Assembly: GCA_964481195.1 (NCBI GenBank)
Contig: CAYZTB010000005.1
Location: 10,138 to 74,137 of the forward strand
DNA length: 64,000 nt
DNA from: an uncultured Bacteroidia bacterium
Lineage (GTDB): Bacteria; Bacteroidota; Bacteroidia; Palsa-948
Reading direction: 5' to 3'
In this document: in pieces, positions 1 through 64,000 of the stretch
How positions within the stretch are numbered: the stretch's first letter is position 1
Layout of the letters: every line of letters starts with the position of its first letter
Program-made: the position numbers and the translations under genes
Notes under the pieces: model-generated
Databases searched by the model: none
The model's input: the letters and a program-made list of their open reading frames with translations, nothing else
Told to the model about the DNA's origin: nothing

Positions 1-2025
1 GGTACTTCCATCTTCGAAATTTATTTTAATGTTGTTAAAGTAGGGCAACCCAATGTCAAAATAATTATTGCCCGGACAAACAGCATATAAACCCATGGAG
101 CTCATAACATACCAGGCACTCATTTGTCCGCAATCCTCATTTCCTATTAATCCATCGGGTGTAGGTTTGTAAAAATCATCTAAGATTTGCTTTACACGAT
201 ATTTAGTTTTTTCAGGCTTCCCAATGTAGTTATATAGATAAGCCATGTGATGGCTGGGCTCATTGCCATGAGCATACTGACCGATTAACCCAGTAATATC
301 TGCTTGTTCCCTGCCCGTAGTTTTACTGCTAGTCGAAAATAGTTCGTCCATTTTTTTTTCAAACTTATCGGCACCTCCCATTAATTTAATCATTGCCGGA
401 ATATTCTGTGGGACAAAAAAAGTATACTGCCAACTGTTTCCTTCGGTGAAATTATTATCCACCCGTTTGGGGTCAAAATTGTATTGCCAGCCACCGTTGC
501 TACGAGGCTGCATAAATCCAGTTTCTGGATTAAAAATATTTTTCCAGGATTGTGCTCTGCTGCTATACACTTTATAGAGGCTGTCTTTCCCCAAGGCATT
601 GGCAAACTGGGCTATACACCAATCATCGTAAGCATATTCCAACGTTTTCGAAACACTTTCCGATTCATCTTCCACTTCCAGAAATCCATTTTTTCGATAG
701 GAATTCAGCCCACGGTAATTATTTAAATTGCTCATATCAACCATCGCTTGCATAGCAAGTTCAGCATCAAAATCATTTATTCCTTTTGCGTAAGCATCTG
801 CAATAACGCTTACTGCATGGTAACCTATCATACAATCTGTTTCATTCGAGGAAAGCTCCCAAACAGGCAGCCTCCCTGTTTGTTTATACATTTCTAAAAA
901 TGTTTTAATTATATCTAGCACTCGATTTTGCTCTATCAAAGTAAGCAGCGGATGCAATGCCCGAAAGGTATCCCATAAAGAAAAAACAGAATAATAGTTA
1001 AACCCTACTGCCTTGTAAATTTTATTGTCCATGCCTCTATAACTGCCGTCAATATCGGAAGCGATACTAGGATGAATCATGCAATGATACAGAGCCGAGT
1101 AAAAAGTTTTTAGCTTACCTACCTGATCGCTAGAAACTTCAATTTCAGAAAGCTGCTTATCCCACGTTGCAGCTGCATCATTTTTTGTTTTATCAAAATT
1201 CCAATCTGGGATTTCTGCTTCAAGATTTTTCCATGCCCCTACTTCGCTTACAGAAGATATTCCAACTTTTGCATAAATAGTTTTGCCGCTTGATGTGTTA
1301 AAAGAAAAAATGGCCTTAACATTTGAGCCTTCGTATAAATTATTTTTTAAGACCTTACCTCGTACAGCCTCTTCCTCGTCAATAAAAATTTCAAATTCAA
1401 AAGACTGAGAAAATTCGATGGCATAAAAAACTGTTTGCTGTTGCGCCCAGGCTTGACTAATTCTGCATCCTTCAAGTTTGTGATTACCCAGCACTTTTAC
1501 ATAAGAGCCTGGTAATGTTTTATCTCTGTGTGTAAGATCCAAAACAACATTTTTATTACCTGAATTATTAAACACATATTTGTGAAATCCAGCCCTAGTT
1601 GTAGAGGTTAATTCTACCTCAATGTTGTCGTCTTCCAACTTTACTGCATAATATCCTGCATTTGCTTTTTCATTTTTATGTAAAAACTTTGACGAATATA
1701 TTTTTTTATCTACCGAATGTTCGGATGTTGGCATGAGTAGGATGTCTCCCCAGTCGCTAACGCCTGTACCACTTAAATGGGTATGAGAAAACCCATAGAT
1801 AACAGAATCCGAATAATGATAGCCACTACAACCATCCCAACTTCCATCTATGCGAGTATCTGGTGACAGCTGCACCATCCCAAACGGAAGTGTAGCGCCC
1901 GGAAACGTATGTCCATGTCCGCCTGTGCCAGTCATCGGATCTACATACTGAGAATAGTTTTTTTGCTGAGCATTACACAACAGAAAATTAAGTAGCGAAA
2001 AGAAAATTAAAAAAAACTGTTTCAT
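1..2025 (-). CDS. Glycoside hydrolase family 92 alpha-1,2-mannosidase; N-terminus and signal peptide are in the window, C-terminus runs off the window start
   Basis: The ATG at 2025-2023 gives MKQFFLIFFSLLNFLLCNAQ (signal peptide). This is followed by YVDPMTGTGGHGHTFPGATLPFGMVQLSPDT, the classic GH92 N-terminal motif, and later by the YDDW core. The frame stays open for 675 codons down to position 1. It is missing from the ORF track only because no stop lies inside the window. Confidence 0.8.
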   Translation of the reverse strand, partial: MKQFFLIFFSLLNFLLCNAQQKNYSQYVDPMTGTGGHGHTFPGATLPFGMVQLSPDTRIDGSWDGCSGYHYSDSVIYGFSHTHLSGTGVSDWGDILLMPTSEHSVDKKIYSSKFLHKNEKANAGYYAVKLEDDNIEVELTSTTRAGFHKYVFNNSGNKNVVLDLTHRDKTLPGSYVKVLGNHKLEGCRISQAWAQQQTVFYAIEFSQSFEFEIFIDEEEAVRGKVLKNNLYEGSNVKAIFSFNTSSGKTIYAKVGISSVSEVGAWKNLEAEIPDWNFDKTKNDAAATWDKQLSEIEVSSDQVGKLKTFYSALYHCMIHPSIASDIDGSYRGMDNKIYKAVGFNYYSVFSLWDTFRALHPLLTLIEQNRVLDIIKTFLEMYKQTGRLPVWELSSNETDCMIGYHAVSVIADAYAKGINDFDAELAMQAMVDMSNLNNYRGLNSYRKNGFLEVEDESESVSKTLEYAYDDWCIAQFANALGKDSLYKVYSSRAQSWKNIFNPETGFMQPRSNGGWQYNFDPKRVDNNFTEGNSWQYTFFVPQNIPAMIKLMGGADKFEKKMDELFSTSSKTTGREQADITGLIGQYAHGNEPSHHMAYLYNYIGKPEKTKYRVKQILDDFYKPTPDGLIGNEDCGQMSAWYVMSSMGLYAVCPGNNYFDIGLPYFNNIKINFEDGST

Positions 2026-2030
2026 GCTAA

Positions 2031-3473
2031 TTATTTTTGAGCTGAGCCGTAATCAATACCCTGTTTTAAAAGAATGCCTCTAGCTTTCCATCCATAAAAA
2101 GCCAAATAAAGAAAACAACATACTCCTACCAAGTAGCTAGCTTGAATGCCTAGTCTATTATCTCCAGCAAGATATCCCTGCAGCCAGCTTACCAACCCTC
2201 CACCCATTATCATCATAATTAAAAAACTGGAGGCATCGTTTGTATGTTTTCCTAATCCCGCAATTGAAAGTGTAAAAATGCAAGGCCACATGGTAGAACA
2301 AAATAATCCAACACTGATGAAAGCATAAACGCTTACAATGCCATTAGCGAAAATACCAATGAGAAGAGCCAATATTCCCAGCGAAGAGAAGATGATTAAT
2401 TGCTTTGCCGGATTTCCTCTACTGAAAATATCAGCCACAATTATTACTACAATTAGTACGGAATAAATGTAGAAAGGTGCTAAATCATGATTAGCTAAAT
2501 AATTTACAAGTAGAAAAATCCCAAAAGCGGCATAGGGTAAAATAAAATTTAATATGTGCCTAACTCCTTTTTTTACACGGAAGGCACCCACTGCACTAGT
2601 CCACCTGCCAATCATTAGGCTGGCCCAGAAAAGAGAAACGTATGGAGCTACCTCCCCAGTTTGAGTACCTAGGTGCTGACGCATAAACTCTGGGAGATTA
2701 GAAGCTGTGGAAACTTCCACTCCCACATAAAGAAAAATCCCCAGCATACCAAGTCGTAGCTGAGGATAGCTTAACGCAGAAGAATAAGTTGAGGTGTTTT
2801 TTATTTTTTCGAATTGTAATTCCTTTGCTTCTTCCTGATGAATAATTTTATTGGGAATGGAGGAGAATTTGAAAACAATGGCAGCTACAAAAAATGCAAC
2901 TCCTAAAATTAGATAAGGGGTTTTTACAGATTCTAAATTTTCTAATTTTTGACCTGCCGCAAGAGAGCCAAATATCGCTAAGCTTACCAATACTGGACCG
3001 ATGGTAGTACCCACATTATTAATTCCTCCAGCCAAACTTAATCGCTGAGCACCCATTTTGGGATCTCCCATATTGATGGCTAGCGGATTTGCAGCCGTTT
3101 GTTGTAGCGAAAATCCTAGGCCTACAATGAACAAGCCGCATATTATAAAACCAAATGATTCTGTCATAGCAGCAGAATAAAAGAATAATGTGCCCAAAGC
3201 TGAGATAACTAAACCGATGGCAATTCCATTTTTATAGCCAATTCTGTTTAGTAAATTTTCTTTTGTCATCTTGGATATTAAAAAATAAATAATAGAGCCC
3301 ACGGTGTATGCCACATAAAAGGCTACCGAAATCATTTGACTTTGCCACTGTTCCAGCCCTAGTTTTTCCTTAAATACAGGAATAAGAATATCGTTACTGG
3401 CTGCAACAAATCCCCAAAAAAAGAATACAGATATAAGCGTTATAAAAGGTGAAATGGGGGGCTTGTTATTCAT
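2031..3473 (-). CDS. MFS sugar:H+ symporter, FucP/GluP (fucose/glucose/galactose/mannose) family
   Basis: About 12 TM helices. The N-terminal FFWGFVAASNDILIPVFK motif is typical of FucP/GluP permeases. A 5-nt gap to the downstream GH92 gene indicates an operon. Confidence 0.8.
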   Translation of the reverse strand: MNNKPPISPFITLISVFFFWGFVAASNDILIPVFKEKLGLEQWQSQMISVAFYVAYTVGSIIYFLISKMTKENLLNRIGYKNGIAIGLVISALGTLFFYSAAMTESFGFIICGLFIVGLGFSLQQTAANPLAINMGDPKMGAQRLSLAGGINNVGTTIGPVLVSLAIFGSLAAGQKLENLESVKTPYLILGVAFFVAAIVFKFSSIPNKIIHQEEAKELQFEKIKNTSTYSSALSYPQLRLGMLGIFLYVGVEVSTASNLPEFMRQHLGTQTGEVAPYVSLFWASLMIGRWTSAVGAFRVKKGVRHILNFILPYAAFGIFLLVNYLANHDLAPFYIYSVLIVVIIVADIFSRGNPAKQLIIFSSLGILALLIGIFANGIVSVYAFISVGLFCSTMWPCIFTLSIAGLGKHTNDASSFLIMMIMGGGLVSWLQGYLAGDNRLGIQASYLVGVCCFLYLAFYGWKARGILLKQGIDYGSAQK

Positions 3474-3485
3474 GAAGAATGAATA

Positions 3486-4487
3486 CTATCTGATAATTAA
3501 ATTTACAGGCAATGTTATGCGTGTTTCGCTTGTTTTCTTTTCATCAAGTGCTTGCAATAACAGTTTTGCAGATTCTACACCTATCCTTTCTACCGGTTGC
3601 GCAATAGCTGTAATCGGTGGTGAAAAATGTTCGAAAATAGGAATGTCATCAAATGAGCAAAGAGTAAGATTATGATTTAGCTTCAATTCTTTCATACAAG
3701 AATAGGCGGCTAAAGCAAGAACATTATTTACTGTGAAAATGGCATCTGCGAATATTTTTTTAAGATAAATATCCTGAATGATTTTTTTAATTTCATCTTT
3801 CATGTTATCAAAATCCACCTCAATAATTTTGTAAAATGCAATTGATTTTGCATTTCTTTTACATGCTTCGACAAAACCATCCTTTCTTTCTGTGATTGGA
3901 CTAATTAAAGAATTAGAAAAAGTAATCATCGCAATGTGTTTCTTTCCCAGATCGACTAAATGCTTGACCATTAGTTGAGCACCTAGTTTATTTTCGACTG
4001 TAATAGAAACAAATTTTTTGTCTCGGAAAGTTCTATCAATTAGAATAAGAGGCTTTCCAGATTTATTAATTTTATCGTAATTTTTTGAAGAAGCAAAACA
4101 AGAAGCAACAATAAGACCATCAACGTTCCAATTCAGTAGCGTATCAATTAAATTAGACTCCTTTTTCTCCTCCTCGTTTGTATTACATACAATTAGATGA
4201 TACCCCCTTTTAGAAACAATTTCCTCAATTGTTTTTGCAATTACCGAATAAAATGAATTTGAAATATCTGGTATGACGAGCCCAATGATGTTAGTTTTTC
4301 CTGTACGTAAGCTTCTTGCAAAACGATTGGGTTGATAATTCAACTTTTTTACAATAGCAATTACCTTTTTTTGAGTTTCCTTGCTAATCTTATGCTCATC
4401 TCCTTTTCCATTCAATACTAAAGAAACTAAGGTTTTTGATAACCCTAATTTCTCTGCAACCATCTGTAAAGAGACCTTTTTGGACAT
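3486..4487 (-). CDS. LacI-family transcriptional regulator; the internal Met at 4487 is the likely true start (the ORF track starts at 4556)
   Basis: MSKKVSLQMVAEKLGLSKTLVSLVLNGK is a LacI HTH, followed by a periplasmic-binding-protein fold. A TACCTTTG -7 element lies 12 nt upstream of the 4487 ATG. That element would fall inside the longer ORF version. Confidence 0.85.
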   Translation of the reverse strand: MSKKVSLQMVAEKLGLSKTLVSLVLNGKGDEHKISKETQKKVIAIVKKLNYQPNRFARSLRTGKTNIIGLVIPDISNSFYSVIAKTIEEIVSKRGYHLIVCNTNEEEKKESNLIDTLLNWNVDGLIVASCFASSKNYDKINKSGKPLILIDRTFRDKKFVSITVENKLGAQLMVKHLVDLGKKHIAMITFSNSLISPITERKDGFVEACKRNAKSIAFYKIIEVDFDNMKDEIKKIIQDIYLKKIFADAIFTVNNVLALAAYSCMKELKLNHNLTLCSFDDIPIFEHFSPPITAIAQPVERIGVESAKLLLQALDEKKTSETRITLPVNLIIR

Positions 4488-4497
4488 ATTAATTGAG

Positions 4498-4505
4498 CAA
4501 AGGTA
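4498..4505 (-). promoter_or_regulatory. Bacteroidetes sigma-A -7 element TAnnTTTG (TACCTTTG on the minus strand) for the lacI-MFS-GH92 operon
   Basis: Exact TAnnTTTG match 12 nt upstream of the lacI ATG at 4487. Confidence 0.45.
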
Positions 4506-4564
4506 GGAGAATCTAATTAAAATCACATAAGATTTGGTGGTAATAAAATATTTCATACATTTGA

Positions 4565-4599
4565 CTAAATCAATTTAGTTGTTAATTAAATCGATTTAA
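4565..4599. promoter_or_regulatory. Two related palindromes, candidate LacI-family operators. CTAAATCaATTTAG is at 4565-4578 and TTAAATCGATTTAA (perfect, 14 bp, central CG) is at 4586-4599, with centres 21 bp apart.
   Basis: Read directly from the sequence. They sit in the divergent region between the lacI operon and the adhesin gene at 4631. A central CG within an AT-rich palindrome is typical of LacI-family operators. Confidence 0.4.
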
Positions 4600-4630
4600 A
4601 TACACTAGCTAACCCTAACACAACCATACA

Positions 4631-7540
4631 ATGAAAAACTGCATTGGGGAAAATTTCAAAGGAGCTTCGGCTATTACTTTATTACTTTTTTTTTCCTTCT
4701 TTAATTTGAATGGGCAAGTTTGTATTATTTCCCCAATAAATATTACAGCAAACACCACCCCTGCAACCTGTATTATTGGAGGATCAGCAACCGTTAATAT
4801 CACAAATGGTTTTCCACCCTACACCTATTCTTGGTTTCCTAATGTAAGCAGCACTAAATCAGCCAGCAATCTTGCGCCTGGCACCTATTCCGTTAATGTA
4901 ATGGACACGCGATGTCATTCTCAACCAGGTCAGGAACTGGTTGTGAATGGAAATTTTAGTAGTGGCAATACCGGCTTTACAAGTGGCTATACGTATTGCA
5001 ACACCTCTCAATGTCTATTCACTGAAGGATATTATAGTGTTGGATCCAATCCTCAGTTCTATCACTCAAACTTTTTTGGCACCGACCATACAACCGGAAA
5101 CGGGAACTTTATGATTATTAACGGGAACACCATTCAGGGCATTTCCATTTGGTGCCAAACTGTTAATGTTACTCCAAACACTAACTATATATTTTCAACC
5201 TGGCTTAGCGCCATGAATACAACCAGCCCTGCACAACTGCAATTTTCAATAAATGGAACAGCAATAGGGAATAATTTTTTTGCACCTTCCACTACTAATA
5301 GTTGGATTCAGTTTTGCACCGTATGGAATTCTGGCTCTAATACAACTGCAAATATTTGCATCGATAATCAAAGCATTATCCTGGCTGGAAATGATTTTGG
5401 GCTAGATGATATTTCATTTCGCCCCTGCTCTCCTGCTACTTTAACATTCACAATTGCACCTCCTCCACCTGTAGTAAGCGCAGCAAATTCTTCCAACGCG
5501 GTATGTGGAGGATTTGGAACAGCTAATGTTGCTGCTAGCGGAGGAACTCCAACCTATTCCTACTCTTGGAGTAACGGACAAAGTACTTCTTCAGTGGCCG
5601 GGCTGACAACAGGAATATATTCTGTCACAGTAACAGATGGTGCTGGCTGTACATCCACTAACACTGTATCAATTTTAAATACCGGAAGCCTCACAGCAAC
5701 TGCTGGACCAAATACAACAATTTGCTCCGGCTCATCGCAGTCTCTTATTCTCAATGCATCAGGTGGCAGTAATTATTTATGGTCCACTTCGGCTACAACC
5801 AGCTCTATCTCTGTTTCTCCTGCTACTACTACATCGTACTCTGTTATCGTGTCAAAAGGCAACTGCGCAGATACGGGATATGTTACAGTAACCGTTAATC
5901 CACAACCTACGGCAATCCCATCAGGCACAAATATTTGTTTTAATAATCAAACTAATTTTACTGATCTCTCAACAGGAAACAATTCAATTTCTAATTGGGC
6001 CTGGGATTTTGGCGATGGAAATAACTCCAGCATTCAAAACCCCGGGCATACTTATTCAAGCGCAGGACCTTTTACTGTTACATTAATTGTTACAAATAAT
6101 TTTGGATGTAAAGACACAAATTCAGTTGTAGTAAACGTATTTCCACTGCCGCTGGCCAATTTCACCTTCTCAAATGCTTGTTTTGGAAATCCCGTTTCAT
6201 TTACTAACTTATCAAGCGTTTCATCTGGCAGCATCACTGCATGGAGCTGGAATTTTGGTGATCCGAATTCAGGAACAAACAATATTTCAAATACGACATC
6301 CCCAACACATATTTTTTCTGCCGCAGGAAATTACGTTGTTGTTCTTACCGTAACATCCAGCGATGGATGTCAAAACACATTGAATCTTTCAATTGCAATT
6401 AGCTCGCCTCCAGTGGCAATGTTTACGAACATTTCTAGTTGCTTGAATAATCCAACTAGCTACACCAACAACTCTACATCACCTGCTATTGATCCCATAA
6501 ATGCATGGACTTGGAATTTTGGGGATGGCTCCACTAATTCGATATTGCAAACTCCTTCACATACGTACGCAACAGCTGGCACATTCACTACTACATTACT
6601 AGTAACAACGATTGCTGGGTGTAAAGACACCACTACTAACATCGTTACAGTATATAATTTGCCGGTAGTTAACTTTTCTGATTCAGCAAAGGGATGTTCT
6701 CCAGTTTGTGGAAAATTTACTGATCTTTCCTCCGCTACAAGTGGAACTATAAACTCCTGGCTGTGGAGTTTTCCAGGCGGGAATCCTTCCACATCAACCT
6801 CTTCCTCTCCATCCGTTTGCTGGACATCTCCCGGTTCTTATGCCGTACAATTGGTTGTCACTTCTTCAGTAGGTTGCACTGATTCTGTGATTAAACATCA
6901 ATACGTTCAGGTTTACCCCTGGCCTACTGCTGATTTCTGCGTAGCTCCGGATAAAGCACCTGCCACTAATCCAGTATTTAATTTCTGCGATTTATGGTCA
7001 AAGGATGTGGTTCAATGGACTTGGAATTTTGGAGATAACACAACAGATGTCACAAACACAGACCCAACACATTCTTACTTATCTGCAATTACGGGAAATG
7101 ATTTTTACAATTTCAATGTTTGCTTGCAAGTTCAAAATCAATACGGCTGCTGGGATACTACTTGCAAAACTGTGGAATTAATTCCCGAATATGTGTTCTA
7201 TATACCTAATACATTTACGCCAAACTCGGATATGACCAATGATTTTTTCTTTGGGAAAGGAAGGGGAATTAAGGAATATAGCATTTGGTTATTTGACCGA
7301 TGGGGAAATCAAATATGGGACTGCCATATTTCCGAAAATAATAAAGACCTAGATAACAATGGGAAGGATGGACTTTCATCACTTTGCCAATGGAATGGAA
7401 ATGTGGAAGGAGGCGGCATGGATATGGGTGGAAACACCAACAAACTTGCTCAAGAAGATGTGTATGTGTGGAAAGTAAATCTTACTGATATTTTTGATCG
7501 CAGGCATACATACGTTGGGCATGTAAACGTAATAAGGTAG
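4631..7540 (+). CDS. Secreted multidomain adhesin (paralogue A): signal peptide, two SprB repeats, a CBM4/9/22-like beta-sandwich, about five PKD domains, and a T9SS type-B C-terminal sorting domain
   Basis: The SprB-repeat pattern is GGSATVNITNGFPPYTYSW...GTYSVNVMD and ASGGTPTYSYSWSNGQ...GIYSVTVTDGAGC. The CBM-like stretch is LVVNGNFSSGNTGFTSGY...DDISF. The PKD pattern is WAWDFGDGNNSSIQNPGHTY. The type-B CTD is YIPNTFTPNSDMTNDFFFGKGRGIKEYSIWLFDRWGNQIW. Confidence 0.8.
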   Translation: MKNCIGENFKGASAITLLLFFSFFNLNGQVCIISPINITANTTPATCIIGGSATVNITNGFPPYTYSWFPNVSSTKSASNLAPGTYSVNVMDTRCHSQPGQELVVNGNFSSGNTGFTSGYTYCNTSQCLFTEGYYSVGSNPQFYHSNFFGTDHTTGNGNFMIINGNTIQGISIWCQTVNVTPNTNYIFSTWLSAMNTTSPAQLQFSINGTAIGNNFFAPSTTNSWIQFCTVWNSGSNTTANICIDNQSIILAGNDFGLDDISFRPCSPATLTFTIAPPPPVVSAANSSNAVCGGFGTANVAASGGTPTYSYSWSNGQSTSSVAGLTTGIYSVTVTDGAGCTSTNTVSILNTGSLTATAGPNTTICSGSSQSLILNASGGSNYLWSTSATTSSISVSPATTTSYSVIVSKGNCADTGYVTVTVNPQPTAIPSGTNICFNNQTNFTDLSTGNNSISNWAWDFGDGNNSSIQNPGHTYSSAGPFTVTLIVTNNFGCKDTNSVVVNVFPLPLANFTFSNACFGNPVSFTNLSSVSSGSITAWSWNFGDPNSGTNNISNTTSPTHIFSAAGNYVVVLTVTSSDGCQNTLNLSIAISSPPVAMFTNISSCLNNPTSYTNNSTSPAIDPINAWTWNFGDGSTNSILQTPSHTYATAGTFTTTLLVTTIAGCKDTTTNIVTVYNLPVVNFSDSAKGCSPVCGKFTDLSSATSGTINSWLWSFPGGNPSTSTSSSPSVCWTSPGSYAVQLVVTSSVGCTDSVIKHQYVQVYPWPTADFCVAPDKAPATNPVFNFCDLWSKDVVQWTWNFGDNTTDVTNTDPTHSYLSAITGNDFYNFNVCLQVQNQYGCWDTTCKTVELIPEYVFYIPNTFTPNSDMTNDFFFGKGRGIKEYSIWLFDRWGNQIWDCHISENNKDLDNNGKDGLSSLCQWNGNVEGGGMDMGGNTNKLAQEDVYVWKVNLTDIFDRRHTYVGHVNVIR

Positions 7541-7597
7541 TTAATCATTTATATTAAAAATACGAAACGCATAAAATATATAACTAAATATTAAACC

Positions 7598-8839
7598 ATG
7601 AAATTATTTCAAATCCTGTTTGTACTTATCATTTTCTCTTCTATCTGCAAAGCAGATACCACCATTACTGCATTTAACAATGTGCATCAAAAATTTGGAG
7701 GAGGTCTCGATACAAGAACCGTTGTAGATACATTTTTGTTCCCCACTAATTTAGATTCATCTAGTGCAATTAAAATGCACCTTACTTTGAATTGCCCTGC
7801 TGGTGGATGTGACCCATGGGATCGATTTGCGAAAATCCAAGCGTTTCACAACAACGAATGGTTTGAAATTGGTAGATACATGACTCCCTATAAAAAATCC
7901 TGCGGCTGGATATTGGATGTATCGGATTATCGTTCTATGCTTAGCGATACGGTCATCTTAAAATCGTTTATTGATACATGGGTAAATCCAGGCTGGCTTG
8001 TGCATATTGATTTTGAATTTATAAGCGGAACTCCCGCAAATAAAATAATAAAGGTCGAAAATCTTTGGGTAAGCGATAATGTAGTGTATGGCGACAACTC
8101 ACAACCTATTACACTACCGGCAATTACTAAAACAATAGATGCAAGTGCTACACTTGTAAAATTAAGAATGGTAAATACCGGTCATGGACAAGGTAACACA
8201 GATAATGCAGCAGAGTTCTCACAGAAAACTCATAACATACTGGTAAATGGAAGTACTGCTTTTTCACAATTACTATGGAGATCTAATTGCGGTTCAAACC
8301 CATGTTCGCCACAAAGCGGCACCTGGCAGTATAATCGAGCAGGATGGTGTCCTGGAGCAGATGTAATCCCAAACAATTATGATATAACTTCAAAAATTAC
8401 CCCAGGTCAGCCTGCTACGTTAGGGTACCAACTTCAAAACTATACGAATCAATGTAGTCCTAATAACCCCAGTTGTGTTACTGGCAGTACGTGTACCGAT
8501 TGTAAGTATAATTACAACGGACACACTGAACCTCATTATAAAATTTCAGCACAACTTATCTCTTACTTAAGCAACGCAACTGGGATTTCGGGATTACAAA
8601 AAGAAATTGCTCTATCCATATTTCCAAATCCTACAAATGGTTTATTTACCGTAAATCTATCAGAAAAAAACTTACTTGTTACGTTAGCTATTTTTAACGT
8701 GATTGGAAAAAGAATATGGCTTGAAGATTTATTGCCTGGGAACAATTACATAGACCTTTCCACACTGCCTAAAGGAATATATATTTTGTCTTTTAATTCT
8801 GAAAATTCTAATAGCATAAAAAAGCTCGTAATTGAGTAA
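7598..8839 (+). CDS. PNGase F (peptide-N4-(N-acetyl-beta-glucosaminyl)asparagine amidase F) homologue with a T9SS type-A C-terminal sorting domain
   Basis: Signal peptide. The blocks CDPWDRFAKIQAFHNNEWFEIGRYMTPY, ILDVSDYRSMLSD...DTW...IDFEFISGTP and NRAGWCPGADV align with Elizabethkingia PNGase F (CDEWDRYANVYV..GEWYEIGRFITPY; EIDVTDFKSLLSG; DRAGWCPGMAV). The C-terminus LSIFPNPTNGLFTVNL...KGIYILSF...KKLVIE is a Por secretion tail. Confidence 0.8.
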   Translation: MKLFQILFVLIIFSSICKADTTITAFNNVHQKFGGGLDTRTVVDTFLFPTNLDSSSAIKMHLTLNCPAGGCDPWDRFAKIQAFHNNEWFEIGRYMTPYKKSCGWILDVSDYRSMLSDTVILKSFIDTWVNPGWLVHIDFEFISGTPANKIIKVENLWVSDNVVYGDNSQPITLPAITKTIDASATLVKLRMVNTGHGQGNTDNAAEFSQKTHNILVNGSTAFSQLLWRSNCGSNPCSPQSGTWQYNRAGWCPGADVIPNNYDITSKITPGQPATLGYQLQNYTNQCSPNNPSCVTGSTCTDCKYNYNGHTEPHYKISAQLISYLSNATGISGLQKEIALSIFPNPTNGLFTVNLSEKNLLVTLAIFNVIGKRIWLEDLLPGNNYIDLSTLPKGIYILSFNSENSNSIKKLVIE

Positions 8840-8930
8840 TAATATTATTACTTACATCATTGATTCGCATTCAAAAAAACCATTAAAAAATACATATCAT
8901 TCGATATTGTATTCTTCCTACTTTTGATGC

Positions 8931-9842
8931 ATGTTATTATTAACTCCTACCAACTTTCCTGATTACGAACTAATAGACTGCGGTGATTTTGAAAAGTTGG
9001 AACGCTTTGGTAAATACATCACCATTCGCCCAGAGCCACAGGCAGTTTGGAGCAAAAAACTTTCAGCTCATGAATGGGAAAAAACAGCACATGTAAAGTT
9101 TGTTCCAAAAACTAGCAGTGCTGGCGATTGGAAAAAGTTTAAAGAGATGCCAGACCGCTGGACTATGCAGTATCAAGTCCAAAGTCTAAAGTCTAAAGTT
9201 GACCCTTCTACCTTAACCCTTAAGCTTTCCCTAACCTCATTTAAACATGTTGGAGTTTTTCCTGAGCAGGCAGTAAACTGGAATTATATTTACAACAACA
9301 TACGTGCGCTCTCCTCCCCTTCTGGGGGAGGTCGGGAGGGGGTGCCAAAATTCTTAAACCTCTTTGCTTATACTGGAGCAGCCTCTCTAGCTGCAAAAGC
9401 AGCAGGCGCAGATGTAACGCATCTGGATTCCATTAGGCAAGTAGTTACATGGGCTAGAGAAAACATGGAGCTTAGCGGACTAAAAGATATACGCTGGCTG
9501 GTAGAAGATGCTTTAAAATTTGTGAAGCGAGAAGTAAAGCGAGGTAATAAATACCATGGAATAATTTTGGACCCTCCTGCATACGGCAACGGACCAGATG
9601 GTGAAAAATGGAAGTTGGAAGATAACATCAAAGAAATGATGGATCTTGTTTTACAACTGCTTGATGAGAAAGAACATTTTATGATTTTAAATGCTTACTC
9701 CTTGGGCTTCTCCCCTATTGTTATTGAAAATTTATTGAAAGGTTTTGCAAAAAATAATCTTGAAACCGGAGAACTTTACCTTCAGTCAAAAACTGATTTA
9801 AAACTTCCTTTAGGGGTTTTTGGTAGGTTCAGAAATTTTTAA
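8931..9842 (+). CDS. Class I SAM-dependent (rRNA) methyltransferase, RlmI/RlmK-like PF10672 family
   Basis: The SAM-binding block is LNLFAYTGAASLAAKAAGADVTHLDS, with DPPAY downstream. It overlaps the convergent gene at 9810 by 33 nt. Confidence 0.65.
   Translation: MLLLTPTNFPDYELIDCGDFEKLERFGKYITIRPEPQAVWSKKLSAHEWEKTAHVKFVPKTSSAGDWKKFKEMPDRWTMQYQVQSLKSKVDPSTLTLKLSLTSFKHVGVFPEQAVNWNYIYNNIRALSSPSGGGREGVPKFLNLFAYTGAASLAAKAAGADVTHLDSIRQVVTWARENMELSGLKDIRWLVEDALKFVKREVKRGNKYHGIILDPPAYGNGPDGEKWKLEDNIKEMMDLVLQLLDEKEHFMILNAYSLGFSPIVIENLLKGFAKNNLETGELYLQSKTDLKLPLGVFGRFRNF
9311..9346 (+). repeat. GC-rich hairpin-forming insert (CTCCTCCCCTTCTGGGGGAGGTCGGGAGGGGGTGCC) inside the methyltransferase CDS, in frame (encodes SSPSGGGREGVP)
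   Basis: Read directly from the sequence. The CCTCCCC/GGGGAGG inverted repeat and the GGGAGGGGG run are anomalous against the 35% GC surroundings. Confidence 0.5.
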
Positions 9843-11735
9843 ACCCATTTTTTCATTTAGTTTTTCCAGCGCTTTGGGCGCTAAAGGATGACCAAGCTTT
9901 TCTAGTCTTATGTAATCAAGCTTAGCGCTGTCTAACTTTCCAACCACTTCATACACCCAACCGCGATTGAGTAAACAGATCTGACTTTTAGGATTAAGCT
10001 TCAAGCCAGAGCTAAAATCATTAATTGAATTTGCATAATCCTGATTAGTAAAATATGCCATGCCTCTCTTAATATAAGAATAGTCAGTAGCTGTATCACT
10101 TGTAATTTGAATCGAATACCCAATAATTTCATTTTGTAATTGCACTTTTCGCTTAGCATCCTCTTCAAAGTTTTTATCTACTTCGCCACCCATTTTTTTG
10201 TATTGCTGAATATCTATCAAAGCATTTTCAAATTTTCTCGAAAAATAAAAAGCCCTAGCTCTATCTTTATAAAACCCTGTATTTCCCGGCTCTAAAGTAA
10301 TAGCTACATTAAAACTTTCAATGGCTTTATCATACTGTTTCATCCCTAAATACACGGCTCCTTTATTAGCATACGGAATGGCGCTGTTTGTTCTTTTTTC
10401 AATGTAGGCATCGTACCATTTAATAGCTTCTTCGGGCAAATTATTGACTACACAAGCTCTACCAAGTATGATGTAATAATAAATGGAATGTGGAGCCTCT
10501 TCAATGCCTGTTGTTGCCAGCTGGTATGGGTTTTTGTAAACATCGGATCTAATAAAAGTTTTAACGAAAAACAGCAACGCTATAATCGAAAAAAATATCC
10601 AAGTAATTATTTTCTTATTAAAGAAATCAATCTTGGAAAAATTTATTTGCGAAAGCATAATAAAAACTCCTACCATAGGCAGATAGGCTCTCTGCTCGAA
10701 GTGCTCAGCACCGCTACGCATGGAACCTGCAATTAGAGGAATAATAATAAATGTGAAAAACCAAAATATCCCAAAGATTGTCAATCGCTTATTGCTGAAT
10801 TTAAAATAAAATACAATTGTTATTAGCAAAGCAATAACAAAATAAAATGGAAGCATGCTTGTTTCTGCCACCGTAGGTGCAACCGACTGATTAATCGGCA
10901 AAATGATTTTTCCAAAATACATTACTGTGGCTAAGGCCATATCTTGAAAAACATTGAAAAAACTAAGATTGTCTGCAGGTAAATAAACTGGAATTATCTG
11001 GTGACGAATAAAAAACCAAACACCAACAATAGCAACAAGTATTGCAAACAAATAAATAATTTCTTTTCGAATGGTCTTCTTGTTTATCAAGATATAATAA
11101 CCCGTAAAAAGTATCGGCAACACAATGGCATTCTCTTTTGTAAAAAGCGCAAGCACAGTAAATAATGTACAAAACAATAAGTTTTTAATTTTGAAGTTTT
11201 CTAGATAATTTAGAAAGAAAATAAATACAGAAAACGAAAAAATGGCCAGCAAAACATCCACCCTTCCCGGCACAAAAGCGACTGATTGAACATGCAAGGG
11301 ATGAACAGCAAATAAAAGTGAAAAACCAAAAGCAATATTCCTTTTAAGCCCAAGTTTTTGAAAAACAACAAAAAGCAGCACAGAAGCAATGGCATGATAA
11401 ACTATATTAAAAAAGTGAAAAACCATGGGGTTACTTCCACCTATCATAACATCGGGCATATAGGACACTACCCAAATAGGTCTGTAGTAGTTATCGAGTA
11501 TTGCCTCCGAAAAAAATACCTTCAAACTTGAAAGGTCACGATACAGATCAATCCTTTTTACAATAAGCCATTCATCATCCAGCGGAGAAAACGCGAAACT
11601 TAAAGTAGGCAGATATACAATTACAGCTGCTAGGATAATAAACAGATAGTTCCAATATTTCTGCACAACTTCAATAAAATTAAAAGAAGAAGTAAGATTT
11701 TTGTTTTCCAAATCCATAGGGTAAAAGTAAAACAA
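9810..11735 (-). CDS. PMT/TMTC-like (GT-C fold) multi-pass membrane protein with C-terminal TPR repeats; paralogue of 17223 and 19287
   Basis: About 10 N-terminal TM helices. An acidic loop motif FSPLDDEW and a YRP motif appear as in O-mannosyltransferase-like TMTC/PMT proteins. The C-terminal roughly 250 aa are TPR repeats. Confidence 0.55.
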   Translation of the reverse strand: MFYFYPMDLENKNLTSSFNFIEVVQKYWNYLFIILAAVIVYLPTLSFAFSPLDDEWLIVKRIDLYRDLSSLKVFFSEAILDNYYRPIWVVSYMPDVMIGGSNPMVFHFFNIVYHAIASVLLFVVFQKLGLKRNIAFGFSLLFAVHPLHVQSVAFVPGRVDVLLAIFSFSVFIFFLNYLENFKIKNLLFCTLFTVLALFTKENAIVLPILFTGYYILINKKTIRKEIIYLFAILVAIVGVWFFIRHQIIPVYLPADNLSFFNVFQDMALATVMYFGKIILPINQSVAPTVAETSMLPFYFVIALLITIVFYFKFSNKRLTIFGIFWFFTFIIIPLIAGSMRSGAEHFEQRAYLPMVGVFIMLSQINFSKIDFFNKKIITWIFFSIIALLFFVKTFIRSDVYKNPYQLATTGIEEAPHSIYYYIILGRACVVNNLPEEAIKWYDAYIEKRTNSAIPYANKGAVYLGMKQYDKAIESFNVAITLEPGNTGFYKDRARAFYFSRKFENALIDIQQYKKMGGEVDKNFEEDAKRKVQLQNEIIGYSIQITSDTATDYSYIKRGMAYFTNQDYANSINDFSSGLKLNPKSQICLLNRGWVYEVVGKLDSAKLDYIRLEKLGHPLAPKALEKLNEKMGLKISEPTKNP

Positions 11736-11782
11736 CTCTTCAATGCATAACCTACGTTAACCTACAATTAACTATTCCATGC

Positions 11783-11813
11783 AATAAAAGAGGGCGATTA
11801 AAAAAATCGCCCT
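11783..11813 (-). terminator. Rho-independent terminator downstream of tRNA-Pro: stem AGGGCGA/TCGCCCT, followed by a T-run on the minus strand
   Basis: Inverted repeat 11791-11797/11807-11813. The minus-strand tail reads CTTTTATTGC. Confidence 0.55.
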
Positions 11814-11818
11814 CTCTG

Positions 11819-11892
11819 TCGGGTAGACAAGATTTGAACTTGCGACCTCTCCCACCCCAAGGGAGTGCGCTACCGGGCTGCGCCACTACCCG
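11819..11892 (-). tRNA. tRNA-Pro (anticodon GGG), 74 nt, CCA not encoded
   Basis: A manual cloverleaf fits. Acceptor CGGGTAG/CTACCCG, D-stem GCGC/GCGC, anticodon stem CTCCC/GGGAG with loop TTGGGGT (GGG plus G37), T-stem GCAAG/CTTGT with loop TTCAAAT, discriminator A. Confidence 0.8.
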
Positions 11893-11959
11893 AACTAAAC
11901 TCTCGTTTGCCTCTATGAATTTTATAGATTTGCAAAAGTAAAAATAATCACTTGTCTGG

Positions 11960-14458
11960 ATGTTTCGCCTTAGTACATTTAAAATTGTTGTCCTGATTTT
12001 TTTTGGCTATTTTATTATCACAAATAGTAAAACTGCGAGCGCTCAAAAAAAATTCACTCTTAGCGGTTTTATAAAGGAAGAAGCAACTGGTGAATATTCG
12101 ATTGGAGCCAGCGTATATCTCAAAAAAAGTGGGGCTGAAGAAAAAAAGCTTGGCACTACCACAAACCAATATGGTTTTTACTCTATTACTCTAGAGCAAG
12201 GCACCTACAACTTAACCGTTTCTTACGTTGGCTTTGAGGATTATAACAAAGAGATAAAGCTAGAAAAGGATATTCGTCTCAACATGCAGATGAAAGAAAA
12301 GGGATATCTAGCTAACGAAGTTGAGATTTTGGGTGTGCGTCCAGATGAAAACATTAAAAGCACTGAGATGGGTGTGATGACACTAGACATGGAGCAAGTA
12401 AAACAGCTTCCTGCTTTTATGGGCGAGACAGATATTTTAAAAACCATTCAACTCCTACCCGGAGTTCAATCGGCTGGAGAAGGAAATGCTGGATTTTATG
12501 TTCGTGGAGGAGGACCTGATCAAAACTTAGTTCTTCTCGATGAAGCTGTGGTATATAATACCGGGCACTTATTTGGCTTCTTCTCCGTTTTTAATGGGGA
12601 TGCAATAAAAAATGTTGAGTTAATTAAAGGAAACATGCCTGCACAGTATGGGGGACGTCTTTCTTCGGTGCTTGATATATCCATGAAAGATGGTAACAGT
12701 CAAAAATTTCATGGCGAAGGGGGAATAGGAATTATTTCTTCACGCATAACGCTGGAAGGTCCCATAAAAAAAGACACCAGCTCCTTTATTGTTTCCGCTC
12801 GCAGAACGTATGCCGATGTACTTGCACAGCCATTTATAAAGAGTGGATCCAAAGGGTCTGCCTATTATTTTTATGACCTGAACACCAAATTAAATTATCG
12901 CATTTCCGATAAACATCGAATCTTTTTAAGCGGATATTTCGGACGAGATGTTTTTAGATACAGCAACAATAAAACATTTGGCTCAGCATTTAAAGTAGAT
13001 ATTCCTTGGGGTAATGCCACCACTTCCCTTCGCTGGAACTATTTAATAAATAAAAAACTATTTGTAAACACTACAGCTATTTTTAGCGATTATCAATTTG
13101 AATTTGGAGCAACACAAAGTGAATTTGAATTCAGGCTGTTCTCTGGAATACGTGACTGGAGTGGCAAATTGGATTTTAGCTATTACCCAAATACAAAAAA
13201 TAAAATAAAATTTGGCTCTAATTATATTTGGCACACGTTCACCCCAAGTCATGCCAGCGCAAAATCGGGCGATGTGCAGTTTGACTTAGGAGGAATCGTA
13301 AAACTATACGCGCACGAGGCTGCATTGTATTTTTCGGATGAATATGAGATTAGCAACCGCTTAAAAGTAAATGCAGGGATTAGATATTCTTATTTCCAGC
13401 AAGTTGGTCCGTTTAAACGCTACGTAAAAAGTACGGTAGGCAATTTAGTTACCGACTCTATCTTATTTAACAAAGGAGATAAAGTGGCCGAATACCATGG
13501 TCCAGAACCGCGACTCTCTGCACGATTTGAATTAAACAAAAACTCATCTATTAAGGCTGGCTTTGCACAGAACTACCAATACGTGCATCTTGCTTCTATC
13601 TCATCTGTATCACTTCCAACCGATGTTTGGATGCCTAGTACTTCTTCCATTAGGCCACAATTTAGCATTCAATATGCGTTGGGATATTTTAGAAATTTCA
13701 AAGAAGACATGTTCGAAACATCTGTAGAGGTATATTATAAAGACATGCGCAATATGTTGGATTACAAGGAAGGTTCGCTTCCGGATGATAACGTAAACGA
13801 TAACGTTGATAACGCTTTCACCTATGGACGAGGTTGGTCCTACGGTGCTGAATTCTTTGTAAAAAAACGAACAGGGAAATTTAATGGCTGGGTTGGCTAT
13901 ACGCTTTCTTGGAGTTGGAGGCAATTTGATTCTATTAATTTAGGAAGTAATTTTTTAGCGAAGTACGATCGTAGGCATGATGTTTCGGTGGCACTTACAT
14001 ACAACCTAAATAAAAAATGGACCTTTGGTTCTGTGTTTGTATTTGCGACTGGCAACAATGCAACACTTCCTGTTTCCTGGTATTTTATTGAAGGGCAAAT
14101 GGTTCCGGAATATGGAAAACGGAATGATTACCAAATGGCTCCATATCATCGCTTAGATTTATCGGCAACATACACGCCCGATAAACAAAAAAAGCTTGCA
14201 CATAAAAAACAAAAATGGGAAGAAAAAATGGCAAAAAAGAGAATTGATACCAAAGATTTAGAAATGCCTAAAAGAATAAATTCCAAAGTGCAAGGAAGCT
14301 GGAATTTCTCCATCTTTAATGCATATAACCGACATAATCCATTTTTTATATTTTTTGAAACGAATGGAGATCCGTTTGCCGGAACTTTAAATGTTAAAGC
14401 GATGCAAGTTTCATTATTTCCAATTCTTCCATCGGTAACATGGAATTTTAAATTTTGA
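11960..14458 (+). CDS. TonB-dependent outer-membrane receptor with an N-terminal carboxypeptidase-regulatory-like (CarbopepD_reg) domain
   Basis: Signal peptide. A CarbopepD_reg-like beta-sandwich (FTLSGFIKEEATGEYSIGASVYLK...GFYSI) precedes a plug and a large beta-barrel ending WNFKF. A TAGATTTG -7 element lies at 11925-11932. Confidence 0.7.
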   Translation: MFRLSTFKIVVLIFFGYFIITNSKTASAQKKFTLSGFIKEEATGEYSIGASVYLKKSGAEEKKLGTTTNQYGFYSITLEQGTYNLTVSYVGFEDYNKEIKLEKDIRLNMQMKEKGYLANEVEILGVRPDENIKSTEMGVMTLDMEQVKQLPAFMGETDILKTIQLLPGVQSAGEGNAGFYVRGGGPDQNLVLLDEAVVYNTGHLFGFFSVFNGDAIKNVELIKGNMPAQYGGRLSSVLDISMKDGNSQKFHGEGGIGIISSRITLEGPIKKDTSSFIVSARRTYADVLAQPFIKSGSKGSAYYFYDLNTKLNYRISDKHRIFLSGYFGRDVFRYSNNKTFGSAFKVDIPWGNATTSLRWNYLINKKLFVNTTAIFSDYQFEFGATQSEFEFRLFSGIRDWSGKLDFSYYPNTKNKIKFGSNYIWHTFTPSHASAKSGDVQFDLGGIVKLYAHEAALYFSDEYEISNRLKVNAGIRYSYFQQVGPFKRYVKSTVGNLVTDSILFNKGDKVAEYHGPEPRLSARFELNKNSSIKAGFAQNYQYVHLASISSVSLPTDVWMPSTSSIRPQFSIQYALGYFRNFKEDMFETSVEVYYKDMRNMLDYKEGSLPDDNVNDNVDNAFTYGRGWSYGAEFFVKKRTGKFNGWVGYTLSWSWRQFDSINLGSNFLAKYDRRHDVSVALTYNLNKKWTFGSVFVFATGNNATLPVSWYFIEGQMVPEYGKRNDYQMAPYHRLDLSATYTPDKQKKLAHKKQKWEEKMAKKRIDTKDLEMPKRINSKVQGSWNFSIFNAYNRHNPFFIFFETNGDPFAGTLNVKAMQVSLFPILPSVTWNFKF

Positions 14459-14459
14459 T

Positions 14460-15437
14460 ATGACTAATTATAATAAAATATTATCTATGAAATATTTTTC
14501 AATATTGGTTTTTGCAGTAGGTCTCTTTACCACTTCATGCCAAAAAGAAATACAGGTCGACTTACCAACTTACCCGCCAAAAATTGTTGTAGATGGTAAA
14601 ATTGAACCCGGGGTTCCACCTTATGTGATACTCACCTATAATATGCCTTACTTTGGATCAACAGATGTTAACGCAATCCAAAACTCATTCATACACAATG
14701 CATCTATTACCGTTTCGGACGGCTCAAACACTGCCACATTAGTTGAATACTGCTCTAAATCACTGCCCGATTCACTTCTGCCATTAATCGCCTCTTTCAC
14801 CGGCATCGATCCGCTTACCTTAAAAAATTTCGACTACTGCATTTACACAACCTTAAACCCAGCCCTCTTTGGTCAATCTGGAAAAACCTATACGTTAAAG
14901 ATTTTGGCTAATGGAAAAAATCTCACTTCCACTACATCTATCTTACCTGCAATACCCTTAGATACAGCATGGATCCGCTATGAAAAAGTGAATAAAACCG
15001 GAGATTCCCTTGGATTTATGTGGGGACACCTAACCGAGCCCGGCAATACATACAACGCATACCGCTGGTTGACTAAAAGAAATACCAAAGACTATTCTTT
15101 TATTGCTCCTCCGGGCGCAGCATCCGATGATAAATATTATAATGGGCAAAGCTTTGACTTCGCCTATAGCAGAGGATCTGCACAAAATTCAGACGCGAAG
15201 GATGACAATAACGAGGAACGAGGATATTTCAAATCGGGCGATACAGTTGTTATAAAATTTTGTACTATTGAACGAGCAACTTATAGTTTTTACCGAAGCT
15301 TGGATATCATACTAAATAATAACGGAAACCCTTTTGCTTCACCTTCATCAGTTGAATCAAATATTTACCCTAAAGAAGAAAGCTTGGGTATTTGGTGCGG
15401 CTATGGTGTTGCAACACATACTGTAATTTGTAAATAA
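14460..15437 (+). CDS. DUF4249-family lipoprotein, the usual partner of CarbopepD_reg-type TonB receptors
   Basis: The lipoprotein signal is LFTTSC. KIVVDGKIEPG is typical of DUF4249. A 1-nt gap from the upstream receptor gene indicates co-transcription. Confidence 0.55.
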   Translation: MTNYNKILSMKYFSILVFAVGLFTTSCQKEIQVDLPTYPPKIVVDGKIEPGVPPYVILTYNMPYFGSTDVNAIQNSFIHNASITVSDGSNTATLVEYCSKSLPDSLLPLIASFTGIDPLTLKNFDYCIYTTLNPALFGQSGKTYTLKILANGKNLTSTTSILPAIPLDTAWIRYEKVNKTGDSLGFMWGHLTEPGNTYNAYRWLTKRNTKDYSFIAPPGAASDDKYYNGQSFDFAYSRGSAQNSDAKDDNNEERGYFKSGDTVVIKFCTIERATYSFYRSLDIILNNNGNPFASPSSVESNIYPKEESLGIWCGYGVATHTVICK

Positions 15438-15454
15438 AATAATAAATACTTTTT

Positions 15455-16396
15455 ATGAGCGAACATGTAAAATGCCTTATCATCGGATCCGGACCTGCAG
15501 GATACACTGCTGCTATTTACGCTGCACGAGCAGATTTAAAACCATTAATGATTGCAGGTATGGAACCGGGCGGTCAATTAATGACAACTACTGAAGTTGA
15601 AAATTATCCAGGCTATCCGGATGGAATTCAAGGGCCGGAGATGATGGAACATTTTCGCAAACAAGCAGAGCGATTTAAAACTGATATCCGATATTCATTT
15701 GTCTCTTCAGTAGATTTTTCTTCAAAGCCATTTAAAGTAGTAGTGGACGAAAAAGAAACTATTCTATCAGACTCTATAATAATTTCTACTGGCGCTACGG
15801 CTAAGTGGTTGGGCTTGGAATCCGAACAGCGCTTAAGAAAATTAAGCGGTGGGGTTTCGGCATGTGCTGTTTGTGATGGATTTTTTTATAAAGGTCAAGA
15901 TGTTGTAATTGTTGGAGGGGGAGATACAGCTGCTGAAGAAGCTACTTACCTAGCTAAGCTTTGCAAAAAAGTATATATGTTGGTTCGAAAGGATCATTTT
16001 AAAGCTTCAAAAGCAATGCAACATAGAGTAGAAAACACTGCAAATATTGAATTACTTTATAACCACGAAACCAAAGAAGTATTAGGTGATGCAGGTGTTA
16101 CCGGAGTATTAGTTAAGAATGTTAAAACCGGAGAAGAAAGAACACTTATAGCAACCGGTTTTTTTGTTGCAATTGGACACAAGCCAAATACCGATATTTT
16201 TAAAGGGGCCCTTGACTTAGATGAACAAGGGTACATCAAAACTGTTCCCGGAACTACCAAAACTAATGTTGAGGGTGTTTTTGCTTCGGGCGATGTTCAA
16301 GACAAACACTACAGGCAAGCAGTTACTGCGGCAGGTAGTGGTTGTATGGCCGCTTTAGATGCAGAAAGGTACTTGAGTGCCAAGGGAATTCATTAA
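15455..16396 (+). CDS. trxB: Thioredoxin-disulfide reductase
   Basis: GSGPAGYTAA FAD motif, CAVCD redox-active site, and GGGDTAAEEA NADPH motif. Confidence 0.9.
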   Translation: MSEHVKCLIIGSGPAGYTAAIYAARADLKPLMIAGMEPGGQLMTTTEVENYPGYPDGIQGPEMMEHFRKQAERFKTDIRYSFVSSVDFSSKPFKVVVDEKETILSDSIIISTGATAKWLGLESEQRLRKLSGGVSACAVCDGFFYKGQDVVIVGGGDTAAEEATYLAKLCKKVYMLVRKDHFKASKAMQHRVENTANIELLYNHETKEVLGDAGVTGVLVKNVKTGEERTLIATGFFVAIGHKPNTDIFKGALDLDEQGYIKTVPGTTKTNVEGVFASGDVQDKHYRQAVTAAGSGCMAALDAERYLSAKGIH

Positions 16397-16462
16397 ATTT
16401 CTTATCGATTTTTTTACTAGTTTTAATGCTATAAATATGGCATTAATTTTGCAAATTTTACA

Positions 16463-17194
16463 TTGTTGAGATACATTCGACACATACTTGCTTCTTTACT
16501 ATTTCTATCGTTTTTCACCTCTGCATTCTCTCAGGTAAAAAAGGGTGATACTTTTGAATTTAATGCAGTTTATGATTCTACTTACGGCATAAATATTTAC
16601 GAGCCCTTAAATATGAATACAGGTGGCGACTCTACTCGTAGTGGCGCAAAAGGATATGCCCTTCAAGGATGGATTGAAGATTATTATCCTGGAGGAGAAG
16701 TATTGCATAAAGGATATTACATTGACGGGCAGTTAAAAGCCTATAAAAATTTTTATCCATCCGGTCAAGCGGAAAGAGAATTTAAAATGGTAAATCTTTC
16801 AAAAAGTGAACTCAACGTATATTATGATAACGGCAAACCGAGATCGATCATTTCTTACATTACCTCCAACGCAATAAAAGAAGAAGATTATTTTATTACT
16901 GGGCAGATAGAATACATAGAGGAATACGATAAAAATTGCGTCTATTACCTGCAAAGAAAATTTTTTAACGAAAATGGAAACCCAACTTCTACACTAGAAT
17001 TAGTTGACAGCAAAAAACTTATCTATAATAGTAAAGATTATCACGAAAATGGAAAGCTGAAAGAAGAAGGTCAGATGGTATTTAATGAAGGGATGGGCGA
17101 CTACCAAAAAAATGGTAAATGGAAATTTTATAAAGAAGACGGAAGCCTGAAAGAAGAAAAAACTTTTTCTAGAGGCGGTGATGAAGCGGAATAA
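16463..17194 (+). CDS. Secreted MORN-variant repeat protein (YwqK-like family)
   Basis: Signal peptide. Repeated G-rich units YYPGGEVLHKGYYIDGQLKAYKNFYPSGQ and YHENGKLKEEGQMVFNEGMGDYQKNGKWKFYKEDGSLKEE. A TAATTTTG -7 element lies at 16444-16451. Confidence 0.5.
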   Translation: MLRYIRHILASLLFLSFFTSAFSQVKKGDTFEFNAVYDSTYGINIYEPLNMNTGGDSTRSGAKGYALQGWIEDYYPGGEVLHKGYYIDGQLKAYKNFYPSGQAEREFKMVNLSKSELNVYYDNGKPRSIISYITSNAIKEEDYFITGQIEYIEEYDKNCVYYLQRKFFNENGNPTSTLELVDSKKLIYNSKDYHENGKLKEEGQMVFNEGMGDYQKNGKWKFYKEDGSLKEEKTFSRGGDEAE

Positions 17195-17222
17195 TTCCTT
17201 CTAGATATATTCTAATTTTTTA

Positions 17223-19277
17223 ATGCAGAAACGAGTCCATTATTTTTCGGTTTTCTTATTATTTTTTGGGTTGCTGTTAGTTTATTCTAACCACTTTCAC
17301 AATTCTTTTCATTTTGACGACTCGCATACCATCGTCAACAATATTTACATTAAAAAAATCAGCAACATCCCCTTGTTTTTTAAAGACGGGACTACCTTTA
17401 GCTCACTTCCCTCTAATCAGTCATACAGGCCAGTTGTCACAACCTCTTTAGCCATCGATTATTGGCTAGGGAATGGGTTGGATACCTACTATTTTCATCT
17501 TTCTACTTTTATACTTTTTATACTGCTGGGAATATTAATATTTTTTCTGTGTAAAAAAATATACTCGCATGCAGCGTCAGCCAAAAACGTATTTCTTGTT
17601 AGCATACTAACTACCGCTTGGTATCTCCTCCACCCAGCCAATGCAGAAACAATCAACTATGTGATAGCTCGTAGCGATTCACTCTCAACTCTTTTTGTAG
17701 TACTTGCATTTGTTATCTATGCTTACTCACCGCTTTCCAGAAGATATTACCTGTATGTAATTCCCATAGCTATTGGAATACTTGCAAAAATATCTGCCAT
17801 TATGTTTGCGCCCATCCTTTGGGTGTACATCCTACTTTTTGAAAAAGAGAAATCTTTTGTGGAATTAATGGAAAAGAAAAACATCAACCTTCTCTTCTCC
17901 TCAATGAAAGCTGTTATACCGATTTTTATTTTTTGTGGCGCTGCATACCTTTTCGTTCAAAAAATGGAATCGAGCACTTGGTCTCCAGGCGGCACTTCTA
18001 CTTACTTGTATATTATCACACAGCCATTTGTAATATGGCATTACTTTAAAACTTTTTTCTTCCCGCTTTGGCTATCGGCAGATACCGACTGGACTACGTT
18101 TGAATCGATATTAAACCTCAAAGCAATTGCAGGATTTATTTTTGTTGGATTGCTCCTTGTCATCGCGATTATTACTTCAAAAAAATCCATTCATAGACCC
18201 ATTTCTTTTGGGGTTTGCTGGTTTCTGCTTGCGCTAGTTCCTTCATCTAGTGTTATCCCACTTGCAGAAGTGATGAATGACCATCGAGTTTTTTTTCCTT
18301 ACATTGGATTAGCAATTGCCGTATGCTGGACTTTATACTTAGGTTATCTAGAAATTATTAAAAGAATATCTAAGCCTTTTGAAATAAAAGTTGCTGTATT
18401 TACAACCTCACTGTTATTTTTATCAGCTTATGGGTACGGCACTTTTCAGCGCAACGAAATCTGGAAAACGGATGAATCGCTTTGGTATGATGCTACAATA
18501 AAAAGTCCAAAAAATGCAAGAGCCTTAATGAATTACGGACTAAGCTTAATGGCAAAAGGCGATTACATAGGAGCAGAAAAATATTTTACCGATGCATTAA
18601 CTCTTTGGCCACAGTATGCTTACCTACATGTAAATATGGGAATATTAAAAAACGCCATTGGTGATGCTGCATCTGCCGAACAATATTATCGCACTGCGTT
18701 AACCTACCGCTCTGATATTCCCGAACTATATTTTTTTTATGCCGAGTTCCTTCATAAGCAACAACGAAATTCAGAAGCTATTGGGTTGTTAAAAAAATCG
18801 ATAGAACTCTACCGCGCTAACCCGCAATCACGCTATTTGCTTATGACCGTTTATGCAGAAAATAACGAGAATGAAAACCTAGTGGCATTAGCTCAAGAAA
18901 CACTACAAATTATTCCTGGCGATATAACAGCATTAGCTTTCTTAAACACACCAACAGGAAATAAATCCAAACTTGAAACTACTTTAGATTATGCAATAGC
19001 AAACCCTACTGCAGAAAATTATTTAAACTTATCACTCGAATATTATAATGCCGGTAAATTTCTTGAATGTGTTGCAGCTTGCGAAGAAGCCTTGAAGATA
19101 AATCCAAACTTTGATCTTGCCTATAACAATATTTGCAGTGCGTATAATATGCTATCCAACTGGGACAAGGCCATAGAAGCAGGACAAAAGGCAGTTGATA
19201 TTAACCCCAACAATCAATTAGTAAAAAATAATTTAGAATTCTCCAAAAAACAAAAAGCATCTCAGGCGACTAAATAA
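17223..19277 (+). CDS. PMT/TMTC-like (GT-C fold) multi-pass membrane protein with C-terminal TPR repeats
   Basis: FHFDDSHTIVNN acidic loop and SYRPVVTTSLAIDYW motif. About 11 TM helices are followed by a TPR array. The C-terminal TPR block (CVAACEEALKINPNFDLAYNNICSAYNM) is paralogous to that of 19287. Confidence 0.55.
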   Translation: MQKRVHYFSVFLLFFGLLLVYSNHFHNSFHFDDSHTIVNNIYIKKISNIPLFFKDGTTFSSLPSNQSYRPVVTTSLAIDYWLGNGLDTYYFHLSTFILFILLGILIFFLCKKIYSHAASAKNVFLVSILTTAWYLLHPANAETINYVIARSDSLSTLFVVLAFVIYAYSPLSRRYYLYVIPIAIGILAKISAIMFAPILWVYILLFEKEKSFVELMEKKNINLLFSSMKAVIPIFIFCGAAYLFVQKMESSTWSPGGTSTYLYIITQPFVIWHYFKTFFFPLWLSADTDWTTFESILNLKAIAGFIFVGLLLVIAIITSKKSIHRPISFGVCWFLLALVPSSSVIPLAEVMNDHRVFFPYIGLAIAVCWTLYLGYLEIIKRISKPFEIKVAVFTTSLLFLSAYGYGTFQRNEIWKTDESLWYDATIKSPKNARALMNYGLSLMAKGDYIGAEKYFTDALTLWPQYAYLHVNMGILKNAIGDAASAEQYYRTALTYRSDIPELYFFYAEFLHKQQRNSEAIGLLKKSIELYRANPQSRYLLMTVYAENNENENLVALAQETLQIIPGDITALAFLNTPTGNKSKLETTLDYAIANPTAENYLNLSLEYYNAGKFLECVAACEEALKINPNFDLAYNNICSAYNMLSNWDKAIEAGQKAVDINPNNQLVKNNLEFSKKQKASQATK

Positions 19278-19286
19278 AAGACCCTA

Positions 19287-21302
19287 ATGAATGTTGAAGT
19301 AAAATATATTAAAGAATGGAAGATTGCATTTATTGTACTGTCAGTAATCGTTGCTATTTTAATTCCATACCTGAGTTTTGACTACGGCATTACCGAGGAT
19401 GAACAAGCACATTGCCAGCACGGAAAAAGCATCTTAGATTACTTTACTGGAAAAAATAATATTGCTGCTCGTAGTCCGATAGATAGTACCGGAAAGCTTC
19501 AAATCATTTCTTTCGATGATAACATGAATGACATTTCCGGAGAAATGAATATTTATGGCGGCACCTTTGACTTGCTATGCGCCATCGCAAACGAATATGT
19601 TTTTTCTTTTGGAGAATACGAGACTAGGCACTTTATTAATTCTCTTTTTGGGGTATTACTTATAGTTTTTACCGGACTATTTACAACTTATTTAGGAGGC
19701 TGGAGAGCTGGAACAATCGCACTACTCTTAATGGCATTAACTCCACGCATTATTGCTCATTCCATGAACAATCCAAAGGACATTCCTTTTGCTGCTCTTT
19801 ACATCATCTGTTTGTATTTTATTTTTCGTTTTGTAGAGGAACTTCCAAAACCTAAATTAAAAACATGGCTTCCATTACTAATTTGCATTCCGCTAGCTGC
19901 TGACATACGGATATCAGGACTGCTACTTATCGTATATCTTATTTTATTTGTTTGCTACCGATGGAACAATTTGTTTTTTGAAAAAAATATAAATAAAGAA
20001 GAAGTAAGAATATTTTTTCGTTCCTTAACCTATGCTGTTGTGTTATCCGTTTGCAGTTACCTTCTTATTTCTATTTTATGGCCCTTTGCACAAACAAATC
20101 CACTTAAAGTTCCCTACTTAGCATTAAGCAAACTTTCAGATCTCGATATCACTTGGGATTCACACGATTTATTTGAAGGAAAATGGATTGTTAGGTCAGA
20201 GATGCCTTGGTACTTGGGATTAAAATGGTTGTTTATTGGAAACCCTCTTTTCCTACCACTTGGATTAGCAACATCAGTATTTATTTTTATTCACACCAGC
20301 AACATAGAAGATTCTTTTCCAATTAAAAAAATACTGATGCTTGTTTTCACTTTTGCATTTCCTGTTTTGTATGTTATTTTCAGAGGATCCTATTTGTATA
20401 ACGATACACGCCACATACTTTTTGTTGTTCCATGCATCTTGGCACTTTCTGCATTATCATTCGAAAACTTATTTCGGATACTTCCTAACAAATTCTTGAA
20501 ATATGGATTTGCAATACTAGTTTCACTTACAATGCTGCAGCCACTTATTTGGATGAATCGAAATCACCCACACGAAGTAGCATACTTCAGTCCACTTATT
20601 GGAGGCACCGATGGCGCCTGGAAAAAATACGAAACAGATTTTTGGGGCAACGCTGTAAGACATGCCGCAGAATGGATTCATGAAAACGTGCCTCCAGGCG
20701 ATGATAAAAACCCTGTTAAAGTTAGAATTTGGTATGGGAATTTCTTAAAAGGCTCTTATTATATTGAGAAGAAGAAAGGATATAAAGCAATGCGCGATTA
20801 TGAAAACTCTCCAAACTGGGATTATTATATCATGCAAACTACTGCCGCAAAAAATTTTCCTGATTGGCTTACTAATTGGCCACCTCCCGGCACGATACAT
20901 GAGATTAAAGCTGACAATATACCCTTATGTGCTATCATTAAAAATCCATGGAAAACCCAACCAATATTACTTACTCAAGAAGATAGTATCCTGATAGAAA
21001 AACAGAACTTACCAAAAAATCTCTCCTTTGATGATTATATGAATTTGAGTTTTAAAAAATATGAGTCTAAACAGTTTGAAGCATGTGTAGGAGCTTGCTT
21101 GCTTGCGCTACAACTAAACCCATCAAGCGATGTTGCATACAATAATATTTGCGCAGCGTACAATGAACTTAAAGAATGGGAAAAAGCAAAAAAAGCTTGT
21201 CAAGAAGCTCTACGAATAAATTCCGAATTTACATTAGCAAAAAATAATTTAAACTGGGCCAGCGATATGATTTCCAAACAATCAATCTCAGGTAAAAAAT
21301 AA
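19287..21302 (+). CDS. Divergent GT-C-like multi-pass membrane protein with C-terminal TPR repeats (tandem paralogue)
   Basis: N-terminal TM region with an acidic ITEDEQ loop. The C-terminal TPR block CVGACLLALQLNPSSDVAYNNICAAYNE is near-identical in pattern to that of 17223. Confidence 0.45.
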   Translation: MNVEVKYIKEWKIAFIVLSVIVAILIPYLSFDYGITEDEQAHCQHGKSILDYFTGKNNIAARSPIDSTGKLQIISFDDNMNDISGEMNIYGGTFDLLCAIANEYVFSFGEYETRHFINSLFGVLLIVFTGLFTTYLGGWRAGTIALLLMALTPRIIAHSMNNPKDIPFAALYIICLYFIFRFVEELPKPKLKTWLPLLICIPLAADIRISGLLLIVYLILFVCYRWNNLFFEKNINKEEVRIFFRSLTYAVVLSVCSYLLISILWPFAQTNPLKVPYLALSKLSDLDITWDSHDLFEGKWIVRSEMPWYLGLKWLFIGNPLFLPLGLATSVFIFIHTSNIEDSFPIKKILMLVFTFAFPVLYVIFRGSYLYNDTRHILFVVPCILALSALSFENLFRILPNKFLKYGFAILVSLTMLQPLIWMNRNHPHEVAYFSPLIGGTDGAWKKYETDFWGNAVRHAAEWIHENVPPGDDKNPVKVRIWYGNFLKGSYYIEKKKGYKAMRDYENSPNWDYYIMQTTAAKNFPDWLTNWPPPGTIHEIKADNIPLCAIIKNPWKTQPILLTQEDSILIEKQNLPKNLSFDDYMNLSFKKYESKQFEACVGACLLALQLNPSSDVAYNNICAAYNELKEWEKAKKACQEALRINSEFTLAKNNLNWASDMISKQSISGKK

Positions 21303-21315
21303 TTTAGCTACTTTT

Positions 21316-21657
21316 CTACTCCTTTTTCCCTTCCTTATTTTTTAATAATGCTAGCTCCTGAGCCAGAACTTTACTTTGCTTTTGCAACCTTGAAACGGTA
21401 ACTGATAAATGCAATAAATAAATTAACATTATAAAAATTGCTCCGGTAAAAATCATATTAGGAGGAGCAATAATGCCCAACATATTAGAAACAATATCTA
21501 TCCCCTCTCTCCAAAAAGAAAACAGAATGAGAACAAAGGTGGAAACAATCCATACAATTGCATACTCTTCACGAAGCTTGCCCTTTACAATAAGCCAAGC
21601 GATATAAAGTAAAAAAAGCAAGCTAGCTGCAATGGCAATAATTTGTATTCTTTCCAT
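21316..21657 (-). CDS. DUF2304-family small membrane protein, usually paired with polyprenyl-phosphate glycosyltransferases
   Basis: Three TM helices. It lies immediately downstream of the GT2 gene with a 4-nt gap. Family assignment is from memory of the conserved gene pair. Confidence 0.5.
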   Translation of the reverse strand: MERIQIIAIAASLLFLLYIAWLIVKGKLREEYAIVWIVSTFVLILFSFWREGIDIVSNMLGIIAPPNMIFTGAIFIMLIYLLHLSVTVSRLQKQSKVLAQELALLKNKEGKKE

Positions 21658-21661
21658 GATT

Positions 21662-22378
21662 TTATCTATTGTTGGTTCGTATAAATGTAAATATTATTCC
21701 CAAAGTAACTTTCCACATATAATAGATGCTGGAAAAAAAACCAATTGAAGAAACTCCTCCTTGTCGCTCACTCATACTAACGGGGAGCTCTCCTATTTTA
21801 ATTTTGTTCTTAGCAAATAATATTATGGATTCCGGCTCTGGGTATTCATCGGGGTAAGTTTCGCATACTAGCTCAAGTGATTTTCGATTTAACACCCTAA
21901 AGCCTGAAGTGCAATCATAAATACGTTGTCCGGTTAAGATCTTTAACAGCAAACTAAACCACACAATGCCTGCTCTACGAATAAAGGAAGATTGAAATCC
22001 TTTGTGAGTAATAAATCGGGACCCTATGATTATATCTAAATTGTATTTTATAAGCTCCGAAACCAGAGTTGGTATTTCCACCGAAGGGTGTTGTCCATCC
22101 CCATCTACTTGAACCGCATAGTCAAAGTCATTCTCTAAAGCATATTTGAAACCAGTTTGCATGGCACCACCTATACCTAAATTGACTGGAAGATGAAGTG
22201 AAACACAATTAAGACTATTTATAATCAAAGCAGTTGCATCAGTAGAACAATCATTAACAACAATTACGCTGACTTGAAATTCTTTGTATAAAGAAGTTGC
22301 TAAAACATCATTTACTACATTAGAGATAGATTTTTCTTCATTATAAGCAGGAATAATAATAGCGAGTGAATGGCTCAT
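21662..22378 (-). CDS. GT2-family polyprenyl-phosphate hexose (mannose/glucose) synthase, DPM1/ArnC-like
   Basis: IIIPAYNEE...VVNDCSTD...QVDGDGQHP are the hallmark GT2 DPM1-like motifs. It has a soluble catalytic domain of 238 aa. Confidence 0.75.
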   Translation of the reverse strand: MSHSLAIIIPAYNEEKSISNVVNDVLATSLYKEFQVSVIVVNDCSTDATALIINSLNCVSLHLPVNLGIGGAMQTGFKYALENDFDYAVQVDGDGQHPSVEIPTLVSELIKYNLDIIIGSRFITHKGFQSSFIRRAGIVWFSLLLKILTGQRIYDCTSGFRVLNRKSLELVCETYPDEYPEPESIILFAKNKIKIGELPVSMSERQGGVSSIGFFSSIYYMWKVTLGIIFTFIRTNNR

Positions 22379-22521
22379 CCTAAGAATGGGGAAATAATTT
22401 CAAAATATTTTGCAAAACTCTTTTTTGAGTGTTTAAATTTATTGTATATTCACTATAGAAAGAATAAAATAAAATAAATTTACTTTCCAAACAAAAGTAA
22501 TCCAAAATTCGTTAGTGTAAT

Positions 22522-24729
22522 ATGGCATCCGCTACGCAGCAACTCTCTCTAAAAGGTCACCTCAAAAAAATCTTTGGATTTTCAAAATTCAAAGGCGAGC
22601 AAGAGCAGATCATGGAGAATGTTTTAAACGGCAAAGATACATTCGTTATTATGCCTACTGGCGGTGGCAAATCGCTCTGCTACCAACTACCAGCATTAAT
22701 AAGTGAAGGAACTGCCATTGTAGTATCGCCATTAATAGCCTTGATGAAAAATCAAGTAGATCTTATCCGCGGATTTGGCACAAAAGATAATATTGCACAC
22801 TTTCTAAATTCTTCCTTAGCAAAAGCAGAGATAATAAAAGTAAAGGAAGAGCTAACAGCAGGAAAAACCAAGATTTTATATGTAGCTCCCGAATCCTTGG
22901 CAAAAGAGGCCAACGTAGAGTTTTTTAAAAATATTAAAATCTCTTTTATTGCAATTGACGAAGCACATTGCATTTCGGAATGGGGTCATGATTTCCGTCC
23001 TGAATATCGCAGAATAAGAGAGTTGATCGATGAAATTGGAAGAGTGCCTATCATTGCACTAACAGCTACTGCCACTCCTAAGGTGCAGCAAGATATTTTA
23101 AAAAATCTTTGCATTCCAGAAGCTACCGTATTCAAAGCTTCTTTTAATCGCCCGAATTTATATTACGAAGTACGATCTAAAATTGAAGCTCCTAGGCAAA
23201 TCATACAATACATTCGAAAAAACCAAGGCAAATCAGGAATTATTTATTGCCTGAGCAGAAAACAAACCGAGGCACTTGCCAGCACCCTTAATGTAAATGG
23301 AATTCGTGCAGTACCCTATCATGCCGGGTTAGAAAAAGATATTCGTTCAAAAACACAGGATCAGTTTTTAATGGAAGATGTGGAAGTAATTGTAGCTACG
23401 ATTGCTTTTGGAATGGGCATTGACAAACCGGATGTTCGTTTTGTGATGCACTACGATATTCCAAAATCGCTCGAAGGCTATTATCAGGAAACTGGTCGAT
23501 CTGGAAGAGATGGTGGTGAGGGGCATTGCATTGCTTTTTATAGCGAGGCTGATATTCAAAAGCTTGAAAAATTTCTGAAAGGAAAGCCAGTTGCTGAGCA
23601 GGAAATAAACAAACAACTTATACAGGAAGTAGTTACCTATTCTGAATCATCTGTTTGCAGAAGAAAAACGCTGCTTCATTATTTTGGAGAAAAATACGAA
23701 CAAGAAAATTGTGGCAACTGCGATAACTGTACAAATCCTAAGAAAAAGTTTGAAGGAAAAGACGATGTTGAGTTGTTGCTTGAAGCAATTATTGAGATGA
23801 AGGAAAAGTTTAAACCCAAGCACGTGGTGCAGGTTTTAACAGGCACATTAACTTCCTTCATCAAGCAATATAAGCACAACGATCTTGAAATATTTGGCAA
23901 AGGACTGGAAGATGGTAAAAACGAAAAATTTTGGAACGCTGTAATTCGACAAGCACACGTTGAAGGATTATTATCTAAAGACATCGACAACTATGGGCTT
24001 TTAAAAGTTACTAAAGCAGGAAGGAAGTTTTTAGAAAAACCTACTTCTTTTATGCTTACCAAGGATCATAGTTTTGACTTGTCGGAAAACGAAGCGGATG
24101 ATGTAATAGTTGCAGGAGGCCAAGGCGGTGCTGCATTGGATCAACCACTTTACAAAATGCTTAAAGACCTTGTTAAGCAAGTATCCAAGAAAGAAAAGCT
24201 TCAGCCATGGATTATATTCCAAGAGACTTGCTTATCAGAAATGGCAACTACCTACCCTACAACATTAGATGAAGTAGCAAAAGTATCGGGTGTTGGTCCG
24301 GGCAAAGCGCAGCGATACGGAAAGCCTTTTGCTGAATTGATTGCTAAATATGTAAAAGAAAATAAGATTGAACGTCCACAAGATTTAGTTGTTAAATCTA
24401 CTGTGAATAAATCTGGACTTAAAGTTTTCCTTATTCAAGCCATAGACAGAAAGTTAAGCTTGGAAGATATAGCAGATGCAAAAGGATTATCAATGAATGT
24501 ACTTATCGGAGAGCTTGAAAGCATTGTTTCGGCAGGTACCCGGGTTAATATTGAGCACTATATTGACGAAGTAATTGACGAAGATGTTCAAGATGATATT
24601 TACGAGCATTTTAAGAGTGCCGAATCTGACTCTGTTGAACTTGCCATGAAAGAACTTGGCGAAGACGAATACGATGAAGAAGATGTTAGGCTGGTGCGAA
24701 TCAAGTTTATATCCGAATTCGGGAACTAG
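22522..24729 (+). CDS. recQ: ATP-dependent DNA helicase RecQ
   Basis: FGFSKFKGEQEQI...PTGGGKSLCYQLPAL, a DEAH box, the RecQ zinc-binding Cys cluster, and C-terminal HRDC-like regions. Confidence 0.9.
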   Translation: MASATQQLSLKGHLKKIFGFSKFKGEQEQIMENVLNGKDTFVIMPTGGGKSLCYQLPALISEGTAIVVSPLIALMKNQVDLIRGFGTKDNIAHFLNSSLAKAEIIKVKEELTAGKTKILYVAPESLAKEANVEFFKNIKISFIAIDEAHCISEWGHDFRPEYRRIRELIDEIGRVPIIALTATATPKVQQDILKNLCIPEATVFKASFNRPNLYYEVRSKIEAPRQIIQYIRKNQGKSGIIYCLSRKQTEALASTLNVNGIRAVPYHAGLEKDIRSKTQDQFLMEDVEVIVATIAFGMGIDKPDVRFVMHYDIPKSLEGYYQETGRSGRDGGEGHCIAFYSEADIQKLEKFLKGKPVAEQEINKQLIQEVVTYSESSVCRRKTLLHYFGEKYEQENCGNCDNCTNPKKKFEGKDDVELLLEAIIEMKEKFKPKHVVQVLTGTLTSFIKQYKHNDLEIFGKGLEDGKNEKFWNAVIRQAHVEGLLSKDIDNYGLLKVTKAGRKFLEKPTSFMLTKDHSFDLSENEADDVIVAGGQGGAALDQPLYKMLKDLVKQVSKKEKLQPWIIFQETCLSEMATTYPTTLDEVAKVSGVGPGKAQRYGKPFAELIAKYVKENKIERPQDLVVKSTVNKSGLKVFLIQAIDRKLSLEDIADAKGLSMNVLIGELESIVSAGTRVNIEHYIDEVIDEDVQDDIYEHFKSAESDSVELAMKELGEDEYDEEDVRLVRIKFISEFGN

Positions 24730-24757
24730 ACAACCCATTAATCTGAAATATATCACA

Positions 24758-24793
24758 TAAAAAAAGCGCTGATATTATTCAGCGCTTTAAAAT
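24758..24793. terminator. Bidirectional rho-independent terminator between convergent recQ and the zinc-ribbon gene
   Basis: Stem AGCGCTGA/TCAGCGCT (24765-24772/24779-24786), flanked by an A-run upstream and a T-run downstream. Confidence 0.65.
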
Positions 24794-24807
24794 TTTGTGA
24801 GCTTTAA

Positions 24808-25584
24808 TTAAGCTTCTTCTTTCATTTTATCAGCAATGTCTGGAGCCACTAATACTCTTCCGCAATGCTCGCAAACTAATAGTTTTTTATGTGTTTTAAT
24901 ATCTAACTGGCGCTGTGGTGGTATCTTAGAAAAACATCCTCCGCAAGCATCACGCTCTACAGGAACAACAGCTAAGCCATTTCTGGTATTGGATCTAATT
25001 CTTTTATAAGAACTCAATAAACGTTCTTCGATTAATGCTTCAGCAGTTTGAGAACGCTTTAGTAAAGCAGTTTCTTCTTTTTCTGTTTCAGCAATAATCT
25101 CATCTAACTCACCTTGCTTTTCTTTAAGACGATTTTTTCTTTCTTTTAACTCCTCTTCAAGTTCTTTTAACTGTTCTTTTTTAGTTGCCAAAGAAGTTTT
25201 GAAATCTTTTATTTTTCGTTCAGCAAGTTGAATCTCCAATGTTTGGTATTCAATCTCTTTAGTTAGTGATTCGTATTCGCGGTTATTTCGAACTTTGCTC
25301 TGCTGCGTTTTGTATTTTTTAATCATCACTTCAGCTTCCTTCATCAAGTTCTTTTTCTCATTGATTACTTCTTCGCTGGCACGATAATCTTCGTTCATTT
25401 TTTCTAATCGGGTAGCTAGCGCTTCAACAGATTCTTCCAACTCTTTAATTTCCAAAGGAAGTTCTCCTCTAACAGTACGTATTTTGTCGATTTTAGAATC
25501 AATAAATTGAAGTTCGAAAAGAGCGCTTAGCTTTTTTTCTACTGACGAATCAATTTTCTCTCTTTCTGATAGTGTTTTTGCCAT
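24808..25584 (-). CDS. COG1579-type coiled-coil zinc-ribbon protein, the conserved partner of Nif3
   Basis: A long coiled coil is followed by a C-terminal CGGC...CEHCGR zinc ribbon. It is adjacent to the Nif3 gene. Confidence 0.7.
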   Translation of the reverse strand: MAKTLSEREKIDSSVEKKLSALFELQFIDSKIDKIRTVRGELPLEIKELEESVEALATRLEKMNEDYRASEEVINEKKNLMKEAEVMIKKYKTQQSKVRNNREYESLTKEIEYQTLEIQLAERKIKDFKTSLATKKEQLKELEEELKERKNRLKEKQGELDEIIAETEKEETALLKRSQTAEALIEERLLSSYKRIRSNTRNGLAVVPVERDACGGCFSKIPPQRQLDIKTHKKLLVCEHCGRVLVAPDIADKMKEEA

Positions 25585-25613
25585 ATTTATAAATATTGAT
25601 CGGAAGTTTAGAT

Positions 25614-26414
25614 TTACAAGTAATTTACCGGATTTGTATTAATTTTCGTCAAACGGGGCACGAAGATAGGAAATTTTTGCTTCAATAAATCACGTATTAG
25701 CTCTTTAGTATATTGCTCACTTTCATAGTGCCCAATATCGATGACAACTATTTGATTATCAGCATCAAAGAACTGATGATATTTGAAATCTGAAGTCACA
25801 AAAACATCTGCTCCAGAGGCAATTGCATCTTCCAAAAGGAAACTTCCAGAACCGCCACAAACTGCAACTTTGCCAACTTTTTTTCCAAGCAAAGGAGTGT
25901 ATCGTAAAGAGCCAACCTTCATTATTTTTTTAACCTTATTTAAAAAATCAATTTCAGACATTGGCTTTTGCAAAACACCAACCATCCCTGAACCCACTTT
26001 CTTTTTTGAAGAAGATAGCGCGTGATTTTTTTTCTCGGAAAGTATTTTACAATTTGATAATCCAAGCTTATCGCAAATCATTTTATTAACGCCAACAGGA
26101 ACATTATCCAAATTGGTGTGAATGGCATAAATGGAAATATTATTTTTTATTGCTTTCAGGATGACCCTTTCTACGTAAGTAAGGCCAGTAATTTTTTTTA
26201 ATCCGGAAAAAATAATGGGGTGATGAGAAATAATAAGATTACAATTAGTAGCTATTGCTTCATCTACAACGGCTTCGGTGCAGTCAATGCTGATTAGAGC
26301 TCCTGTAAGTTCGGAATCTTCTCCTCCAGTAATAAAACCAGCATTATCATAATCTTCTTGCAGTGATAATGGAGCAATACTTTCCAAATAGGATGTAATG
26401 ACTTTTATCTTCAT
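25614..26414 (-). CDS. Nif3-family dinuclear metal centre protein (YqfO/YbgI-like)
   Basis: N-terminal DYDNAGF and ISHHP motifs, plus C-terminal GHYESE. Confidence 0.8.
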   Translation of the reverse strand: MKIKVITSYLESIAPLSLQEDYDNAGFITGGEDSELTGALISIDCTEAVVDEAIATNCNLIISHHPIIFSGLKKITGLTYVERVILKAIKNNISIYAIHTNLDNVPVGVNKMICDKLGLSNCKILSEKKNHALSSSKKKVGSGMVGVLQKPMSEIDFLNKVKKIMKVGSLRYTPLLGKKVGKVAVCGGSGSFLLEDAIASGADVFVTSDFKYHQFFDADNQIVVIDIGHYESEQYTKELIRDLLKQKFPIFVPRLTKINTNPVNYL

Positions 26415-26459
26415 TGAGCAAAAAAGTATTTTCCTTTTTAAAACGAAAGGAATAAGGTT

Positions 26460-28259
26460 TTACTTCTTATCGTTACGCTTTCTTTCGTTCTCGTCAAGAA
26501 CAATTTTTCTCATACGAATATGCTTGGGCGTGATTTCCACCAGCTCGTCCTTTTGAATATATTCCATGGCTTCCTCAAGCGAAAATTTAATTTTAGGAGC
26601 AATGCGCATTTTATCCTCACTGCCTGTTGCACGCATATTAGTTAGCTTTTTTTCTGTGCAAATGTTAATAGTAAGATCATCTGGTCGAATGTGTTCGCCA
26701 ATAACTTGACCGGAATAAATTTCATCTCCTGGCTCTACAAAATATTTTCCTCTGTCTTGTAAACGATCGATCGAATAAGCAATAGCTGGACCTTTTTCTT
26801 TTGAAATTAATACACCTGATATTCTACCTGGAATATTTCCTTTCCAAGGCTCAAAACCTTTAAAACGGTGAGCCATAATTGCCTGTCCTGCTGTTGCTGT
26901 TAAAACGGCATTTCTCAAGCCAATTAATCCTCTTGCAGGAATATCAAACTCAAGTCTTGTTAAATCACCTTTAGGCTCCATGGAAAGCATTTCGCCTTTG
27001 CGCTGCGATACAAACTCAATAACTTTTCCTGAGTAATCTTGCGGAACATCAACAGTAAGCACCTCAATAGGTTCGTTCTTAGCTCCATCAATTTCTTTTA
27101 TGATTACTTGTGGTTGACCAATTTGCAATTCATATCCTTCTCTTCTCATGGTTTCAATAAGAATTGCTAGATGAAGAATTCCTCTTCCAAATACCATATA
27201 TGCATCTGGCGAGTTGGTAGGCTCTACACGTAATGCAAGATTTTTCTCTAACTCTTTATCCAGCCTTTCTTTTAAATGTCTGGAGGTTACAAATTTCCCG
27301 TCTTTACCAAAAAATGGAGAGGTATTAATTGTAAACAACATACTCATAGTAGGCTCATCAATTGCAATTGGCTTTAGGCCTTCTGGATTGTCAAAATCTG
27401 CAATGGTATCTCCAATATCAAAACCTTCAATTCCGGTTACTGCACAAATATCGCCTGACTTAACTACGGTTTCTTTTTTCTTTGCTAATCCATCAAAAGA
27501 AAACACTTCTCTAATTCTTGACTTTACAATTTTACCATCTCGTTTAACTAACGAGAAAGGCATATTCTCTTTTATTTCTCCTCTAAAAACTCTACCAACA
27601 GCAATACGACCAATAAAGGAAGAATAATCCAAAGAGGTAATTTGCATTTGCGGAGTTCCTTCACGAGATGGAGCAGAAGGAATGTGTTCAATAATTGCAT
27701 CTAATAATGGGAGAATATCAGTAGTAGCATCTTTCCAATCCGTACTCATCCACCCTTGCTTAGAAGACCCATAGATAGTAGGAAAATTAAGTTGCTCTTC
27801 GGTAGCGCCAAGGTTAAAAAAAAGTTCGAATACACCATCGTGCACTTCGTCTGGTCTGCAATTTGGTTTATCAACTTTATTGATTACAACAATTGCTTTA
27901 AGTCCATGTGATAATGCTTTTTGTAGCACGAAACGTGTTTGAGGCATAGGTCCTTCAAAAGCATCTACTAACAACAATACTCCATCAGCCATATTTAATA
28001 CACGCTCCACCTCTCCACCAAAATCTGCGTGACCGGGAGTGTCAATAATATTAATCTTAGTGTCTTTGTATTTTACCGAAACGTTCTTTGCTAGAATAGT
28101 GATTCCACGCTCTCTTTCTAAATCGTTGTTATCTAGAATAAGCTCTCCGGTTTCTTGGTTTTCTCTAAAAAGCTGACACTGATGTAAGATTTTATCAACC
28201 AAAGTTGTTTTGCCATGGTCAACGTGTGCAATAATGGCGATGTTTCTGATTTTTTGCAT
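26460..28259 (-). CDS. typA: Translational GTPase TypA/BipA
   Basis: IRNIAIIAHVDHGKTTLVD G1 motif, DTPGHADF, NKVD, and a 599-aa length. Confidence 0.9.
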   Translation of the reverse strand: MQKIRNIAIIAHVDHGKTTLVDKILHQCQLFRENQETGELILDNNDLERERGITILAKNVSVKYKDTKINIIDTPGHADFGGEVERVLNMADGVLLLVDAFEGPMPQTRFVLQKALSHGLKAIVVINKVDKPNCRPDEVHDGVFELFFNLGATEEQLNFPTIYGSSKQGWMSTDWKDATTDILPLLDAIIEHIPSAPSREGTPQMQITSLDYSSFIGRIAVGRVFRGEIKENMPFSLVKRDGKIVKSRIREVFSFDGLAKKKETVVKSGDICAVTGIEGFDIGDTIADFDNPEGLKPIAIDEPTMSMLFTINTSPFFGKDGKFVTSRHLKERLDKELEKNLALRVEPTNSPDAYMVFGRGILHLAILIETMRREGYELQIGQPQVIIKEIDGAKNEPIEVLTVDVPQDYSGKVIEFVSQRKGEMLSMEPKGDLTRLEFDIPARGLIGLRNAVLTATAGQAIMAHRFKGFEPWKGNIPGRISGVLISKEKGPAIAYSIDRLQDRGKYFVEPGDEIYSGQVIGEHIRPDDLTINICTEKKLTNMRATGSEDKMRIAPKIKFSLEEAMEYIQKDELVEITPKHIRMRKIVLDENERKRNDKK

Positions 28260-28363
28260 ATAAATTATACCTATAAATTTTGAGGCGCGAAGGTAGTCAA
28301 ATCGGGCTTACGACAATAGTTATTATTAAGCACTTAAAATATAGGCTTCAAGTTTTCTTTAAA

Positions 28364-28374
28364 GGGGGGGGGGG
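28364..28374. repeat. Homopolymeric G tract (11 G) in the divergent typA/lpxK promoter region
   Basis: Read directly from the sequence. It lies 105 nt upstream of the typA start and 91 nt upstream of the lpxK start. Confidence 0.9.
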
Positions 28375-28465
28375 TCCATAACAAAGCCAATATTAAAAGC
28401 ATCCAGTATCATGATAATTAAACTGATAGCAACACCCTTCGGGATACTATTCGTATTTTTATAAA

Positions 28466-29554
28466 ATGGAATTCTTGAAACTTTTTTTATTCCCTTTTGC
28501 ATTTATTTACGGGTTGGCTGTTTTTGTTCGCAATTGGCTGTATGACAGCGGCATTCTACCTTCAAAAGAATTTAGCAATTCAGTGATTTCTATTGGAAAT
28601 CTTTCTGCCGGAGGTACCGGAAAATCACCTATGACAGAATACCTTGTTCGATTAATTAAAAGCAAATACACAGTTGCTACGCTGAGCCGAGGATATAAAA
28701 GACAGACCAGCGGATTCATCATTGCTGATGCCAATTCTACTTCTAATCAGATAGGCGATGAGCCTCTCCAGTTCAAAAAAAAATTCCCTGATACTATTAT
28801 TTCGGTCGATGAAAACAGAAGACATGGAATTCAAAAGCTCCTACAAGCACATCCGGAGTTAGAGGTAATTCTACTGGACGATGCTTTTCAACACAGAAGA
28901 ATAAAACCTGGCATAAGCATTTTATTATCCGACTATGGTAAAATGTTTTACGATGATTATTTACTGCCTGTTGGTACGCTGCGCGAATGGCGTTCAGGTA
29001 AAAAAAGGGCCGATATTATTTTAGTCACAAAGTGTCCTGCAAATTTAACGCCTGTGGAAAAAAGAATTATTCTTAAAAAAATAAATCCCGACCCTCATCA
29101 ACACATCTACTATTCACACATTCGCTACGGTAATCCTATTGTTGTTTTCCCAGCCACTAGGCCACTTTTACTAAACGAAAAAGCAGAAAAAGATGAGACT
29201 GCTATTTTGCTAACTGGAATATCTAATCCAAGACCTTTGGAAGATTATTTGCTAAAGAAAAAAATAAATATTGTGTCTCTAACCTATCCCGATCACCACC
29301 AATATACGCTTGTTGACGCTAACGGGCTGATAGAAAAGTTTAACTCAATTACTAGCTCCAAGAAGTATATTATTACAACCGAGAAAGATGCAATGCGGCT
29401 AGACAAATTAGGCTTAATAGAAATATTAAATAAATTACCTATCTATTACATTCCTATAGAAACAGATTTTAATGAAAAAGAAAAAATAGATTTTGAAAAA
29501 TTAATTATCGACTATGTCCTTAGAACAAATCAAAAAAACAGCAGCATTCATTAA
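28466..29554 (+). CDS. lpxK: Tetraacyldisaccharide 4'-kinase
   Basis: SIGNLSAGGTGKSPMTEYL P-loop, and an N-terminal membrane anchor. Confidence 0.85.
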   Translation: MEFLKLFLFPFAFIYGLAVFVRNWLYDSGILPSKEFSNSVISIGNLSAGGTGKSPMTEYLVRLIKSKYTVATLSRGYKRQTSGFIIADANSTSNQIGDEPLQFKKKFPDTIISVDENRRHGIQKLLQAHPELEVILLDDAFQHRRIKPGISILLSDYGKMFYDDYLLPVGTLREWRSGKKRADIILVTKCPANLTPVEKRIILKKINPDPHQHIYYSHIRYGNPIVVFPATRPLLLNEKAEKDETAILLTGISNPRPLEDYLLKKKINIVSLTYPDHHQYTLVDANGLIEKFNSITSSKKYIITTEKDAMRLDKLGLIEILNKLPIYYIPIETDFNEKEKIDFEKLIIDYVLRTNQKNSSIH

Positions 29555-30326
29555 GGATAAAGTAACCTTTAGTCCAGAAGTAGGAATTGTTTTAGGAACT
29601 GGGCTTGGAGCACTTGCAAAAGAAATCGAAGTTCAACATACTATTCCTTACGAAGAAATTCCTTCCATGCCACTTTCTACGGTAGAAGGTCATTCTGGGA
29701 AATTATTATTTGGCATTTTAGGAGGGAAAAAGGTGATGGCTATGCAAGGCAGGTTTCATTTCTACGAAGGCTATACGATGGAGCAAGTTGTGTTTCCAAT
29801 TCGAGTAATGAAGCAACTGGGCATTCAAACACTGTTGGTTTCTAATGCAAGTGGAGGGGTTAATCCGGATTTCGAAATAGGCGACTTGATGATAATTACC
29901 GATCATATAAATTTAATGCCAAACCCTTTAATTGGAAAAAATGAAGAACAACTTGGAGTGCGCTTTCCGGATATGAGTGAAGCCTATGATAAATCATTGA
30001 TTCAAAAAGCAATTAACATTGCTACAAAACACAAAATACCCGTTCAACAGGGCGTATATATTGGGTTAACAGGTCCAACACTTGAAACTCCTGCCGAATA
30101 CAAATACATGCGTGCCATTGGCGGAGATACCGTAGGAATGAGCACTACATCTGAAGTAATTGCTGCTGTACATATGGGAATTCCAGTTTTTGCAATGAGT
30201 ATTATTACTGATCTTGGTGTTGAGGGTAAAATTAAAAAGGTGACTTTAAATGATATTTTAAGAACCGCTGAAAAATCAGAGCCAAAGATGACGGTTATAA
30301 TGAAAGAGCTACTAAAGGCGCTGTAA
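29514..30326 (+). CDS. Purine nucleoside phosphorylase (trimeric PNP/PunA-type)
   Basis: GIVLGTGLG...VEGHSGKLLFG...MQGRFHFYEGY...VSNASGGVN. It overlaps the lpxK 3' end by 41 nt. Confidence 0.85.
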   Translation: MSLEQIKKTAAFIKDKVTFSPEVGIVLGTGLGALAKEIEVQHTIPYEEIPSMPLSTVEGHSGKLLFGILGGKKVMAMQGRFHFYEGYTMEQVVFPIRVMKQLGIQTLLVSNASGGVNPDFEIGDLMIITDHINLMPNPLIGKNEEQLGVRFPDMSEAYDKSLIQKAINIATKHKIPVQQGVYIGLTGPTLETPAEYKYMRAIGGDTVGMSTTSEVIAAVHMGIPVFAMSIITDLGVEGKIKKVTLNDILRTAEKSEPKMTVIMKELLKAL

Positions 30327-30455
30327 AATCACTTCGACTTATCTCTGATATAATTCAAATTTTATAACATAAATTAACACTCATAAATTTGTCTGTTATT
30401 TATATTATTGTACTTTCGAAACCTCTTACTATTTAACACTTTTAGTTAACCAGCA

Positions 30456-31901
30456 ATGAAATATCGTTTAGCATTCATTTCATTTTTAAGCCTTTTTCTA
30501 TTTAATAAATCCGGCTCCGCCCAATATGCTTCTCAAGGCATTAGCCTTCTTTCTAAGTGGGATACGGTTGTTACTATTGCAGAACCAATTTACAGAATAC
30601 GTTACAATAGCGTTTGGGGTTGGGTAAATCCTACAGATAGTATAGAGTACGCCATTTTAGGTTCTTCCGATGGTACTTATTTTTTAAATCTGAGCAACCC
30701 TGTAAACCCCGTATTAAGTGATTATGTAAAAGGTAGGAGAGATTCTTGCATTTGGCGCGAATACAAAACGTACCAAAATTATTTATACACCGTGAGCGAT
30801 GATCAGGTTAATTCCTATAATCAAAACTCTTTACAAATAATTGACCTTAGCTATCTTCCTGATTCAGTTCATGTAGTGTATGACACAGATACACTTTTTG
30901 CGCGAGCTCACACACTTTATATAGAAGGAGACAAAATGTATTGCGGATATGTACATTCTACAACAGTAGCATTTTCAATGGCCGTATATAGCCTTACCAA
31001 TCCAGTTGCCCCAAAATATTTACGCGACTTAAATTCAGATTACCCATCCATTGGCACCGTACATGATATGTTTGTTAAAAACGATACAGTATACGCCTCT
31101 TGCGGATACGATGGATTACATATTTATAAATTCAACTCCAATAATAAGTTTACAGAAATTGGCTCCCTAACTAATTATGCAAATTTTGGTCAAGGATATA
31201 ATCATAGCAGCTACCTAACTGCAGATAGAAAAACATTAATTTTTGCAGATGAGGTTCCGGTAAATTTAGCTGTGAAGTCTCTGGATGTTTCCAATTTTGG
31301 AAACATTGCAATCGTAGATACCTTTCGTTCAACTCCTACAACTATTGCTACCCCACACAATGTATATATTCCGGAGGGAAGTAACTCTAGAGTTGTGGTT
31401 GCCTATTATCAAGATGGGGTACAAGTATTCGACATCAGTAATCCATCCAATGTAACTCGCACAGGTTTTTTTGATACGGCTCCGTTAAATTGCCCCACCT
31501 GCCCTAACCCAAACTATTCTGGCTGCTGGGGTGCTTATATTGATCTTCCTAGCGGAATCATGCTAGCAAGCGATATGCAAAATGGACTGTTTGTTTTAAA
31601 ATCTACGGGTGCGCTAGGGGTGAATGAATCAATAATAAACTCTCCTGTAACTATTGAAATATTTCCAAATCCATCTACTACAGATTTTAATGTTTCAATT
31701 TCATTAAAAACCCCAGAAAATATATTAATGACTTTAACAGATATGAATGGTAAAATAATATTAAACAATAACTATTCGTTTCAAAAAGGAAATTCTATCA
31801 TTATTATTAGCAGCTTAAATTTAAGTACTGGTATTTACTCTCTTACTGCGAAAGGAGAAAATTTCTCATTCACTAAAAAATTAATAAAACCAAACAAATA
31901 A
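30456..31901 (+). CDS. LVIVD-repeat beta-propeller (choice-of-anchor B-like) protein with a T9SS type-A C-terminal sorting domain
   Basis: Signal peptide. LVIVD-like repeats (LYIEGDKMYCGY, GLHIYKF, GVQVFDISNP). The C-terminus IEIFPNPSTTDFNVSI...GIYSLTAKGENFSFTKKLIK is a Por secretion tail. Confidence 0.55.
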   Translation: MKYRLAFISFLSLFLFNKSGSAQYASQGISLLSKWDTVVTIAEPIYRIRYNSVWGWVNPTDSIEYAILGSSDGTYFLNLSNPVNPVLSDYVKGRRDSCIWREYKTYQNYLYTVSDDQVNSYNQNSLQIIDLSYLPDSVHVVYDTDTLFARAHTLYIEGDKMYCGYVHSTTVAFSMAVYSLTNPVAPKYLRDLNSDYPSIGTVHDMFVKNDTVYASCGYDGLHIYKFNSNNKFTEIGSLTNYANFGQGYNHSSYLTADRKTLIFADEVPVNLAVKSLDVSNFGNIAIVDTFRSTPTTIATPHNVYIPEGSNSRVVVAYYQDGVQVFDISNPSNVTRTGFFDTAPLNCPTCPNPNYSGCWGAYIDLPSGIMLASDMQNGLFVLKSTGALGVNESIINSPVTIEIFPNPSTTDFNVSISLKTPENILMTLTDMNGKIILNNNYSFQKGNSIIIISSLNLSTGIYSLTAKGENFSFTKKLIKPNK

Positions 31902-31906
31902 ATCAC

Positions 31907-34771
31907 ATGAATTCAAAGTCAATCTTAACAGCAACGGTTGCAGCAATTTCATTATCATTTGCTACAACCCTATCTTTCTCCCAGCAAACTACACCTGGCG
32001 GATCTAAAATGATAGAAAAAATTACAAAAAAGCCGGGAGAACTTCTTATTCCATATGAGAAGTGGCTAATGGCTAACGGACTAACAATTGTTATTCATGA
32101 AGACCACTCAGATCCTATCGTTTATACAGATGTTACTTACCACGTAGGTTCAAACCGCGAACAAGTTGGAAGATCTGGGTTTGCACACTTTTTTGAACAC
32201 ATGATGTTTCAAGGCTCTGATAACGTTGCGGACGAAGAACATTTTAAAACAGTTTCTGAAGCCGGTGGGACACTAAACGGATCTACAAACTTTGATAGAA
32301 CAAATTATTTTGAAACAGCACCATCAAATTATTTAGAAAGAATGCTTTGGCTTGAAGCAGATCGCATGGGCTTTTTATTAGATGCCGTTACTCAACCAAA
32401 ATTTGAAGTACAACGCGCAACTGTAAAAAATGAAAGAGGACAGAATTACGATAACCGTCCGTATGGTTTAGTATTTGAAAAAACCTTAGAGGCTTTATAC
32501 CCTTATGGCCACCCCTACTCTTGGTCTACCATTGGATATTTGGAAGATTTAGATCGTGTAGATGTTGGAGATTTAAAAAGATTCTTCATGCGTTGGTACG
32601 GACCAAACAATGCAACACTTACTGTTGCCGGAGATGTAAAACCAGCCGATGTAGTTAAGCTGGCAGAAAAATATTTTGGCCCTATTCCTAGGGGTCCAGA
32701 AGTAAAAAATCTTGCCAAGCAAAATCCTGTTTTAGACAAAGACAGATACATTTCGTACGAAGACAACATTCGTTTTCCGATGCTAAGCATTACCTACCCT
32801 ACTGTCCCAGCCTACGATAAAGATGAAGCTGCAATAGATGTATTATGCTCCATCCTTGCTGAAGATAAAAATTCAATTTTTTATCAAAACTTTGTAAAAA
32901 AACAAGTTGCTTACGATGCAAGTGTTAGCAATTACTCTGCTGAAGTTGCCGGAATGCTATTCGTTTCTGTACGTGCCATGCCAGGAAAAACGCTGCCTCA
33001 AATGGACTCGTTGGTTCGTGCATCGTTTGTTGAATTCGAAAAGAGAGGAGTAAAAGATGAGGACCTAAAAAAGTACAAGGCAAACTACGAATCTAACACT
33101 GTAAATTCTTTAAGCAGCGTACGCGGGAAAGGGTCAAGCTTGGCTGCTTATCAAACTTATACCAACAACCCTAATCAAATGAAAGTTGATTGGGACAGGT
33201 ATATGAAAGTTTCAAAAGAAGATGTGATGCGAGTTTATAACCAATACATCAAAAACAAACATGCTGTATATTTAAGTGTAGTAGCTAAAGGAAAATCATC
33301 AGAAGTTGCTAAGCCAAATAATTTTGAAATTCCAAAACGAAATCCAGAAGACGGAAAAGAAAGTGCGGAGTACAAAAACCTTTCTTACAACAAAGCTAAA
33401 GATACTTTTGACCGAAGTAAAAAACCTGCAGGTGGACCTAACCCGGTTGTAAAGGTTCCCGACTATTGGACAGAGAATTTCCCTAATGGAATGAAAGCAA
33501 TTGGGATGAAGAGCGATGAAATTCCTACTGTGAATATTTCAATTACCATAGAAGGCGGTCATCGCACGGATGCCTTAGCAAAAACTGGGTTAGCAAATTT
33601 AACATCCAGCATGATGAATGAGGACACTGAAAATTATACTGCCGAACAAATTAGCGAAATGCTTAATTCCATTGGCAGCAGTGTTAGCATTTATACAGGA
33701 GAAGAAGATATCACTATGAATATCTCTTCCTTAACCAAAAACTTAGATGCTACACTTAAAATTGCGCAAGAGATGCTCTTCAAACCAAAATTTGAAAAAG
33801 CTGATTTTGACAGACTAAAAGAAGAGCAAATTCAAACGATTGACAATCAAGCTACTCAACCTAGAGTGATTGCCAGCAATGTGTATAGCAAGCTTCTTTA
33901 TGGAAATGGACATATTCTTTCCACTCCATTAATAGGAAACAAAAAATCTGTTGAGTCTATTACTTTGGATGACGTTAAAAATTTCTACAAAACATATTTT
34001 TCCCCATCCATTTCCAAAGTGGTTATTGTGGGCGATGTTAGCAAAGAGTCTATACTTCCTAAGTTAGATTTCTTGAAGACTTGGCCTGCAAAAGAAGTTA
34101 CATTGACAAATCAACCACCTACTCCTGCAATAAATAAAACTAAAATTTATTTTATCAATAAAGATAAAGCGCCACAATCTGAGGTTCGTATTGGGTATAT
34201 GTCTACCATGCCGTATGATGCAACTGGAGAATATTTCAAAACATCATTAACTAATTTTGTACTTGGTGGGGCTTTCAATAGCCGTATAAATATTAACCTT
34301 CGTGAGACCAAGGGCTGGACGTATGGAGCACGTAGTGGTTTCCGTAGCAGCAAATATGCAGGACCATTTACAGCAAGCGGAGGAATAAAAGGCGAAGCTA
34401 CAGATAGCTCTATAGTAGAATTTATGAAGGAAATAAAAACCTATGCCGAGTCGGGCATTAAAGACGATGAGTTATCATTCATGAAGAACTCTATTGGACA
34501 ACAAGATGCGCTTAAATATGAAACCGCAGGACAAAAAGCAGGTTTCATAGAGCGCATTTTAGATTACAACCTTTCTAAAGACTTTGTTGACAAACAACAA
34601 GAAATAATAAAAGGAATAACTACTCAAGAGGTAAATGCTTTGGCAAAAAAACATTATCCATACAATAATATGTCAATTGTAATTGTAGGAGATAAAGCCA
34701 AACTCTTTGAACGAGTTAAGGGCCTTGGCTATGAGGTAGTAGAATTAGATGCTGACGGAAATCAACTTTAA
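31907..34771 (+). CDS. M16 (pitrilysin/insulinase) family zinc peptidase, fused active plus inactive halves, secreted
   Basis: Signal peptide, HFFEHMMFQGS inverted zincin motif, 954 aa. Confidence 0.85.
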   Translation: MNSKSILTATVAAISLSFATTLSFSQQTTPGGSKMIEKITKKPGELLIPYEKWLMANGLTIVIHEDHSDPIVYTDVTYHVGSNREQVGRSGFAHFFEHMMFQGSDNVADEEHFKTVSEAGGTLNGSTNFDRTNYFETAPSNYLERMLWLEADRMGFLLDAVTQPKFEVQRATVKNERGQNYDNRPYGLVFEKTLEALYPYGHPYSWSTIGYLEDLDRVDVGDLKRFFMRWYGPNNATLTVAGDVKPADVVKLAEKYFGPIPRGPEVKNLAKQNPVLDKDRYISYEDNIRFPMLSITYPTVPAYDKDEAAIDVLCSILAEDKNSIFYQNFVKKQVAYDASVSNYSAEVAGMLFVSVRAMPGKTLPQMDSLVRASFVEFEKRGVKDEDLKKYKANYESNTVNSLSSVRGKGSSLAAYQTYTNNPNQMKVDWDRYMKVSKEDVMRVYNQYIKNKHAVYLSVVAKGKSSEVAKPNNFEIPKRNPEDGKESAEYKNLSYNKAKDTFDRSKKPAGGPNPVVKVPDYWTENFPNGMKAIGMKSDEIPTVNISITIEGGHRTDALAKTGLANLTSSMMNEDTENYTAEQISEMLNSIGSSVSIYTGEEDITMNISSLTKNLDATLKIAQEMLFKPKFEKADFDRLKEEQIQTIDNQATQPRVIASNVYSKLLYGNGHILSTPLIGNKKSVESITLDDVKNFYKTYFSPSISKVVIVGDVSKESILPKLDFLKTWPAKEVTLTNQPPTPAINKTKIYFINKDKAPQSEVRIGYMSTMPYDATGEYFKTSLTNFVLGGAFNSRININLRETKGWTYGARSGFRSSKYAGPFTASGGIKGEATDSSIVEFMKEIKTYAESGIKDDELSFMKNSIGQQDALKYETAGQKAGFIERILDYNLSKDFVDKQQEIIKGITTQEVNALAKKHYPYNNMSIVIVGDKAKLFERVKGLGYEVVELDADGNQL

Positions 34772-34789
34772 AATTAATTTTGTGTGGTT

Positions 34790-34826
34790 AAAAAAAAGCA
34801 GTAGGAAAAAACCTACTGCTTTTTTC
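34790..34826. terminator. Bidirectional rho-independent terminator overlapping the tadA stop codon
   Basis: Stem GCAGTAGG/CCTACTGC (34798-34805/34812-34819), A-run upstream, T-run downstream. Confidence 0.6.
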
Positions 34827-35280
34827 TTTTAGATCGAAAAAAATCTTGCATTAGCGCTGCACACTCTTCTGCCAAAACACCCGAAATTATTTTAGTTTTA
34901 GGATGAATAATACTAGGATTTAGTGTAGAGTAACCTCTTTTATCATCCTTTGCACCATAAACTATCTTTCCCAACTGTGTCCAAAATCCAGCACCGGCAC
35001 ACATCGCGCAAGGCTCCAAAGTAACATAGAGAGTACATTCATTTAAATACTTCCCTCCTAAATAGGACGATGCTGAAGTAAAAGCTTGCATCTCTGCGTG
35101 AGCAGTAGCGTCAGTTAGCCTTTCAGATAGGTTATGAGCACGCGCGATAATCTTTCCTGCACAAACTACCACAGCACCAACAGGCACTTCATCTGCATCA
35201 AAAGCCTTTCGAGCCTCTTTCAAAGCTTCTTGCATAAAAAATACAACTTCATTATTCTCCATATCAATACGAATGTACAA
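34813..35280 (-). CDS. tadA: tRNA adenosine(34) deaminase
   Basis: HAEMQAF and PCAMCAGA CDA zinc motifs. Confidence 0.9.
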   Translation of the reverse strand: MYIRIDMENNEVVFFMQEALKEARKAFDADEVPVGAVVVCAGKIIARAHNLSERLTDATAHAEMQAFTSASSYLGGKYLNECTLYVTLEPCAMCAGAGFWTQLGKIVYGAKDDKRGYSTLNPSIIHPKTKIISGVLAEECAALMQDFFRSKRKKQ

Positions 35281-35330
35281 ATATCATGTACCCAAAATGA
35301 CAATGAATATTCACATAAGCGTATTTTTGC

Positions 35331-35786
35331 ATGATGGAAATTCAATGGTCTTGTAAAGAATTTAGCAATCTTACAAAGGAAGAACTATGTGAGATTTTTC
35401 ACTTAAGAATAGCAGTATTTATTATTGAGCAAAATTGTCCCTATCAAGATGTGGATGGGAAGGATCTAAAATCGCTTCATGTGCAAGGCAGGTTAAATGG
35501 TAAATTAGTTGCATACACTAGAATTGTATTACCCGGAGTTTCTTATAAGGAAATATCCATAGGCCGGGTTCTAACATCCATCGATGTTAGAAGGAATGGC
35601 ACTGGCAAGGTTTTAATGAATAAATCAATGGAGTACATTAAAGAAAAATTTGGAGCACAGCCCATTCGCATAGGCGCACAAGAATATTTGAAGAAATTTT
35701 ATAAGAGTTTTGGCTTTATTAAGGAAGGTGATGGCTATTTGGAAGATGGAATTCCTCACATCATTATGCTTTATTCGCCAAAGTAA
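35331..35786 (+). CDS. GNAT-family N-acetyltransferase
   Basis: GNAT motif-A-like RRNGTGKVLM; size is right for the family. Confidence 0.65.
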   Translation: MMEIQWSCKEFSNLTKEELCEIFHLRIAVFIIEQNCPYQDVDGKDLKSLHVQGRLNGKLVAYTRIVLPGVSYKEISIGRVLTSIDVRRNGTGKVLMNKSMEYIKEKFGAQPIRIGAQEYLKKFYKSFGFIKEGDGYLEDGIPHIIMLYSPK

Positions 35787-35851
35787 AATTCTCTGCACTA
35801 AGTCTATAACTCACTAAAGCATTTTCTTACCTTCGCTCAACAAAAAAAATC

Positions 35852-37600
35852 ATGTTACGGACTCATACCTGTGGTGAATTAACCACAAAAAATATTGGAA
35901 ATTCTGTTACGCTTTGCGGATGGATGGCACGCTCACGCGACCTAGGTGGAATGACTTTCATTGATTTACGTGATAGATATGGAATTACTCAGTTGGTATT
36001 TAATATGGAAACCAACAAAGAGCTTTGCGAACAAGCCAGGAAATTAGGCAGGGAGTTTGTTTTAAAAGTTGGAGGAAAAGTTGCTGAACGAAGCAGCAAA
36101 AATTTAAAAATTAGCACTGGAGAAATCGAAATTATTGTAGCTAATTTAGAGATTCTAAATAAGTCCGAAACCCCACCTTTTACCATTGAAGATGACACCG
36201 ATGGCGGTGACGAGTTGCGAATGAAATACCGCTATTTGGATTTAAGGAGAAATTCTGTAAAGCAAAATTTATTGCAGCGCCATAAAGTAGGCCAAGCCGT
36301 AAGAGAATATTTTGACGCACAAGGCTTTGCAGATGTTGAAACACCTTTTTTAATAAAATCTACCCCTGAAGGTGCAAGAGATTTTGTTGTCCCTTCCAGG
36401 TTAAATCCTGGAGAATTTTATGCGCTACCTCAATCTCCTCAAACCTTTAAGCAGCTGCTAATGGTTTCTGGCTTTGATAGATATTATCAAATTGTTAGAT
36501 GTTTTAGAGATGAAGATTTACGAGCAGACAGACAACCAGAGTTTACGCAGATAGATTGTGAAATGAGTTTTGTAGAGCAAGAAGATGTCATGTCCATGTT
36601 TGAAGGTATGGTAAAGCATGTATTTAAAAAAGTACGGGGATTAGAACTTCCTACATTTTCCAGGATGACCTATGCCAATGCGATGAAATATTATGGCATT
36701 GACAAGCCAGATATTCGTTTTGAAATGAAAATTTCTGAGTTGAACGATGTTGTGAAAGGAAAAAAATTCAAGGTTTACGATGATGCTGAATTAATAGGTG
36801 GCATTTGCGCTAAAGGTTGTTCTGAATATACCCGCAAGCAGCTTGATGAACTTACTGAATGGGTGAAACGCCCTCAAATAGGAGCTGGCGGTTTAGGGTA
36901 CATTAAATACAATTCGGATGGAACTTTAAAATCATCCTTTGATAAATTTTTTGATGAGCCATCACTAAAAATAATAGCAGAAAAATTTTCGGCAGTTTCT
37001 GGAGATTTAATCTTGGTTCTTGCAGGAGCAGAAACAAAAACTCGCAAAGCACTAGGTGAATTACGTCTTGAGATGGGAAATAAATTAGGGCTTCGCGATA
37101 AAAATAAATTTGAATGCCTTTGGGTGCTTGACTTTCCGTTGCTTGAGTGGAACGAAGATGAAAAACGATGGTTCGCTATGCATCATCCATTTACATCGCC
37201 ACATAAAGACGATATTGGCTTGTTTAACTCCTTACCAGCTGGCAAGATTTCTCCTCGAGCAAATGCCTATGATGTAGTAATTAATGGTGTTGAAGTTGGT
37301 GGAGGCTCCATCCGAATTCATAATAAAGAGATGCAGCAGCAAATGTTTAAAGTGTTGGGGCTATCTAAGGAGGAAACGGAGCAAAAATTCAGTTTTATAC
37401 TTAATGCTTTTGAGTACGGAGCTCCTCCTCATGGAGGTATAGCTTTTGGCTTTGACCGCTTAAGCTCCATGGTTATTAATAATGAAGATTACATACGAGA
37501 TTACATAGCCTTTCCTAAGAATAATTCAGGGCGCGATGTGATGCTTGACTCTCCTTCTGCCATAGATGATTTACAGAAAAAAGAGTTGGGGTTGAAATAA
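35852..37600 (+). CDS. aspS: Aspartate--tRNA ligase
   Basis: N-terminal OB anticodon-binding fold, class II motifs ([18 protein letters not shown]; GGGSIRIH), 582 aa. Confidence 0.95.
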
Positions 37601-37723
37601 TTCCCTTACTCACTTTAGGTACCCTATAAATATTGCTTATAGCACAATATTCTTCATAAATTCGTGTTTAGTTTTTGGGCTAATTAACCTGAAACTTGTA
37701 ACTTTAAACCTGAAAAAAAATTT

Positions 37724-39562
37724 ATGTGCGGCATAGTAGCATACATCGGAAATAGGGAAGCATACCCCATATTAATTAAGGGCTTGCAACGGTTAGAATA
37801 CAGGGGTTATGACAGCGCTGGCGTTGCACTCTTAAATTCAAAACTAAATGTTTATAAGTGTAAAGGAAAGGTTTCCGATTTACAAAAGTTTATTGCAAAA
37901 AAAGATATTACTGGCAACATAGGTATTGGGCATACTCGCTGGGCTACACACGGCCCACCCAACGATGTGAACGCACATCCACATTTTTCACAAACAAAAA
38001 ATCTGGTAATTATCCACAATGGTATTATCGAAAATTATGCTCCTATTAAGAAGGAGATGCAAAAGAGAGGACATAAGTTTCAGAGCGATACAGATACTGA
38101 AGTACTGATTCACCTGATTGAGGATATTCAAAAAAATGAGAAAGTACCTCTTGCAGAAGCAGTACGTCAGGCATTAAATGAAGTAATTGGAGCCTATGCC
38201 ATAGTGGTTTTATCAAAAGATAATCCCGATGAATTAATAGCAGCTAAAAAATCAAGTCCCTTAGTTATTGGAATTGGGAAAGATGAATTTTTTGTTGCAT
38301 CAGATGCTACTCCAATTGTAGAGTACACCAAAAACGTAGTTTATTTGGGCGATGAAGAAGTTGCTATTATTCCTAGAAAAGGCAAACTAACTATTAAAAC
38401 TATTAAGAATAAAAAGAAGACTCCTTACATACAAGAGTTGGAATTAAAATTAGAAGCCCTTGAGAAAGGAGGCTTTCCACATTTTATGCTCAAAGAAATA
38501 TATGAGCAGCCGCGTTCTGTGAAAGACAGTATGCGCGGAAGATTAGTTGCCAAAGAAGGAAAAGTTATTTTGGGTGGAATAAAAGAATACGAACAGAAGA
38601 TTATCAACGCAAAGCGCATCATCATTGTTGCTTGCGGAACATCCTGGCACGCAGGTTTAGTTGGAGAGTATTTAATAGAAGATTTGGCTCGCATACCCGT
38701 AGAAGTAGAATATGCCTCTGAGTTTCGCTACAGAAATCCAATTATTGGAGAAGAAGATGTGGTGATTGCCATATCACAATCTGGCGAAACGGCAGATACG
38801 CTTGCAGCAATAGAGCTAGCAAAATCCAAAGGCGCAACTATTATTGGAATCTGCAATGTTGTTGGATCTACCATTCCAAGAACAACGCATGCTGGCTCGT
38901 ATACACATGCCGGTCCAGAAATTGGAGTTGCCTCTACAAAAGCATTTACAGCTCAAATAACACTTTTAACATTAATGGCATTACGCCTAGCCAAAAAGAA
39001 AGGTACTATTTCCCAAACTCGCTATTTTGAACTTTTAAATGAACTGGAAGAAATACCTTCTAAAATCGAAAAAGTTCTTAAGAAGAATGATGAAATAAAG
39101 AAACTTGCTAAAATATTTAAAAACGTACATCACTTTTTATACTTAGGAAGAGGTTATGCTTTCCCCGTTGCACTTGAGGGCGCATTAAAATTAAAAGAGA
39201 TCTCTTACATTCATGCCGAAGGGTATCCTGCTGCTGAAATGAAACATGGACCCATTGCTCTTATTGATAAGAATATGCCCGTAGTGGTAATTGCCACCAA
39301 AGGTGCATCGTATGAAAAAGTAATGAGCAATATTCAGGAAGTAAAAGCCAGAAAAGGAAAAGTAATTGCTATTGTTACTGAAAGAGATAAATCTGCAAAA
39401 CAATATGCAGACTATGTGATAGAAATCCCTGAGACAGACGAAATTCTTGTGCCTCTAATTTCAGTTGTTCCTTTACAACTTTTAGCATATCACATAGCAG
39501 TAATGCGAGGTTGTAATGTTGACCAGCCTCGCAACCTCGCCAAGTCAGTTACAGTTGAATAA
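37724..39562 (+). CDS. glmS: Glutamine--fructose-6-phosphate aminotransferase (isomerising)
   Basis: MCGIVAYIG N-terminal nucleophile, two SIS domains, and the canonical C-terminus CNVDQPRNLAKSVTVE. Confidence 0.95.
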   Translation: MCGIVAYIGNREAYPILIKGLQRLEYRGYDSAGVALLNSKLNVYKCKGKVSDLQKFIAKKDITGNIGIGHTRWATHGPPNDVNAHPHFSQTKNLVIIHNGIIENYAPIKKEMQKRGHKFQSDTDTEVLIHLIEDIQKNEKVPLAEAVRQALNEVIGAYAIVVLSKDNPDELIAAKKSSPLVIGIGKDEFFVASDATPIVEYTKNVVYLGDEEVAIIPRKGKLTIKTIKNKKKTPYIQELELKLEALEKGGFPHFMLKEIYEQPRSVKDSMRGRLVAKEGKVILGGIKEYEQKIINAKRIIIVACGTSWHAGLVGEYLIEDLARIPVEVEYASEFRYRNPIIGEEDVVIAISQSGETADTLAAIELAKSKGATIIGICNVVGSTIPRTTHAGSYTHAGPEIGVASTKAFTAQITLLTLMALRLAKKKGTISQTRYFELLNELEEIPSKIEKVLKKNDEIKKLAKIFKNVHHFLYLGRGYAFPVALEGALKLKEISYIHAEGYPAAEMKHGPIALIDKNMPVVVIATKGASYEKVMSNIQEVKARKGKVIAIVTERDKSAKQYADYVIEIPETDEILVPLISVVPLQLLAYHIAVMRGCNVDQPRNLAKSVTVE

Positions 39563-39571
39563 GATGGGTCT

Positions 39572-39639
39572 GTCAACCCTGAGCATGTCGAAGGGTTGAC
39601 CAGCCTAGTAATCTGGCAAAGAACGTTACTATGGAATAA
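39572..39639 (+). repeat. Hairpin (GTCAACCC/GGGTTGAC) followed by a degenerate in-frame duplicate of the glmS 3' end (encodes VDQPSNLAKNVTME-stop)
   Basis: Read directly from the sequence. Positions 39595-39639 match the last 45 nt of glmS (39518-39562) at about 30 of 45 positions, including an identical 12-mer GTTGACCAGCCT. The stop codon is retained. Confidence 0.6.
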
Positions 39640-39681
39640 AATTCCTTACTCTTTACATACAAAGAGCGTACTTTTTTACCT

Positions 39682-42126
39682 TTGCCCAATATGAAAATCT
39701 CATTTAACTGGCTTAAAAATCATCTTCCACTAGATATTTCTGCTGAAGAAACAGCAGTATTATTAACTGACTGCGGACTAGAAGTAGAAAGTGTAGAAAA
39801 GCACGAATCTGTAAAAGGCGGGTTAGCTGGTTGTGTTATAGGTGAAGTAAAAAGCAAAGAAAAACATCCTGATGCAGATAGATTAAACTTAACAACGGTA
39901 GATACCGGAACTGGCACGTTATTAAATATTGTTTGTGGTGCCGCTAATGTTGCAGTAGGACAAAAAGTTGTGGTTGCCACAGTAGGTAGCACAATCTATC
40001 CTTCAAAAGGCGAACCAATTACACTTAAAAAAGTAAAAATAAGAGGTGCAGTATCTGAAGGAATGATTTGCGCTGAAGATGAGCTGGGCTTAGGAGAATC
40101 TCACGAAGGCATTATGGTTCTTAGCCCTGATGCAAAAATTGGTTCTTCTGCAAAAGGTTATTTTAAAGTTGAGGAAGATTATACCATAGAAATTGGACTA
40201 ACGCCAAATCGTGGTGATGCAGCCTCTCACCGAGGAGTTGCTAGAGATTTGTTTACTGTGCTCAACTGGACATTACAGGAAAATAAATATTCACTAAATA
40301 TTCCATCCGTAGCGCAATTAAAGGTTGGAAATAAAACTGGTAGTATTCAAGTTACGGTTGAAGATGCTGAGGCTTGTCCTCGGTATTCTGGAGTTTCTAT
40401 TACGGGAATTACTGTTAAAGAATCTCCTGATTGGTTAAAGAAAAGATTGTTATCCATTGGGCTTAAACCAATTAATAACATTGTAGATGCAACAAACTTT
40501 ATTTTGCATGATCTTGGACAACCACTACATGCTTTTGATGCAGATAAAATTGCAGGAAATCACGTTATTGTAAAAAAACTAAAAGAAGGAACTAAATTTA
40601 TTTCTTTAGATGGGGTTGAGCGTAAGTTAAGTGCTGAAGATTTAATGATTTGCTCTGCAGAAGAGCCTATGTGTATTGCGGGCGTATTTGGAGGTTTACA
40701 TTCAGGAGTAAGTGGCGTAACAAAAAATATATTTTTAGAAAGCGCTTATTTCTCTTCTGTAACAATCCGAAGATCTTCCAAGCATCATTTGTTAAAAACA
40801 GATGCATCTTTTAGGTTTGAAAGAGGTACGGATCCAACTATTACAACCTATACACTAATGCGTGCCGCTTTGCTTATTCAGGAAATTGCTGGAGGCACCT
40901 TAGCACCAGAAATGATAGATATTTACCCAAATATTATAGAAAATAAAAAGGTGACTTTTTCTTTTTACAATTGCAATCGTCTCATCGGACAAGAAATAAA
41001 CAGAAATAAGATAAAACGAATTTTAGAATTATTAGACATTAACATTATTACCGAAGGCGGGGAAACATTACTGCTATCTATTCCAACCTGTAAATCAGAT
41101 ATTTCCATTGAGGAAGATATTATTGAAGAGATATTAAGAGTTTACGGTTGCAACAACATTGAAATTCCAACAGCTGTACACTCTTCATTATCATATATTT
41201 CAAAACCAGATACCGAAAAAATTAGAAATACAATTTCAGATCAACTATGCGCAAGTGGGTTTACCGAAATAATGTCGAACTCACTTACCAATTCAAAATA
41301 TACTGCTCTTGTTCAAACAGATACTGCAAACACAGTTGAATTACTTAATCCTCTTAGCCCGGAATTAAATGTTTTACGCACCACTCTTCTCTTTAGCGGA
41401 TTAGAAGCAATCGCATATAATCAAAACCGAAAAAATACTGACCTTAAGCTTTTTGAATTTGGAAAAATATATCAGAAATCTTCCAGCAATGGATTTTTTG
41501 AAGAAAACCATTTGGCACTATTTTTATACGGCTCTGCATCGGCAGAAAGATGGTCTGGCAAGCAAGAGCCGGTAAATTTTTATTTACTGAAGGCATTTGT
41601 AGATAATATTTTGGAAAGATTGGCTGTAAATGTTAGCCAAATCTCCGAAATGAGTTCCGATTTTTTTTCATCAGGACTAAGTTACCACGTTAAAAAGAAA
41701 AAAGTTGTTGAGTTCGGATTTGTTAAAAAACAACTTTCAAAATCATTAGATGTAAAGCAAGAAGTTTTTTATGCAGATTTTAACTGGGATGCTGTTGTTG
41801 AGCTAACAAAAGATTCTAAAATAAAATATAAAGAAATTTCTAAATTTCCTGACGTAAGAAGAGACTTAGCTTTGGTAGTTGATAAAAACATAAAGTATGA
41901 TCAACTGGAAAAATTAGCTTTCCAATCAGAAAAAAATCTACTCAAAAAAGTAAATCTATTTGATGTGTACGAAGGGGATAAAATAGAACAAGGCAAAAAA
42001 TCATACGCACTAAGCTTCATCATTCAAAACAACAACGCTACGCTGACCGATTCTGAGGTAGATAAAGTAATACAGAAGCTAATAAAAGTTTATCAGGATC
42101 AAGCTGGAGCAGTCATTCGCTCTTAA
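39682..42126 (+). CDS. pheT: Phenylalanine--tRNA ligase beta subunit
   Basis: N-terminal tRNA-binding domain, B3/B4, B5 and FDX-ACB domains, 814 aa. Confidence 0.95.
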   Translation: MPNMKISFNWLKNHLPLDISAEETAVLLTDCGLEVESVEKHESVKGGLAGCVIGEVKSKEKHPDADRLNLTTVDTGTGTLLNIVCGAANVAVGQKVVVATVGSTIYPSKGEPITLKKVKIRGAVSEGMICAEDELGLGESHEGIMVLSPDAKIGSSAKGYFKVEEDYTIEIGLTPNRGDAASHRGVARDLFTVLNWTLQENKYSLNIPSVAQLKVGNKTGSIQVTVEDAEACPRYSGVSITGITVKESPDWLKKRLLSIGLKPINNIVDATNFILHDLGQPLHAFDADKIAGNHVIVKKLKEGTKFISLDGVERKLSAEDLMICSAEEPMCIAGVFGGLHSGVSGVTKNIFLESAYFSSVTIRRSSKHHLLKTDASFRFERGTDPTITTYTLMRAALLIQEIAGGTLAPEMIDIYPNIIENKKVTFSFYNCNRLIGQEINRNKIKRILELLDINIITEGGETLLLSIPTCKSDISIEEDIIEEILRVYGCNNIEIPTAVHSSLSYISKPDTEKIRNTISDQLCASGFTEIMSNSLTNSKYTALVQTDTANTVELLNPLSPELNVLRTTLLFSGLEAIAYNQNRKNTDLKLFEFGKIYQKSSSNGFFEENHLALFLYGSASAERWSGKQEPVNFYLLKAFVDNILERLAVNVSQISEMSSDFFSSGLSYHVKKKKVVEFGFVKKQLSKSLDVKQEVFYADFNWDAVVELTKDSKIKYKEISKFPDVRRDLALVVDKNIKYDQLEKLAFQSEKNLLKKVNLFDVYEGDKIEQGKKSYALSFIIQNNNATLTDSEVDKVIQKLIKVYQDQAGAVIRS

Positions 42127-42498
42127 TCAAATAAAATTTCTGGAAGAGTAATGTGACGAATGTCTGGTAAATCGTTCACACAGGCGAGTATCTGAAAAAT
42201 CTACTTTGATATTTTTTTTTGCTGGCATAGCTGCTTCATGCCTGTTAATCTTTTTAAACAAAACACTTTTTAGGTTTGTTGACTGCAACACCGTTCGGGA
42301 AACATTTTTAAAATACTTTTTTGCGGCCTTAACACGTGTTGTTTGCAAACTCATTGATCGTAGCTTTTTAATTATTCAAAGGTAATTAGCTGAATGCCAA
42401 AGTCAAATATTCATTCGAATAGTTATTAACCAAATACATTCAAAAATAACCCTCGGACAGCAATCTCTGTAAGGTGAGCAAAGTATAGAGAATCCAAA

Positions 42499-45400
42499 CT
42501 ACCTAACTACATTTACATTTCCAACATAAATAAACTGTTGGCTAAACACATCTACTAAGCTTACTTTCCAAACATATACGTCTTCTTGCATTAAAATTCC
42601 ACTTTGTCCATTCATATCAGACCCACCAGGTTTAACTATGCCATCCCATTGACAATAAGAAGATAAACCATCTTGACCAGGGCTGTCCCAATCTGTATTT
42701 TTTCCTGTATGATGACAATCCCAAATCATATTTCCCCATCTATCAAATATCCAAATATCGTATTCTTTTATTCCTCTACCCTTTCCAAAGAACATATCAT
42801 TAGTTCCGTCTTTATTGGGTGTAAAGGTGTTAGGTATATAAAAAGTAACTTCTGGCAAGATCTCAATTACTTTAGAAATTGTATCCCAGCAACCATAAAT
42901 GTTTTGAACAGTTAATGTAACCGTATAAGAGTAAAAATTATTCGTAGTGGTGGTTGCTGAATAACTATGAATTGGATCCGTATGCGTACTGTCTAATGAT
43001 GATCCATCGCCAAAATTCCACATCCAATTTGTAACATTGGTTGACCATAAATCACAAAAATTAAATGTTGGGTCTGTGATACTTGCAAAATTTGGAGTCA
43101 CACAAAATTGAGCATCGGGCCAGTCATAAATAGTAATGTATAGTGGAGCAGATATTGAATCTACACAACCATAAGTAGAAGTAACAATTAATGAGGCGTT
43201 GTAACTTCCTGGCTTGCTCCAACAAATTGTAGGATTTTGAGAAGTAGAAAAACTTGGATTACCTCCCGGGAATGACCATTGCCAGCTTGTTATAGTACCG
43301 TCAACTGACGTAGACAAATCAGAAAAAGTTGCGCAGGATGGAGCACATCCTTTTACTGAATCAGAAAATAATGCAATGGGTGACTGGTATATTGTAATTG
43401 CACTTGTTGTAGTATCCTTACAGCCGTTTATGGTTGTTACAATAAGTGTGACCGTATAGGCGCCAGAAGATACATACGTATGAGTTGGATGTTGATTTAT
43501 ATCGTTGGGTGAGCCATCGCCAAAATTCCAATTCCAAGCATTGATAGCATTTCCTGCTTGCGTTGTAGAAGCATCAGTAAAATTAGTTGGCGCATTCAAA
43601 CATCCGCTTTGAGAAACAATTGCAGCAGCAGGAATTGGATATACCTGAATAGGAATAGAAGTAACATTTTGACAACCACTATCAGATGTAACTGTTAAAA
43701 TCACAGAAAAAGTTCCTGATAAACTAAATGCATGACATGGGCTTTGCAATGCAGAAGTATTTGCAATTCCGGTGCTAGGATCACCAAAATTCCAACTCCA
43801 AGAAATAATATTGCCTGGATTTACTGTTGAATTATCTGTAAAACATGTCTGCGATCCAAAACAAACTGACGTAGAAGTAAACAATGCAGTGGGCAAAGGA
43901 TTTACAATTGCAAGAAGTTGAATGGAATCCGAACATCCTTCAGCATTGGACACTGTAAGACTTACAGAAAAAGTACCCGGATTATTATATGTATGTGTTG
44001 GATTTTGTATTGAAGAAGTGTTTCCATCGCCAAAATTCCAGCTCCACTGGATTGGAGCACCTGTTGATAAATCCATAAATACAGTAGGATTATTGAAACA
44101 AACAATGGATGAAGAAAAATTAGCAACCGGACTTGGATTTACTGTAACAGTTTGGCTTATAGTATCTGCACATCCGGTGATTGTTGTTACTATTAAAGTA
44201 ACAGAGTAAGTTCCAGGTGAAGCAAAAATATGAGATGGATTCTGTAGCGTATCGAGCGCACTTCCATCGCCAAAATTCCAGCTCCAAGTAGCAATTGGGT
44301 CGCCTATTTGAGCAACAGTTGAATCAATAAAAAAAGTTGTAGCTCCTATACATACTGGGCCAGATCCAAATGCAGCTGCAGGTGTCAATCCTCCAACACC
44401 TCCAGTAACAGCAACTGTTGCTGTATAAGCAACATTGCAACTAGTTGATGCTGTCACAGTATAATTCCCTGGACATAAACCTGTAATCGTTTGAGTGGTT
44501 TGCCCACCAGGAGACCACATTAACAAATAGTTAACCTGATTACAACAAGCTATAATATTCGCAGTAGCAGTACCATTGCAAGTACCACCACAACCCGTAT
44601 TAGAAGGAGTTGAAGTAACAGTAAAATTTTGAACAACAGTAATTGGAGGTATATCAATTTCAGTTACAAAAGCAGTTCCACATGCATACAATTTATTATT
44701 GGGGCCAAGCTTAACATCTGCACAAGTGTTTGAAAGTGAATAGCTAGCTAACGCCACAAGTGAAGAATCATAAACCTGAACATTACTCCCTATACCAACA
44801 TACACTTTGTCGCATTTATCCACGGATAAACCACCTGAGGAAAACATAATACCTCCCGTATTTACTTGGCTTTTAAATGCTCCGGTATTTTTATTCCATT
44901 TCTTAAGTACGTTACCGTCATAGCTATATAAATTACAATAGCTGCAAGTCATTCCGTTGTACCCATTAGCACGATTTGCAACTCCTCCTACATATGTTAC
45001 GCTGTTCCACTCATAAAAAGAATATCCTGTAGGAACTAAAAAAGTATACGGAGCAAGTGCAGGTATAGGAACTTTAAACATTTCATTACTAAACTGTAAG
45101 CCATGAACCAAGCTACGAGCAGTTGACATGTATGCAAAAGTTCCTAATGGATCGATTGTCAATAATACAATATCATGATAACCAATATTTGTTGTAGCAA
45201 TTGAATTAACTGGAGAAATACTTAATAAATTTGTATCAAGCATACAAGTTTGATTGGAAGTATTTGTTCCTCCTCCCCCAATAACAATTTTATTTGTGCA
45301 ACTATTGTATTCAGCACGCCACATTTCTACAAAAGTAGTTGAACCAGGAAATATTGCAGTTTGTATACCGAGTGTATTCACTTTTAATGCTCTAGATCCA

Positions 45401-46407
45401 ACACCGGCATTGTACCCTTCAACTAAATAACTTGTACCTGTATTTTCATCCACTGTAAAATCTCCATATTGCAGTGGACCTAAACCTGCTGCATTAAACA
45501 CCCATAATAGCGCACCTGCAGGACTAAATTTTGCAAGCTTAAAGGGCGTGTGTGATCCATAAGCGTAAACATTTCCATTCTTATCAAAGTTTACATCATA
45601 AGCAACATTGTATCCAGCAAAAGTTGGGTTTGTAACCCAAGGGTCAATTACTATTGTCTTCTTGTTGTTATAACTATCAACATAAAAAAATAATTCATTT
45701 CCTTTTAGAATATAATTTGACTTTAGAATGGTTTTTTCATTTTCATATGTTGTAATTGGTGCATGATCAACAAAATCGCCAAATAAACTTTTTGAAATAA
45801 TGTCGCCATTTGAATTCAAAACCATTCCTGTGGTATTGGGTAATTGTAATCTAACTTTTGATATATCCGCTCCCGGCCTTACAATTATATTATACTTTAT
45901 GCCCTCCTTATTTTTTGGAAAAAAATATTCTACGTCAATGTTTTTGTAAATATTTTTGTAAATTATTTTACTATAGCCTTTAGCTTTTATTGGATTTCCT
46001 AACGAATCAGCATAGGAATAATAATGCGAAACCTCTTCTTCTGCAATAATGTTTACAGCTGGATTTGCGCCTATCCAATGAGCGCTGTAAAAAAATACTT
46101 CAGAATTAGTTTCAGCCTGCTCATTCTCTTCTTGGTTATCTTCCTTTTTTCTTACAGAGGCTTTATCATATCTGTATGTAATTTCTTCTCTGGTAAAAAA
46201 CACTTCAACGCCCGAACTATTAGTAGAAAATAATATTTGCGAAGAGCCTGTATTGCTTTTTCCATCAAACTGTCCTTTATTTTCTATAAATACCTTATGC
46301 CCAAAAGGATTAGTAGCATCCCATCGTTCCTGACTAATGCCCACCAAAGAAAGTAGGAAGCTTCCAATAAATAAAAAAGACTTGCCATGGAGGTTAATTA
46401 CTCTCAT
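42499..46407 (-). CDS. Large secreted adhesin (paralogue B): signal peptide, beta-propeller-like head of about 600 aa, an SprB-like repeat, five PKD domains, and a T9SS type-B CTD
   Basis: The PKD pattern WSWNFGDG... appears five times. The C-terminus YIPNTFTPNKDGTNDMFFGKGRGIKEYDIWIFDRWGN is a type-B CTD. The last 450 aa are about 75% identical to paralogue C. Confidence 0.8.
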   Translation of the reverse strand: MRVINLHGKSFLFIGSFLLSLVGISQERWDATNPFGHKVFIENKGQFDGKSNTGSSQILFSTNSSGVEVFFTREEITYRYDKASVRKKEDNQEENEQAETNSEVFFYSAHWIGANPAVNIIAEEEVSHYYSYADSLGNPIKAKGYSKIIYKNIYKNIDVEYFFPKNKEGIKYNIIVRPGADISKVRLQLPNTTGMVLNSNGDIISKSLFGDFVDHAPITTYENEKTILKSNYILKGNELFFYVDSYNNKKTIVIDPWVTNPTFAGYNVAYDVNFDKNGNVYAYGSHTPFKLAKFSPAGALLWVFNAAGLGPLQYGDFTVDENTGTSYLVEGYNAGVGSRALKVNTLGIQTAIFPGSTTFVEMWRAEYNSCTNKIVIGGGGTNTSNQTCMLDTNLLSISPVNSIATTNIGYHDIVLLTIDPLGTFAYMSTARSLVHGLQFSNEMFKVPIPALAPYTFLVPTGYSFYEWNSVTYVGGVANRANGYNGMTCSYCNLYSYDGNVLKKWNKNTGAFKSQVNTGGIMFSSGGLSVDKCDKVYVGIGSNVQVYDSSLVALASYSLSNTCADVKLGPNNKLYACGTAFVTEIDIPPITVVQNFTVTSTPSNTGCGGTCNGTATANIIACCNQVNYLLMWSPGGQTTQTITGLCPGNYTVTASTSCNVAYTATVAVTGGVGGLTPAAAFGSGPVCIGATTFFIDSTVAQIGDPIATWSWNFGDGSALDTLQNPSHIFASPGTYSVTLIVTTITGCADTISQTVTVNPSPVANFSSSIVCFNNPTVFMDLSTGAPIQWSWNFGDGNTSSIQNPTHTYNNPGTFSVSLTVSNAEGCSDSIQLLAIVNPLPTALFTSTSVCFGSQTCFTDNSTVNPGNIISWSWNFGDPSTGIANTSALQSPCHAFSLSGTFSVILTVTSDSGCQNVTSIPIQVYPIPAAAIVSQSGCLNAPTNFTDASTTQAGNAINAWNWNFGDGSPNDINQHPTHTYVSSGAYTVTLIVTTINGCKDTTTSAITIYQSPIALFSDSVKGCAPSCATFSDLSTSVDGTITSWQWSFPGGNPSFSTSQNPTICWSKPGSYNASLIVTSTYGCVDSISAPLYITIYDWPDAQFCVTPNFASITDPTFNFCDLWSTNVTNWMWNFGDGSSLDSTHTDPIHSYSATTTTNNFYSYTVTLTVQNIYGCWDTISKVIEILPEVTFYIPNTFTPNKDGTNDMFFGKGRGIKEYDIWIFDRWGNMIWDCHHTGKNTDWDSPGQDGLSSYCQWDGIVKPGGSDMNGQSGILMQEDVYVWKVSLVDVFSQQFIYVGNVNVVR

Positions 46408-46455
46408 TAATTATTGTTTAAAAAAATAGTACTCAAAAAAAGTAATCCGCAATAA

Positions 46456-49400
46456 TTACCTTACCACATTAACATGTCCGATGTATGCATGTCGTTTATT
46501 AAACACATCTATTAATCTTACTTTCCAAACATATACGTCTTCCTGCATTAGTTGGCCGCTTTGTCCGCTCATGTCCATGCCGCCTCCTACTACTTTGCCA
46601 TCCCATTTACAAAATGAACTTAATCCATCTTGTCCGGGGCTGTCAAAATCTGTATTCTTTCCTGTATGTTCACAGTTCCAAAGTAAATTGCCCCAACGAT
46701 CGAATACCCATATTTCATATTCTTTAATACCTCGACCTTTACCAAAAAACAATTCATTCATACCATCTTGGTTGGGAGTAAATGTATTGGGAATGTAAAA
46801 TGTAAACTCTGGTAAAATCTCTATTGTCTTGCTTATGGTATCCCAACATCCATAAATATTTTGTACTGCCAATGAAATAGTAAAATAATAAAAATCATTA
46901 TTTAGTACAGAAAGAGAATAAGAGTGTGCTGGGTCTGTATTGATGCTATCTTTTGGAGAGCCATCACCAAAATCCCACATCCAACTTGTTACACTATTTG
47001 ACCAAAGATCGCAGAAAACAAAATTAGGATCTGTAATTGAAGCAACAGTAGGAGCTACACAGAAATTTGCAACCGGCCAATCATATACCGTTATATAAAG
47101 TGGGGTAGCTACGGAATCTACACATCCGTAGCTTGAAGTAACAATTAAGGAAGCACCATATACTCCGGGTTTGTTCCAACAAACTTTTGGATTTTGTAAT
47201 CCTGAAATTGCTGGGTTTCCTCCAGGGAATGACCATTGCCAAGACGCGATGGTTCCATCTATCGAAGTAGATAAATCATTAAAGGTTGCACAAACAGGAG
47301 CGCATCCTTTTACTGAATCCGAATAAAGTGCAATGGGTGGATTGTATATTACTGCTGTGCTTGTGGTTGTGTCTTTACAGCCCTGTACGGTAGTTACAAT
47401 TAAGGTAATGGTATAAGTTCCTAGCGTTGAGTATGTATGAGATGGATTTTGATTTACATCATTGGGTGATCCATCGCCAAAATTCCAGCTCCAAGCATTT
47501 ATTGGACTGCCTGCAGGAGAAGTAGATGCATCAGTAAATGGTGTTAAAGCATTTAAACAAACATTCTTTGGTGTGATAGCAGCTGTTGGCAATGGATATA
47601 CATTGGCAGGCAACATCGTTGTGCTTTGACATCCGCTATCGGTAGTGGCTGTTAAAATTACGGTGAATGTGCCAGGGCCCGAAAATGTATGACATGGGTT
47701 TTGTGCTGTAGATATATTTGCTGCACCGGATGTTGGATCTCCAAAATTCCAACTCCAACCTGTGATGGTGCCAGGTGTTACAGTGGAAGCATCCGTAAAG
47801 CAAGACTGATTGCCTACGCATACGGGCGTGGAGCTAAATAATGCTAAGGGTAAAGGATTAATTATAGCTAATAAATTTACAGTGTCAACACAACTCGAAG
47901 TGTTAGTAATAATTAAAGTTACCGAATAAGTTCCTGGTGCTCCGTAGGTATGTGATGGGTTTTGCGAAGTTGAAGTGCTGCCATCGCCAAAATTCCAATT
48001 CCATTGTGCAACAGTAGGATTCCCTACAGATTGATCAGTAAATAGAGTTGGGTTATTAAAACAAACAGGTGCAGTTATTGCAGCAGCAACGGGGTCAATT
48101 CCTGCTGACACTATAATTGGTATTATAACCGTATCAATACATCCTTGCTGGGATGTAACAATTAAAGAAACCGAATAAGTTCCTGGAGAATATATAATGC
48201 CAGATGGATTTTGCGATATTGAACTTGTTGGTGATCCTCCAGGGAAACTCCAATTCCATACTACAATTGGAGTACCATTGGGAGTGTAGCTTGAATCTGT
48301 AAATGATACAACTCCACTTCCACAAGTCCCTAAAGGTGTGTAATTAAAATTTGATGTTACTTGCATCGGGGTAGGAACATAAGTAATGTAAAACGGACAG
48401 CCAGATGGTTGTGAAACAAGTACAGCAAAAGTATCGCCTGGCTGAGGGAAAGGAATAATAGTTTGTGAGGTAGAATTTGGAGCACCAGTATATGGTTGTC
48501 CGTTATGAGACCACTGATATGTGTAATTAATTATCGGATCGGTAGGTGCAGTAATTGTTACAGAATTTCCTACACAGTATGATGCAGGATTTGTAGAAAG
48601 TGAACCACATGAGAAATCCCAATATGAATAGCAGTAGTGTCCGCCTAACGCACAATCTGAATTTGTAATTACAACAGTCAAATTTTGACCAACAAAAGCC
48701 GATAGATTTACCCCTTCCAAAGTCCACGGCTTATAAGAAACAATCATGCCAGCCGGAGGATATCCCGGATTTAGCGAACCAGCACAAGATGCTTGAAAAA
48801 AACCATTTCCTACTCCTCCATTTAAGTCCGCAATGTATTTTCTATGACTACAGGGAACAGTATCTCCATTGGCTTTTAAAATATAAATTTCTGAAAATGG
48901 CGCTTCTGCTGCCGTATGCCCACCAGGTGGATTCTCAAGCACTAAAGCATATGCATAAATAAAATTTGTATCCTGTGGTCCAACAGTTAGCGGGTATCGA
49001 AGTTGCTCCGAACATCCGTTTCCAGCTGCACCAACGCCCGGAGGTGGGTATGGCAAACTATTGGCACATCCCCCGTTTAAGCCACTTGTATTTGGTTGCC
49101 CTAATTGAATTGATGCATTTCCAAAACCAGGACAAACTAGAGGTATTGGTGGGCCTGTTGTTCCTTGAGTGCAAGGATCTACTCCGGCACCACTAGTAAG
49201 ATTAAACCGAGGTGTAACAGGTGCAACGGGTGCAAAAAATGTAGGATCAGGTGAGCCTCCTTTCTGGTGAAACCCTGTAGCTGCTGTGTAGCTACTCCAT
49301 CCATTTTCTCCGCCTAAATCACTACATGCTGCAAACGGACTTACAGGTATATTTTTTTTTACGATTGGATTTGTACCAGGAGCACTCTCACCATTTTGTA

Positions 49401-49518
49401 TTTGAATTTTATTAGAAGTAGCTTTGTTAGTAGATTGCGCAAATAAAGTTTGTGTACAAAAAAATGTTACACCAACAATAAAAACAAAGAAAATCCAGTT
49501 TCTGTAATACTTATTCAT
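46456..49518 (-). CDS. Large secreted adhesin (paralogue C): signal peptide, MAM-like head domain, PKD domains, and a T9SS type-B CTD
   Basis: The head contains CSDLGGENGWS...RFNLTSGAGVDPCT...PGFGNASIQLGQP...YKPWTLEGVNL...SYWDFSCG, shared with D and E. The C-terminal cassette is shared with B. Confidence 0.8.
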   Translation of the reverse strand: MNKYYRNWIFFVFIVGVTFFCTQTLFAQSTNKATSNKIQIQNGESAPGTNPIVKKNIPVSPFAACSDLGGENGWSSYTAATGFHQKGGSPDPTFFAPVAPVTPRFNLTSGAGVDPCTQGTTGPPIPLVCPGFGNASIQLGQPNTSGLNGGCANSLPYPPPGVGAAGNGCSEQLRYPLTVGPQDTNFIYAYALVLENPPGGHTAAEAPFSEIYILKANGDTVPCSHRKYIADLNGGVGNGFFQASCAGSLNPGYPPAGMIVSYKPWTLEGVNLSAFVGQNLTVVITNSDCALGGHYCYSYWDFSCGSLSTNPASYCVGNSVTITAPTDPIINYTYQWSHNGQPYTGAPNSTSQTIIPFPQPGDTFAVLVSQPSGCPFYITYVPTPMQVTSNFNYTPLGTCGSGVVSFTDSSYTPNGTPIVVWNWSFPGGSPTSSISQNPSGIIYSPGTYSVSLIVTSQQGCIDTVIIPIIVSAGIDPVAAAITAPVCFNNPTLFTDQSVGNPTVAQWNWNFGDGSTSTSQNPSHTYGAPGTYSVTLIITNTSSCVDTVNLLAIINPLPLALFSSTPVCVGNQSCFTDASTVTPGTITGWSWNFGDPTSGAANISTAQNPCHTFSGPGTFTVILTATTDSGCQSTTMLPANVYPLPTAAITPKNVCLNALTPFTDASTSPAGSPINAWSWNFGDGSPNDVNQNPSHTYSTLGTYTITLIVTTVQGCKDTTTSTAVIYNPPIALYSDSVKGCAPVCATFNDLSTSIDGTIASWQWSFPGGNPAISGLQNPKVCWNKPGVYGASLIVTSSYGCVDSVATPLYITVYDWPVANFCVAPTVASITDPNFVFCDLWSNSVTSWMWDFGDGSPKDSINTDPAHSYSLSVLNNDFYYFTISLAVQNIYGCWDTISKTIEILPEFTFYIPNTFTPNQDGMNELFFGKGRGIKEYEIWVFDRWGNLLWNCEHTGKNTDFDSPGQDGLSSFCKWDGKVVGGGMDMSGQSGQLMQEDVYVWKVRLIDVFNKRHAYIGHVNVVR

Positions 49519-49533
49519 TTTTTTGTATAAATT

Positions 49534-52155
49534 TTACCTTACCACATTAACATGCCCAATATACATGTGTTTTTTATCAAAAATATCAACTAATCTAACT
49601 TTCCAAACATAAACGTCTTCCTGTGCTAGTTGATTGCTACCTCCGCCCATATCAACACCACCTTTTACAACCTTGCCATCCCACTTACAAAACGAAGGCA
49701 ATCCTTCTTGTTTTGGATTAGTGGCATCGTTATCCCAGTTTGTGTTTTTATCTTCGTGATGACAATCCCAAATTTGATTTCCCCATCTATCGAACAACCA
49801 GATATTATATTCTTTAATGCCTCTTCCTTTACCATAAAATAACTCGTTTACAAAATCGCCATTAGGCGTGAATGTATTTGGAATATAAAATGTAAACTCA
49901 GGCATCAACTCTACTATTTTACAAATAGTATCCCAACATCCATACTGATCCTCTACCCTTAAGCACACGTTGAAAGCATAGAAGTCATTTTGCGTAGCTG
50001 TTGCTGAGTAACTATGAATTGGGTCTGTGTTTACATAGTCAGAATCATTATCTCCAAAATTCCAAGACCACGATATTACATTTGAAGTCCACAGGTCACA
50101 AAAATTAAATACCGGATTGGTTACAGGCTGCATAGTCGGAGTTACACAAAAATTTGCTTTAGGACCTGGTACTGTAGAAATCATAGGAAGAGTAAGCGTG
50201 TCCTTACAACCATAGTTAGTTGTAACCAATAAAGTTGCATTATAATTTCCTGGCGTGTAGTAACAAATATTAATAGGATTTTGAGCGGCAGAACCAGTAG
50301 GTGTGCCTCCAGGGAATGTCCATTGCCAATTAACAATATTGCCATCTACTGGCTGAGATAAATCTGTGTAATCATTACAAATTACACCGCAGCCACTATC
50401 AGGAGCAGAGAAATTAGCAAGAGGAGGATTGTAAACAACTACCTGTTGAACTACAGTATCTATACAACCATTTTTAGATGTTACCACTAAAGTAACCATA
50501 TGAGTACCAGCTGTTAAATAGCTGGTAGCTGTATTTTGAGAAGTAGCAGAAGTTGGAGTACCACCCGGCATTGACCAGTTCCAAGCTGTTATCGGATCTC
50601 CTTGCAATCCAACAGAACCATCTGTTAATGATGTAGCATTTCCTAAACATGGCGTTGATGGGGTAAGTGCTGCGGTAGGAAATCCTCCCGTTGTGACAGA
50701 ATGGGTAACATTAGCTGAACACCCATTCGATGCTGTGATAGTTAACGATGCAGTATAATTACCCGGAGGGTATGTTACATTAACAGTAGGCGTAGTTGCT
50801 GTTGCTGGTGAACCGCCAGGAAACGACCAACTATATCCGGTAATATTTGCAGATCCTTGAGGTGAAACAAAGCTGCTATCTTTAAAAATATAATTACCAC
50901 AAACACCCGTAAAATTAAAGTTAGGCAATGCTAGTCCTGGGGCATAAGTAAGATAAAAATTACAACCTGATGGTTGAATAACTTGAAGCTGAAACGTATC
51001 TCCTTGTACTGGGTTAACAACATAGGTTTGGTTAGTTTGACCCGGTACAACTACACCATTATGATACCATTGATAAGTAAATGGATTATTGGGGTCAGAG
51101 ATAGGGCCTGTCATTGTGGAAGTACCACCTATACAGCCTAGAGAAAGAGGTACAGGACCACACTTGAAATCCCAATAGGAGTGAGCATAATGACCACATT
51201 GTGCACAATCCACGTTTGTAATAATAATAGTTAAATTTTGTCCTACATATTGTTTAAGATTTACTCCAACTGTAGTCCAAGGTTTGTATGACGTACTAGT
51301 ACCTCCAAGACATCCTCCTGTTCCTGCAGCAGTAAAAAATCCTGGGAGTGGGCCAGAACCTCCAGGGGCTACATATTTTTGGTAAGAACAATCCACTGTG
51401 TCTCCATTTGGAGCAAGAATTAAAAATTCTGCAAATGGGCGCTGGGTTTGAGAATGCGAAGATCCTGGATCGAATAATACAACCGCATAAGCGTAAACAA
51501 AGTTTGTATCTTGTACAGTAGGAACAAAATTATAAGTCATTTGTTCTACCCAACATCCAGTTTTTTGAGGACATCCAAGTTGCAACGATGCGTTACCAAA
51601 ACCAGGAGCAACTAATGGAATTGTTGGACCAGGGCCACCTCCAATAGGATTAGTTCCGGGAGTACAAGGATCTATTCCAGTACCTGAAGTCATTGTAAAA
51701 CAAGTAGTAGTAGAGTTTGTATTTACAGGAGGGGATACAGAAGCACTCATGGTAGGAATACCTGTAGTACCATTTGTAGTACCCGGTGCACCTGCCCACG
51801 TACTCCATCCGTTTTCAAATCCAACATCACCGCAAGCCATTACAGATGGAGGGTTGCCGGACTTATCTTTTAGCACACTTAGATCTTCTTTGTGTACATT
51901 TTTAAAGTCTTTAAAAAATTGCTTTCTATTGGCTATTAACTTATCAATAACTACAGATGGAACTCCATCTTTTTTCATAACCTCTCTCTCTTTTGCTTCA
52001 TTAAAATATTGGGGAGAAATTCTGTAGTCCCCTAAAAGCTTAGGCTCATTTGATGGATTTGTCTGAGCGTTTGTTGTAGTCGAAATTAACATCGCTACGG
52101 TAAATGCTCCAACAATAATTGAAGCAAACGATAATTTGTTTTTTAATGTATTCAT
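49534..52155 (-). CDS. Large secreted adhesin (paralogue D): signal peptide, MAM-like head, PKD domains, and a T9SS type-B CTD
   Basis: It has the same head-domain motifs as C and E (MACGDVGFENGWSTW; RFN-like; SYWDFKCG). The CTD is YIPNTFTPNGDFVNELFYGKGRGIKEYNIWLFDRWGNQIW. An 11-nt gap to the upstream gene indicates an operon. Confidence 0.8.
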   Translation of the reverse strand: MNTLKNKLSFASIIVGAFTVAMLISTTTNAQTNPSNEPKLLGDYRISPQYFNEAKEREVMKKDGVPSVVIDKLIANRKQFFKDFKNVHKEDLSVLKDKSGNPPSVMACGDVGFENGWSTWAGAPGTTNGTTGIPTMSASVSPPVNTNSTTTCFTMTSGTGIDPCTPGTNPIGGGPGPTIPLVAPGFGNASLQLGCPQKTGCWVEQMTYNFVPTVQDTNFVYAYAVVLFDPGSSHSQTQRPFAEFLILAPNGDTVDCSYQKYVAPGGSGPLPGFFTAAGTGGCLGGTSTSYKPWTTVGVNLKQYVGQNLTIIITNVDCAQCGHYAHSYWDFKCGPVPLSLGCIGGTSTMTGPISDPNNPFTYQWYHNGVVVPGQTNQTYVVNPVQGDTFQLQVIQPSGCNFYLTYAPGLALPNFNFTGVCGNYIFKDSSFVSPQGSANITGYSWSFPGGSPATATTPTVNVTYPPGNYTASLTITASNGCSANVTHSVTTGGFPTAALTPSTPCLGNATSLTDGSVGLQGDPITAWNWSMPGGTPTSATSQNTATSYLTAGTHMVTLVVTSKNGCIDTVVQQVVVYNPPLANFSAPDSGCGVICNDYTDLSQPVDGNIVNWQWTFPGGTPTGSAAQNPINICYYTPGNYNATLLVTTNYGCKDTLTLPMISTVPGPKANFCVTPTMQPVTNPVFNFCDLWTSNVISWSWNFGDNDSDYVNTDPIHSYSATATQNDFYAFNVCLRVEDQYGCWDTICKIVELMPEFTFYIPNTFTPNGDFVNELFYGKGRGIKEYNIWLFDRWGNQIWDCHHEDKNTNWDNDATNPKQEGLPSFCKWDGKVVKGGVDMGGGSNQLAQEDVYVWKVRLVDIFDKKHMYIGHVNVVR

Positions 52156-52166
52156 CTTTGTTTAAT

Positions 52167-53432
52167 TTAATCTGTAATTGTAATTAAGCCTTGTTGGTAA
52201 ATATCTCTTCCATTTTTGTTTTTTACTACTGCTTTCCATAAATAAGTTTCTCCTTTTCTTGTGTTATTTCCTTCCCATACTAGATTTTTATCTGATGTTT
52301 TATATACGATGTTCCCTTGTGCATCTGAGATAGTAATTGTAAATTCATAATCTCCCGACTGAAGAGTAATAGGCATCCAAGTATCATTAATCCCGTTTCC
52401 ATCTGGGCTAAATGCATTAGGGGCTAACAAGTCTAATTCGTTTTTCAGATTCACTTCTTTTACTACAACACCCACACATCCAATTTGATTTTTTACATAT
52501 AAAGTAACTTTGTACGATCCATACTTTTTATACGAGTGACTAGGGCTTGGCATGAAAGAAGTTTGCTTATCTCCAAAATCCCATTTCCAATCTGCAGCAT
52601 CGCTATAGTCAGAATCAAAATTAACCAGTAACTCATTTTCTGCCGAAACCAATGTGTTTATTCTTGGATCTGGAGCAGCAGAAACAATAATATTGTTTTT
52701 CTCCTCTGCTTTTTTTCTGTCTACTTCCGAAATGATTTGAAGTTTTACTGTAAAGGAACCTGCCTCTTTATAGATATGTTTGGGGCTTGCTTCTGTAGAT
52801 GATTGACCATCGCCAAAATACCATTTGTAGGAGCAAACAGCCTCATTTTTTGCAGGCAAAAACTGCACTTCTTCTCCTTCGCAAATTGCACGCTTGCTTG
52901 TTTGGAAAGAAGCCGATAAGACAACCGGAATAGTTTCTTGTTTCTGCGCAGTGGTTGTTTGAGTAGGAACAGTAGGAGTGTTTTTGTTATCTGAAACTAA
53001 AACTTCATTTTTCTTTTGATTATTTTCTACTTCAGGAGATTTTCCCAAAACCACATTATTGTTTTCTACTTTTCTAGTCTCCTCTTTATTAGAATTCACT
53101 GCAGCATGCTGATTGTTTAAATTTATTTTTCTATTAGAAGGATCAGCATTTTGAATTTGTGTGTTTTCTTCAGAAACAACTGGCATACTTGTTTTCTCAA
53201 CAACATCTTTTGGTGCATTAACCGAATTGCTTTCAGTACTAAAGTAATAGAATAGCCCAGATGCTAAAATAACTGAGGCAGCAATTAAAATATTTCTTGT
53301 AATTTTTGATGTAGGATTACTAACCGCAGCAGTGTCAAGTTTACGTTCTAGCGCTTTCCAATCCGCTGCATTATAATCCACCTCGAAGTTTTCAAGCGAC
53401 TCTTTAATGTGTTTATCTAACTGGCCTTTCAT
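52167..53432 (-). CDS. Signal-anchored (N-in, single TM) protein with a low-complexity linker, two PKD domains and a T9SS type-B CTD; candidate anti-sigma factor or sensor for the adjacent ECF sigma
   Basis: A 44-aa hydrophilic N-terminus precedes one TM helix (ILIAASVILASGLFYYF). The PKD patterns are KWYFGDGQSS...HIY and WKWDFGDKQTS...HSY. The CTD is LLAPNAFSPDGNGINDTWMPI. A 1-nt gap to the sigma stop codon indicates translational coupling. The anti-sigma role is inferred from position and topology only. Confidence 0.45.
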   Translation of the reverse strand: MKGQLDKHIKESLENFEVDYNAADWKALERKLDTAAVSNPTSKITRNILIAASVILASGLFYYFSTESNSVNAPKDVVEKTSMPVVSEENTQIQNADPSNRKINLNNQHAAVNSNKEETRKVENNNVVLGKSPEVENNQKKNEVLVSDNKNTPTVPTQTTTAQKQETIPVVLSASFQTSKRAICEGEEVQFLPAKNEAVCSYKWYFGDGQSSTEASPKHIYKEAGSFTVKLQIISEVDRKKAEEKNNIIVSAAPDPRINTLVSAENELLVNFDSDYSDAADWKWDFGDKQTSFMPSPSHSYKKYGSYKVTLYVKNQIGCVGVVVKEVNLKNELDLLAPNAFSPDGNGINDTWMPITLQSGDYEFTITISDAQGNIVYKTSDKNLVWEGNNTRKGETYLWKAVVKNKNGRDIYQQGLITITD

Positions 53433-53433
53433 T

Positions 53434-54015
53434 TTATTTTTGATGTGCTGTTACTATCTTTTCGAGATCTTTTTTTAAGTGTGCTTTTGCTTTAGACAAA
53501 TTAGATTTTGAAGTGCCTATATTAATTCCTAACTGATCTGCAATTTCCTGATGCGAAAAACCGTCAACAACAAATAAGTTGAAAACTGTTCGGTAGGCCT
53601 CTGGTAATTGTTGAACTGCTTGCATGATTTCTTTAGTGCTTAACTGTAAATATTCGCTTTCGTCTGTTGTTTCGTCTGCTTTATCTTCTATAAAATCCGA
53701 ACTTGTATGATTAATAAATTGCTTATTCTTTCTTATATAATCTAGTGCTGTATTAACAATAATTTTTCTTACCCAACCTTCAAATGATCCTTTTCCTTGA
53801 TATGATTTAATACTTGTGAATACTTTTAAAAACCCATCTTGTAATATATCTTTTGCTTCTTCATTATTAGCTGAGTATCTCAAACAAGCTCCCATCATTT
53901 TGCCATACAATTTCTGATATACTAATTGCTGGTATTTTCTTTCCCCTTTAATACAACCTTCAATTATGTCAAAAAACGGATCTTTTTTATCTTCACTCAT
54001 CACATCTGTACTCAT
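53434..54015 (-). CDS. ECF (sigma-70 family group IV) RNA polymerase sigma factor; the true start is probably the second ATG at 54000
   Basis: Region 2 is DILQDGFLKVF...W..I..N...D. Region 4 is AYRTVFNLFVVDGFSHQEIADQLGINIGTSKSNLSKA. The promoter motif overlaps the first ATG. Confidence 0.85.
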   Translation of the reverse strand: MSTDVMSEDKKDPFFDIIEGCIKGERKYQQLVYQKLYGKMMGACLRYSANNEEAKDILQDGFLKVFTSIKSYQGKGSFEGWVRKIIVNTALDYIRKNKQFINHTSSDFIEDKADETTDESEYLQLSTKEIMQAVQQLPEAYRTVFNLFVVDGFSHQEIADQLGINIGTSKSNLSKAKAHLKKDLEKIVTAHQK

Positions 54016-54045
54016 AAGACGTTAATATTACAAAAGGTTGCCTTA
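54016..54045 (-). promoter_or_regulatory. ECF-type promoter on the minus strand: TAAGGCAACC-N15-CGTCTT followed by a conserved AGTACA box; a candidate autoregulatory promoter of the sigma operon
   Basis: The minus-strand reading is ATAAGGCAACCTTTTGTAATATTAACGTCTTATGAGTACAGAT. The identical architecture recurs at 56790-56820. GGAAC/CGTC-like spacing is typical of ECF sigma promoters. Confidence 0.5.
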
Positions 54046-54131
54046 TTACCTATCCAAAATCAATGATTATTACAAAAAAAGACGAAAATTCATAAATACT
54101 TGAAAATAAATTAAATAAAACACAATACTTC

Positions 54132-54167
54132 AAAAAAAAACCCGTAAGAGAACTTACGGGTTTTTTT
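54132..54167. terminator. Bidirectional rho-independent terminator separating paralogue E from the sigma operon
   Basis: A9 run, then CCCGTAAG-AGAA-CTTACGGG, then T7 run (54141-54160 stem-loop). Confidence 0.75.
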
Positions 54168-54183
54168 ATTGATAGTCAAACAA

Positions 54184-56745
54184 TTACTTTACAATGTTAA
54201 CGTGACCTATATAAAGGTGTTTTTTATCAAATATATCAGTCAGTCTAACTTTCCATACATAAACATCCTCTTGAGCAAGTTGGTTGCTACCACCTCCCAT
54301 ATCTACTCCTCCTTTTACAACTTTTCCGTCCCATTTGCAATAGGATGAAAGTCCATCTTGTTTAGGATTTGTAGCATCATTATCCCAATTGGTATTTTTA
54401 TCTTCTACATGACAATCCCAAATTTGATTTCCCCATCTGTCAAAAAGCCAGATGTTATATTCTTTCACACCACGACTTTTCCCAAAAAACATTTCATTAA
54501 TAAAATCGCCATTAGGAGTAAATGTGTTAGGTATATAGAATGTAAACTCAGGAATAAGCTCCACAATTTTACAGGTTGTATCCCAACATCCGTATTGATT
54601 CTGAACATTAATACAAATTTTATAAGAATAAAAATCATTTGATGTTGCAGTTGCAGAATACGAATGTGAAGGATCTGTATTAATGATATCAGTCGTGTTA
54701 TCGCCAAAATCCCAAGTCCACTGAACTACATCCGTTGACCAAAGGTCACAAAAATAAAATACTGGGTTAGTAGTTGGCGCTATAGTTGGAGTAACACAAA
54801 AATCTGCATTAGGCCATGGGTATACTTCAACCATTGGAAGCTGAATGGAAGCCTTACAGCCAAAGTTTGTAGTCACACTAAGTGAAACGCTATAGGATCC
54901 AGGAGTATAATAACAAATATTAGTTGGGTTTTGAGATGAAGATGAAGATGGTGTTCCTCCAGGAAAAGACCAAGACCAAGAATTTACTGTTCCATCAACA
55001 GCTTGTGATAAATCAGTATAGTTAGCGCACACTGGAGAACAGCCACTATCTGGCGCAGAAAAATTAGCAATAGGAAGATTGTAAACCAATACCTGCTGAA
55101 TAATCGTATCAATACATCCAGCGACAGAAGTAACAATCAAAGAGACGGTATGCGTTCCCGCTATATTGTAAGTTGTTGAGGTATTTTGACTGGTAGCTGA
55201 AGCAGGATTTCCGCCAGGCATATTCCAATTCCAAGATGCAATGGGATCCCCTTGAACAGCCACAGATCCATCTGTTAATGTAGTAGCAACTCCTAAACAA
55301 GGAATAGTAGGAACAACTGCAGCTGTTGGAAACCCACCTACAGTAAGTGGTTGAGAAATAGTTGCCGTACATCCTTCAGATGAAGTAACTGTAATAGATG
55401 CTGTATAATTTCCAGGCGGGTATGTCACATTGGCTGTTTGGGTATTTGCCGTTGATGGACTGCCACCCGGAAAGCTCCAATTCCAATTAGTTATAGTTGA
55501 AGAAGTTGATGGAGTAACAATGCTATTATCTACAAACACATAGTTGCCGCAATTGCCTGTGTAAGTAAAGTTGGGTTGTACAACCGCAGGTGCATATTTC
55601 AAAAAGAAATTACAACCTGATGGCTGGATTACTTGAACAGCAAAAGTATCATTGGGAGTTGGTGTAACTAATAATGTTTGATTTGTTGCACCTGGCATTA
55701 AGGTGCCATTTTGATACCATTGATAATTATAGGGTACAGTAGAAGTCGAAGCTGGTCCAACAATAGAAGATTGGTTTCCAACACAACCCGCTGCTAAAGG
55801 CACTGGGCCACATTGCACATCCCAATAAGAGTGCGCATAGTGTCCACAGAATACACAATCATGATTATCAATTACACAAGTCAATTGCTGTCCTACATAT
55901 GCAGATAGATTTACGCCAACAATTGTCCAAGGCTTGTAAAAAGTACTATTTCCACCTAGGCATCCTGCAGCTGCTGTATACCATCCCGGTAAATTTGGGT
56001 CACTAATATAACGCTGAAAAGAGCAAGGAACTGTATCTCCATTTTGGTCTAATATTTTAAACTCTACATAAGGCTTTTCATTAAATGCATGTCCACTGGA
56101 AGGATCATAAAGTACAGCTGCAAATGCATAAACTAAATTTGTATCCTGTGCAGTTGGAGTGAAGGGAAACGTAAGTTGTTCTGTCATGCAACCAGTAGTT
56201 TGTGGTTGACCTAATTGAATAGAAGAGTTTCCAAACCCTGGAGCAACAACAGGTATTGTTGGAGCTCCTGCTGCAGCTCCTGGCGTACACGGATCTATTC
56301 CCGCTCCTGTTGTTATATTAAATCGAGGTGCTGGTGGATTAGGTACTGCTGGTTGTAATGTGCCGGGATTTCCTCCACTGTTCGAACCTATTGCTCCTAC
56401 CCATTGACTCCAACCATTTTCTACGCCTAAATCAGTACATGCTAAAGGAACAGGATTAGGATCTTTCTTTTTTGAGAATTGGGTAGAAGAAACAATTGAC
56501 TTATACTTTTGAAGATATAATTTTCTATCTGCTAATACTCTATCAATTTCCGGATCTGATAATCCGTCTTTTTTCATCATTTTTCTAAGCTCTTCATCGC
56601 TGGTACCAGTAACTATTGTTGCCTTTTCAGGAGAGTTTTTGCTAATAGTTTGTTGAGCAAACAACTCATTAAAAAAAAATGGTGAACAAAAAAAAGCAGT
56701 GATAAAAAAAATTACAGATAATCTAGCTGTTGTTTGGTTTTTCAT
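54184..56745 (-). CDS. Large secreted adhesin (paralogue E): signal peptide, MAM-like head, PKD domains, and a T9SS type-B CTD; monocistronic
   Basis: LACTDLGVENGWSQW, RFNITTGAGIDPCT, SYWDVQCG. The CTD is YIPNTFTPNGDFINEMFFGKSRGVKEYNIWLFDRWGNQIW. The DNA is about 80% identical to D over the 3' 400 nt. Confidence 0.8.
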   Translation of the reverse strand: MKNQTTARLSVIFFITAFFCSPFFFNELFAQQTISKNSPEKATIVTGTSDEELRKMMKKDGLSDPEIDRVLADRKLYLQKYKSIVSSTQFSKKKDPNPVPLACTDLGVENGWSQWVGAIGSNSGGNPGTLQPAVPNPPAPRFNITTGAGIDPCTPGAAAGAPTIPVVAPGFGNSSIQLGQPQTTGCMTEQLTFPFTPTAQDTNLVYAFAAVLYDPSSGHAFNEKPYVEFKILDQNGDTVPCSFQRYISDPNLPGWYTAAAGCLGGNSTFYKPWTIVGVNLSAYVGQQLTCVIDNHDCVFCGHYAHSYWDVQCGPVPLAAGCVGNQSSIVGPASTSTVPYNYQWYQNGTLMPGATNQTLLVTPTPNDTFAVQVIQPSGCNFFLKYAPAVVQPNFTYTGNCGNYVFVDNSIVTPSTSSTITNWNWSFPGGSPSTANTQTANVTYPPGNYTASITVTSSEGCTATISQPLTVGGFPTAAVVPTIPCLGVATTLTDGSVAVQGDPIASWNWNMPGGNPASATSQNTSTTYNIAGTHTVSLIVTSVAGCIDTIIQQVLVYNLPIANFSAPDSGCSPVCANYTDLSQAVDGTVNSWSWSFPGGTPSSSSSQNPTNICYYTPGSYSVSLSVTTNFGCKASIQLPMVEVYPWPNADFCVTPTIAPTTNPVFYFCDLWSTDVVQWTWDFGDNTTDIINTDPSHSYSATATSNDFYSYKICINVQNQYGCWDTTCKIVELIPEFTFYIPNTFTPNGDFINEMFFGKSRGVKEYNIWLFDRWGNQIWDCHVEDKNTNWDNDATNPKQDGLSSYCKWDGKVVKGGVDMGGGSNQLAQEDVYVWKVRLTDIFDKKHLYIGHVNIVK

Positions 56746-56789
56746 TTTGTTTATATTATTGGGGATTAAAAAATCTGATTTGTACTTTA

Positions 56790-56820
56790 AAGACGTAGTT
56801 ATTGCAAAAGGGTTGCCTTA
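56790..56820 (-). promoter_or_regulatory. Second copy of the ECF-type promoter (TTAAGGCAACCC-N16-CGTCTTTAAAGTACAAAT on the minus strand), 45 nt upstream of the paralogue E start codon
   Basis: Read directly from the sequence. It is near-identical to the motif at 54016-54045, including the downstream AGTACA.AT box. Confidence 0.5.
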
Positions 56821-56912
56821 AATTTCAAAATAATAATCAACCAAAGAAGTGAATTTTAAACAAAAAATTGAGCTTTATTACAGAAAACCCATTTTTAAAC
56901 AAATCAGATGCT

Positions 56913-58532
56913 TTAATTTTTAACCATTTTAGATGTAACAACTCCATTCTTAAATTTAAATTGAAGAAAATAAACTCCAGCAGGCTGTTTTGTTAAATTT
57001 AATTCTGATATTTCATTTTGAGAAGAGACTTGCTGCACCTTTCTTCCAAAAACATCAAATACTTCTACAGAAAATATTTTCTCATTTTGGGAATTTAACA
57101 GCACTTTTCCAGAAGACGGATTAGGTGTGATTTGTACAAAATTCATGTTACTATAATCTTCATAAACACTTGTATTCCAGCAATTCCCAGGCATATTTGC
57201 ATCCATCCAAACAAGACGTTTACCAATCCAAGTTTTTAAATTATTTACTTCTGTTTGATAGTTAAGAGTTAAATTAAATTGTGAGTAATGCCTTGCGCTA
57301 GCTACAGAAACATAATTGGCAACGCTATCCATTATATGATAAATGTTTGCGTTACTCAATACTGTTGAGCGTAGCTGTGTCCACCTGCATTTCATATCGC
57401 GCGTATAAACCGTATCCTGCAATAATCGTTTCCACCAAAATGGGACTGGAAACGATGCATTTACCCAGCAAGTTAGAGGATAGGTCCATCCCGTATCTGT
57501 CGCAAAGGGTTCACAGCCACCAACTTTTACTTCCCAAGCTGAATTATAATCCCAGTGTGGGCTAGCCATCAATTTACCTCCTTTGTTGATTCTGTCTTTT
57601 GTTAAATATGAGCTACGTTTATACGCGTCAATATTTTTACTCATCTCCTGAATAAAAAAGAAATCCATAAAGGTTGTAGACTCCATGTATTTTCTGTAAC
57701 CGTTTATTGGATCGGCAAAATTTGTACTTGACAACGCATTCTCAAAGCTATCTACATATGCTTGAATATATTTTTTTTGCTGCAAAGTAATATCAGCCCC
57801 TTTAGGATATTTATACGTTAGAAATAAATTTGCACTTTGAGGATGTGCTGAAAACCAACCACTATCCGATGCGTTTATATTTTGATCTACAGCAATAATA
57901 TAACCTCCTGTGAGTGAATCTCCGGCATTGTCATCGAAATCCAATTTTGAAATATCCACACGGTTTTTGTCTTTTTTAATTTTTTCCATCATTACATACA
58001 CCCCATTATATTTCCAAGTGAATCCTGTTTTAAGCATTACTTCACAATATTTAGTTCTGGAAACCCAATATCCTAACTCACGAACTAATTGATAGGTAAG
58101 AACATTTTTCATCAAGGTCGATTCGTTAAAAGGACCGTAAAGAATCCAATCATTTTCTTTAGGCATACCTAAAATGCTAACGTTGGTATCAATGTTTAAT
58201 GGATTTCTAGTTTCAAAACCATAACTTTTCTGTGTCCACCACCATTGCTGCGATATGGAACCACGTTGCTCTATTCCAATTTTTCCGTTGTACTTATAAC
58301 TGACATCTGTAACATGATTCATCAGATTGTAACCTTTATCCAAGATTGCCATGTTAGCATCAATCTTTGGCTCATCTACAATTGCCTGAAAGTTTGTATT
58401 AATGAAAACTATTGGTAGCCTTGTTGAATCCAATGTGGCAAGTGGTAAATGTCCATCTCCCTGCTTTTGAATGCTTTGAGCATTGGAAAAAATTGTGCTT
58501 AAAAAGAAAAGACCAAGTAAATATTTCTTCAT
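56913..58532 (-). CDS. CotH kinase-family protein with a T9SS type-A C-terminal sorting domain
   Basis: Signal peptide. The CotH-like core is LTYQLVRELGYWVSRTKYCEVMLKTGFTWKYNGVYVMMEKI. The C-terminus ITPNPSSGKVLLNS...GVYFLQFKFKNGVVTSKMVK is a Por secretion tail. Confidence 0.5.
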   Translation of the reverse strand: MKKYLLGLFFLSTIFSNAQSIQKQGDGHLPLATLDSTRLPIVFINTNFQAIVDEPKIDANMAILDKGYNLMNHVTDVSYKYNGKIGIEQRGSISQQWWWTQKSYGFETRNPLNIDTNVSILGMPKENDWILYGPFNESTLMKNVLTYQLVRELGYWVSRTKYCEVMLKTGFTWKYNGVYVMMEKIKKDKNRVDISKLDFDDNAGDSLTGGYIIAVDQNINASDSGWFSAHPQSANLFLTYKYPKGADITLQQKKYIQAYVDSFENALSSTNFADPINGYRKYMESTTFMDFFFIQEMSKNIDAYKRSSYLTKDRINKGGKLMASPHWDYNSAWEVKVGGCEPFATDTGWTYPLTCWVNASFPVPFWWKRLLQDTVYTRDMKCRWTQLRSTVLSNANIYHIMDSVANYVSVASARHYSQFNLTLNYQTEVNNLKTWIGKRLVWMDANMPGNCWNTSVYEDYSNMNFVQITPNPSSGKVLLNSQNEKIFSVEVFDVFGRKVQQVSSQNEISELNLTKQPAGVYFLQFKFKNGVVTSKMVKN

Positions 58533-58623
58533 GATGGAGAATTAAAGTTGAGTACACAAGGTGAATCACCTTGTGACGCTACACAAATATAAAAAGTTAC
58601 AGGGGAATAGAGAAATAATTACC

Positions 58624-59793
58624 CTATATCAGCTTTTGATAGGACTGCCACCAACGATCTGGCACTTCTTCCCTGGTTGCTGCTTCATAATCGGAATAGG
58701 AGCATGGAACGAGGCAATGTCTTTCAAATTTTAACTTTTTCTGCGTTGGATAAGGCACTTCCATCCACCAGCGATCAGAGCGTTTGGATTTATAAAATAC
58801 AATTTCGTTTTTGTGATCTTTGATAGAAACTCGATATTTTATATAATCCGATTTTTTTCTGAAAGGGAAATCCTGGTAACGCTTATAGTATCCTTCAATA
58901 AAATACCAAATCATTTGGGCTACTAAGTGCGCTGTTTGTCCATGTTTATCTTTCGAAGGATTAATTTCAAAAAATCCGATTGCACTTAGTTTATCGCTAA
59001 GTCCAGCGTAACGTGTAATCTGGCATGCTTCTTCGCCATAAAATCCGTTGGGTGTTGCGTTTCCATTTCCAGGAGCATCGCTCATTCGAATAGCAGAGAT
59101 ATCGAACGATAACATATCGGCACTGCGCACAATGGGCTCCACCTCTTCCATCTTACTTCTTACTTCTCCTAATCTATACGCATCAAAATACAATTTATGA
59201 AAAAGTTCAATTTCTTTTTGTGCTACAAAATAAGTTTGATAACCAATGTTACTATAGTTAAATAATATGTTTGGCTGATGTAAAATTATTTTACCCACGT
59301 AGGCCGAAGAATTGAATTCAGAATCCGGTCCGCCTATATCAAACTTTGCATCCACATCAACTAAATTAATAGTCGGTTCAATTTTATTAAATGCTTTGTA
59401 AATTGGAAAAGTCAGGTCTTGTCCGCCACCAATAACAATCGGAAGTATTTTATTTTTTATTAACTCATGGCAAACACTAGTCAATGCAAAATAGGAATCT
59501 TTAACAGTATGCCCTTGCTTGATATTCCCTAGGTCAACTATTCTTGCTTTATATTTTCCTTTAAATAAATTATATAAGTACGGCCTCACTGCATTGGCTG
59601 CTTCACCGGCACCTTCGTTATTTACTGCTCGCCTGTCTTCTTCCACCCCAACGATAGCCAAGTGCACGCCCTTCAACTCCGGGAATTGTTTGCCTGAAAG
59701 ATATTTACGAATGGCTGCCCCCAGTGTATTTTCCGGAAATTTTACTTCTCCTTCTAACTCAATGGGTGAAAAAAATTGGGATATGTCTTCCAT
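58624..59793 (-). CDS. Arginase/agmatinase/formiminoglutamase (ureohydrolase) family protein with a C-terminal extension
   Basis: GGGQDLTF (a GGDHS variant), DVDAKFD, and SFDISAIRMSDAPG (S.D.D..DP) manganese-binding motifs. Confidence 0.55.
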   Translation of the reverse strand: MEDISQFFSPIELEGEVKFPENTLGAAIRKYLSGKQFPELKGVHLAIVGVEEDRRAVNNEGAGEAANAVRPYLYNLFKGKYKARIVDLGNIKQGHTVKDSYFALTSVCHELIKNKILPIVIGGGQDLTFPIYKAFNKIEPTINLVDVDAKFDIGGPDSEFNSSAYVGKIILHQPNILFNYSNIGYQTYFVAQKEIELFHKLYFDAYRLGEVRSKMEEVEPIVRSADMLSFDISAIRMSDAPGNGNATPNGFYGEEACQITRYAGLSDKLSAIGFFEINPSKDKHGQTAHLVAQMIWYFIEGYYKRYQDFPFRKKSDYIKYRVSIKDHKNEIVFYKSKRSDRWWMEVPYPTQKKLKFERHCLVPCSYSDYEAATREEVPDRWWQSYQKLI

Positions 59794-59948
59794 AGATTAC
59801 AAATAACTAAGCAATTACAGATTTACTGTTGGTTAATGTGTACACAAAAATAAAGTGAAACACTCTGATAACAGAGCCCTAAAATCTCAGTTATCAACAG
59901 AGTTTTGAGTACTTAAGAAATAAACTTGTAAAATGAAGTGTAAAAGAA

Positions 59949-62573
59949 TTACTTCTTCTTAGCATACTTCTTCTTAGCCTTAATTATTTTCAATTTAGGC
60001 GTTTTGGTTTTCGCTGCAGTTTTTACTTTGGGCGCAGGAGCTTTCATTTCAGATATAGTCGCTTTGGGTTCTGCCTTTTTTGATTTTGCAGTTTTAGACT
60101 TCTTCCCTTTGCTGGCTTTCTTAAATCCTGCAATTTGCAAACACTCTTCAAGCTCTAGCTCTTGCGGATCTTTGCCGGCTGGTATGCTGAAATATTTTTT
60201 ACCCGACTGAATAGAAGGCTTGCCCCAACGATTAAAAACCACTTTCACTCTTCGTTCCCCTTCCCAGGATTTAATGTGCTTTTCTTTATCTTTTTGAATT
60301 TTTGCTGCTAATATTGGAATCGCCTCTTCAAGCGTTATCGTAAAAGGATCAAATACTTTAGGCATGGAAGCATTGGTGTTTCCGTGTTTGATATAATTTC
60401 CAAAAAAACCCTTAGCTGCCATTATATCCTGTCCTTCATACTGCCCTATTGTTCTTGGCAAACGAGGCCCATCCATAATTTCTGTAGCCCGTTCAAGCGT
60501 AATATTATATGGGTCTTCAGTTTTGGGAAGTGAAGTGAATGCTTCTTTATGCTTGATGTATGGACCAAACCTTCCTATGCTAATTATCAAATCCTCTCCT
60601 TGATATTTTCCAAGTGTTCGAGGAAGTTTAAATAAATCTAATGCTTCTTCTAAAGAAATGGTATCAATGCGTTGTCCTTTTCTGAGTGAAGCAAATTTCT
60701 GCTTCTCTTCTTCGTCCTGTCTGCCAATTTGTGCCATGGGACCAAACCTTCCAACACGAACCAAAATATCTCTTCCGCTTTTAGGGTCTTTCCCAAGTAC
60801 CCGTTCACCAGAGGCACGCTCCGAATCTTGTGTAGTAGTTTCTACAGTTTTATGAAAAGGAGTATAAAACTCTCTGAGCATATCCTTCCAAGATAATTTC
60901 CCTTCAGCAATAATATCAAACTCCTCCTCTACCTTTGCTGTAAAATGGTAGTCCATTATTTGAGGAAAATATTTTTCTAGAAAATCATTTACCACAATTC
61001 CAATATCTGTTGGGTATAACTTTCCCTTTTCAGCTCCTGTAATTTCTGTTTTTATTTCGGAAGTGATCTTTGTCTCTTTTAACAAGATAACGTTGTAATT
61101 TCTTTCTCTTCCTTCTCTCAATTCCTTATCAACATACAAACGTTTTATAATAGTAGATATAGTAGGAGCATAGGTAGAAGGCCTGCCTATTCCAAGAGAT
61201 TCTAATTTTTTTACCAAGCTAGCTTCCGTGAAACGTGCAGGAGGCAATGTAAAACGTTGGGTGGCAGAAATCTCTTGCATGCCCACGTCCTGTCCTACGG
61301 TAACTGCCGGAAGAATACCTTCTTCTTTTTCTTCTTCCTCATCTGTGCTTTCCATGTACACTTTCAAAAATCCATCAAATAAAATAATTTCTCCTAAAGC
61401 AAGAAAAATATTTTCTGTTTTATTTTGAGAAATAGTAATGGTAGTTTTCTCGAGTTCAGCATCTGCCATTTGGGAGGCAACCGTTCTTTTCCAAATTAGC
61501 TCATATAATTTTCTTTCACGATCATCTTCCGCTTCAATTGTTTTTGCATTCAAAAAAGTTGGTCGAATTGCTTCGTGTGCCTCTTGAGCATTTGCAGATT
61601 TGGTAGTGTATTGTCTTTTTTTCCAATATCCATCACCAAACAAGCGCTGAATTTCATTTCTTGCTGCGTTCAATGCAAATCCCGAAAGATTCACGGAATC
61701 AGTACGCATGTAAGTAATCTTACCTGCCTCGTATAAAGTTTGTGCAACACGCATAGTTTGCGATACCGAAAATCCAAGTTTCCTACTTGCTTCTTGCTGT
61801 AATGTAGAGGTAGTAAATGGAGCTGCGGGAGTACGTTTAGATGGCTTCTTTTCAATATTTTTTATTGAGAAGATTGCCCCGTTTAGCTTCTCCAACAAAT
61901 CATTTGCTTCTTTTTCAGATTTTAACTTATCTGATAAATCTGCCTTCAGTATCGTATCCTTTCCTTTTTCGTCTTTTACAGTAAACAAGCCTGTTACCTT
62001 ATAATAGGAAGAAACTTCAAATACGTTAATCTCTCTTTCGCGTTCCACTAGCAATCTTACCGATACGGATTGTACTCTGCCTGCCGAAAGTGATGGCTTA
62101 ACTTTTTTCCAAAGAATTGGCGACAGTTCGTATCCAACTAATCTATCCAACACCCTACGTGCCTGCTGGGCATCTACTAAATTCCTATCTATGGTGCGAG
62201 GGTTTCCAAACGCTTCCTGAATGGCAGTCTTTGTAATCTCGTGATACACAATACGTCTTGTTTTCTTTTCATCTAGACCCAACGCTTCCAACAAGTGCCA
62301 AGCAATGGCTTCGCCTTCTCGGTCTTCGTCCGTTGCTAGCCATACTATTTCAGATGCTTTTGCTAATTTTTTTAGCTCACTAACTACCTGCTTTTTTTCG
62401 GGAGATATTTCATAGGCTGGCTCAAAGTTGTTTTCTACATCAACGCCCATGTTCTTTTTAGGAAGATCGCGTATGTGGCCTATACTGGATTTTACAATAT
62501 AGTCATCGCCCAAAAACTTTCCAATGGTTTTGGCTTTGGCTGGTGACTCGACTATTACTAGATTTTTTGCCAT
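59949..62573 (-). CDS. topA: DNA topoisomerase I with a lysine-rich C-terminal tail
   Basis: MAKNLVIVESPAKAKTIGKFLG Toprim N-terminus, an active-site Tyr region, repeated C-terminal zinc-ribbon-like/Topo_C repeats, and a KKAKK-rich tail. Confidence 0.9.
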   Translation of the reverse strand: MAKNLVIVESPAKAKTIGKFLGDDYIVKSSIGHIRDLPKKNMGVDVENNFEPAYEISPEKKQVVSELKKLAKASEIVWLATDEDREGEAIAWHLLEALGLDEKKTRRIVYHEITKTAIQEAFGNPRTIDRNLVDAQQARRVLDRLVGYELSPILWKKVKPSLSAGRVQSVSVRLLVEREREINVFEVSSYYKVTGLFTVKDEKGKDTILKADLSDKLKSEKEANDLLEKLNGAIFSIKNIEKKPSKRTPAAPFTTSTLQQEASRKLGFSVSQTMRVAQTLYEAGKITYMRTDSVNLSGFALNAARNEIQRLFGDGYWKKRQYTTKSANAQEAHEAIRPTFLNAKTIEAEDDRERKLYELIWKRTVASQMADAELEKTTITISQNKTENIFLALGEIILFDGFLKVYMESTDEEEEKEEGILPAVTVGQDVGMQEISATQRFTLPPARFTEASLVKKLESLGIGRPSTYAPTISTIIKRLYVDKELREGRERNYNVILLKETKITSEIKTEITGAEKGKLYPTDIGIVVNDFLEKYFPQIMDYHFTAKVEEEFDIIAEGKLSWKDMLREFYTPFHKTVETTTQDSERASGERVLGKDPKSGRDILVRVGRFGPMAQIGRQDEEEKQKFASLRKGQRIDTISLEEALDLFKLPRTLGKYQGEDLIISIGRFGPYIKHKEAFTSLPKTEDPYNITLERATEIMDGPRLPRTIGQYEGQDIMAAKGFFGNYIKHGNTNASMPKVFDPFTITLEEAIPILAAKIQKDKEKHIKSWEGERRVKVVFNRWGKPSIQSGKKYFSIPAGKDPQELELEECLQIAGFKKASKGKKSKTAKSKKAEPKATISEMKAPAPKVKTAAKTKTPKLKIIKAKKKYAKKK

Positions 62574-62752
62574 AATGAAAACTGAAATTCAAACTGCATT
62601 TAATTAACAACCATACTTATAAAGATGCAAAAACTTGAAAATCGGTTGCAAAGGAAAACAATTTTTTAGTACAAAAAATATTGTGGACTTTTTTAAACTC
62701 AGTTTCTGCTATGAAAAAATGGGGGTAAAATAATTTTTAAAAGCACCCCAAA

Positions 62753-64000
62753 TTATTTCAAAACGAGTTTTACAACACTTTCTACATGTGCGGTGTGCGG
62801 AAACATATCAACCGGCTGAATTTTTTCAACGCGATACTTTTCGCTCATCCAAGCTATGTCCCTTGCCTGTGTTGCGGGGTTGCAACTTACATACACTATT
62901 GTTTGTGGCGCTAACTCCACAATTTTCTTTACAACATCTTCATGCATCCCTGCGCGAGGAGGATCAGTAATAATTACGTTGGGCGTTCCGTGCGTTGCAA
63001 TGAATTCGTTTGTCAATATGTCTTTAATATCTCCAGCAAAGAATTTTGTATTTGAAATTCCATTGATTTGAGAGTTAATTTTAGCGTCTTCAATGGCTGC
63101 TTCAATGTATTCTATACCAATAATCTTACTTGCTTTTTTGGCTATGAAATTCGCGATAGTGCCTGTGCCAGTATAAAGATCATAAACCACTTCGTTTCCT
63201 TTGAAAGCTGCAAAATCTATCGCTACCTTATATAACTCAAGTGCCTGACTAGAATTAGTCTGAAAAAAAGATTTGGCACTAATGCGGAACTTTAAGCCCT
63301 CCATCTCCTCGCTTATAAAATCTGAGCCTTTATAAAGCTTTACCTCTTGATCAAAAATACTATCGTTCTTTTTAGCATTAATCACATAAAGCAATGAAGT
63401 TATTTCCGGAAATGTTTTAGCAAGGTGTGCTAATAGATTTTCTCTGGCCTCAACGTCTTCATAAAAAAAACAAACTACCACCATCCACTCTCCCGTACTG
63501 GTGCTGCGCAGAATAAGATTACGCAGGAACCCGTTTTGCTTTCGGATATCAAAAAAAGTGAGTTTGTTTTCTACCGCATATTTTCTAACCTCCAACCTAA
63601 TTTTATTGGAGGGCTCTTTCTGTAAATAACATTCATTGATGTCCAGCACCTTATCAAATAATTTAGGAATATGGAAACCTAAAGCATAAGCAGCACTCCC
63701 AAGATCTTCGCCAATGTTTAATATTTTGAAATCCTCTTGCGTTAGCCATCTTTTGTTTGAAAAAGTGTACTCTAGTTTATTTCGATAATGAAATTGCTCT
63801 TTCGAAGGAATAATAGGCAGCAACTCAAGCGTGCTTCCGCTTGCTACCGAAAGTGGAATATGTCCTATTCGTTCAATGGCATCGGTCACGTATTTCTGTT
63901 TAAAAAAAAGTTGAGAGTCGTAACTCATATTTTGCCACCTACAACCTCCACAAACTCCAAAATGAGAACATACTGGGATTGTACGTTTTGCAGATAACGT
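62753..64000 (-). CDS. rlmD: 23S rRNA (uracil-5-)-methyltransferase RlmD/RumA family; N-terminus runs off the window end (the Met at 63928 in the ORF track is internal)
   Basis: The frame stays open upstream of the 63928 Met through the window end. It encodes TLSAKRTIPVCSHFGVCGGCRWQN, the TRAM/Fe-S cysteine cluster. The C-terminus carries the SAM-MTase motifs DLYTGTGTIA and DPPRAG. Confidence 0.8.
   Translation of the reverse strand, partial: TLSAKRTIPVCSHFGVCGGCRWQNMSYDSQLFFKQKYVTDAIERIGHIPLSVASGSTLELLPIIPSKEQFHYRNKLEYTFSNKRWLTQEDFKILNIGEDLGSAAYALGFHIPKLFDKVLDINECYLQKEPSNKIRLEVRKYAVENKLTFFDIRKQNGFLRNLILRSTSTGEWMVVVCFFYEDVEARENLLAHLAKTFPEITSLLYVINAKKNDSIFDQEVKLYKGSDFISEEMEGLKFRISAKSFFQTNSSQALELYKVAIDFAAFKGNEVVYDLYTGTGTIANFIAKKASKIIGIEYIEAAIEDAKINSQINGISNTKFFAGDIKDILTNEFIATHGTPNVIITDPPRAGMHEDVVKKIVELAPQTIVYVSCNPATQARDIAWMSEKYRVEKIQPVDMFPHTAHVESVVKLVLK

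What the first reader, a model, noticed from the sequence alone, without database searches (positions are those of the whole stretch)
54016..54045. ECF-type promoter overlaps the annotated sigma start codon; the start is probably 15 nt downstream
The minus-strand sequence TAAGGCAACC-TTTTGTAATATTAA-CGTCTT-ATGAGTACAGATGTGATGAGT places the -10-like CGTCTT directly against the first ATG at 54015-54013. The following AGTACAGAT is conserved in the non-coding leader of paralogue E (AGTACAAAT). So the first 15 nt of the called ORF are more likely promoter and leader. Translation probably initiates at the second ATG (54000-53998, giving MSEDKKDPFF...). The -35-like GGCAAC and the CGTC with a 15-16 nt spacer fit ECF sigma promoter architecture, which implies autoregulation.
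Basis: seen in the sequence. Interest (0 to 1): 0.65.

Follow-up and report, generated by a model that had tools for sequence, protein, structure and literature searches.

The report
ECF promoter overlapping miscalled sigma start
A conserved promoter for an alternative (ECF) sigma factor lies directly against the first ATG of the sigma gene, so the protein almost certainly starts five codons later; this is a sound but ordinary annotation correction in an uncultured Bacteroidota genome.

Summary
The minus strand at 54042-54018 reads GGCAACC-N14-CGTC and abuts the first ATG (54015). A second copy lies 46 nt upstream of the neighbouring PKD/CHU_C gene (56817-56792). The exact motif occurs 49 times in 1.1 Mb of related loci, always on the sigma-coding strand (0.65 expected). 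Forty copies lie just upstream of orthologous sigma genes. The rest precede T9SS cargo or PorP/SprF genes.

ATG2 (54000) is invariant in 13 aligned orthologues and lies 16-18 nt after CGTC in all 10 close orthologues. The ATG1 position is ATG in only 4 of 11 (otherwise ACA, ATA, ATT or ATC). Fourteen more distant loci have an in-frame stop after CGTC. Two orthologues have no start codon other than the ATG2 equivalent.

Mapped ECF promoters (T. tengcongensis, F. psychrophilum) place CGT(C) at about -13 to -10. That predicts a TSS at A54009 or C54008, so ATG1 would lie upstream of the transcript and ATG2 would follow a leader of about 9 nt.

No TSS or peptide data exist. The finding itself is ordinary. 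The more interesting by-product is that the sigma's putative membrane-bound partner carries a T9SS type-B sorting domain.

The parts
54036..54042 (-). -35 element GGCAACC of the ECF-type promoter of the sigma operon
   Evidence: It is invariant in 13 aligned orthologous promoters. The exact bipartite motif occurs 49 times on the coding strand and 0 times on the other strand in 1.1 Mb of related loci.
54018..54021 (-). -10 element CGTC (extended CGTCTT to 54016), 14 nt after GGCAACC
   Evidence: It is invariant. CGTC was mapped to -13..-10 in Tt-RpoE1 (PMC3397946). CGT lies at -12..-10 in F. psychrophilum ECF (SM6) promoters with dRNA-seq TSSs.
54013..54015 (-). ATG1, the first ATG of the ORF and the start chosen by automatic gene calls. 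It is predicted to lie at about -6..-4 of the promoter, upstream of the transcript.
   Evidence: P0001. The equivalent codon is ATG in the window, L162, L168 and L169, but ACA, ATA, ATT or ATC in the 7 other close orthologues.
54004..54012 (-). Conserved block AGTACAGAT containing the predicted transcription start (A54009 or C54008)
   Evidence: The block is shared with the paralogue E promoter (AGTACAAAT, 56786-56778) and with orthologues as AAGYAC. The TSS position is inferred from the CGT-to-TSS spacing.
53998..54000 (-). ATG2, the proposed true start codon (gives MSEDKKDPFF...)
   Evidence: It is invariant in 13 of 13 aligned loci. M6 is at least 90% conserved in the protein alignment. 36 of the 45 closest database homologues are called at this Met. 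It lies 16-18 nt after CGTC in 10 of 10 close orthologues.
53434..54000 (-). Revised ECF sigma factor CDS (188 aa plus stop)
   Evidence: Pfam Sigma70_r2 (residues 33-98) and Sigma70_r4_2 (129-180) and TIGR02937. DXXR is present as D92-Y-I-R95 in 193-aa numbering.
52167..53432 (-). Co-transcribed partner and putative anti-sigma: conserved N-terminal cytoplasmic motif, one TM segment, 2 PKD domains and a CHU_C (T9SS type-B) C-terminal domain. It starts 1 nt after the sigma stop codon.
   Evidence: The same architecture is found in 28 of 39 partner proteins of related loci.
42499..52155 (-). Three large PKD/CHU_C (T9SS type-B cargo) genes downstream in the same orientation with 11-48 nt gaps, probably the same operon
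   Evidence: The synteny is conserved in L161, L162, L165, L166 and L170.
56792..56817 (-). Second copy of the promoter (GGCAACC-N15-CGTC) in front of 'paralogue E'. The predicted TSS is A56783, inside AGTACAAAT (56786-56778).
   Evidence: Orthologous copies precede the paralogue E orthologues in L165 and L166.
54184..56745 (-). Paralogue E: an 853-aa PKD/CHU_C secreted protein, a predicted regulon member with a leader of about 37 nt
54130..54172 (-). Intrinsic-terminator hairpin plus U-tract ending the paralogue E transcript. It insulates the sigma promoter from read-through.
   Evidence: -21.9 kcal/mol, z = -7.3. The simple scanner did not list it.

Best explanation
The sequence at 54042-54018 (minus strand) is a functional ECF-type promoter (-35 GGCAACC, 14-nt spacer, -10 CGTC). 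It is most likely recognised by the sigma factor encoded immediately downstream, which would create positive autoregulation of an operon made of the sigma, its membrane-bound partner and three T9SS cargo genes. A second copy drives the neighbouring cargo gene ('paralogue E').

Transcription is predicted to begin at A54009 or C54008, inside the conserved AGTACA block. ATG1 (54015) would then fall in the promoter's -10/discriminator region and be absent from the mRNA. Translation would begin at ATG2 (54000) after a leader of about 8-9 nt, giving a 188-aa protein (MSEDKKDPFF...). Such a short, Shine-Dalgarno-free leader is in keeping with Bacteroidota.

Shown here: the motif, its conservation, its strand bias and its fixed spacing to ATG2, and the non-conservation of ATG1. 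Inferred: the exact TSS, which sigma uses the promoter, and the identity of the partner as an anti-sigma.
For: Motif statistics: 2 hits in the window against 0.15 expected. There are 49 exact hits in 40 of 170 related loci (1.105 Mb), all on the sigma strand, with 0.65 expected on both strands.

Position: the motif lies upstream of sigma in 10 of 10 close orthologues, with CGTC to ATG2 = 16-18 nt. In most of the wider family the distance is 14-24 nt.

Start codon:
- ATG2 is invariant and ATG1 is not. ATG1 is present in 4 of 11 close loci.
- L161 and L081 have no alternative start codon in the open frame.
- 14 loci have an in-frame stop after CGTC.
- L164 has a 1-nt deletion between the two ATG positions.
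- Entropy by codon position is 0.20/0.72/0.79 in the 15 nt upstream of ATG2, against 0.18/0.22/0.57 in the coding part.
- Gene callers chose at least four different starts among close orthologues and translated the promoter in different frames.

TSS placement: CGTC lies at -13..-10 by primer extension in T. tengcongensis (PMC3397946). AAC lies at -31..-29 and CGT at -12..-10 relative to dRNA-seq TSSs in two F. psychrophilum SM6 promoters. One of those TSSs falls 2 nt inside an annotated ATG (PMC9723704 Table S2).

Supporting context: the F. psychrophilum ECF sigma THC0290_1774 has a 13-nt leader (TSS 2057098, start 2057085). The window sigma has DXXR (D92 invariant, R95 at least 90%). The 168-nt intergenic region has no exact sigma-A -7 box (TAnnTTTG), and a strong terminator lies upstream.
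Against: There are no TSS, transcript or peptide data for this uncultured organism. ATG1 is in frame with no intervening stop, and it is retained in 4 of 11 close orthologues (L001, L148 and L158 have an ATG at +3). A longer isoform from an upstream or read-through transcript therefore cannot be excluded. One-mismatch sigma-A -7 boxes exist at 54062-54055 and 54080-54073. A leader of about 9 nt is shorter than the 24-nt flavobacterial median. Autoregulation by this particular sigma, rather than another ECF sigma with a similar specificity, rests on co-occurrence only. The spacer (15 nt from AAC to CGT) is 1 nt shorter than in the mapped examples.
Confidence: 0.8

Rival explanations
1. Two promoters give two isoforms. 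A weak housekeeping (sigma-A) promoter further upstream gives a basal transcript that includes ATG1, so some 193-aa protein is made. The ECF promoter gives the induced transcript, which is translated from ATG2.
For: An autoregulated sigma needs some basal expression. One-mismatch TAnnTTTG boxes lie at 54062-54055 and 54080-54073. ATG1 is in frame and open and is retained in 4 of 11 close orthologues.
Against: There is no exact -7 box and no well-spaced TTG -33 element. ATG1 is absent in 7 of 11 close orthologues and in most of the family, so any 5-residue extension is not under selection. Basal expression could equally come from leaky use of the ECF promoter.
Confidence: 0.12
2. ATG1 is the genuine and only start. 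The GGCAACC...CGTC sequence is a binding site for a repressor or activator, or a chance or duplicated sequence, and the real promoter lies upstream.
For: ATG1 is the first ATG of the longest ORF and is what public gene callers chose for the 99%-identical P0001.
Against: ATG1 is not conserved and ATG2 is invariant. 14 loci have stops after CGTC. The motif has the canonical ECF AAC/CGT architecture and spacing and a strict strand bias of 49:0. The region between the ATGs shows non-coding variability.
Confidence: 0.03
3. The promoter is real and ATG2 is the start, but the promoter is read by a different ECF sigma (cross-regulation or a cascade) and not by the sigma it precedes, so there is no autoregulation.
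For: Bacteroidota carry many ECF sigmas (about 22 per genome; PMC7826278). Overlapping ECF regulons are noted in F. psychrophilum (PMC9723704). AAC/CGT motifs are generic.
Against: The motif co-occurs with this sigma clade: all 16 loci with at least 50.8% identity have it, and it fades out below about 45% identity. It is also found in front of genes physically linked to the sigma. The extended GGCAACC half-site is more specific than the generic AAC.
Confidence: 0.1
4. Translation starts at the in-frame GTG (54003-54001) directly before ATG2.
For: GTG is a legal start codon and would lie on the predicted transcript.
Against: That codon is GTG in only about half of the close orthologues and is GCG, GAG or CAG in the others. 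It would leave only about a 6-nt leader.
Confidence: 0.03

Closest known systems
Autoregulated ECF sigma promoters of the RpoE/SigW/Tt-RpoE1 type (-35 'AAC', -10 'CGT(C)')
   Same: It has a bipartite AAC / CGTC motif with a 15-16 nt spacer, sits directly upstream of the sigma gene, and is followed by a co-transcribed single-pass membrane partner. [quoted passage not shown]
   Different: The -35 half-site is the extended GGCAACC, not GGAAC(TT) or TGAAAC. The leader is very short (predicted about 9 nt, against 39 nt in Tt-rpoE1). The partner has no recognisable class I anti-sigma domain (no Pfam hit in residues 1-45).
Flavobacterium psychrophilum SM6 (ECF-type) promoters with mapped TSSs (PMC9723704)
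   Same: It comes from the same phylum. It has a CGT box at -12..-10 and xxAAC at about -33..-29. That regulon is linked to T9SS genes and to a sigma/anti-sigma pair with a 13-nt leader. One SM6 TSS falls inside an annotated start codon (yceA, distance -2), which is the same kind of annotation clash.
   Different: The -35 boxes seen there are GTAAC and ACAAC, not GGCAACC. The F. psychrophilum regulon comprises T9SS machinery genes, whereas here it comprises type-B cargo and PorP/SprF genes. Orthology of the sigmas was not tested.
Porphyromonas gingivalis SigP (PorXY-SigP control of T9SS genes)
   Same: It is an autoregulated ECF sigma of Bacteroidota tied to type IX secretion. A CTD-bearing protein (PorA) feeds into the pathway (PMC7712824).
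   Different: SigP has no anti-sigma and is stabilised by the response regulator PorX. No PorX/PorY genes are adjacent here. The window sigma scores below the cut-offs of the named Bacteroidota ECF families in NCBIfam.

Membership tests
ECF (group 4) sigma-70 factors | Only regions 2 and 4 are present, in a small protein of about 170-220 aa | tested here: met
   Pfam Sigma70_r2 (60 bits) and Sigma70_r4_2 (63 bits). TIGR02937 sigma70-ECF scores 100 bits against a cut-off of 42.9.
ECF-type promoter | -35 element containing AAC and -10 element containing CGT(C), separated by about 15-17 nt | tested here: met
   GGCAACC-N14-CGTC at 54042-54018 (AAC to CGT = 15 nt) and the N15 version at 56817-56792.
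ECF-type promoter | A transcription start about 10 nt downstream of the T or C of CGTC that depends on the cognate sigma | not testable with these tools
   Only inferred by analogy with mapped promoters. It needs 5'-RACE, dRNA-seq or in vitro transcription.
Autoregulated ECF sigma / anti-sigma operon | The target motif is conserved upstream of the sigma gene across orthologues | tested here: met
   40 of 170 related loci carry the motif, including all loci with at least 50.8% identity. All copies are on the coding strand.
Autoregulated ECF sigma / anti-sigma operon | A co-transcribed anti-sigma factor with a recognisable anti-sigma domain (e.g. zf-HC2/RsrA-like or RskA) | tested here: not met
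   The downstream 421-aa protein is single-pass and translationally coupled. Its first 45 residues match no Pfam or NCBIfam anti-sigma model. Only a family-specific N-terminal motif is conserved. Its anti-sigma function is inferred from position alone.
TIGR02985 Sig70_bacteroi1 (Bacteroidota FecI-like ECF) | Score above the curated cut-off | tested here: not met
   96.4 bits against a cut-off of 126.4.
NF058625 sigma_PG0214 / GFO_1088 ECF family | Score above the curated cut-off | tested here: not met
   89.9 bits against a cut-off of 130.
T9SS type-B CTD cargo (for the partner and the regulon genes) | C-terminal CHU_C / TIGR04131 domain | tested here: met
   PF13585 scores above its gathering score in the partner (34.8 bits against 27) and in all four large paralogues. 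TIGR04131 scores below its cut-off (28 against 35).
T9SS type-B CTD cargo (for the partner) | A cleavable N-terminal Sec signal peptide | tested here: not met
   In the partner the hydrophobic segment starts at about residue 44, after a conserved charged N-terminal domain. That is a signal-anchor topology, not a signal peptide. Paralogue E does have a typical signal peptide.

The most novel reading that the evidence does not exclude
The promoter and start-codon issue may point to an undescribed Bacteroidota signalling module. In it, an ECF sigma family (promoter GGCAACC-N14-17-CGTC, leaders of about 5-15 nt) is paired with a translationally coupled inner-membrane partner. The periplasmic part of that partner is itself a T9SS type-B cargo (PKD-PKD-CHU_C), or in one subclade a PorP/SprF domain. 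The regulon consists of type-B cargo and PorP/SprF genes. One reading the evidence does not exclude is secretion-coupled sigma control: engagement, cleavage or export of the anti-sigma's CTD by the T9SS would release the sigma, by a logic similar to FlgM export by the flagellar apparatus. Cargo expression would then be matched to secretion capacity.
Probability: 0.25. Interest if true: 0.7.

Novelty: new member of a known kind. Interest (0 to 1): 0.3.

Why it matters
In practice, the sigma factor's N-terminus is probably mis-annotated here. It is annotated inconsistently across public databases: at least four different start choices among 11 close orthologues, some of which translate the promoter itself. 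The family-wide motif gives a simple rule for correcting these calls and for predicting the regulon (T9SS type-B cargo and PorP/SprF genes) in many uncultured Bacteroidota.

Conceptually, it adds a clear example of an ECF promoter placed 14-24 nt from the start codon. That implies near-leaderless mRNAs in a phylum that does not use Shine-Dalgarno pairing. None of this would surprise a specialist. The possible T9SS-coupled anti-sigma is the part worth an experiment.

Tried and rejected
- The sigma-70 consensus and terminator scanner was uninformative. It uses the wrong promoter model for Bacteroidota, and it missed the obvious terminator hairpin, which was then confirmed by folding.
- An exact sigma-A -7 box (TAnnTTTG) was sought in the intergenic region and none was found. 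One-mismatch boxes were kept as a caveat.
- Looser motifs (CAAC-N14-19-CGTC, and the -35 half-site with 3 mismatches) gave only chance-level extra hits inside genes at 36314, 43307, 42298 and 34318. These were rejected as regulon members.
- The GTG at 54003 was considered as the start and rejected because it is not conserved.
- Leaderless initiation at ATG1 was rejected because only 2 nt separate CGTC from ATG1, which is far too close to the -10 element.
- I tried to assign the sigma to a group of the ECF classification 2.0 and to read its predicted motif. The supplements are not held and the main text has no relevant group.
- Literature searches for an anti-sigma carrying a T9SS CTD found nothing. 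These searches are not exhaustive.
- The Table S2 row for the F. psychrophilum sigma TSS (2057098) could not be read because the stored file is truncated. The 13-nt leader was computed from coordinates in the main text and SI.

Full report
1. WHAT IS IN THE SEQUENCE

The minus strand from 54045 to 53995 reads TAAGGCAACCTTTTGTAATATTAACGTCTTATGAGTACAGATGTGATGAGT. The elements are:
- GGCAACC at 54042-54036
- a 14-nt spacer
- CGTC at 54021-54018
- ATG1 at 54015-54013
- AGTACAGAT at 54012-54004
- an in-frame GTG at 54003-54001
- ATG2 at 54000-53998

The longest ORF (53434-54015, 193 aa) is an ECF sigma factor. It has Pfam Sigma70_r2 and Sigma70_r4_2 domains and scores 100 bits on TIGR02937. It falls below the cut-offs of the named Bacteroidota ECF families. 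A second copy of the motif, TAAGGCAACCCTTTTGCAATAACTACGTCTTTAAAGTACAAAT, lies at 56820-56778. GGCAAC-N13-18-CGTC occurs twice in the window against 0.15 expected, and none of 100 shuffles reaches two.

2. GENOMIC CONTEXT

The window has 36.8% G+C and comes from an uncultured member of the Bacteroidota. The closest genome hit is a 'Bacteroidetes bacterium' MAG at 64% identity.

The sigma gene is followed 1 nt after its stop codon by a 421-aa protein. That protein has a charged N-terminal segment of about 45 residues, one TM segment, two PKD domains and a C-terminal CHU_C (T9SS type-B) domain. Three large PKD/CHU_C genes follow, with 11-48 nt gaps.

Upstream, the paralogue E transcript ends in a strong hairpin plus U-tract at 54172-54130 (-21.9 kcal/mol, z = -7.3). 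The 168-nt intergenic region has no exact Bacteroidota sigma-A -7 box (TAnnTTTG), only one-mismatch versions.

The gene order topA, arginase-family, CotH, (paralogue E), sigma, partner, PKD/CHU_C genes is conserved in the close orthologous loci L161-L170.

3. COMPARATIVE TEST OF THE PROMOTER

I fetched 160 loci encoding relatives of the sigma and 10 loci encoding the closest database homologues at 63-69% identity.

The exact pattern GGCAACC-N14-17-CGTC occurs 49 times in these 1,105,445 bases. All 49 copies are on the sigma-coding strand and none is on the other strand. Shuffled sequences give 0.65 copies on both strands together.

Forty copies lie just upstream of the sigma gene. That includes every locus whose sigma is at least 50.8% identical to the window's, and the motif fades out below about 45% identity.

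The nine other copies precede:
- orthologues of paralogue E (L165, L166)
- another PKD gene (L170)
- a large secreted protein (L097)
- PorP/SprF genes in one subclade (L082, L083, L085, L086, L088; Pfam 214-223 bits)

The alignment of 13 sigma promoters shows AGGCAACC and CGTC as invariant. The cross-alignment with the cargo-gene promoters keeps GGCAA and CGTC invariant and shows a weaker AAGYAC block 5-10 nt after CGTC.

In several public gene calls the promoter has been translated, and in different frames. In P0005, GNLLQSLRH corresponds to GGCAACCTTTTACAATCTTTGCGTCAT. In P0013, GRQPFVNIPS reads the same element in another frame. This shows that the conservation lies in the DNA and not in a peptide.

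4. COMPARATIVE TEST OF THE START CODON

ATG2 is invariant in the 13 aligned loci. It lies 16-18 nt after CGTC in all ten close orthologues. M6 is at least 90% conserved in the protein alignment, and 36 of the 45 closest database proteins are called at that Met.

The ATG1 position is ATG only in the window, L162, L168 and L169. It is ACA in L161 and L163, ATA in L164 and L165, ATT in L166 and L167, and ATC in L170. L164 also has a 1-nt deletion between the two positions. In L161 and L081 the open frame contains no start codon other than the ATG2 equivalent.

In the wider family, 14 loci have an in-frame stop downstream of CGTC. The first usable start typically lies 14-24 nt after CGTC, and a subclade with short partner proteins has leaders of 36-47 nt.

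Column entropy in the 15 nt between ATG1 and ATG2 is 0.20/0.72/0.79 for 'codon' positions 1/2/3. In the following coding sequence it is 0.18/0.22/0.57. The upstream stretch therefore does not evolve like codons. The sample is small, but the direction is clear.

Gene callers disagree across the close orthologues:
- ATG2 in L161, L162, L165 and L170
- ATG1 in the window's near-identical P0001 and in L168 and L169
- a TTG overlapping the -10 element (TTGCGTC) in L166 and L167
- an ATG upstream of the -35 element in L163 and L164

5. WHERE TRANSCRIPTION SHOULD START

In Thermoanaerobacter tengcongensis RpoE1 the functionally essential CGTC was placed at -13..-10 by primer extension. A DXXR motif in region 2.4 reads -12G (PMC3397946).

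In Flavobacterium psychrophilum, the two ECF-type (SM6) promoters I could read from Table S2 have xxAAC at -33..-29 and CGT at -12..-10 relative to dRNA-seq TSSs (PMC9723704).

Applied to the window, these spacings give +1 at C54008 or A54009, inside the conserved AGTACA block. The same rule gives A56783 in the AGTACA of paralogue E. ATG1 then occupies about -7..-4, upstream of the transcript, and ATG2 follows a leader of about 8-9 nt.

The window sigma carries D92-Y-I-R95. D92 is invariant and R95 is at least 90% conserved, which fits a CGTC-reading sigma.

Short leaders have precedent in the phylum. The median 5'UTR in F. psychrophilum is 24 nt. Its SM6-linked ECF sigma THC0290_1774 has a 13-nt leader (TSS 2057098, start 2057085). 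One SM6 TSS falls 2 nt inside the annotated ATG of yceA, which is the same kind of clash as here.

6. MOST LIKELY MECHANISM

The partner protein is presumed to hold the sigma at the inner membrane. This step is inferred. On release, the sigma directs RNA polymerase to the GGCAACC-N14/15-CGTC promoters in front of its own operon (positive feedback) and in front of paralogue E.

The operon mRNA would start at about 54009 and be translated from ATG2 without a Shine-Dalgarno sequence. ATG1 is an accident of the W-T-A-Y-D-A-G consensus that follows CGTC.

I put about 0.8 on the combined statement 'ECF promoter here, start at ATG2'. I put somewhat less on autoregulation by this very sigma, because co-occurrence is the only evidence for it.

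7. RIVALS

- Dual promoters giving two isoforms cannot be excluded, because ATG1 is open and one-mismatch sigma-A boxes exist. The extension is not conserved, however.
- ATG1 as the sole start is contradicted by the orthologues.
- A different ECF sigma could read the promoter. This is less likely given that the motif tracks this clade.
- The GTG at 54003 is not conserved.

8. COMPARISON WITH WHAT IS KNOWN, AND NOVELTY

The element works like a textbook autoregulated ECF promoter (RpoE, SigW or Tt-RpoE1 type). It resembles the F. psychrophilum SM6 class in phylum, in its T9SS linkage and in its short leader.

It differs in three ways: the extended GGCAACC half-site, the very short and fixed promoter-to-ATG distance, and a partner that lacks any recognisable anti-sigma domain.

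As a finding about this locus it is a new member of a known kind and a routine re-annotation, so interest is about 0.3.

9. BY-PRODUCT WORTH FOLLOWING

In 28 of 39 related loci the partner has the same architecture: an N-terminal motif (FE..IK..L..FEVPYN...W..ME.KL), one TM segment, PKD domains and a type-B CTD. In L093, L104 and L106 it is instead a repeated N-terminal motif plus a TM segment plus a PorP/SprF domain.

The hydrophobic segment starts near residue 44, so it is a membrane anchor and not a signal peptide. A membrane-anchored putative anti-sigma whose periplasmic end is a T9SS secretion signal, controlling a regulon of type-B cargo and PorP/SprF genes, suggests secretion-coupled regulation.

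Three literature searches found no description of such a protein. The nearest concept is PorA feeding into PorXY-SigP in P. gingivalis (PMC7712824). This idea is speculative. I give it a probability of about 0.25, and it would be of real interest if true.

Noticed in passing
window 52167-53432 (-): The gene translationally coupled to the sigma (1-nt gap) encodes a conserved 45-residue N-terminal motif, one TM segment, 2 PKD domains and a CHU_C/T9SS type-B C-terminal domain. This is a membrane-anchored putative anti-sigma that carries a secretion signal. 28 of 39 related loci have the same architecture.
   Followed up: partly
L093 (partner ORF starting 1 nt after the sigma stop), L104, L106: In this subclade the sigma's partner has 3-4 repeats of the N-terminal motif, a TM segment near residue 148 and a PorP/SprF domain (PF11751, 78 bits). 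An outer-membrane barrel domain fused to an apparent inner-membrane anchor is an odd topology.
   Followed up: partly
L082 5315-5340, L083 7002-7026, L085 5553-5577, L086 5474-5498, L088 2925-2950: In the subclade with short (about 230-245 aa) partners and leaders of 36-47 nt, a second copy of the promoter motif precedes a PorP/SprF gene (Pfam 214-223 bits) with a leader of 26-34 nt.
   Followed up: partly
L170 11713-11745: The promoter motif ends only 6 nt before the called ATG of a PKD/CHU_C gene. This is probably another start codon called inside or too close to an ECF promoter.
   Followed up: no
L166 5001, L167 191, L163 156, L164 2284: Public gene calls for close orthologues start at a TTG overlapping the -10 element (TTGCGTC) or at an ATG upstream of the -35 element, so the promoter is translated into spurious N-terminal extensions of 7-19 residues. 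The mis-annotation is systematic in this family.
   Followed up: yes
window 54130-54172 (-): A clear intrinsic terminator (8-bp G+C-rich stem extended by A/U pairs, with a U9 tail; -21.9 kcal/mol, z = -7.3) was not reported by the simple terminator scan of the same region.
   Followed up: yes
window 56913-63928 (-) and L161, L162, L165, L166: The conserved synteny is tRNA U5-methyltransferase, topA, arginase-family protein and CotH-family protein with a type-A T9SS tail (Por_Secre_tail), then the sigma module. Paralogue E is inserted between CotH and the sigma in only some genomes (window, L165, L166).
   Followed up: no
F. psychrophilum Table S2 (PMC9723704), TSS THC0290_T_0036: A dRNA-seq TSS of an ECF-type (SM6) promoter lies 2 nt inside the annotated ATG of yceA. 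This is a published example of the same clash between promoter and start codon.
   Followed up: no

What the first reader, a model, noticed from the sequence alone, without database searches (positions are those of the whole stretch)
56790..56826. Second copy of the same promoter in front of the separately transcribed paralogue E
TTAAGGCAACCC-TTTTGCAATAACTA-CGTCTT-TAAAGTACAAAT (minus strand) matches the sigma-operon promoter at about 33 of 38 positions, including both hexamer-like boxes and the downstream AGTACA.AT box. Only the spacer differs, at 16 versus 15 nt. Two otherwise unrelated intergenic regions sharing a 38-nt element is strong evidence that it is a functional site and that E belongs to the same regulon.
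Basis: seen in the sequence. Interest (0 to 1): 0.6.

Follow-up and report, generated by a model that had tools for sequence, protein, structure and literature searches.

The report
Second ECF sigma promoter before gene E
A 44-base stretch in front of a surface-protein gene is a second copy of the promoter that the neighbouring alternative sigma factor uses for its own operon, so the gene is very probably switched on together with that operon; this is well supported but an ordinary kind of bacterial regulation.

Summary
On the minus strand, 56821..56778 (before the 853-aa gene E) and 54046..54003 (before the ECF sigma gene) share TAAGGCAACC[C]TTTTG.AATA...ACGTCTT...AGTACA.AT, which is 34 of 42 positions with one 1-nt gap. 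GCAACC-N14-20-CGTCT occurs nowhere else in the 64 kb.

A matrix built only from 36 sigma-upstream sites of other genomes scores the two sites 32.4 and 32.3 bits; the next best position scores 11.5. GGCAACC-N14-16-CGTCT sits directly before the sigma gene throughout this Bacteroidota ECF family, which is the signature of autoregulation.

The E copy is kept before E orthologues in two other species whose intergenic DNA is otherwise unalignable. Further copies precede separately transcribed E-family paralogues in three more lineages. In distant relatives, copies precede a PorP/SprF gene. A strong terminator, conserved through compensatory changes, separates E from the sigma operon.

Verdict: this is an ECF-type promoter, and E is a regulon member. 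It is a new member of a known kind, and there is no experimental proof.

The more interesting by-product is the sigma's partner. It looks like a Dma1/Reo-type envelope-spanning anti-sigma, but its outer module is PKD-PKD plus a type IX secretion type-B sorting domain.

The parts
56778..56821 (-). Whole shared element in front of E (TTAAGGCAACCCTTTTGCAATAACTACGTCTTTAAAGTACAAAT)
   Evidence: The matrix trained on other genomes scores it 32.4 bits, the best position in the window.
56811..56817 (-). -35 element GGCAACC of the E promoter
   Evidence: It is invariant in the E-upstream regions of the window, L085 and L086. It is also the family consensus.
56790..56795 (-). -10 element CGTCTT of the E promoter
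   Evidence: It is the longest invariant run in the three-species alignment of E-upstream regions. It matches the family consensus CGTCT.
56781..56786 (-). AGTACA, the inferred start-site region, with the predicted start near A 56783 and a 38-nt leader to ATG 56745
   Evidence: A-G-Y-A-C at +6..+10 after CGTC is conserved in sigma and cargo promoters of the close clade. The start position is inferred, not mapped.
54184..56745 (-). Gene E, 853 aa: signal peptide, N-terminal jelly-roll domain of unknown function, PKD repeats and a CHU_C (type IX secretion type-B) sorting domain
   Evidence: Pfam and NCBIfam. It is 60% identical to the 873-aa operon paralogue. Model and fold search of the N-terminal domain.
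54132..54167 (-). Intrinsic terminator after E (A-run, CCCGTAAG-TTCT-CTTACGGG, U9)
   Evidence: dG is -19.1 kcal/mol with z -6.5. The L085 and L086 equivalents have compensatory stem changes.
54003..54046 (-). Twin element, the autoregulatory promoter of the sigma operon (GGCAACC 54042..54036, CGTCTT 54021..54016, AGTACA 54012..54007)
   Evidence: The matrix scores it 32.3 bits. The same motif lies before the sigma orthologues.
53434..54000 (-). ECF sigma factor gene, with its start revised to ATG 54000 (188 aa), because the listed ATG 54015 abuts the -10 box
   Evidence: Sigma70_r2 and r4_2 domains only. Most homologues start at the position of ATG 54000. It matches solved SigE, AlgU, SigW and RpoE at 1e-14 to 1e-18.
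52167..53432 (-). Candidate anti-sigma, 421 aa: conserved N-terminal ~40 aa, one membrane helix, a ~100-aa low-complexity tether, PKD x2 and CHU_C
   Evidence: The N-terminal motif is conserved in the partner gene of nearly all loci. 28 of 48 partners carry CHU_C. Related loci have OMP_b-brl_2 or PorP_SprF in its place.
42499..52155 (-). Three co-transcribed cargo genes (873, 1020 and 1302 aa), all PKD plus CHU_C. The first two carry the E-family N-terminal domain.
   Evidence: The gaps between them are 11-48 nt and hold no internal motif copy.

Best explanation
The element at 56821..56778 is a promoter read by RNA polymerase carrying the ECF sigma factor encoded 2.7 kb downstream (53434..54000). 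It has a -35 GGCAACC, a 15-nt spacer, a -10 CGTCTT, and a start site inferred within AGTACA near 56783.

The same sigma reads the near-identical promoter in front of its own operon (sigma, membrane partner, three PKD/CHU_C cargo genes). This gives positive autoregulation.

When the sigma is released from its membrane-anchored partner, both promoters fire. E is a type IX secretion type-B cargo protein that ends in its own terminator, and it is induced together with its operon paralogues.

Shown: the motif, its specificity, its conservation and its gene associations. Inferred: which sigma reads it, the start sites, the anti-sigma role of the partner, and the signal.
For: - The motif occurs only at these two sites in 64 kb, against 0.04 expected.
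- A matrix from 36 non-redundant sigma-upstream sites of other genomes gives 32.4 bits (E) and 32.3 bits (sigma), against 11.5 for the next position. The background is -38 +/- 10.
- GGCAACC-N14-16-CGTCT lies 14-47 nt before the sigma start across Flavobacteriales- and Chitinophagales-type genomes, with an unconserved spacer.
- E orthologues lie between CotH and sigma in L085 and L086, whose sigmas are 68% and 63% identical to the window's. They keep GGCAACC-N14/15-CGTCTT-..AAG while the rest of the 170-290-nt intergenic region is unalignable.
- Independent second copies precede separately transcribed E-family paralogues in L081 (18378), L108 (14488) and L101.
- In L002, L003, L005, L006 and L008 a second copy precedes a PorP/SprF gene.
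- E-family genes inside operons have no site.
- The gene most like the window's E in L081 (85% identical over the N-terminal domain) sits inside the operon. The gene family is therefore under this sigma either way.
- E and its operon paralogue are only 60% identical as proteins. Neutral DNA of that age would not retain 81% identity.
- The terminator after E is strong and conserved.
- The sigma is a canonical two-domain ECF. No other sigma gene was found among the ten mid-sized ORFs checked (113-313 aa).
- From my own knowledge, an AAC-containing -35 and a CGT-containing -10 are the general ECF promoter pattern (Staron et al. 2009; Rhodius et al. 2013).
Against: - There are no transcript data, mapped 5' ends or binding data.
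- Only 64 kb of this genome could be scanned, so the size of the regulon and the genome-wide specificity of the motif are unknown.
- The training sites were picked with a GCAAC...CGTC expression. The matrix therefore partly restates that pattern, although the sites' position before sigma genes is independent of it.
- No terminator is evident between CotH and E, so E may also receive read-through transcription.
- With strict scoring, pairwise similarity of the core alone is only moderately significant (11 of 3000 shuffles).
- Some relatives with gaps between cargo genes have no second copy (L112).
Confidence: 0.85

Rival explanations
1. The similarity is a non-functional relic. E arose by duplication of an operon cargo gene and carried a copy of the sigma promoter region with it, and the copy has simply not yet decayed.
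For: E is a paralogue of the first operon cargo gene. E is absent from that position in L081 and L082, so an insertion or duplication history is real. With lenient scoring the alignment extends weakly about 90 nt upstream of the core. The window and L085 each have the same AG(T/C)AC variant in both of their copies. This could reflect common descent or gene conversion.
Against: The proteins are only 60% identical, so unconstrained DNA would be randomised. Only the two boxes and the start region are kept in the E-upstream regions of three species, while everything else diverged. Second copies recur in other lineages before other paralogues and before PorP/SprF. Descent by duplication and present function are not mutually exclusive.
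Confidence: 0.03
2. The element is functional but is read by something other than the adjacent sigma. This could be another ECF paralogue of the genome with the same specificity, or a DNA-binding regulator whose operator overlaps both promoters.
For: Bacteroidota carry on average about 22 ECF sigmas per genome (PMC7826278). Only 64 kb of this genome is visible. Related clades use near-variants such as TGCAACC...CATCT, so cross-talk is conceivable. The conserved A-G-Y-A-C after the -10 could in principle be an operator half-site.
Against: The motif travels with this sigma gene family in 36 non-redundant loci and changes with the clade of the sigma. This is what autoregulation predicts. The architecture is bipartite with a fixed spacer length and free spacer sequence, which is promoter-like. 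It has no dyad symmetry, unlike an operator. No other sigma gene was found among the ten mid-sized ORFs of the window that were checked.
Confidence: 0.08
3. It is a housekeeping (sigma-A type) Bacteroidota promoter, or simply AT-rich sequence that looks promoter-like.
For: A TTTTG follows the -35 box and resembles the Bacteroidota -33 TTTG. The generic sigma-70 scan finds promoter-like sites all over this AT-rich region at chance level.
Against: No TAnnTTTG follows at the right distance. The G+C-rich GGCAACC and CGTC are what is conserved, not the AT-rich parts. A true housekeeping promoter in the window, upstream of topA at about 62610-62655, is conserved in L081 and L082 and looks different. 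It scores only 11.5 bits.
Confidence: 0.02

Closest known systems
Autoregulated ECF sigma promoters with satellite copies at regulon genes (for example E. coli rpoE P2 and sigma-E regulon promoters, B. subtilis sigW). Named from my own knowledge of Staron et al. 2009 and Rhodius et al. 2013.
   Same: - A two-domain sigma.
- An AAC-type -35 and a CGT-type -10 with a spacer of fixed length but free sequence.
- One copy before the sigma operon.
- A membrane partner encoded next to the sigma.
- Further copies before a few functionally related genes.
   Different: - The -35 is GGCAACC rather than GGAAC/GAAAC.
- The sigma start codon lies only 14-18 nt after CGTC in many members, so the sigma mRNA would be nearly leaderless.
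- The regulon consists of type IX secretion type-B cargo proteins, and of PorP/SprF in distant relatives, rather than envelope-repair genes.
[quoted passage not shown]
   Same: - It is restricted to Bacteroidota, and sigma and partner are in one operon.
- The partner has a short N-terminal cytoplasmic region; in Dma1, 40 aa suffice to bind the sigma.
- The partner also has one membrane helix, a long disordered tether and an outer-envelope C-terminal module.
- In loci with sigmas 47-48% identical to this one, the partner does end in an OMP_b-brl_2 barrel, the annotation of Dma1 (L059, L066).
- Paralogous gene families form the regulon (nigD there, E-family here).
   Different: - Here, and in 28 of 48 partners examined, the outer module is PKD-PKD plus a type-B type IX secretion sorting domain instead of a beta-barrel.
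- No nigD was seen.
- The regulon genes are type IX secretion cargo.
- I could not compare the sequence directly with Das1, EcfO, Dma1 or Reo, or assign the ECF group.
PorY-PorX-SigP cascade of Porphyromonas gingivalis (PMC4800418)
   Same: An ECF sigma of Bacteroidota controls genes connected with type IX secretion.
   Different: - SigP is controlled by a two-component system, not by a co-encoded membrane partner.
- Its proposed target motif, C(T)AAA(G/C/T)A(T)A(C)T(A/G)A, is unrelated.
- It drives genes of the secretion machinery, whereas here the targets are cargo (and PorP/SprF in distant relatives).
FlgM-sigma-28 secretion checkpoint of flagellar assembly (from my own knowledge). It is relevant only to the speculative reading.
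   Same: An anti-sigma that is itself a substrate of the secretion apparatus whose late cargo genes the sigma controls.
   Different: FlgM is soluble and wholly exported by a type III system. Here the partner is anchored in the inner membrane, and only its C-terminal part could engage type IX secretion. Nothing has been tested.

Membership tests
ECF (group 4) sigma-dependent, autoregulated promoter | Bipartite site with an AAC-containing -35 and a CGT-containing -10 | tested here: met
   GGCAACC and CGTCTT are present at both window sites. The family consensus is nAGGCAACC / CGTCT.
ECF (group 4) sigma-dependent, autoregulated promoter | Spacer of constrained length but unconstrained sequence | tested here: met
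   GCAAC..CGTC spans 24 nt at 8 of the 36 training sites, 25 nt at 26 and 26 nt at 2. Information content in the spacer is close to zero. The window sites span 24 nt (sigma) and 25 nt (E).
ECF (group 4) sigma-dependent, autoregulated promoter | A copy lies directly upstream of the sigma gene in orthologous loci | tested here: met
   36 non-redundant loci from other genomes and the close relatives L081, L082, L085, L086, L108, L110 and L112.
ECF (group 4) sigma-dependent, autoregulated promoter | The adjacent sigma has only the sigma-2 and sigma-4 domains | tested here: met
   Sigma70_r2 plus Sigma70_r4_2, TIGR02937 at 100 bits. It matches solved ECF sigmas.
ECF (group 4) sigma-dependent, autoregulated promoter | Sigma-dependent transcription start a few bases after the -10 | not testable with these tools
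   No transcript data are available. The start near A 56783 and A 54009 is inferred from the conserved A-G-Y-A-C.
ECF21 sigma with a Dma/Reo dual membrane-spanning anti-sigma | Partner encoded next to the sigma, with a short N-terminal cytoplasmic region, one membrane helix and a long disordered tether | tested here: met
   The 421-aa protein has residues 1-55, a helix at about 57-75, and low-complexity residues 76-175. The N-terminal motif F(E/D)xxIKxxLxxFExPYxxxxW is conserved in partners of nearly all loci, and W25 is invariant. Binding to the sigma has not been tested.
ECF21 sigma with a Dma/Reo dual membrane-spanning anti-sigma | C-terminal outer-membrane beta-barrel (OMP_b-brl_2) | tested here: not met
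   The window partner ends in PKD x2 plus CHU_C. The barrel is present only in partners of related loci L059 and L066, and L026 has a PorP_SprF barrel.
ECF21 sigma with a Dma/Reo dual membrane-spanning anti-sigma | Sigma assigned to group ECF21 (homology to Das1/EcfO or the ECF Hub model) | not testable with these tools
   No reference sequences or group models were available. The NCBIfam Bacteroidota models TIGR02985 and NF058625 match below their cut-offs.
PorXY-SigP control of type IX secretion | SigP-type target motif, and an orphan sigma controlled by a response regulator | tested here: not met
   The published motif is unrelated. This sigma has a co-encoded membrane partner.
Bacteroidota housekeeping promoter (-33 TTTG / -7 TAnnTTTG) | TAnnTTTG about 19 nt after TTTG | tested here: not met
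   It is not present at either site. Compare the conserved topA promoter.

The most novel reading that the evidence does not exclude
Both promoter copies are the output of a secretion-coupled switch. The sigma's 421-aa partner would be a Dma/Reo-like envelope-spanning anti-sigma whose outer module (PKD-PKD-CHU_C) is itself a type-B substrate of the type IX secretion system. Engagement, anchoring on a PorP/SprF-type protein, or cleavage of that module would then release the sigma. Release would turn on a battery of type-B cargo adhesins: E and its paralogues here, and PorP/SprF in other lineages. This would be an envelope checkpoint analogous to FlgM/sigma-28.

The evidence does not exclude it. 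The architecture is found in 28 of 48 partners. It is interchangeable with OMP_b-brl_2 and PorP_SprF barrels in related loci. The regulon consists only of type IX-related genes. I found no paper describing an anti-sigma with this sorting domain.
Probability: 0.2. Interest if true: 0.75.

Novelty: new member of a known kind. Interest (0 to 1): 0.35.

Why it matters
The finding gives an uncharacterised, widespread Bacteroidota ECF sigma family a defined recognition sequence, nAGGCAACC-N14-16-CGTCT. [quoted passage not shown]

This makes the regulon predictable in any genome of the group by a simple motif scan. It links expression of type-B cargo to an envelope-spanning partner protein, which is directly testable.

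The promoter duplication itself is textbook ECF biology and would not surprise a specialist.

Tried and rejected
- **Generic sigma-70 and terminator scan.** Promoter-like sites were at chance level. The scan missed the obvious terminator after E, which folding confirmed.
- **Loose patterns CAAC-N15-19-CGTC and CGTCTTNNNAGTACA with mismatches.** These are not specific on their own. The extra hits at 36314, 43307 and 17374 lie in coding DNA and were dismissed.
- **Third-best matrix hit at 62649, upstream of topA.** It is conserved in L081 and L082, but as a housekeeping -33 TTTG / -7 TTTG promoter, not an ECF site.
- **Metagenome scan with AGGCAACC-N14-16-CGTCTTNNNAGYAC.** It gave 20 hits. About half were G+C-rich chance matches inside genes. 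Only L101/L091 (an E-family gene), L088, L099 and L107 look like real sites. The window's own sample was not in the collection, so this did not serve as a genome-wide scan.
- **Rfam and tRNA scans.** Nothing was found at the site.
- **PorP/SprF gene in the window.** None was found.
- **Protein search with the partner's N-terminal 80 aa.** It found no candidates.
- **Protein search with the E N-terminal domain.** It gave only 7 hits. There was no Pfam or PDB sequence match. Fold search gave only weak jelly-roll matches to CBM, MAM, ephrin-receptor and lectin domains, with TM 0.3-0.4, so no function is claimed.
- **Literature search for the ECF group's published promoter motif, and for anti-sigmas with CHU_C.** Nothing was found.
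- **SigP of P. gingivalis as a model.** Rejected on motif and on mode of control.

Full report
**The observation**

The quoted sequence is on the minus strand at 56821..56778. It lies 33 nt upstream of the ATG (56745) of an 853-aa ORF, called E here (54184..56745).

Its twin lies at 54046..54003, directly before a 193-aa ECF sigma ORF. MAFFT aligns TAAGGCAACC[C]TTTTG.AATA...ACGTCTT...AGTACA.AT with 34 identical positions of 42 and one 1-nt gap. The remaining parts of the two intergenic regions do not align convincingly.

- GCAACC-N14-20-CGTCT occurs only at these two places in the 64 kb, against 0.04 expected.
- The local alignment score of the two intergenic regions exceeds all 2000 dinucleotide shuffles.
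- With strict scoring the core alone is reached by 11 of 3000 shuffles.

Pairwise similarity is therefore real. The decisive evidence is comparative.

**The genes**

All genes here are on the minus strand. In order of transcription:

1. A CotH-like protein with a type-A type IX secretion tail (56913..58532).
2. E.
3. A hairpin terminator.
4. The sigma (Sigma70_r2 plus r4_2 only).
5. A 421-aa membrane protein with two PKD domains and a CHU_C (type-B sorting) domain.
6. Three large PKD/CHU_C proteins of 873, 1020 and 1302 aa, separated by 11-48 nt.

These assignments rest. E is 60% identical to the 873-aa protein.

The hairpin after E (CCCGTAAG-TTCT-CTTACGGG with flanking A- and U-runs) folds at -19.1 kcal/mol with z = -6.5. 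It has positional equivalents in two other species with compensatory stem changes, CCCGTCAG/CTGACGGG and CCCGGCAG/CTGTCGGG.

**The motif is the family's autoregulatory promoter**

I collected 80 loci encoding relatives of the sigma from species-representative genomes (42-64% identity). I also fetched syntenic contigs of closer relatives (61-99% identity).

In 36 non-redundant loci, nAGGCAACC-N14-16-CGTCT(t/a) lies immediately before the sigma start. Nearly 2 bits per position fall in the two boxes and essentially none in the spacer.

A position weight matrix built from those sites excluded the window and its 99%-identical twin L084. It scores the E site 32.4 bits and the sigma site 32.3 bits. 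The next best of about 128,000 window positions scores 11.5 bits. That third position is upstream of topA. It is conserved in relatives, but as a housekeeping -33/-7 TTTG-type promoter, so it is unrelated.

From my own knowledge, an AAC-type -35 and a CGT-type -10 are the general ECF pattern (Staron et al. 2009; Rhodius et al. 2013). The sigma matches solved SigE, AlgU, SigW and RpoE structures at 1e-14 to 1e-18.

**The E copy is under selection**

E orthologues occupy the same position, between CotH and the sigma, in L085 and in L086/L087. Their sigmas are 68% and 63% identical to the window's.

Their upstream regions are 170-290 nt long and cannot be aligned, except for the following:

- L085: caGGCAACC-TTTACGTATTCTTA-CGTCTT-TTAAGCAC
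- L086: taGGCAACC-TTTATTGTACCTTTG-CGTCTT-GTAAGCGT

Matrix scores are 25.5 and 29.0 bits.

L081 and L082 lack E at that position. L081 instead has a second copy at 18378, 96 nt before another separately transcribed E-family gene. L108 has one at 14488 before an 865-aa E-family gene that follows a 372-nt gap. A metagenome contig, L101, has one before yet another E-family gene.

E-family genes that sit inside operons have no site within 400 nt.

The gene most similar to the window's E in L081 (85% identical over the N-terminal domain) is the first cargo gene inside the operon. The family therefore stays under this promoter type whether it is co-transcribed or has its own copy.

In distant Chitinophagales-type loci (L002, L003, L005, L006, L008) a second copy lies 1.4-3 kb downstream of the sigma promoter, before a ~319-aa protein. 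The L002 representative matches PorP_SprF at E = 7e-66. The other four share its N-terminal sequence by eye and were not scanned. PorP/SprF-like proteins are reported to anchor type-B cargo (PMC9143113, title and abstract only). The regulon theme, type IX type-B cargo and its partners, is thus coherent across the family.

**The downstream box**

AGTACA.AT is not conserved family-wide; information content after CGTCT is low. In the close clade, A-G-Y-A-C occupies positions +6 to +10 after CGTC in both sigma and cargo promoters.

If CGTC is placed at about -12 to -9, this region reads A(-3) G(-2) Y(-1) A(+1) C(+2). I therefore read it as the start-site region. The predicted starts are near 56783 (38-nt leader for E) and 54009. 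This is inference.

The window has T at the variable position in both of its copies, and L085 has C in both. The sample is too small to interpret.

**Consequences for the sigma gene**

The listed ATG 54015 abuts CGTCTT and cannot be the start if this is the promoter. Most homologues begin at the position of ATG 54000, MSEDKKDP.... The distance from CGTC to that ATG is 17 nt in five close relatives and 14-18 nt in many others. The sigma mRNA would then have a leader of about 9 nt.

**How it probably works**

- The sigma is held at the inner membrane by its partner.
- On release it transcribes its own operon, giving positive feedback, and E.

The anti-sigma role of the partner is inferred from four observations:

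- The partner is always adjacent to the sigma.
- Its N-terminal motif F(E/D)xxIKxxLxxFExPYxxxxW is conserved, with an invariant Trp.
- A membrane helix follows the motif.
- A ~100-aa low-complexity tether follows the helix.

This is the layout described for Dma1/Reo, the dual membrane-spanning anti-sigmas of the Bacteroidota-specific ECF21 sigmas Das1/EcfO. In Dma1 the first 40 residues suffice to bind the sigma, and a disordered tether leads to an outer-membrane barrel (PMC10927553, PMC13088901, PMC13114119).

In loci with related sigmas the partner indeed ends in an OMP_b-brl_2 barrel (L059, L066) or a PorP_SprF barrel (L026). Here, and in 28 of 48 partners examined, it ends in PKD domains plus CHU_C.

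I could not compare sequences with Das1 or Dma1, nor assign the ECF group. Membership in ECF21/Dma is therefore open, and the defining barrel is absent here.

**What E is**

E has a signal peptide, an N-terminal domain of about 240 aa with no Pfam or PDB sequence match, four PKD-type repeats and CHU_C.

A model built from 8 sequences has pLDDT 73 and pTM 0.77. It is a jelly-roll beta-sandwich with only weak resemblance (TM 0.3-0.4) to carbohydrate-binding modules, MAM domains, ephrin-receptor ligand-binding domains and lectins. A surface ligand-binding or adhesin role is plausible but unproven.

**Verdict**

In kind this is ordinary: an autoregulated ECF sigma with a satellite promoter at a paralogous cargo gene. 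It is new only in that this sigma family, its recognition sequence and its regulon appear undescribed in the literature I could search.

The partner protein is the more interesting lead. Nothing here is experimental.

Noticed in passing
window 52167..53432 (-): The gene after the sigma encodes a protein with a conserved ~40-aa N-terminus, one membrane helix, a ~100-aa low-complexity tether, two PKD domains and a type-B type IX secretion sorting domain (CHU_C). The layout parallels the Dma1/Reo dual membrane-spanning anti-sigmas, with a secretion signal in place of the outer-membrane barrel. 28 of 48 partners in related loci share it, and others end in OMP_b-brl_2 (L059, L066) or PorP_SprF (L026).
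   Followed up: partly
window 54000..54015 (-): The listed sigma start ATG 54015 touches the -10 box. The likely start is ATG 54000, giving a leader of about 9 nt. In that leader an out-of-frame ATG (54005) is followed at once by TGA (54002..54000), whose A is the first base of the sigma ATG (AUGUGAUG). The equivalents are GATGTGATG in L085 and L086, and ATGCGATGA (a two-codon ORF) in L081 and L082. L001 lacks it.
   Followed up: partly
window 55741..56475, 51085..51864 and 48532..49344 (-): E, the 873-aa protein and the 1020-aa protein share an N-terminal domain of about 240 aa with no family assignment. It has invariant Cys, His, Asp, Glu and Trp residues (GxENGW, PGFGNxS, YKPWT, NxDCxxGGH...SYWD). 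It also occurs alone with a type-A sorting tail in ~360-aa proteins (P0123, P0125). It is predicted to be a jelly-roll sandwich.
   Followed up: partly
L002:11316, L003:13003, L005:11554, L006:11475, L008:2926: In Chitinophagales-type relatives a second copy of the motif precedes a ~319-aa protein rather than a cargo gene. The L002 one matches PorP_SprF at E = 7e-66. The other four resemble it by eye.
   Followed up: yes
window ~62610..62655 (-), upstream of topA (59949..62573): The conserved sequence TTTCCTTTGCAACC...TTTTTGCATC is present in the window and L081, and in a degraded form (TTTGCAATT...TTTTGCATC) in L082. It looks like the housekeeping -33 TTTG / -7 TTTG promoter of topoisomerase I. 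It was the third-best hit of the ECF matrix (11.5 bits) by partial resemblance only.
   Followed up: yes
window 56913..58532 (-) and 58624..59793 (-): A CotH kinase-like protein with a type-A sorting tail and an arginase-family protein lie upstream of E. The arginase-family gene precedes the sigma locus in all close relatives examined except L112, whose contig begins just upstream of the sigma gene. CotH lies between it and the locus only in L081, L084, L085 and L086. L082, L108 and L110 have none, and L110 has a DnaJ-type gene there instead. No ECF motif precedes CotH in the window. No terminator is evident between CotH and E.
   Followed up: no
L082:10603..11151 and L112:1021..1575: In two relatives a DUF4382 gene (~183 aa, with a lipoprotein-like signal) is inserted between the sigma and the PKD/CHU_C partner.
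   Followed up: no
L108:14170..14300: The gap before the second promoter copy holds about six tandem copies of a ~21-nt unit (GGAGCATCGGTAAGCCCCAAC).
   Followed up: no
L032, L057, L068, L080 (sigma-upstream regions): Sphingobacteriales-type members of the sigma family have TGCAACC-N16-CATCT instead of GGCAACC...CGTCT before the sigma gene. The promoter variant appears to change with the sigma clade.
   Followed up: no
window 42499..46407 (-): The last operon gene (1302 aa) begins with a DUF7948 domain instead of the E-family domain. The same DUF7948 occurs with a type-A tail near the sigma locus in L110.
   Followed up: no
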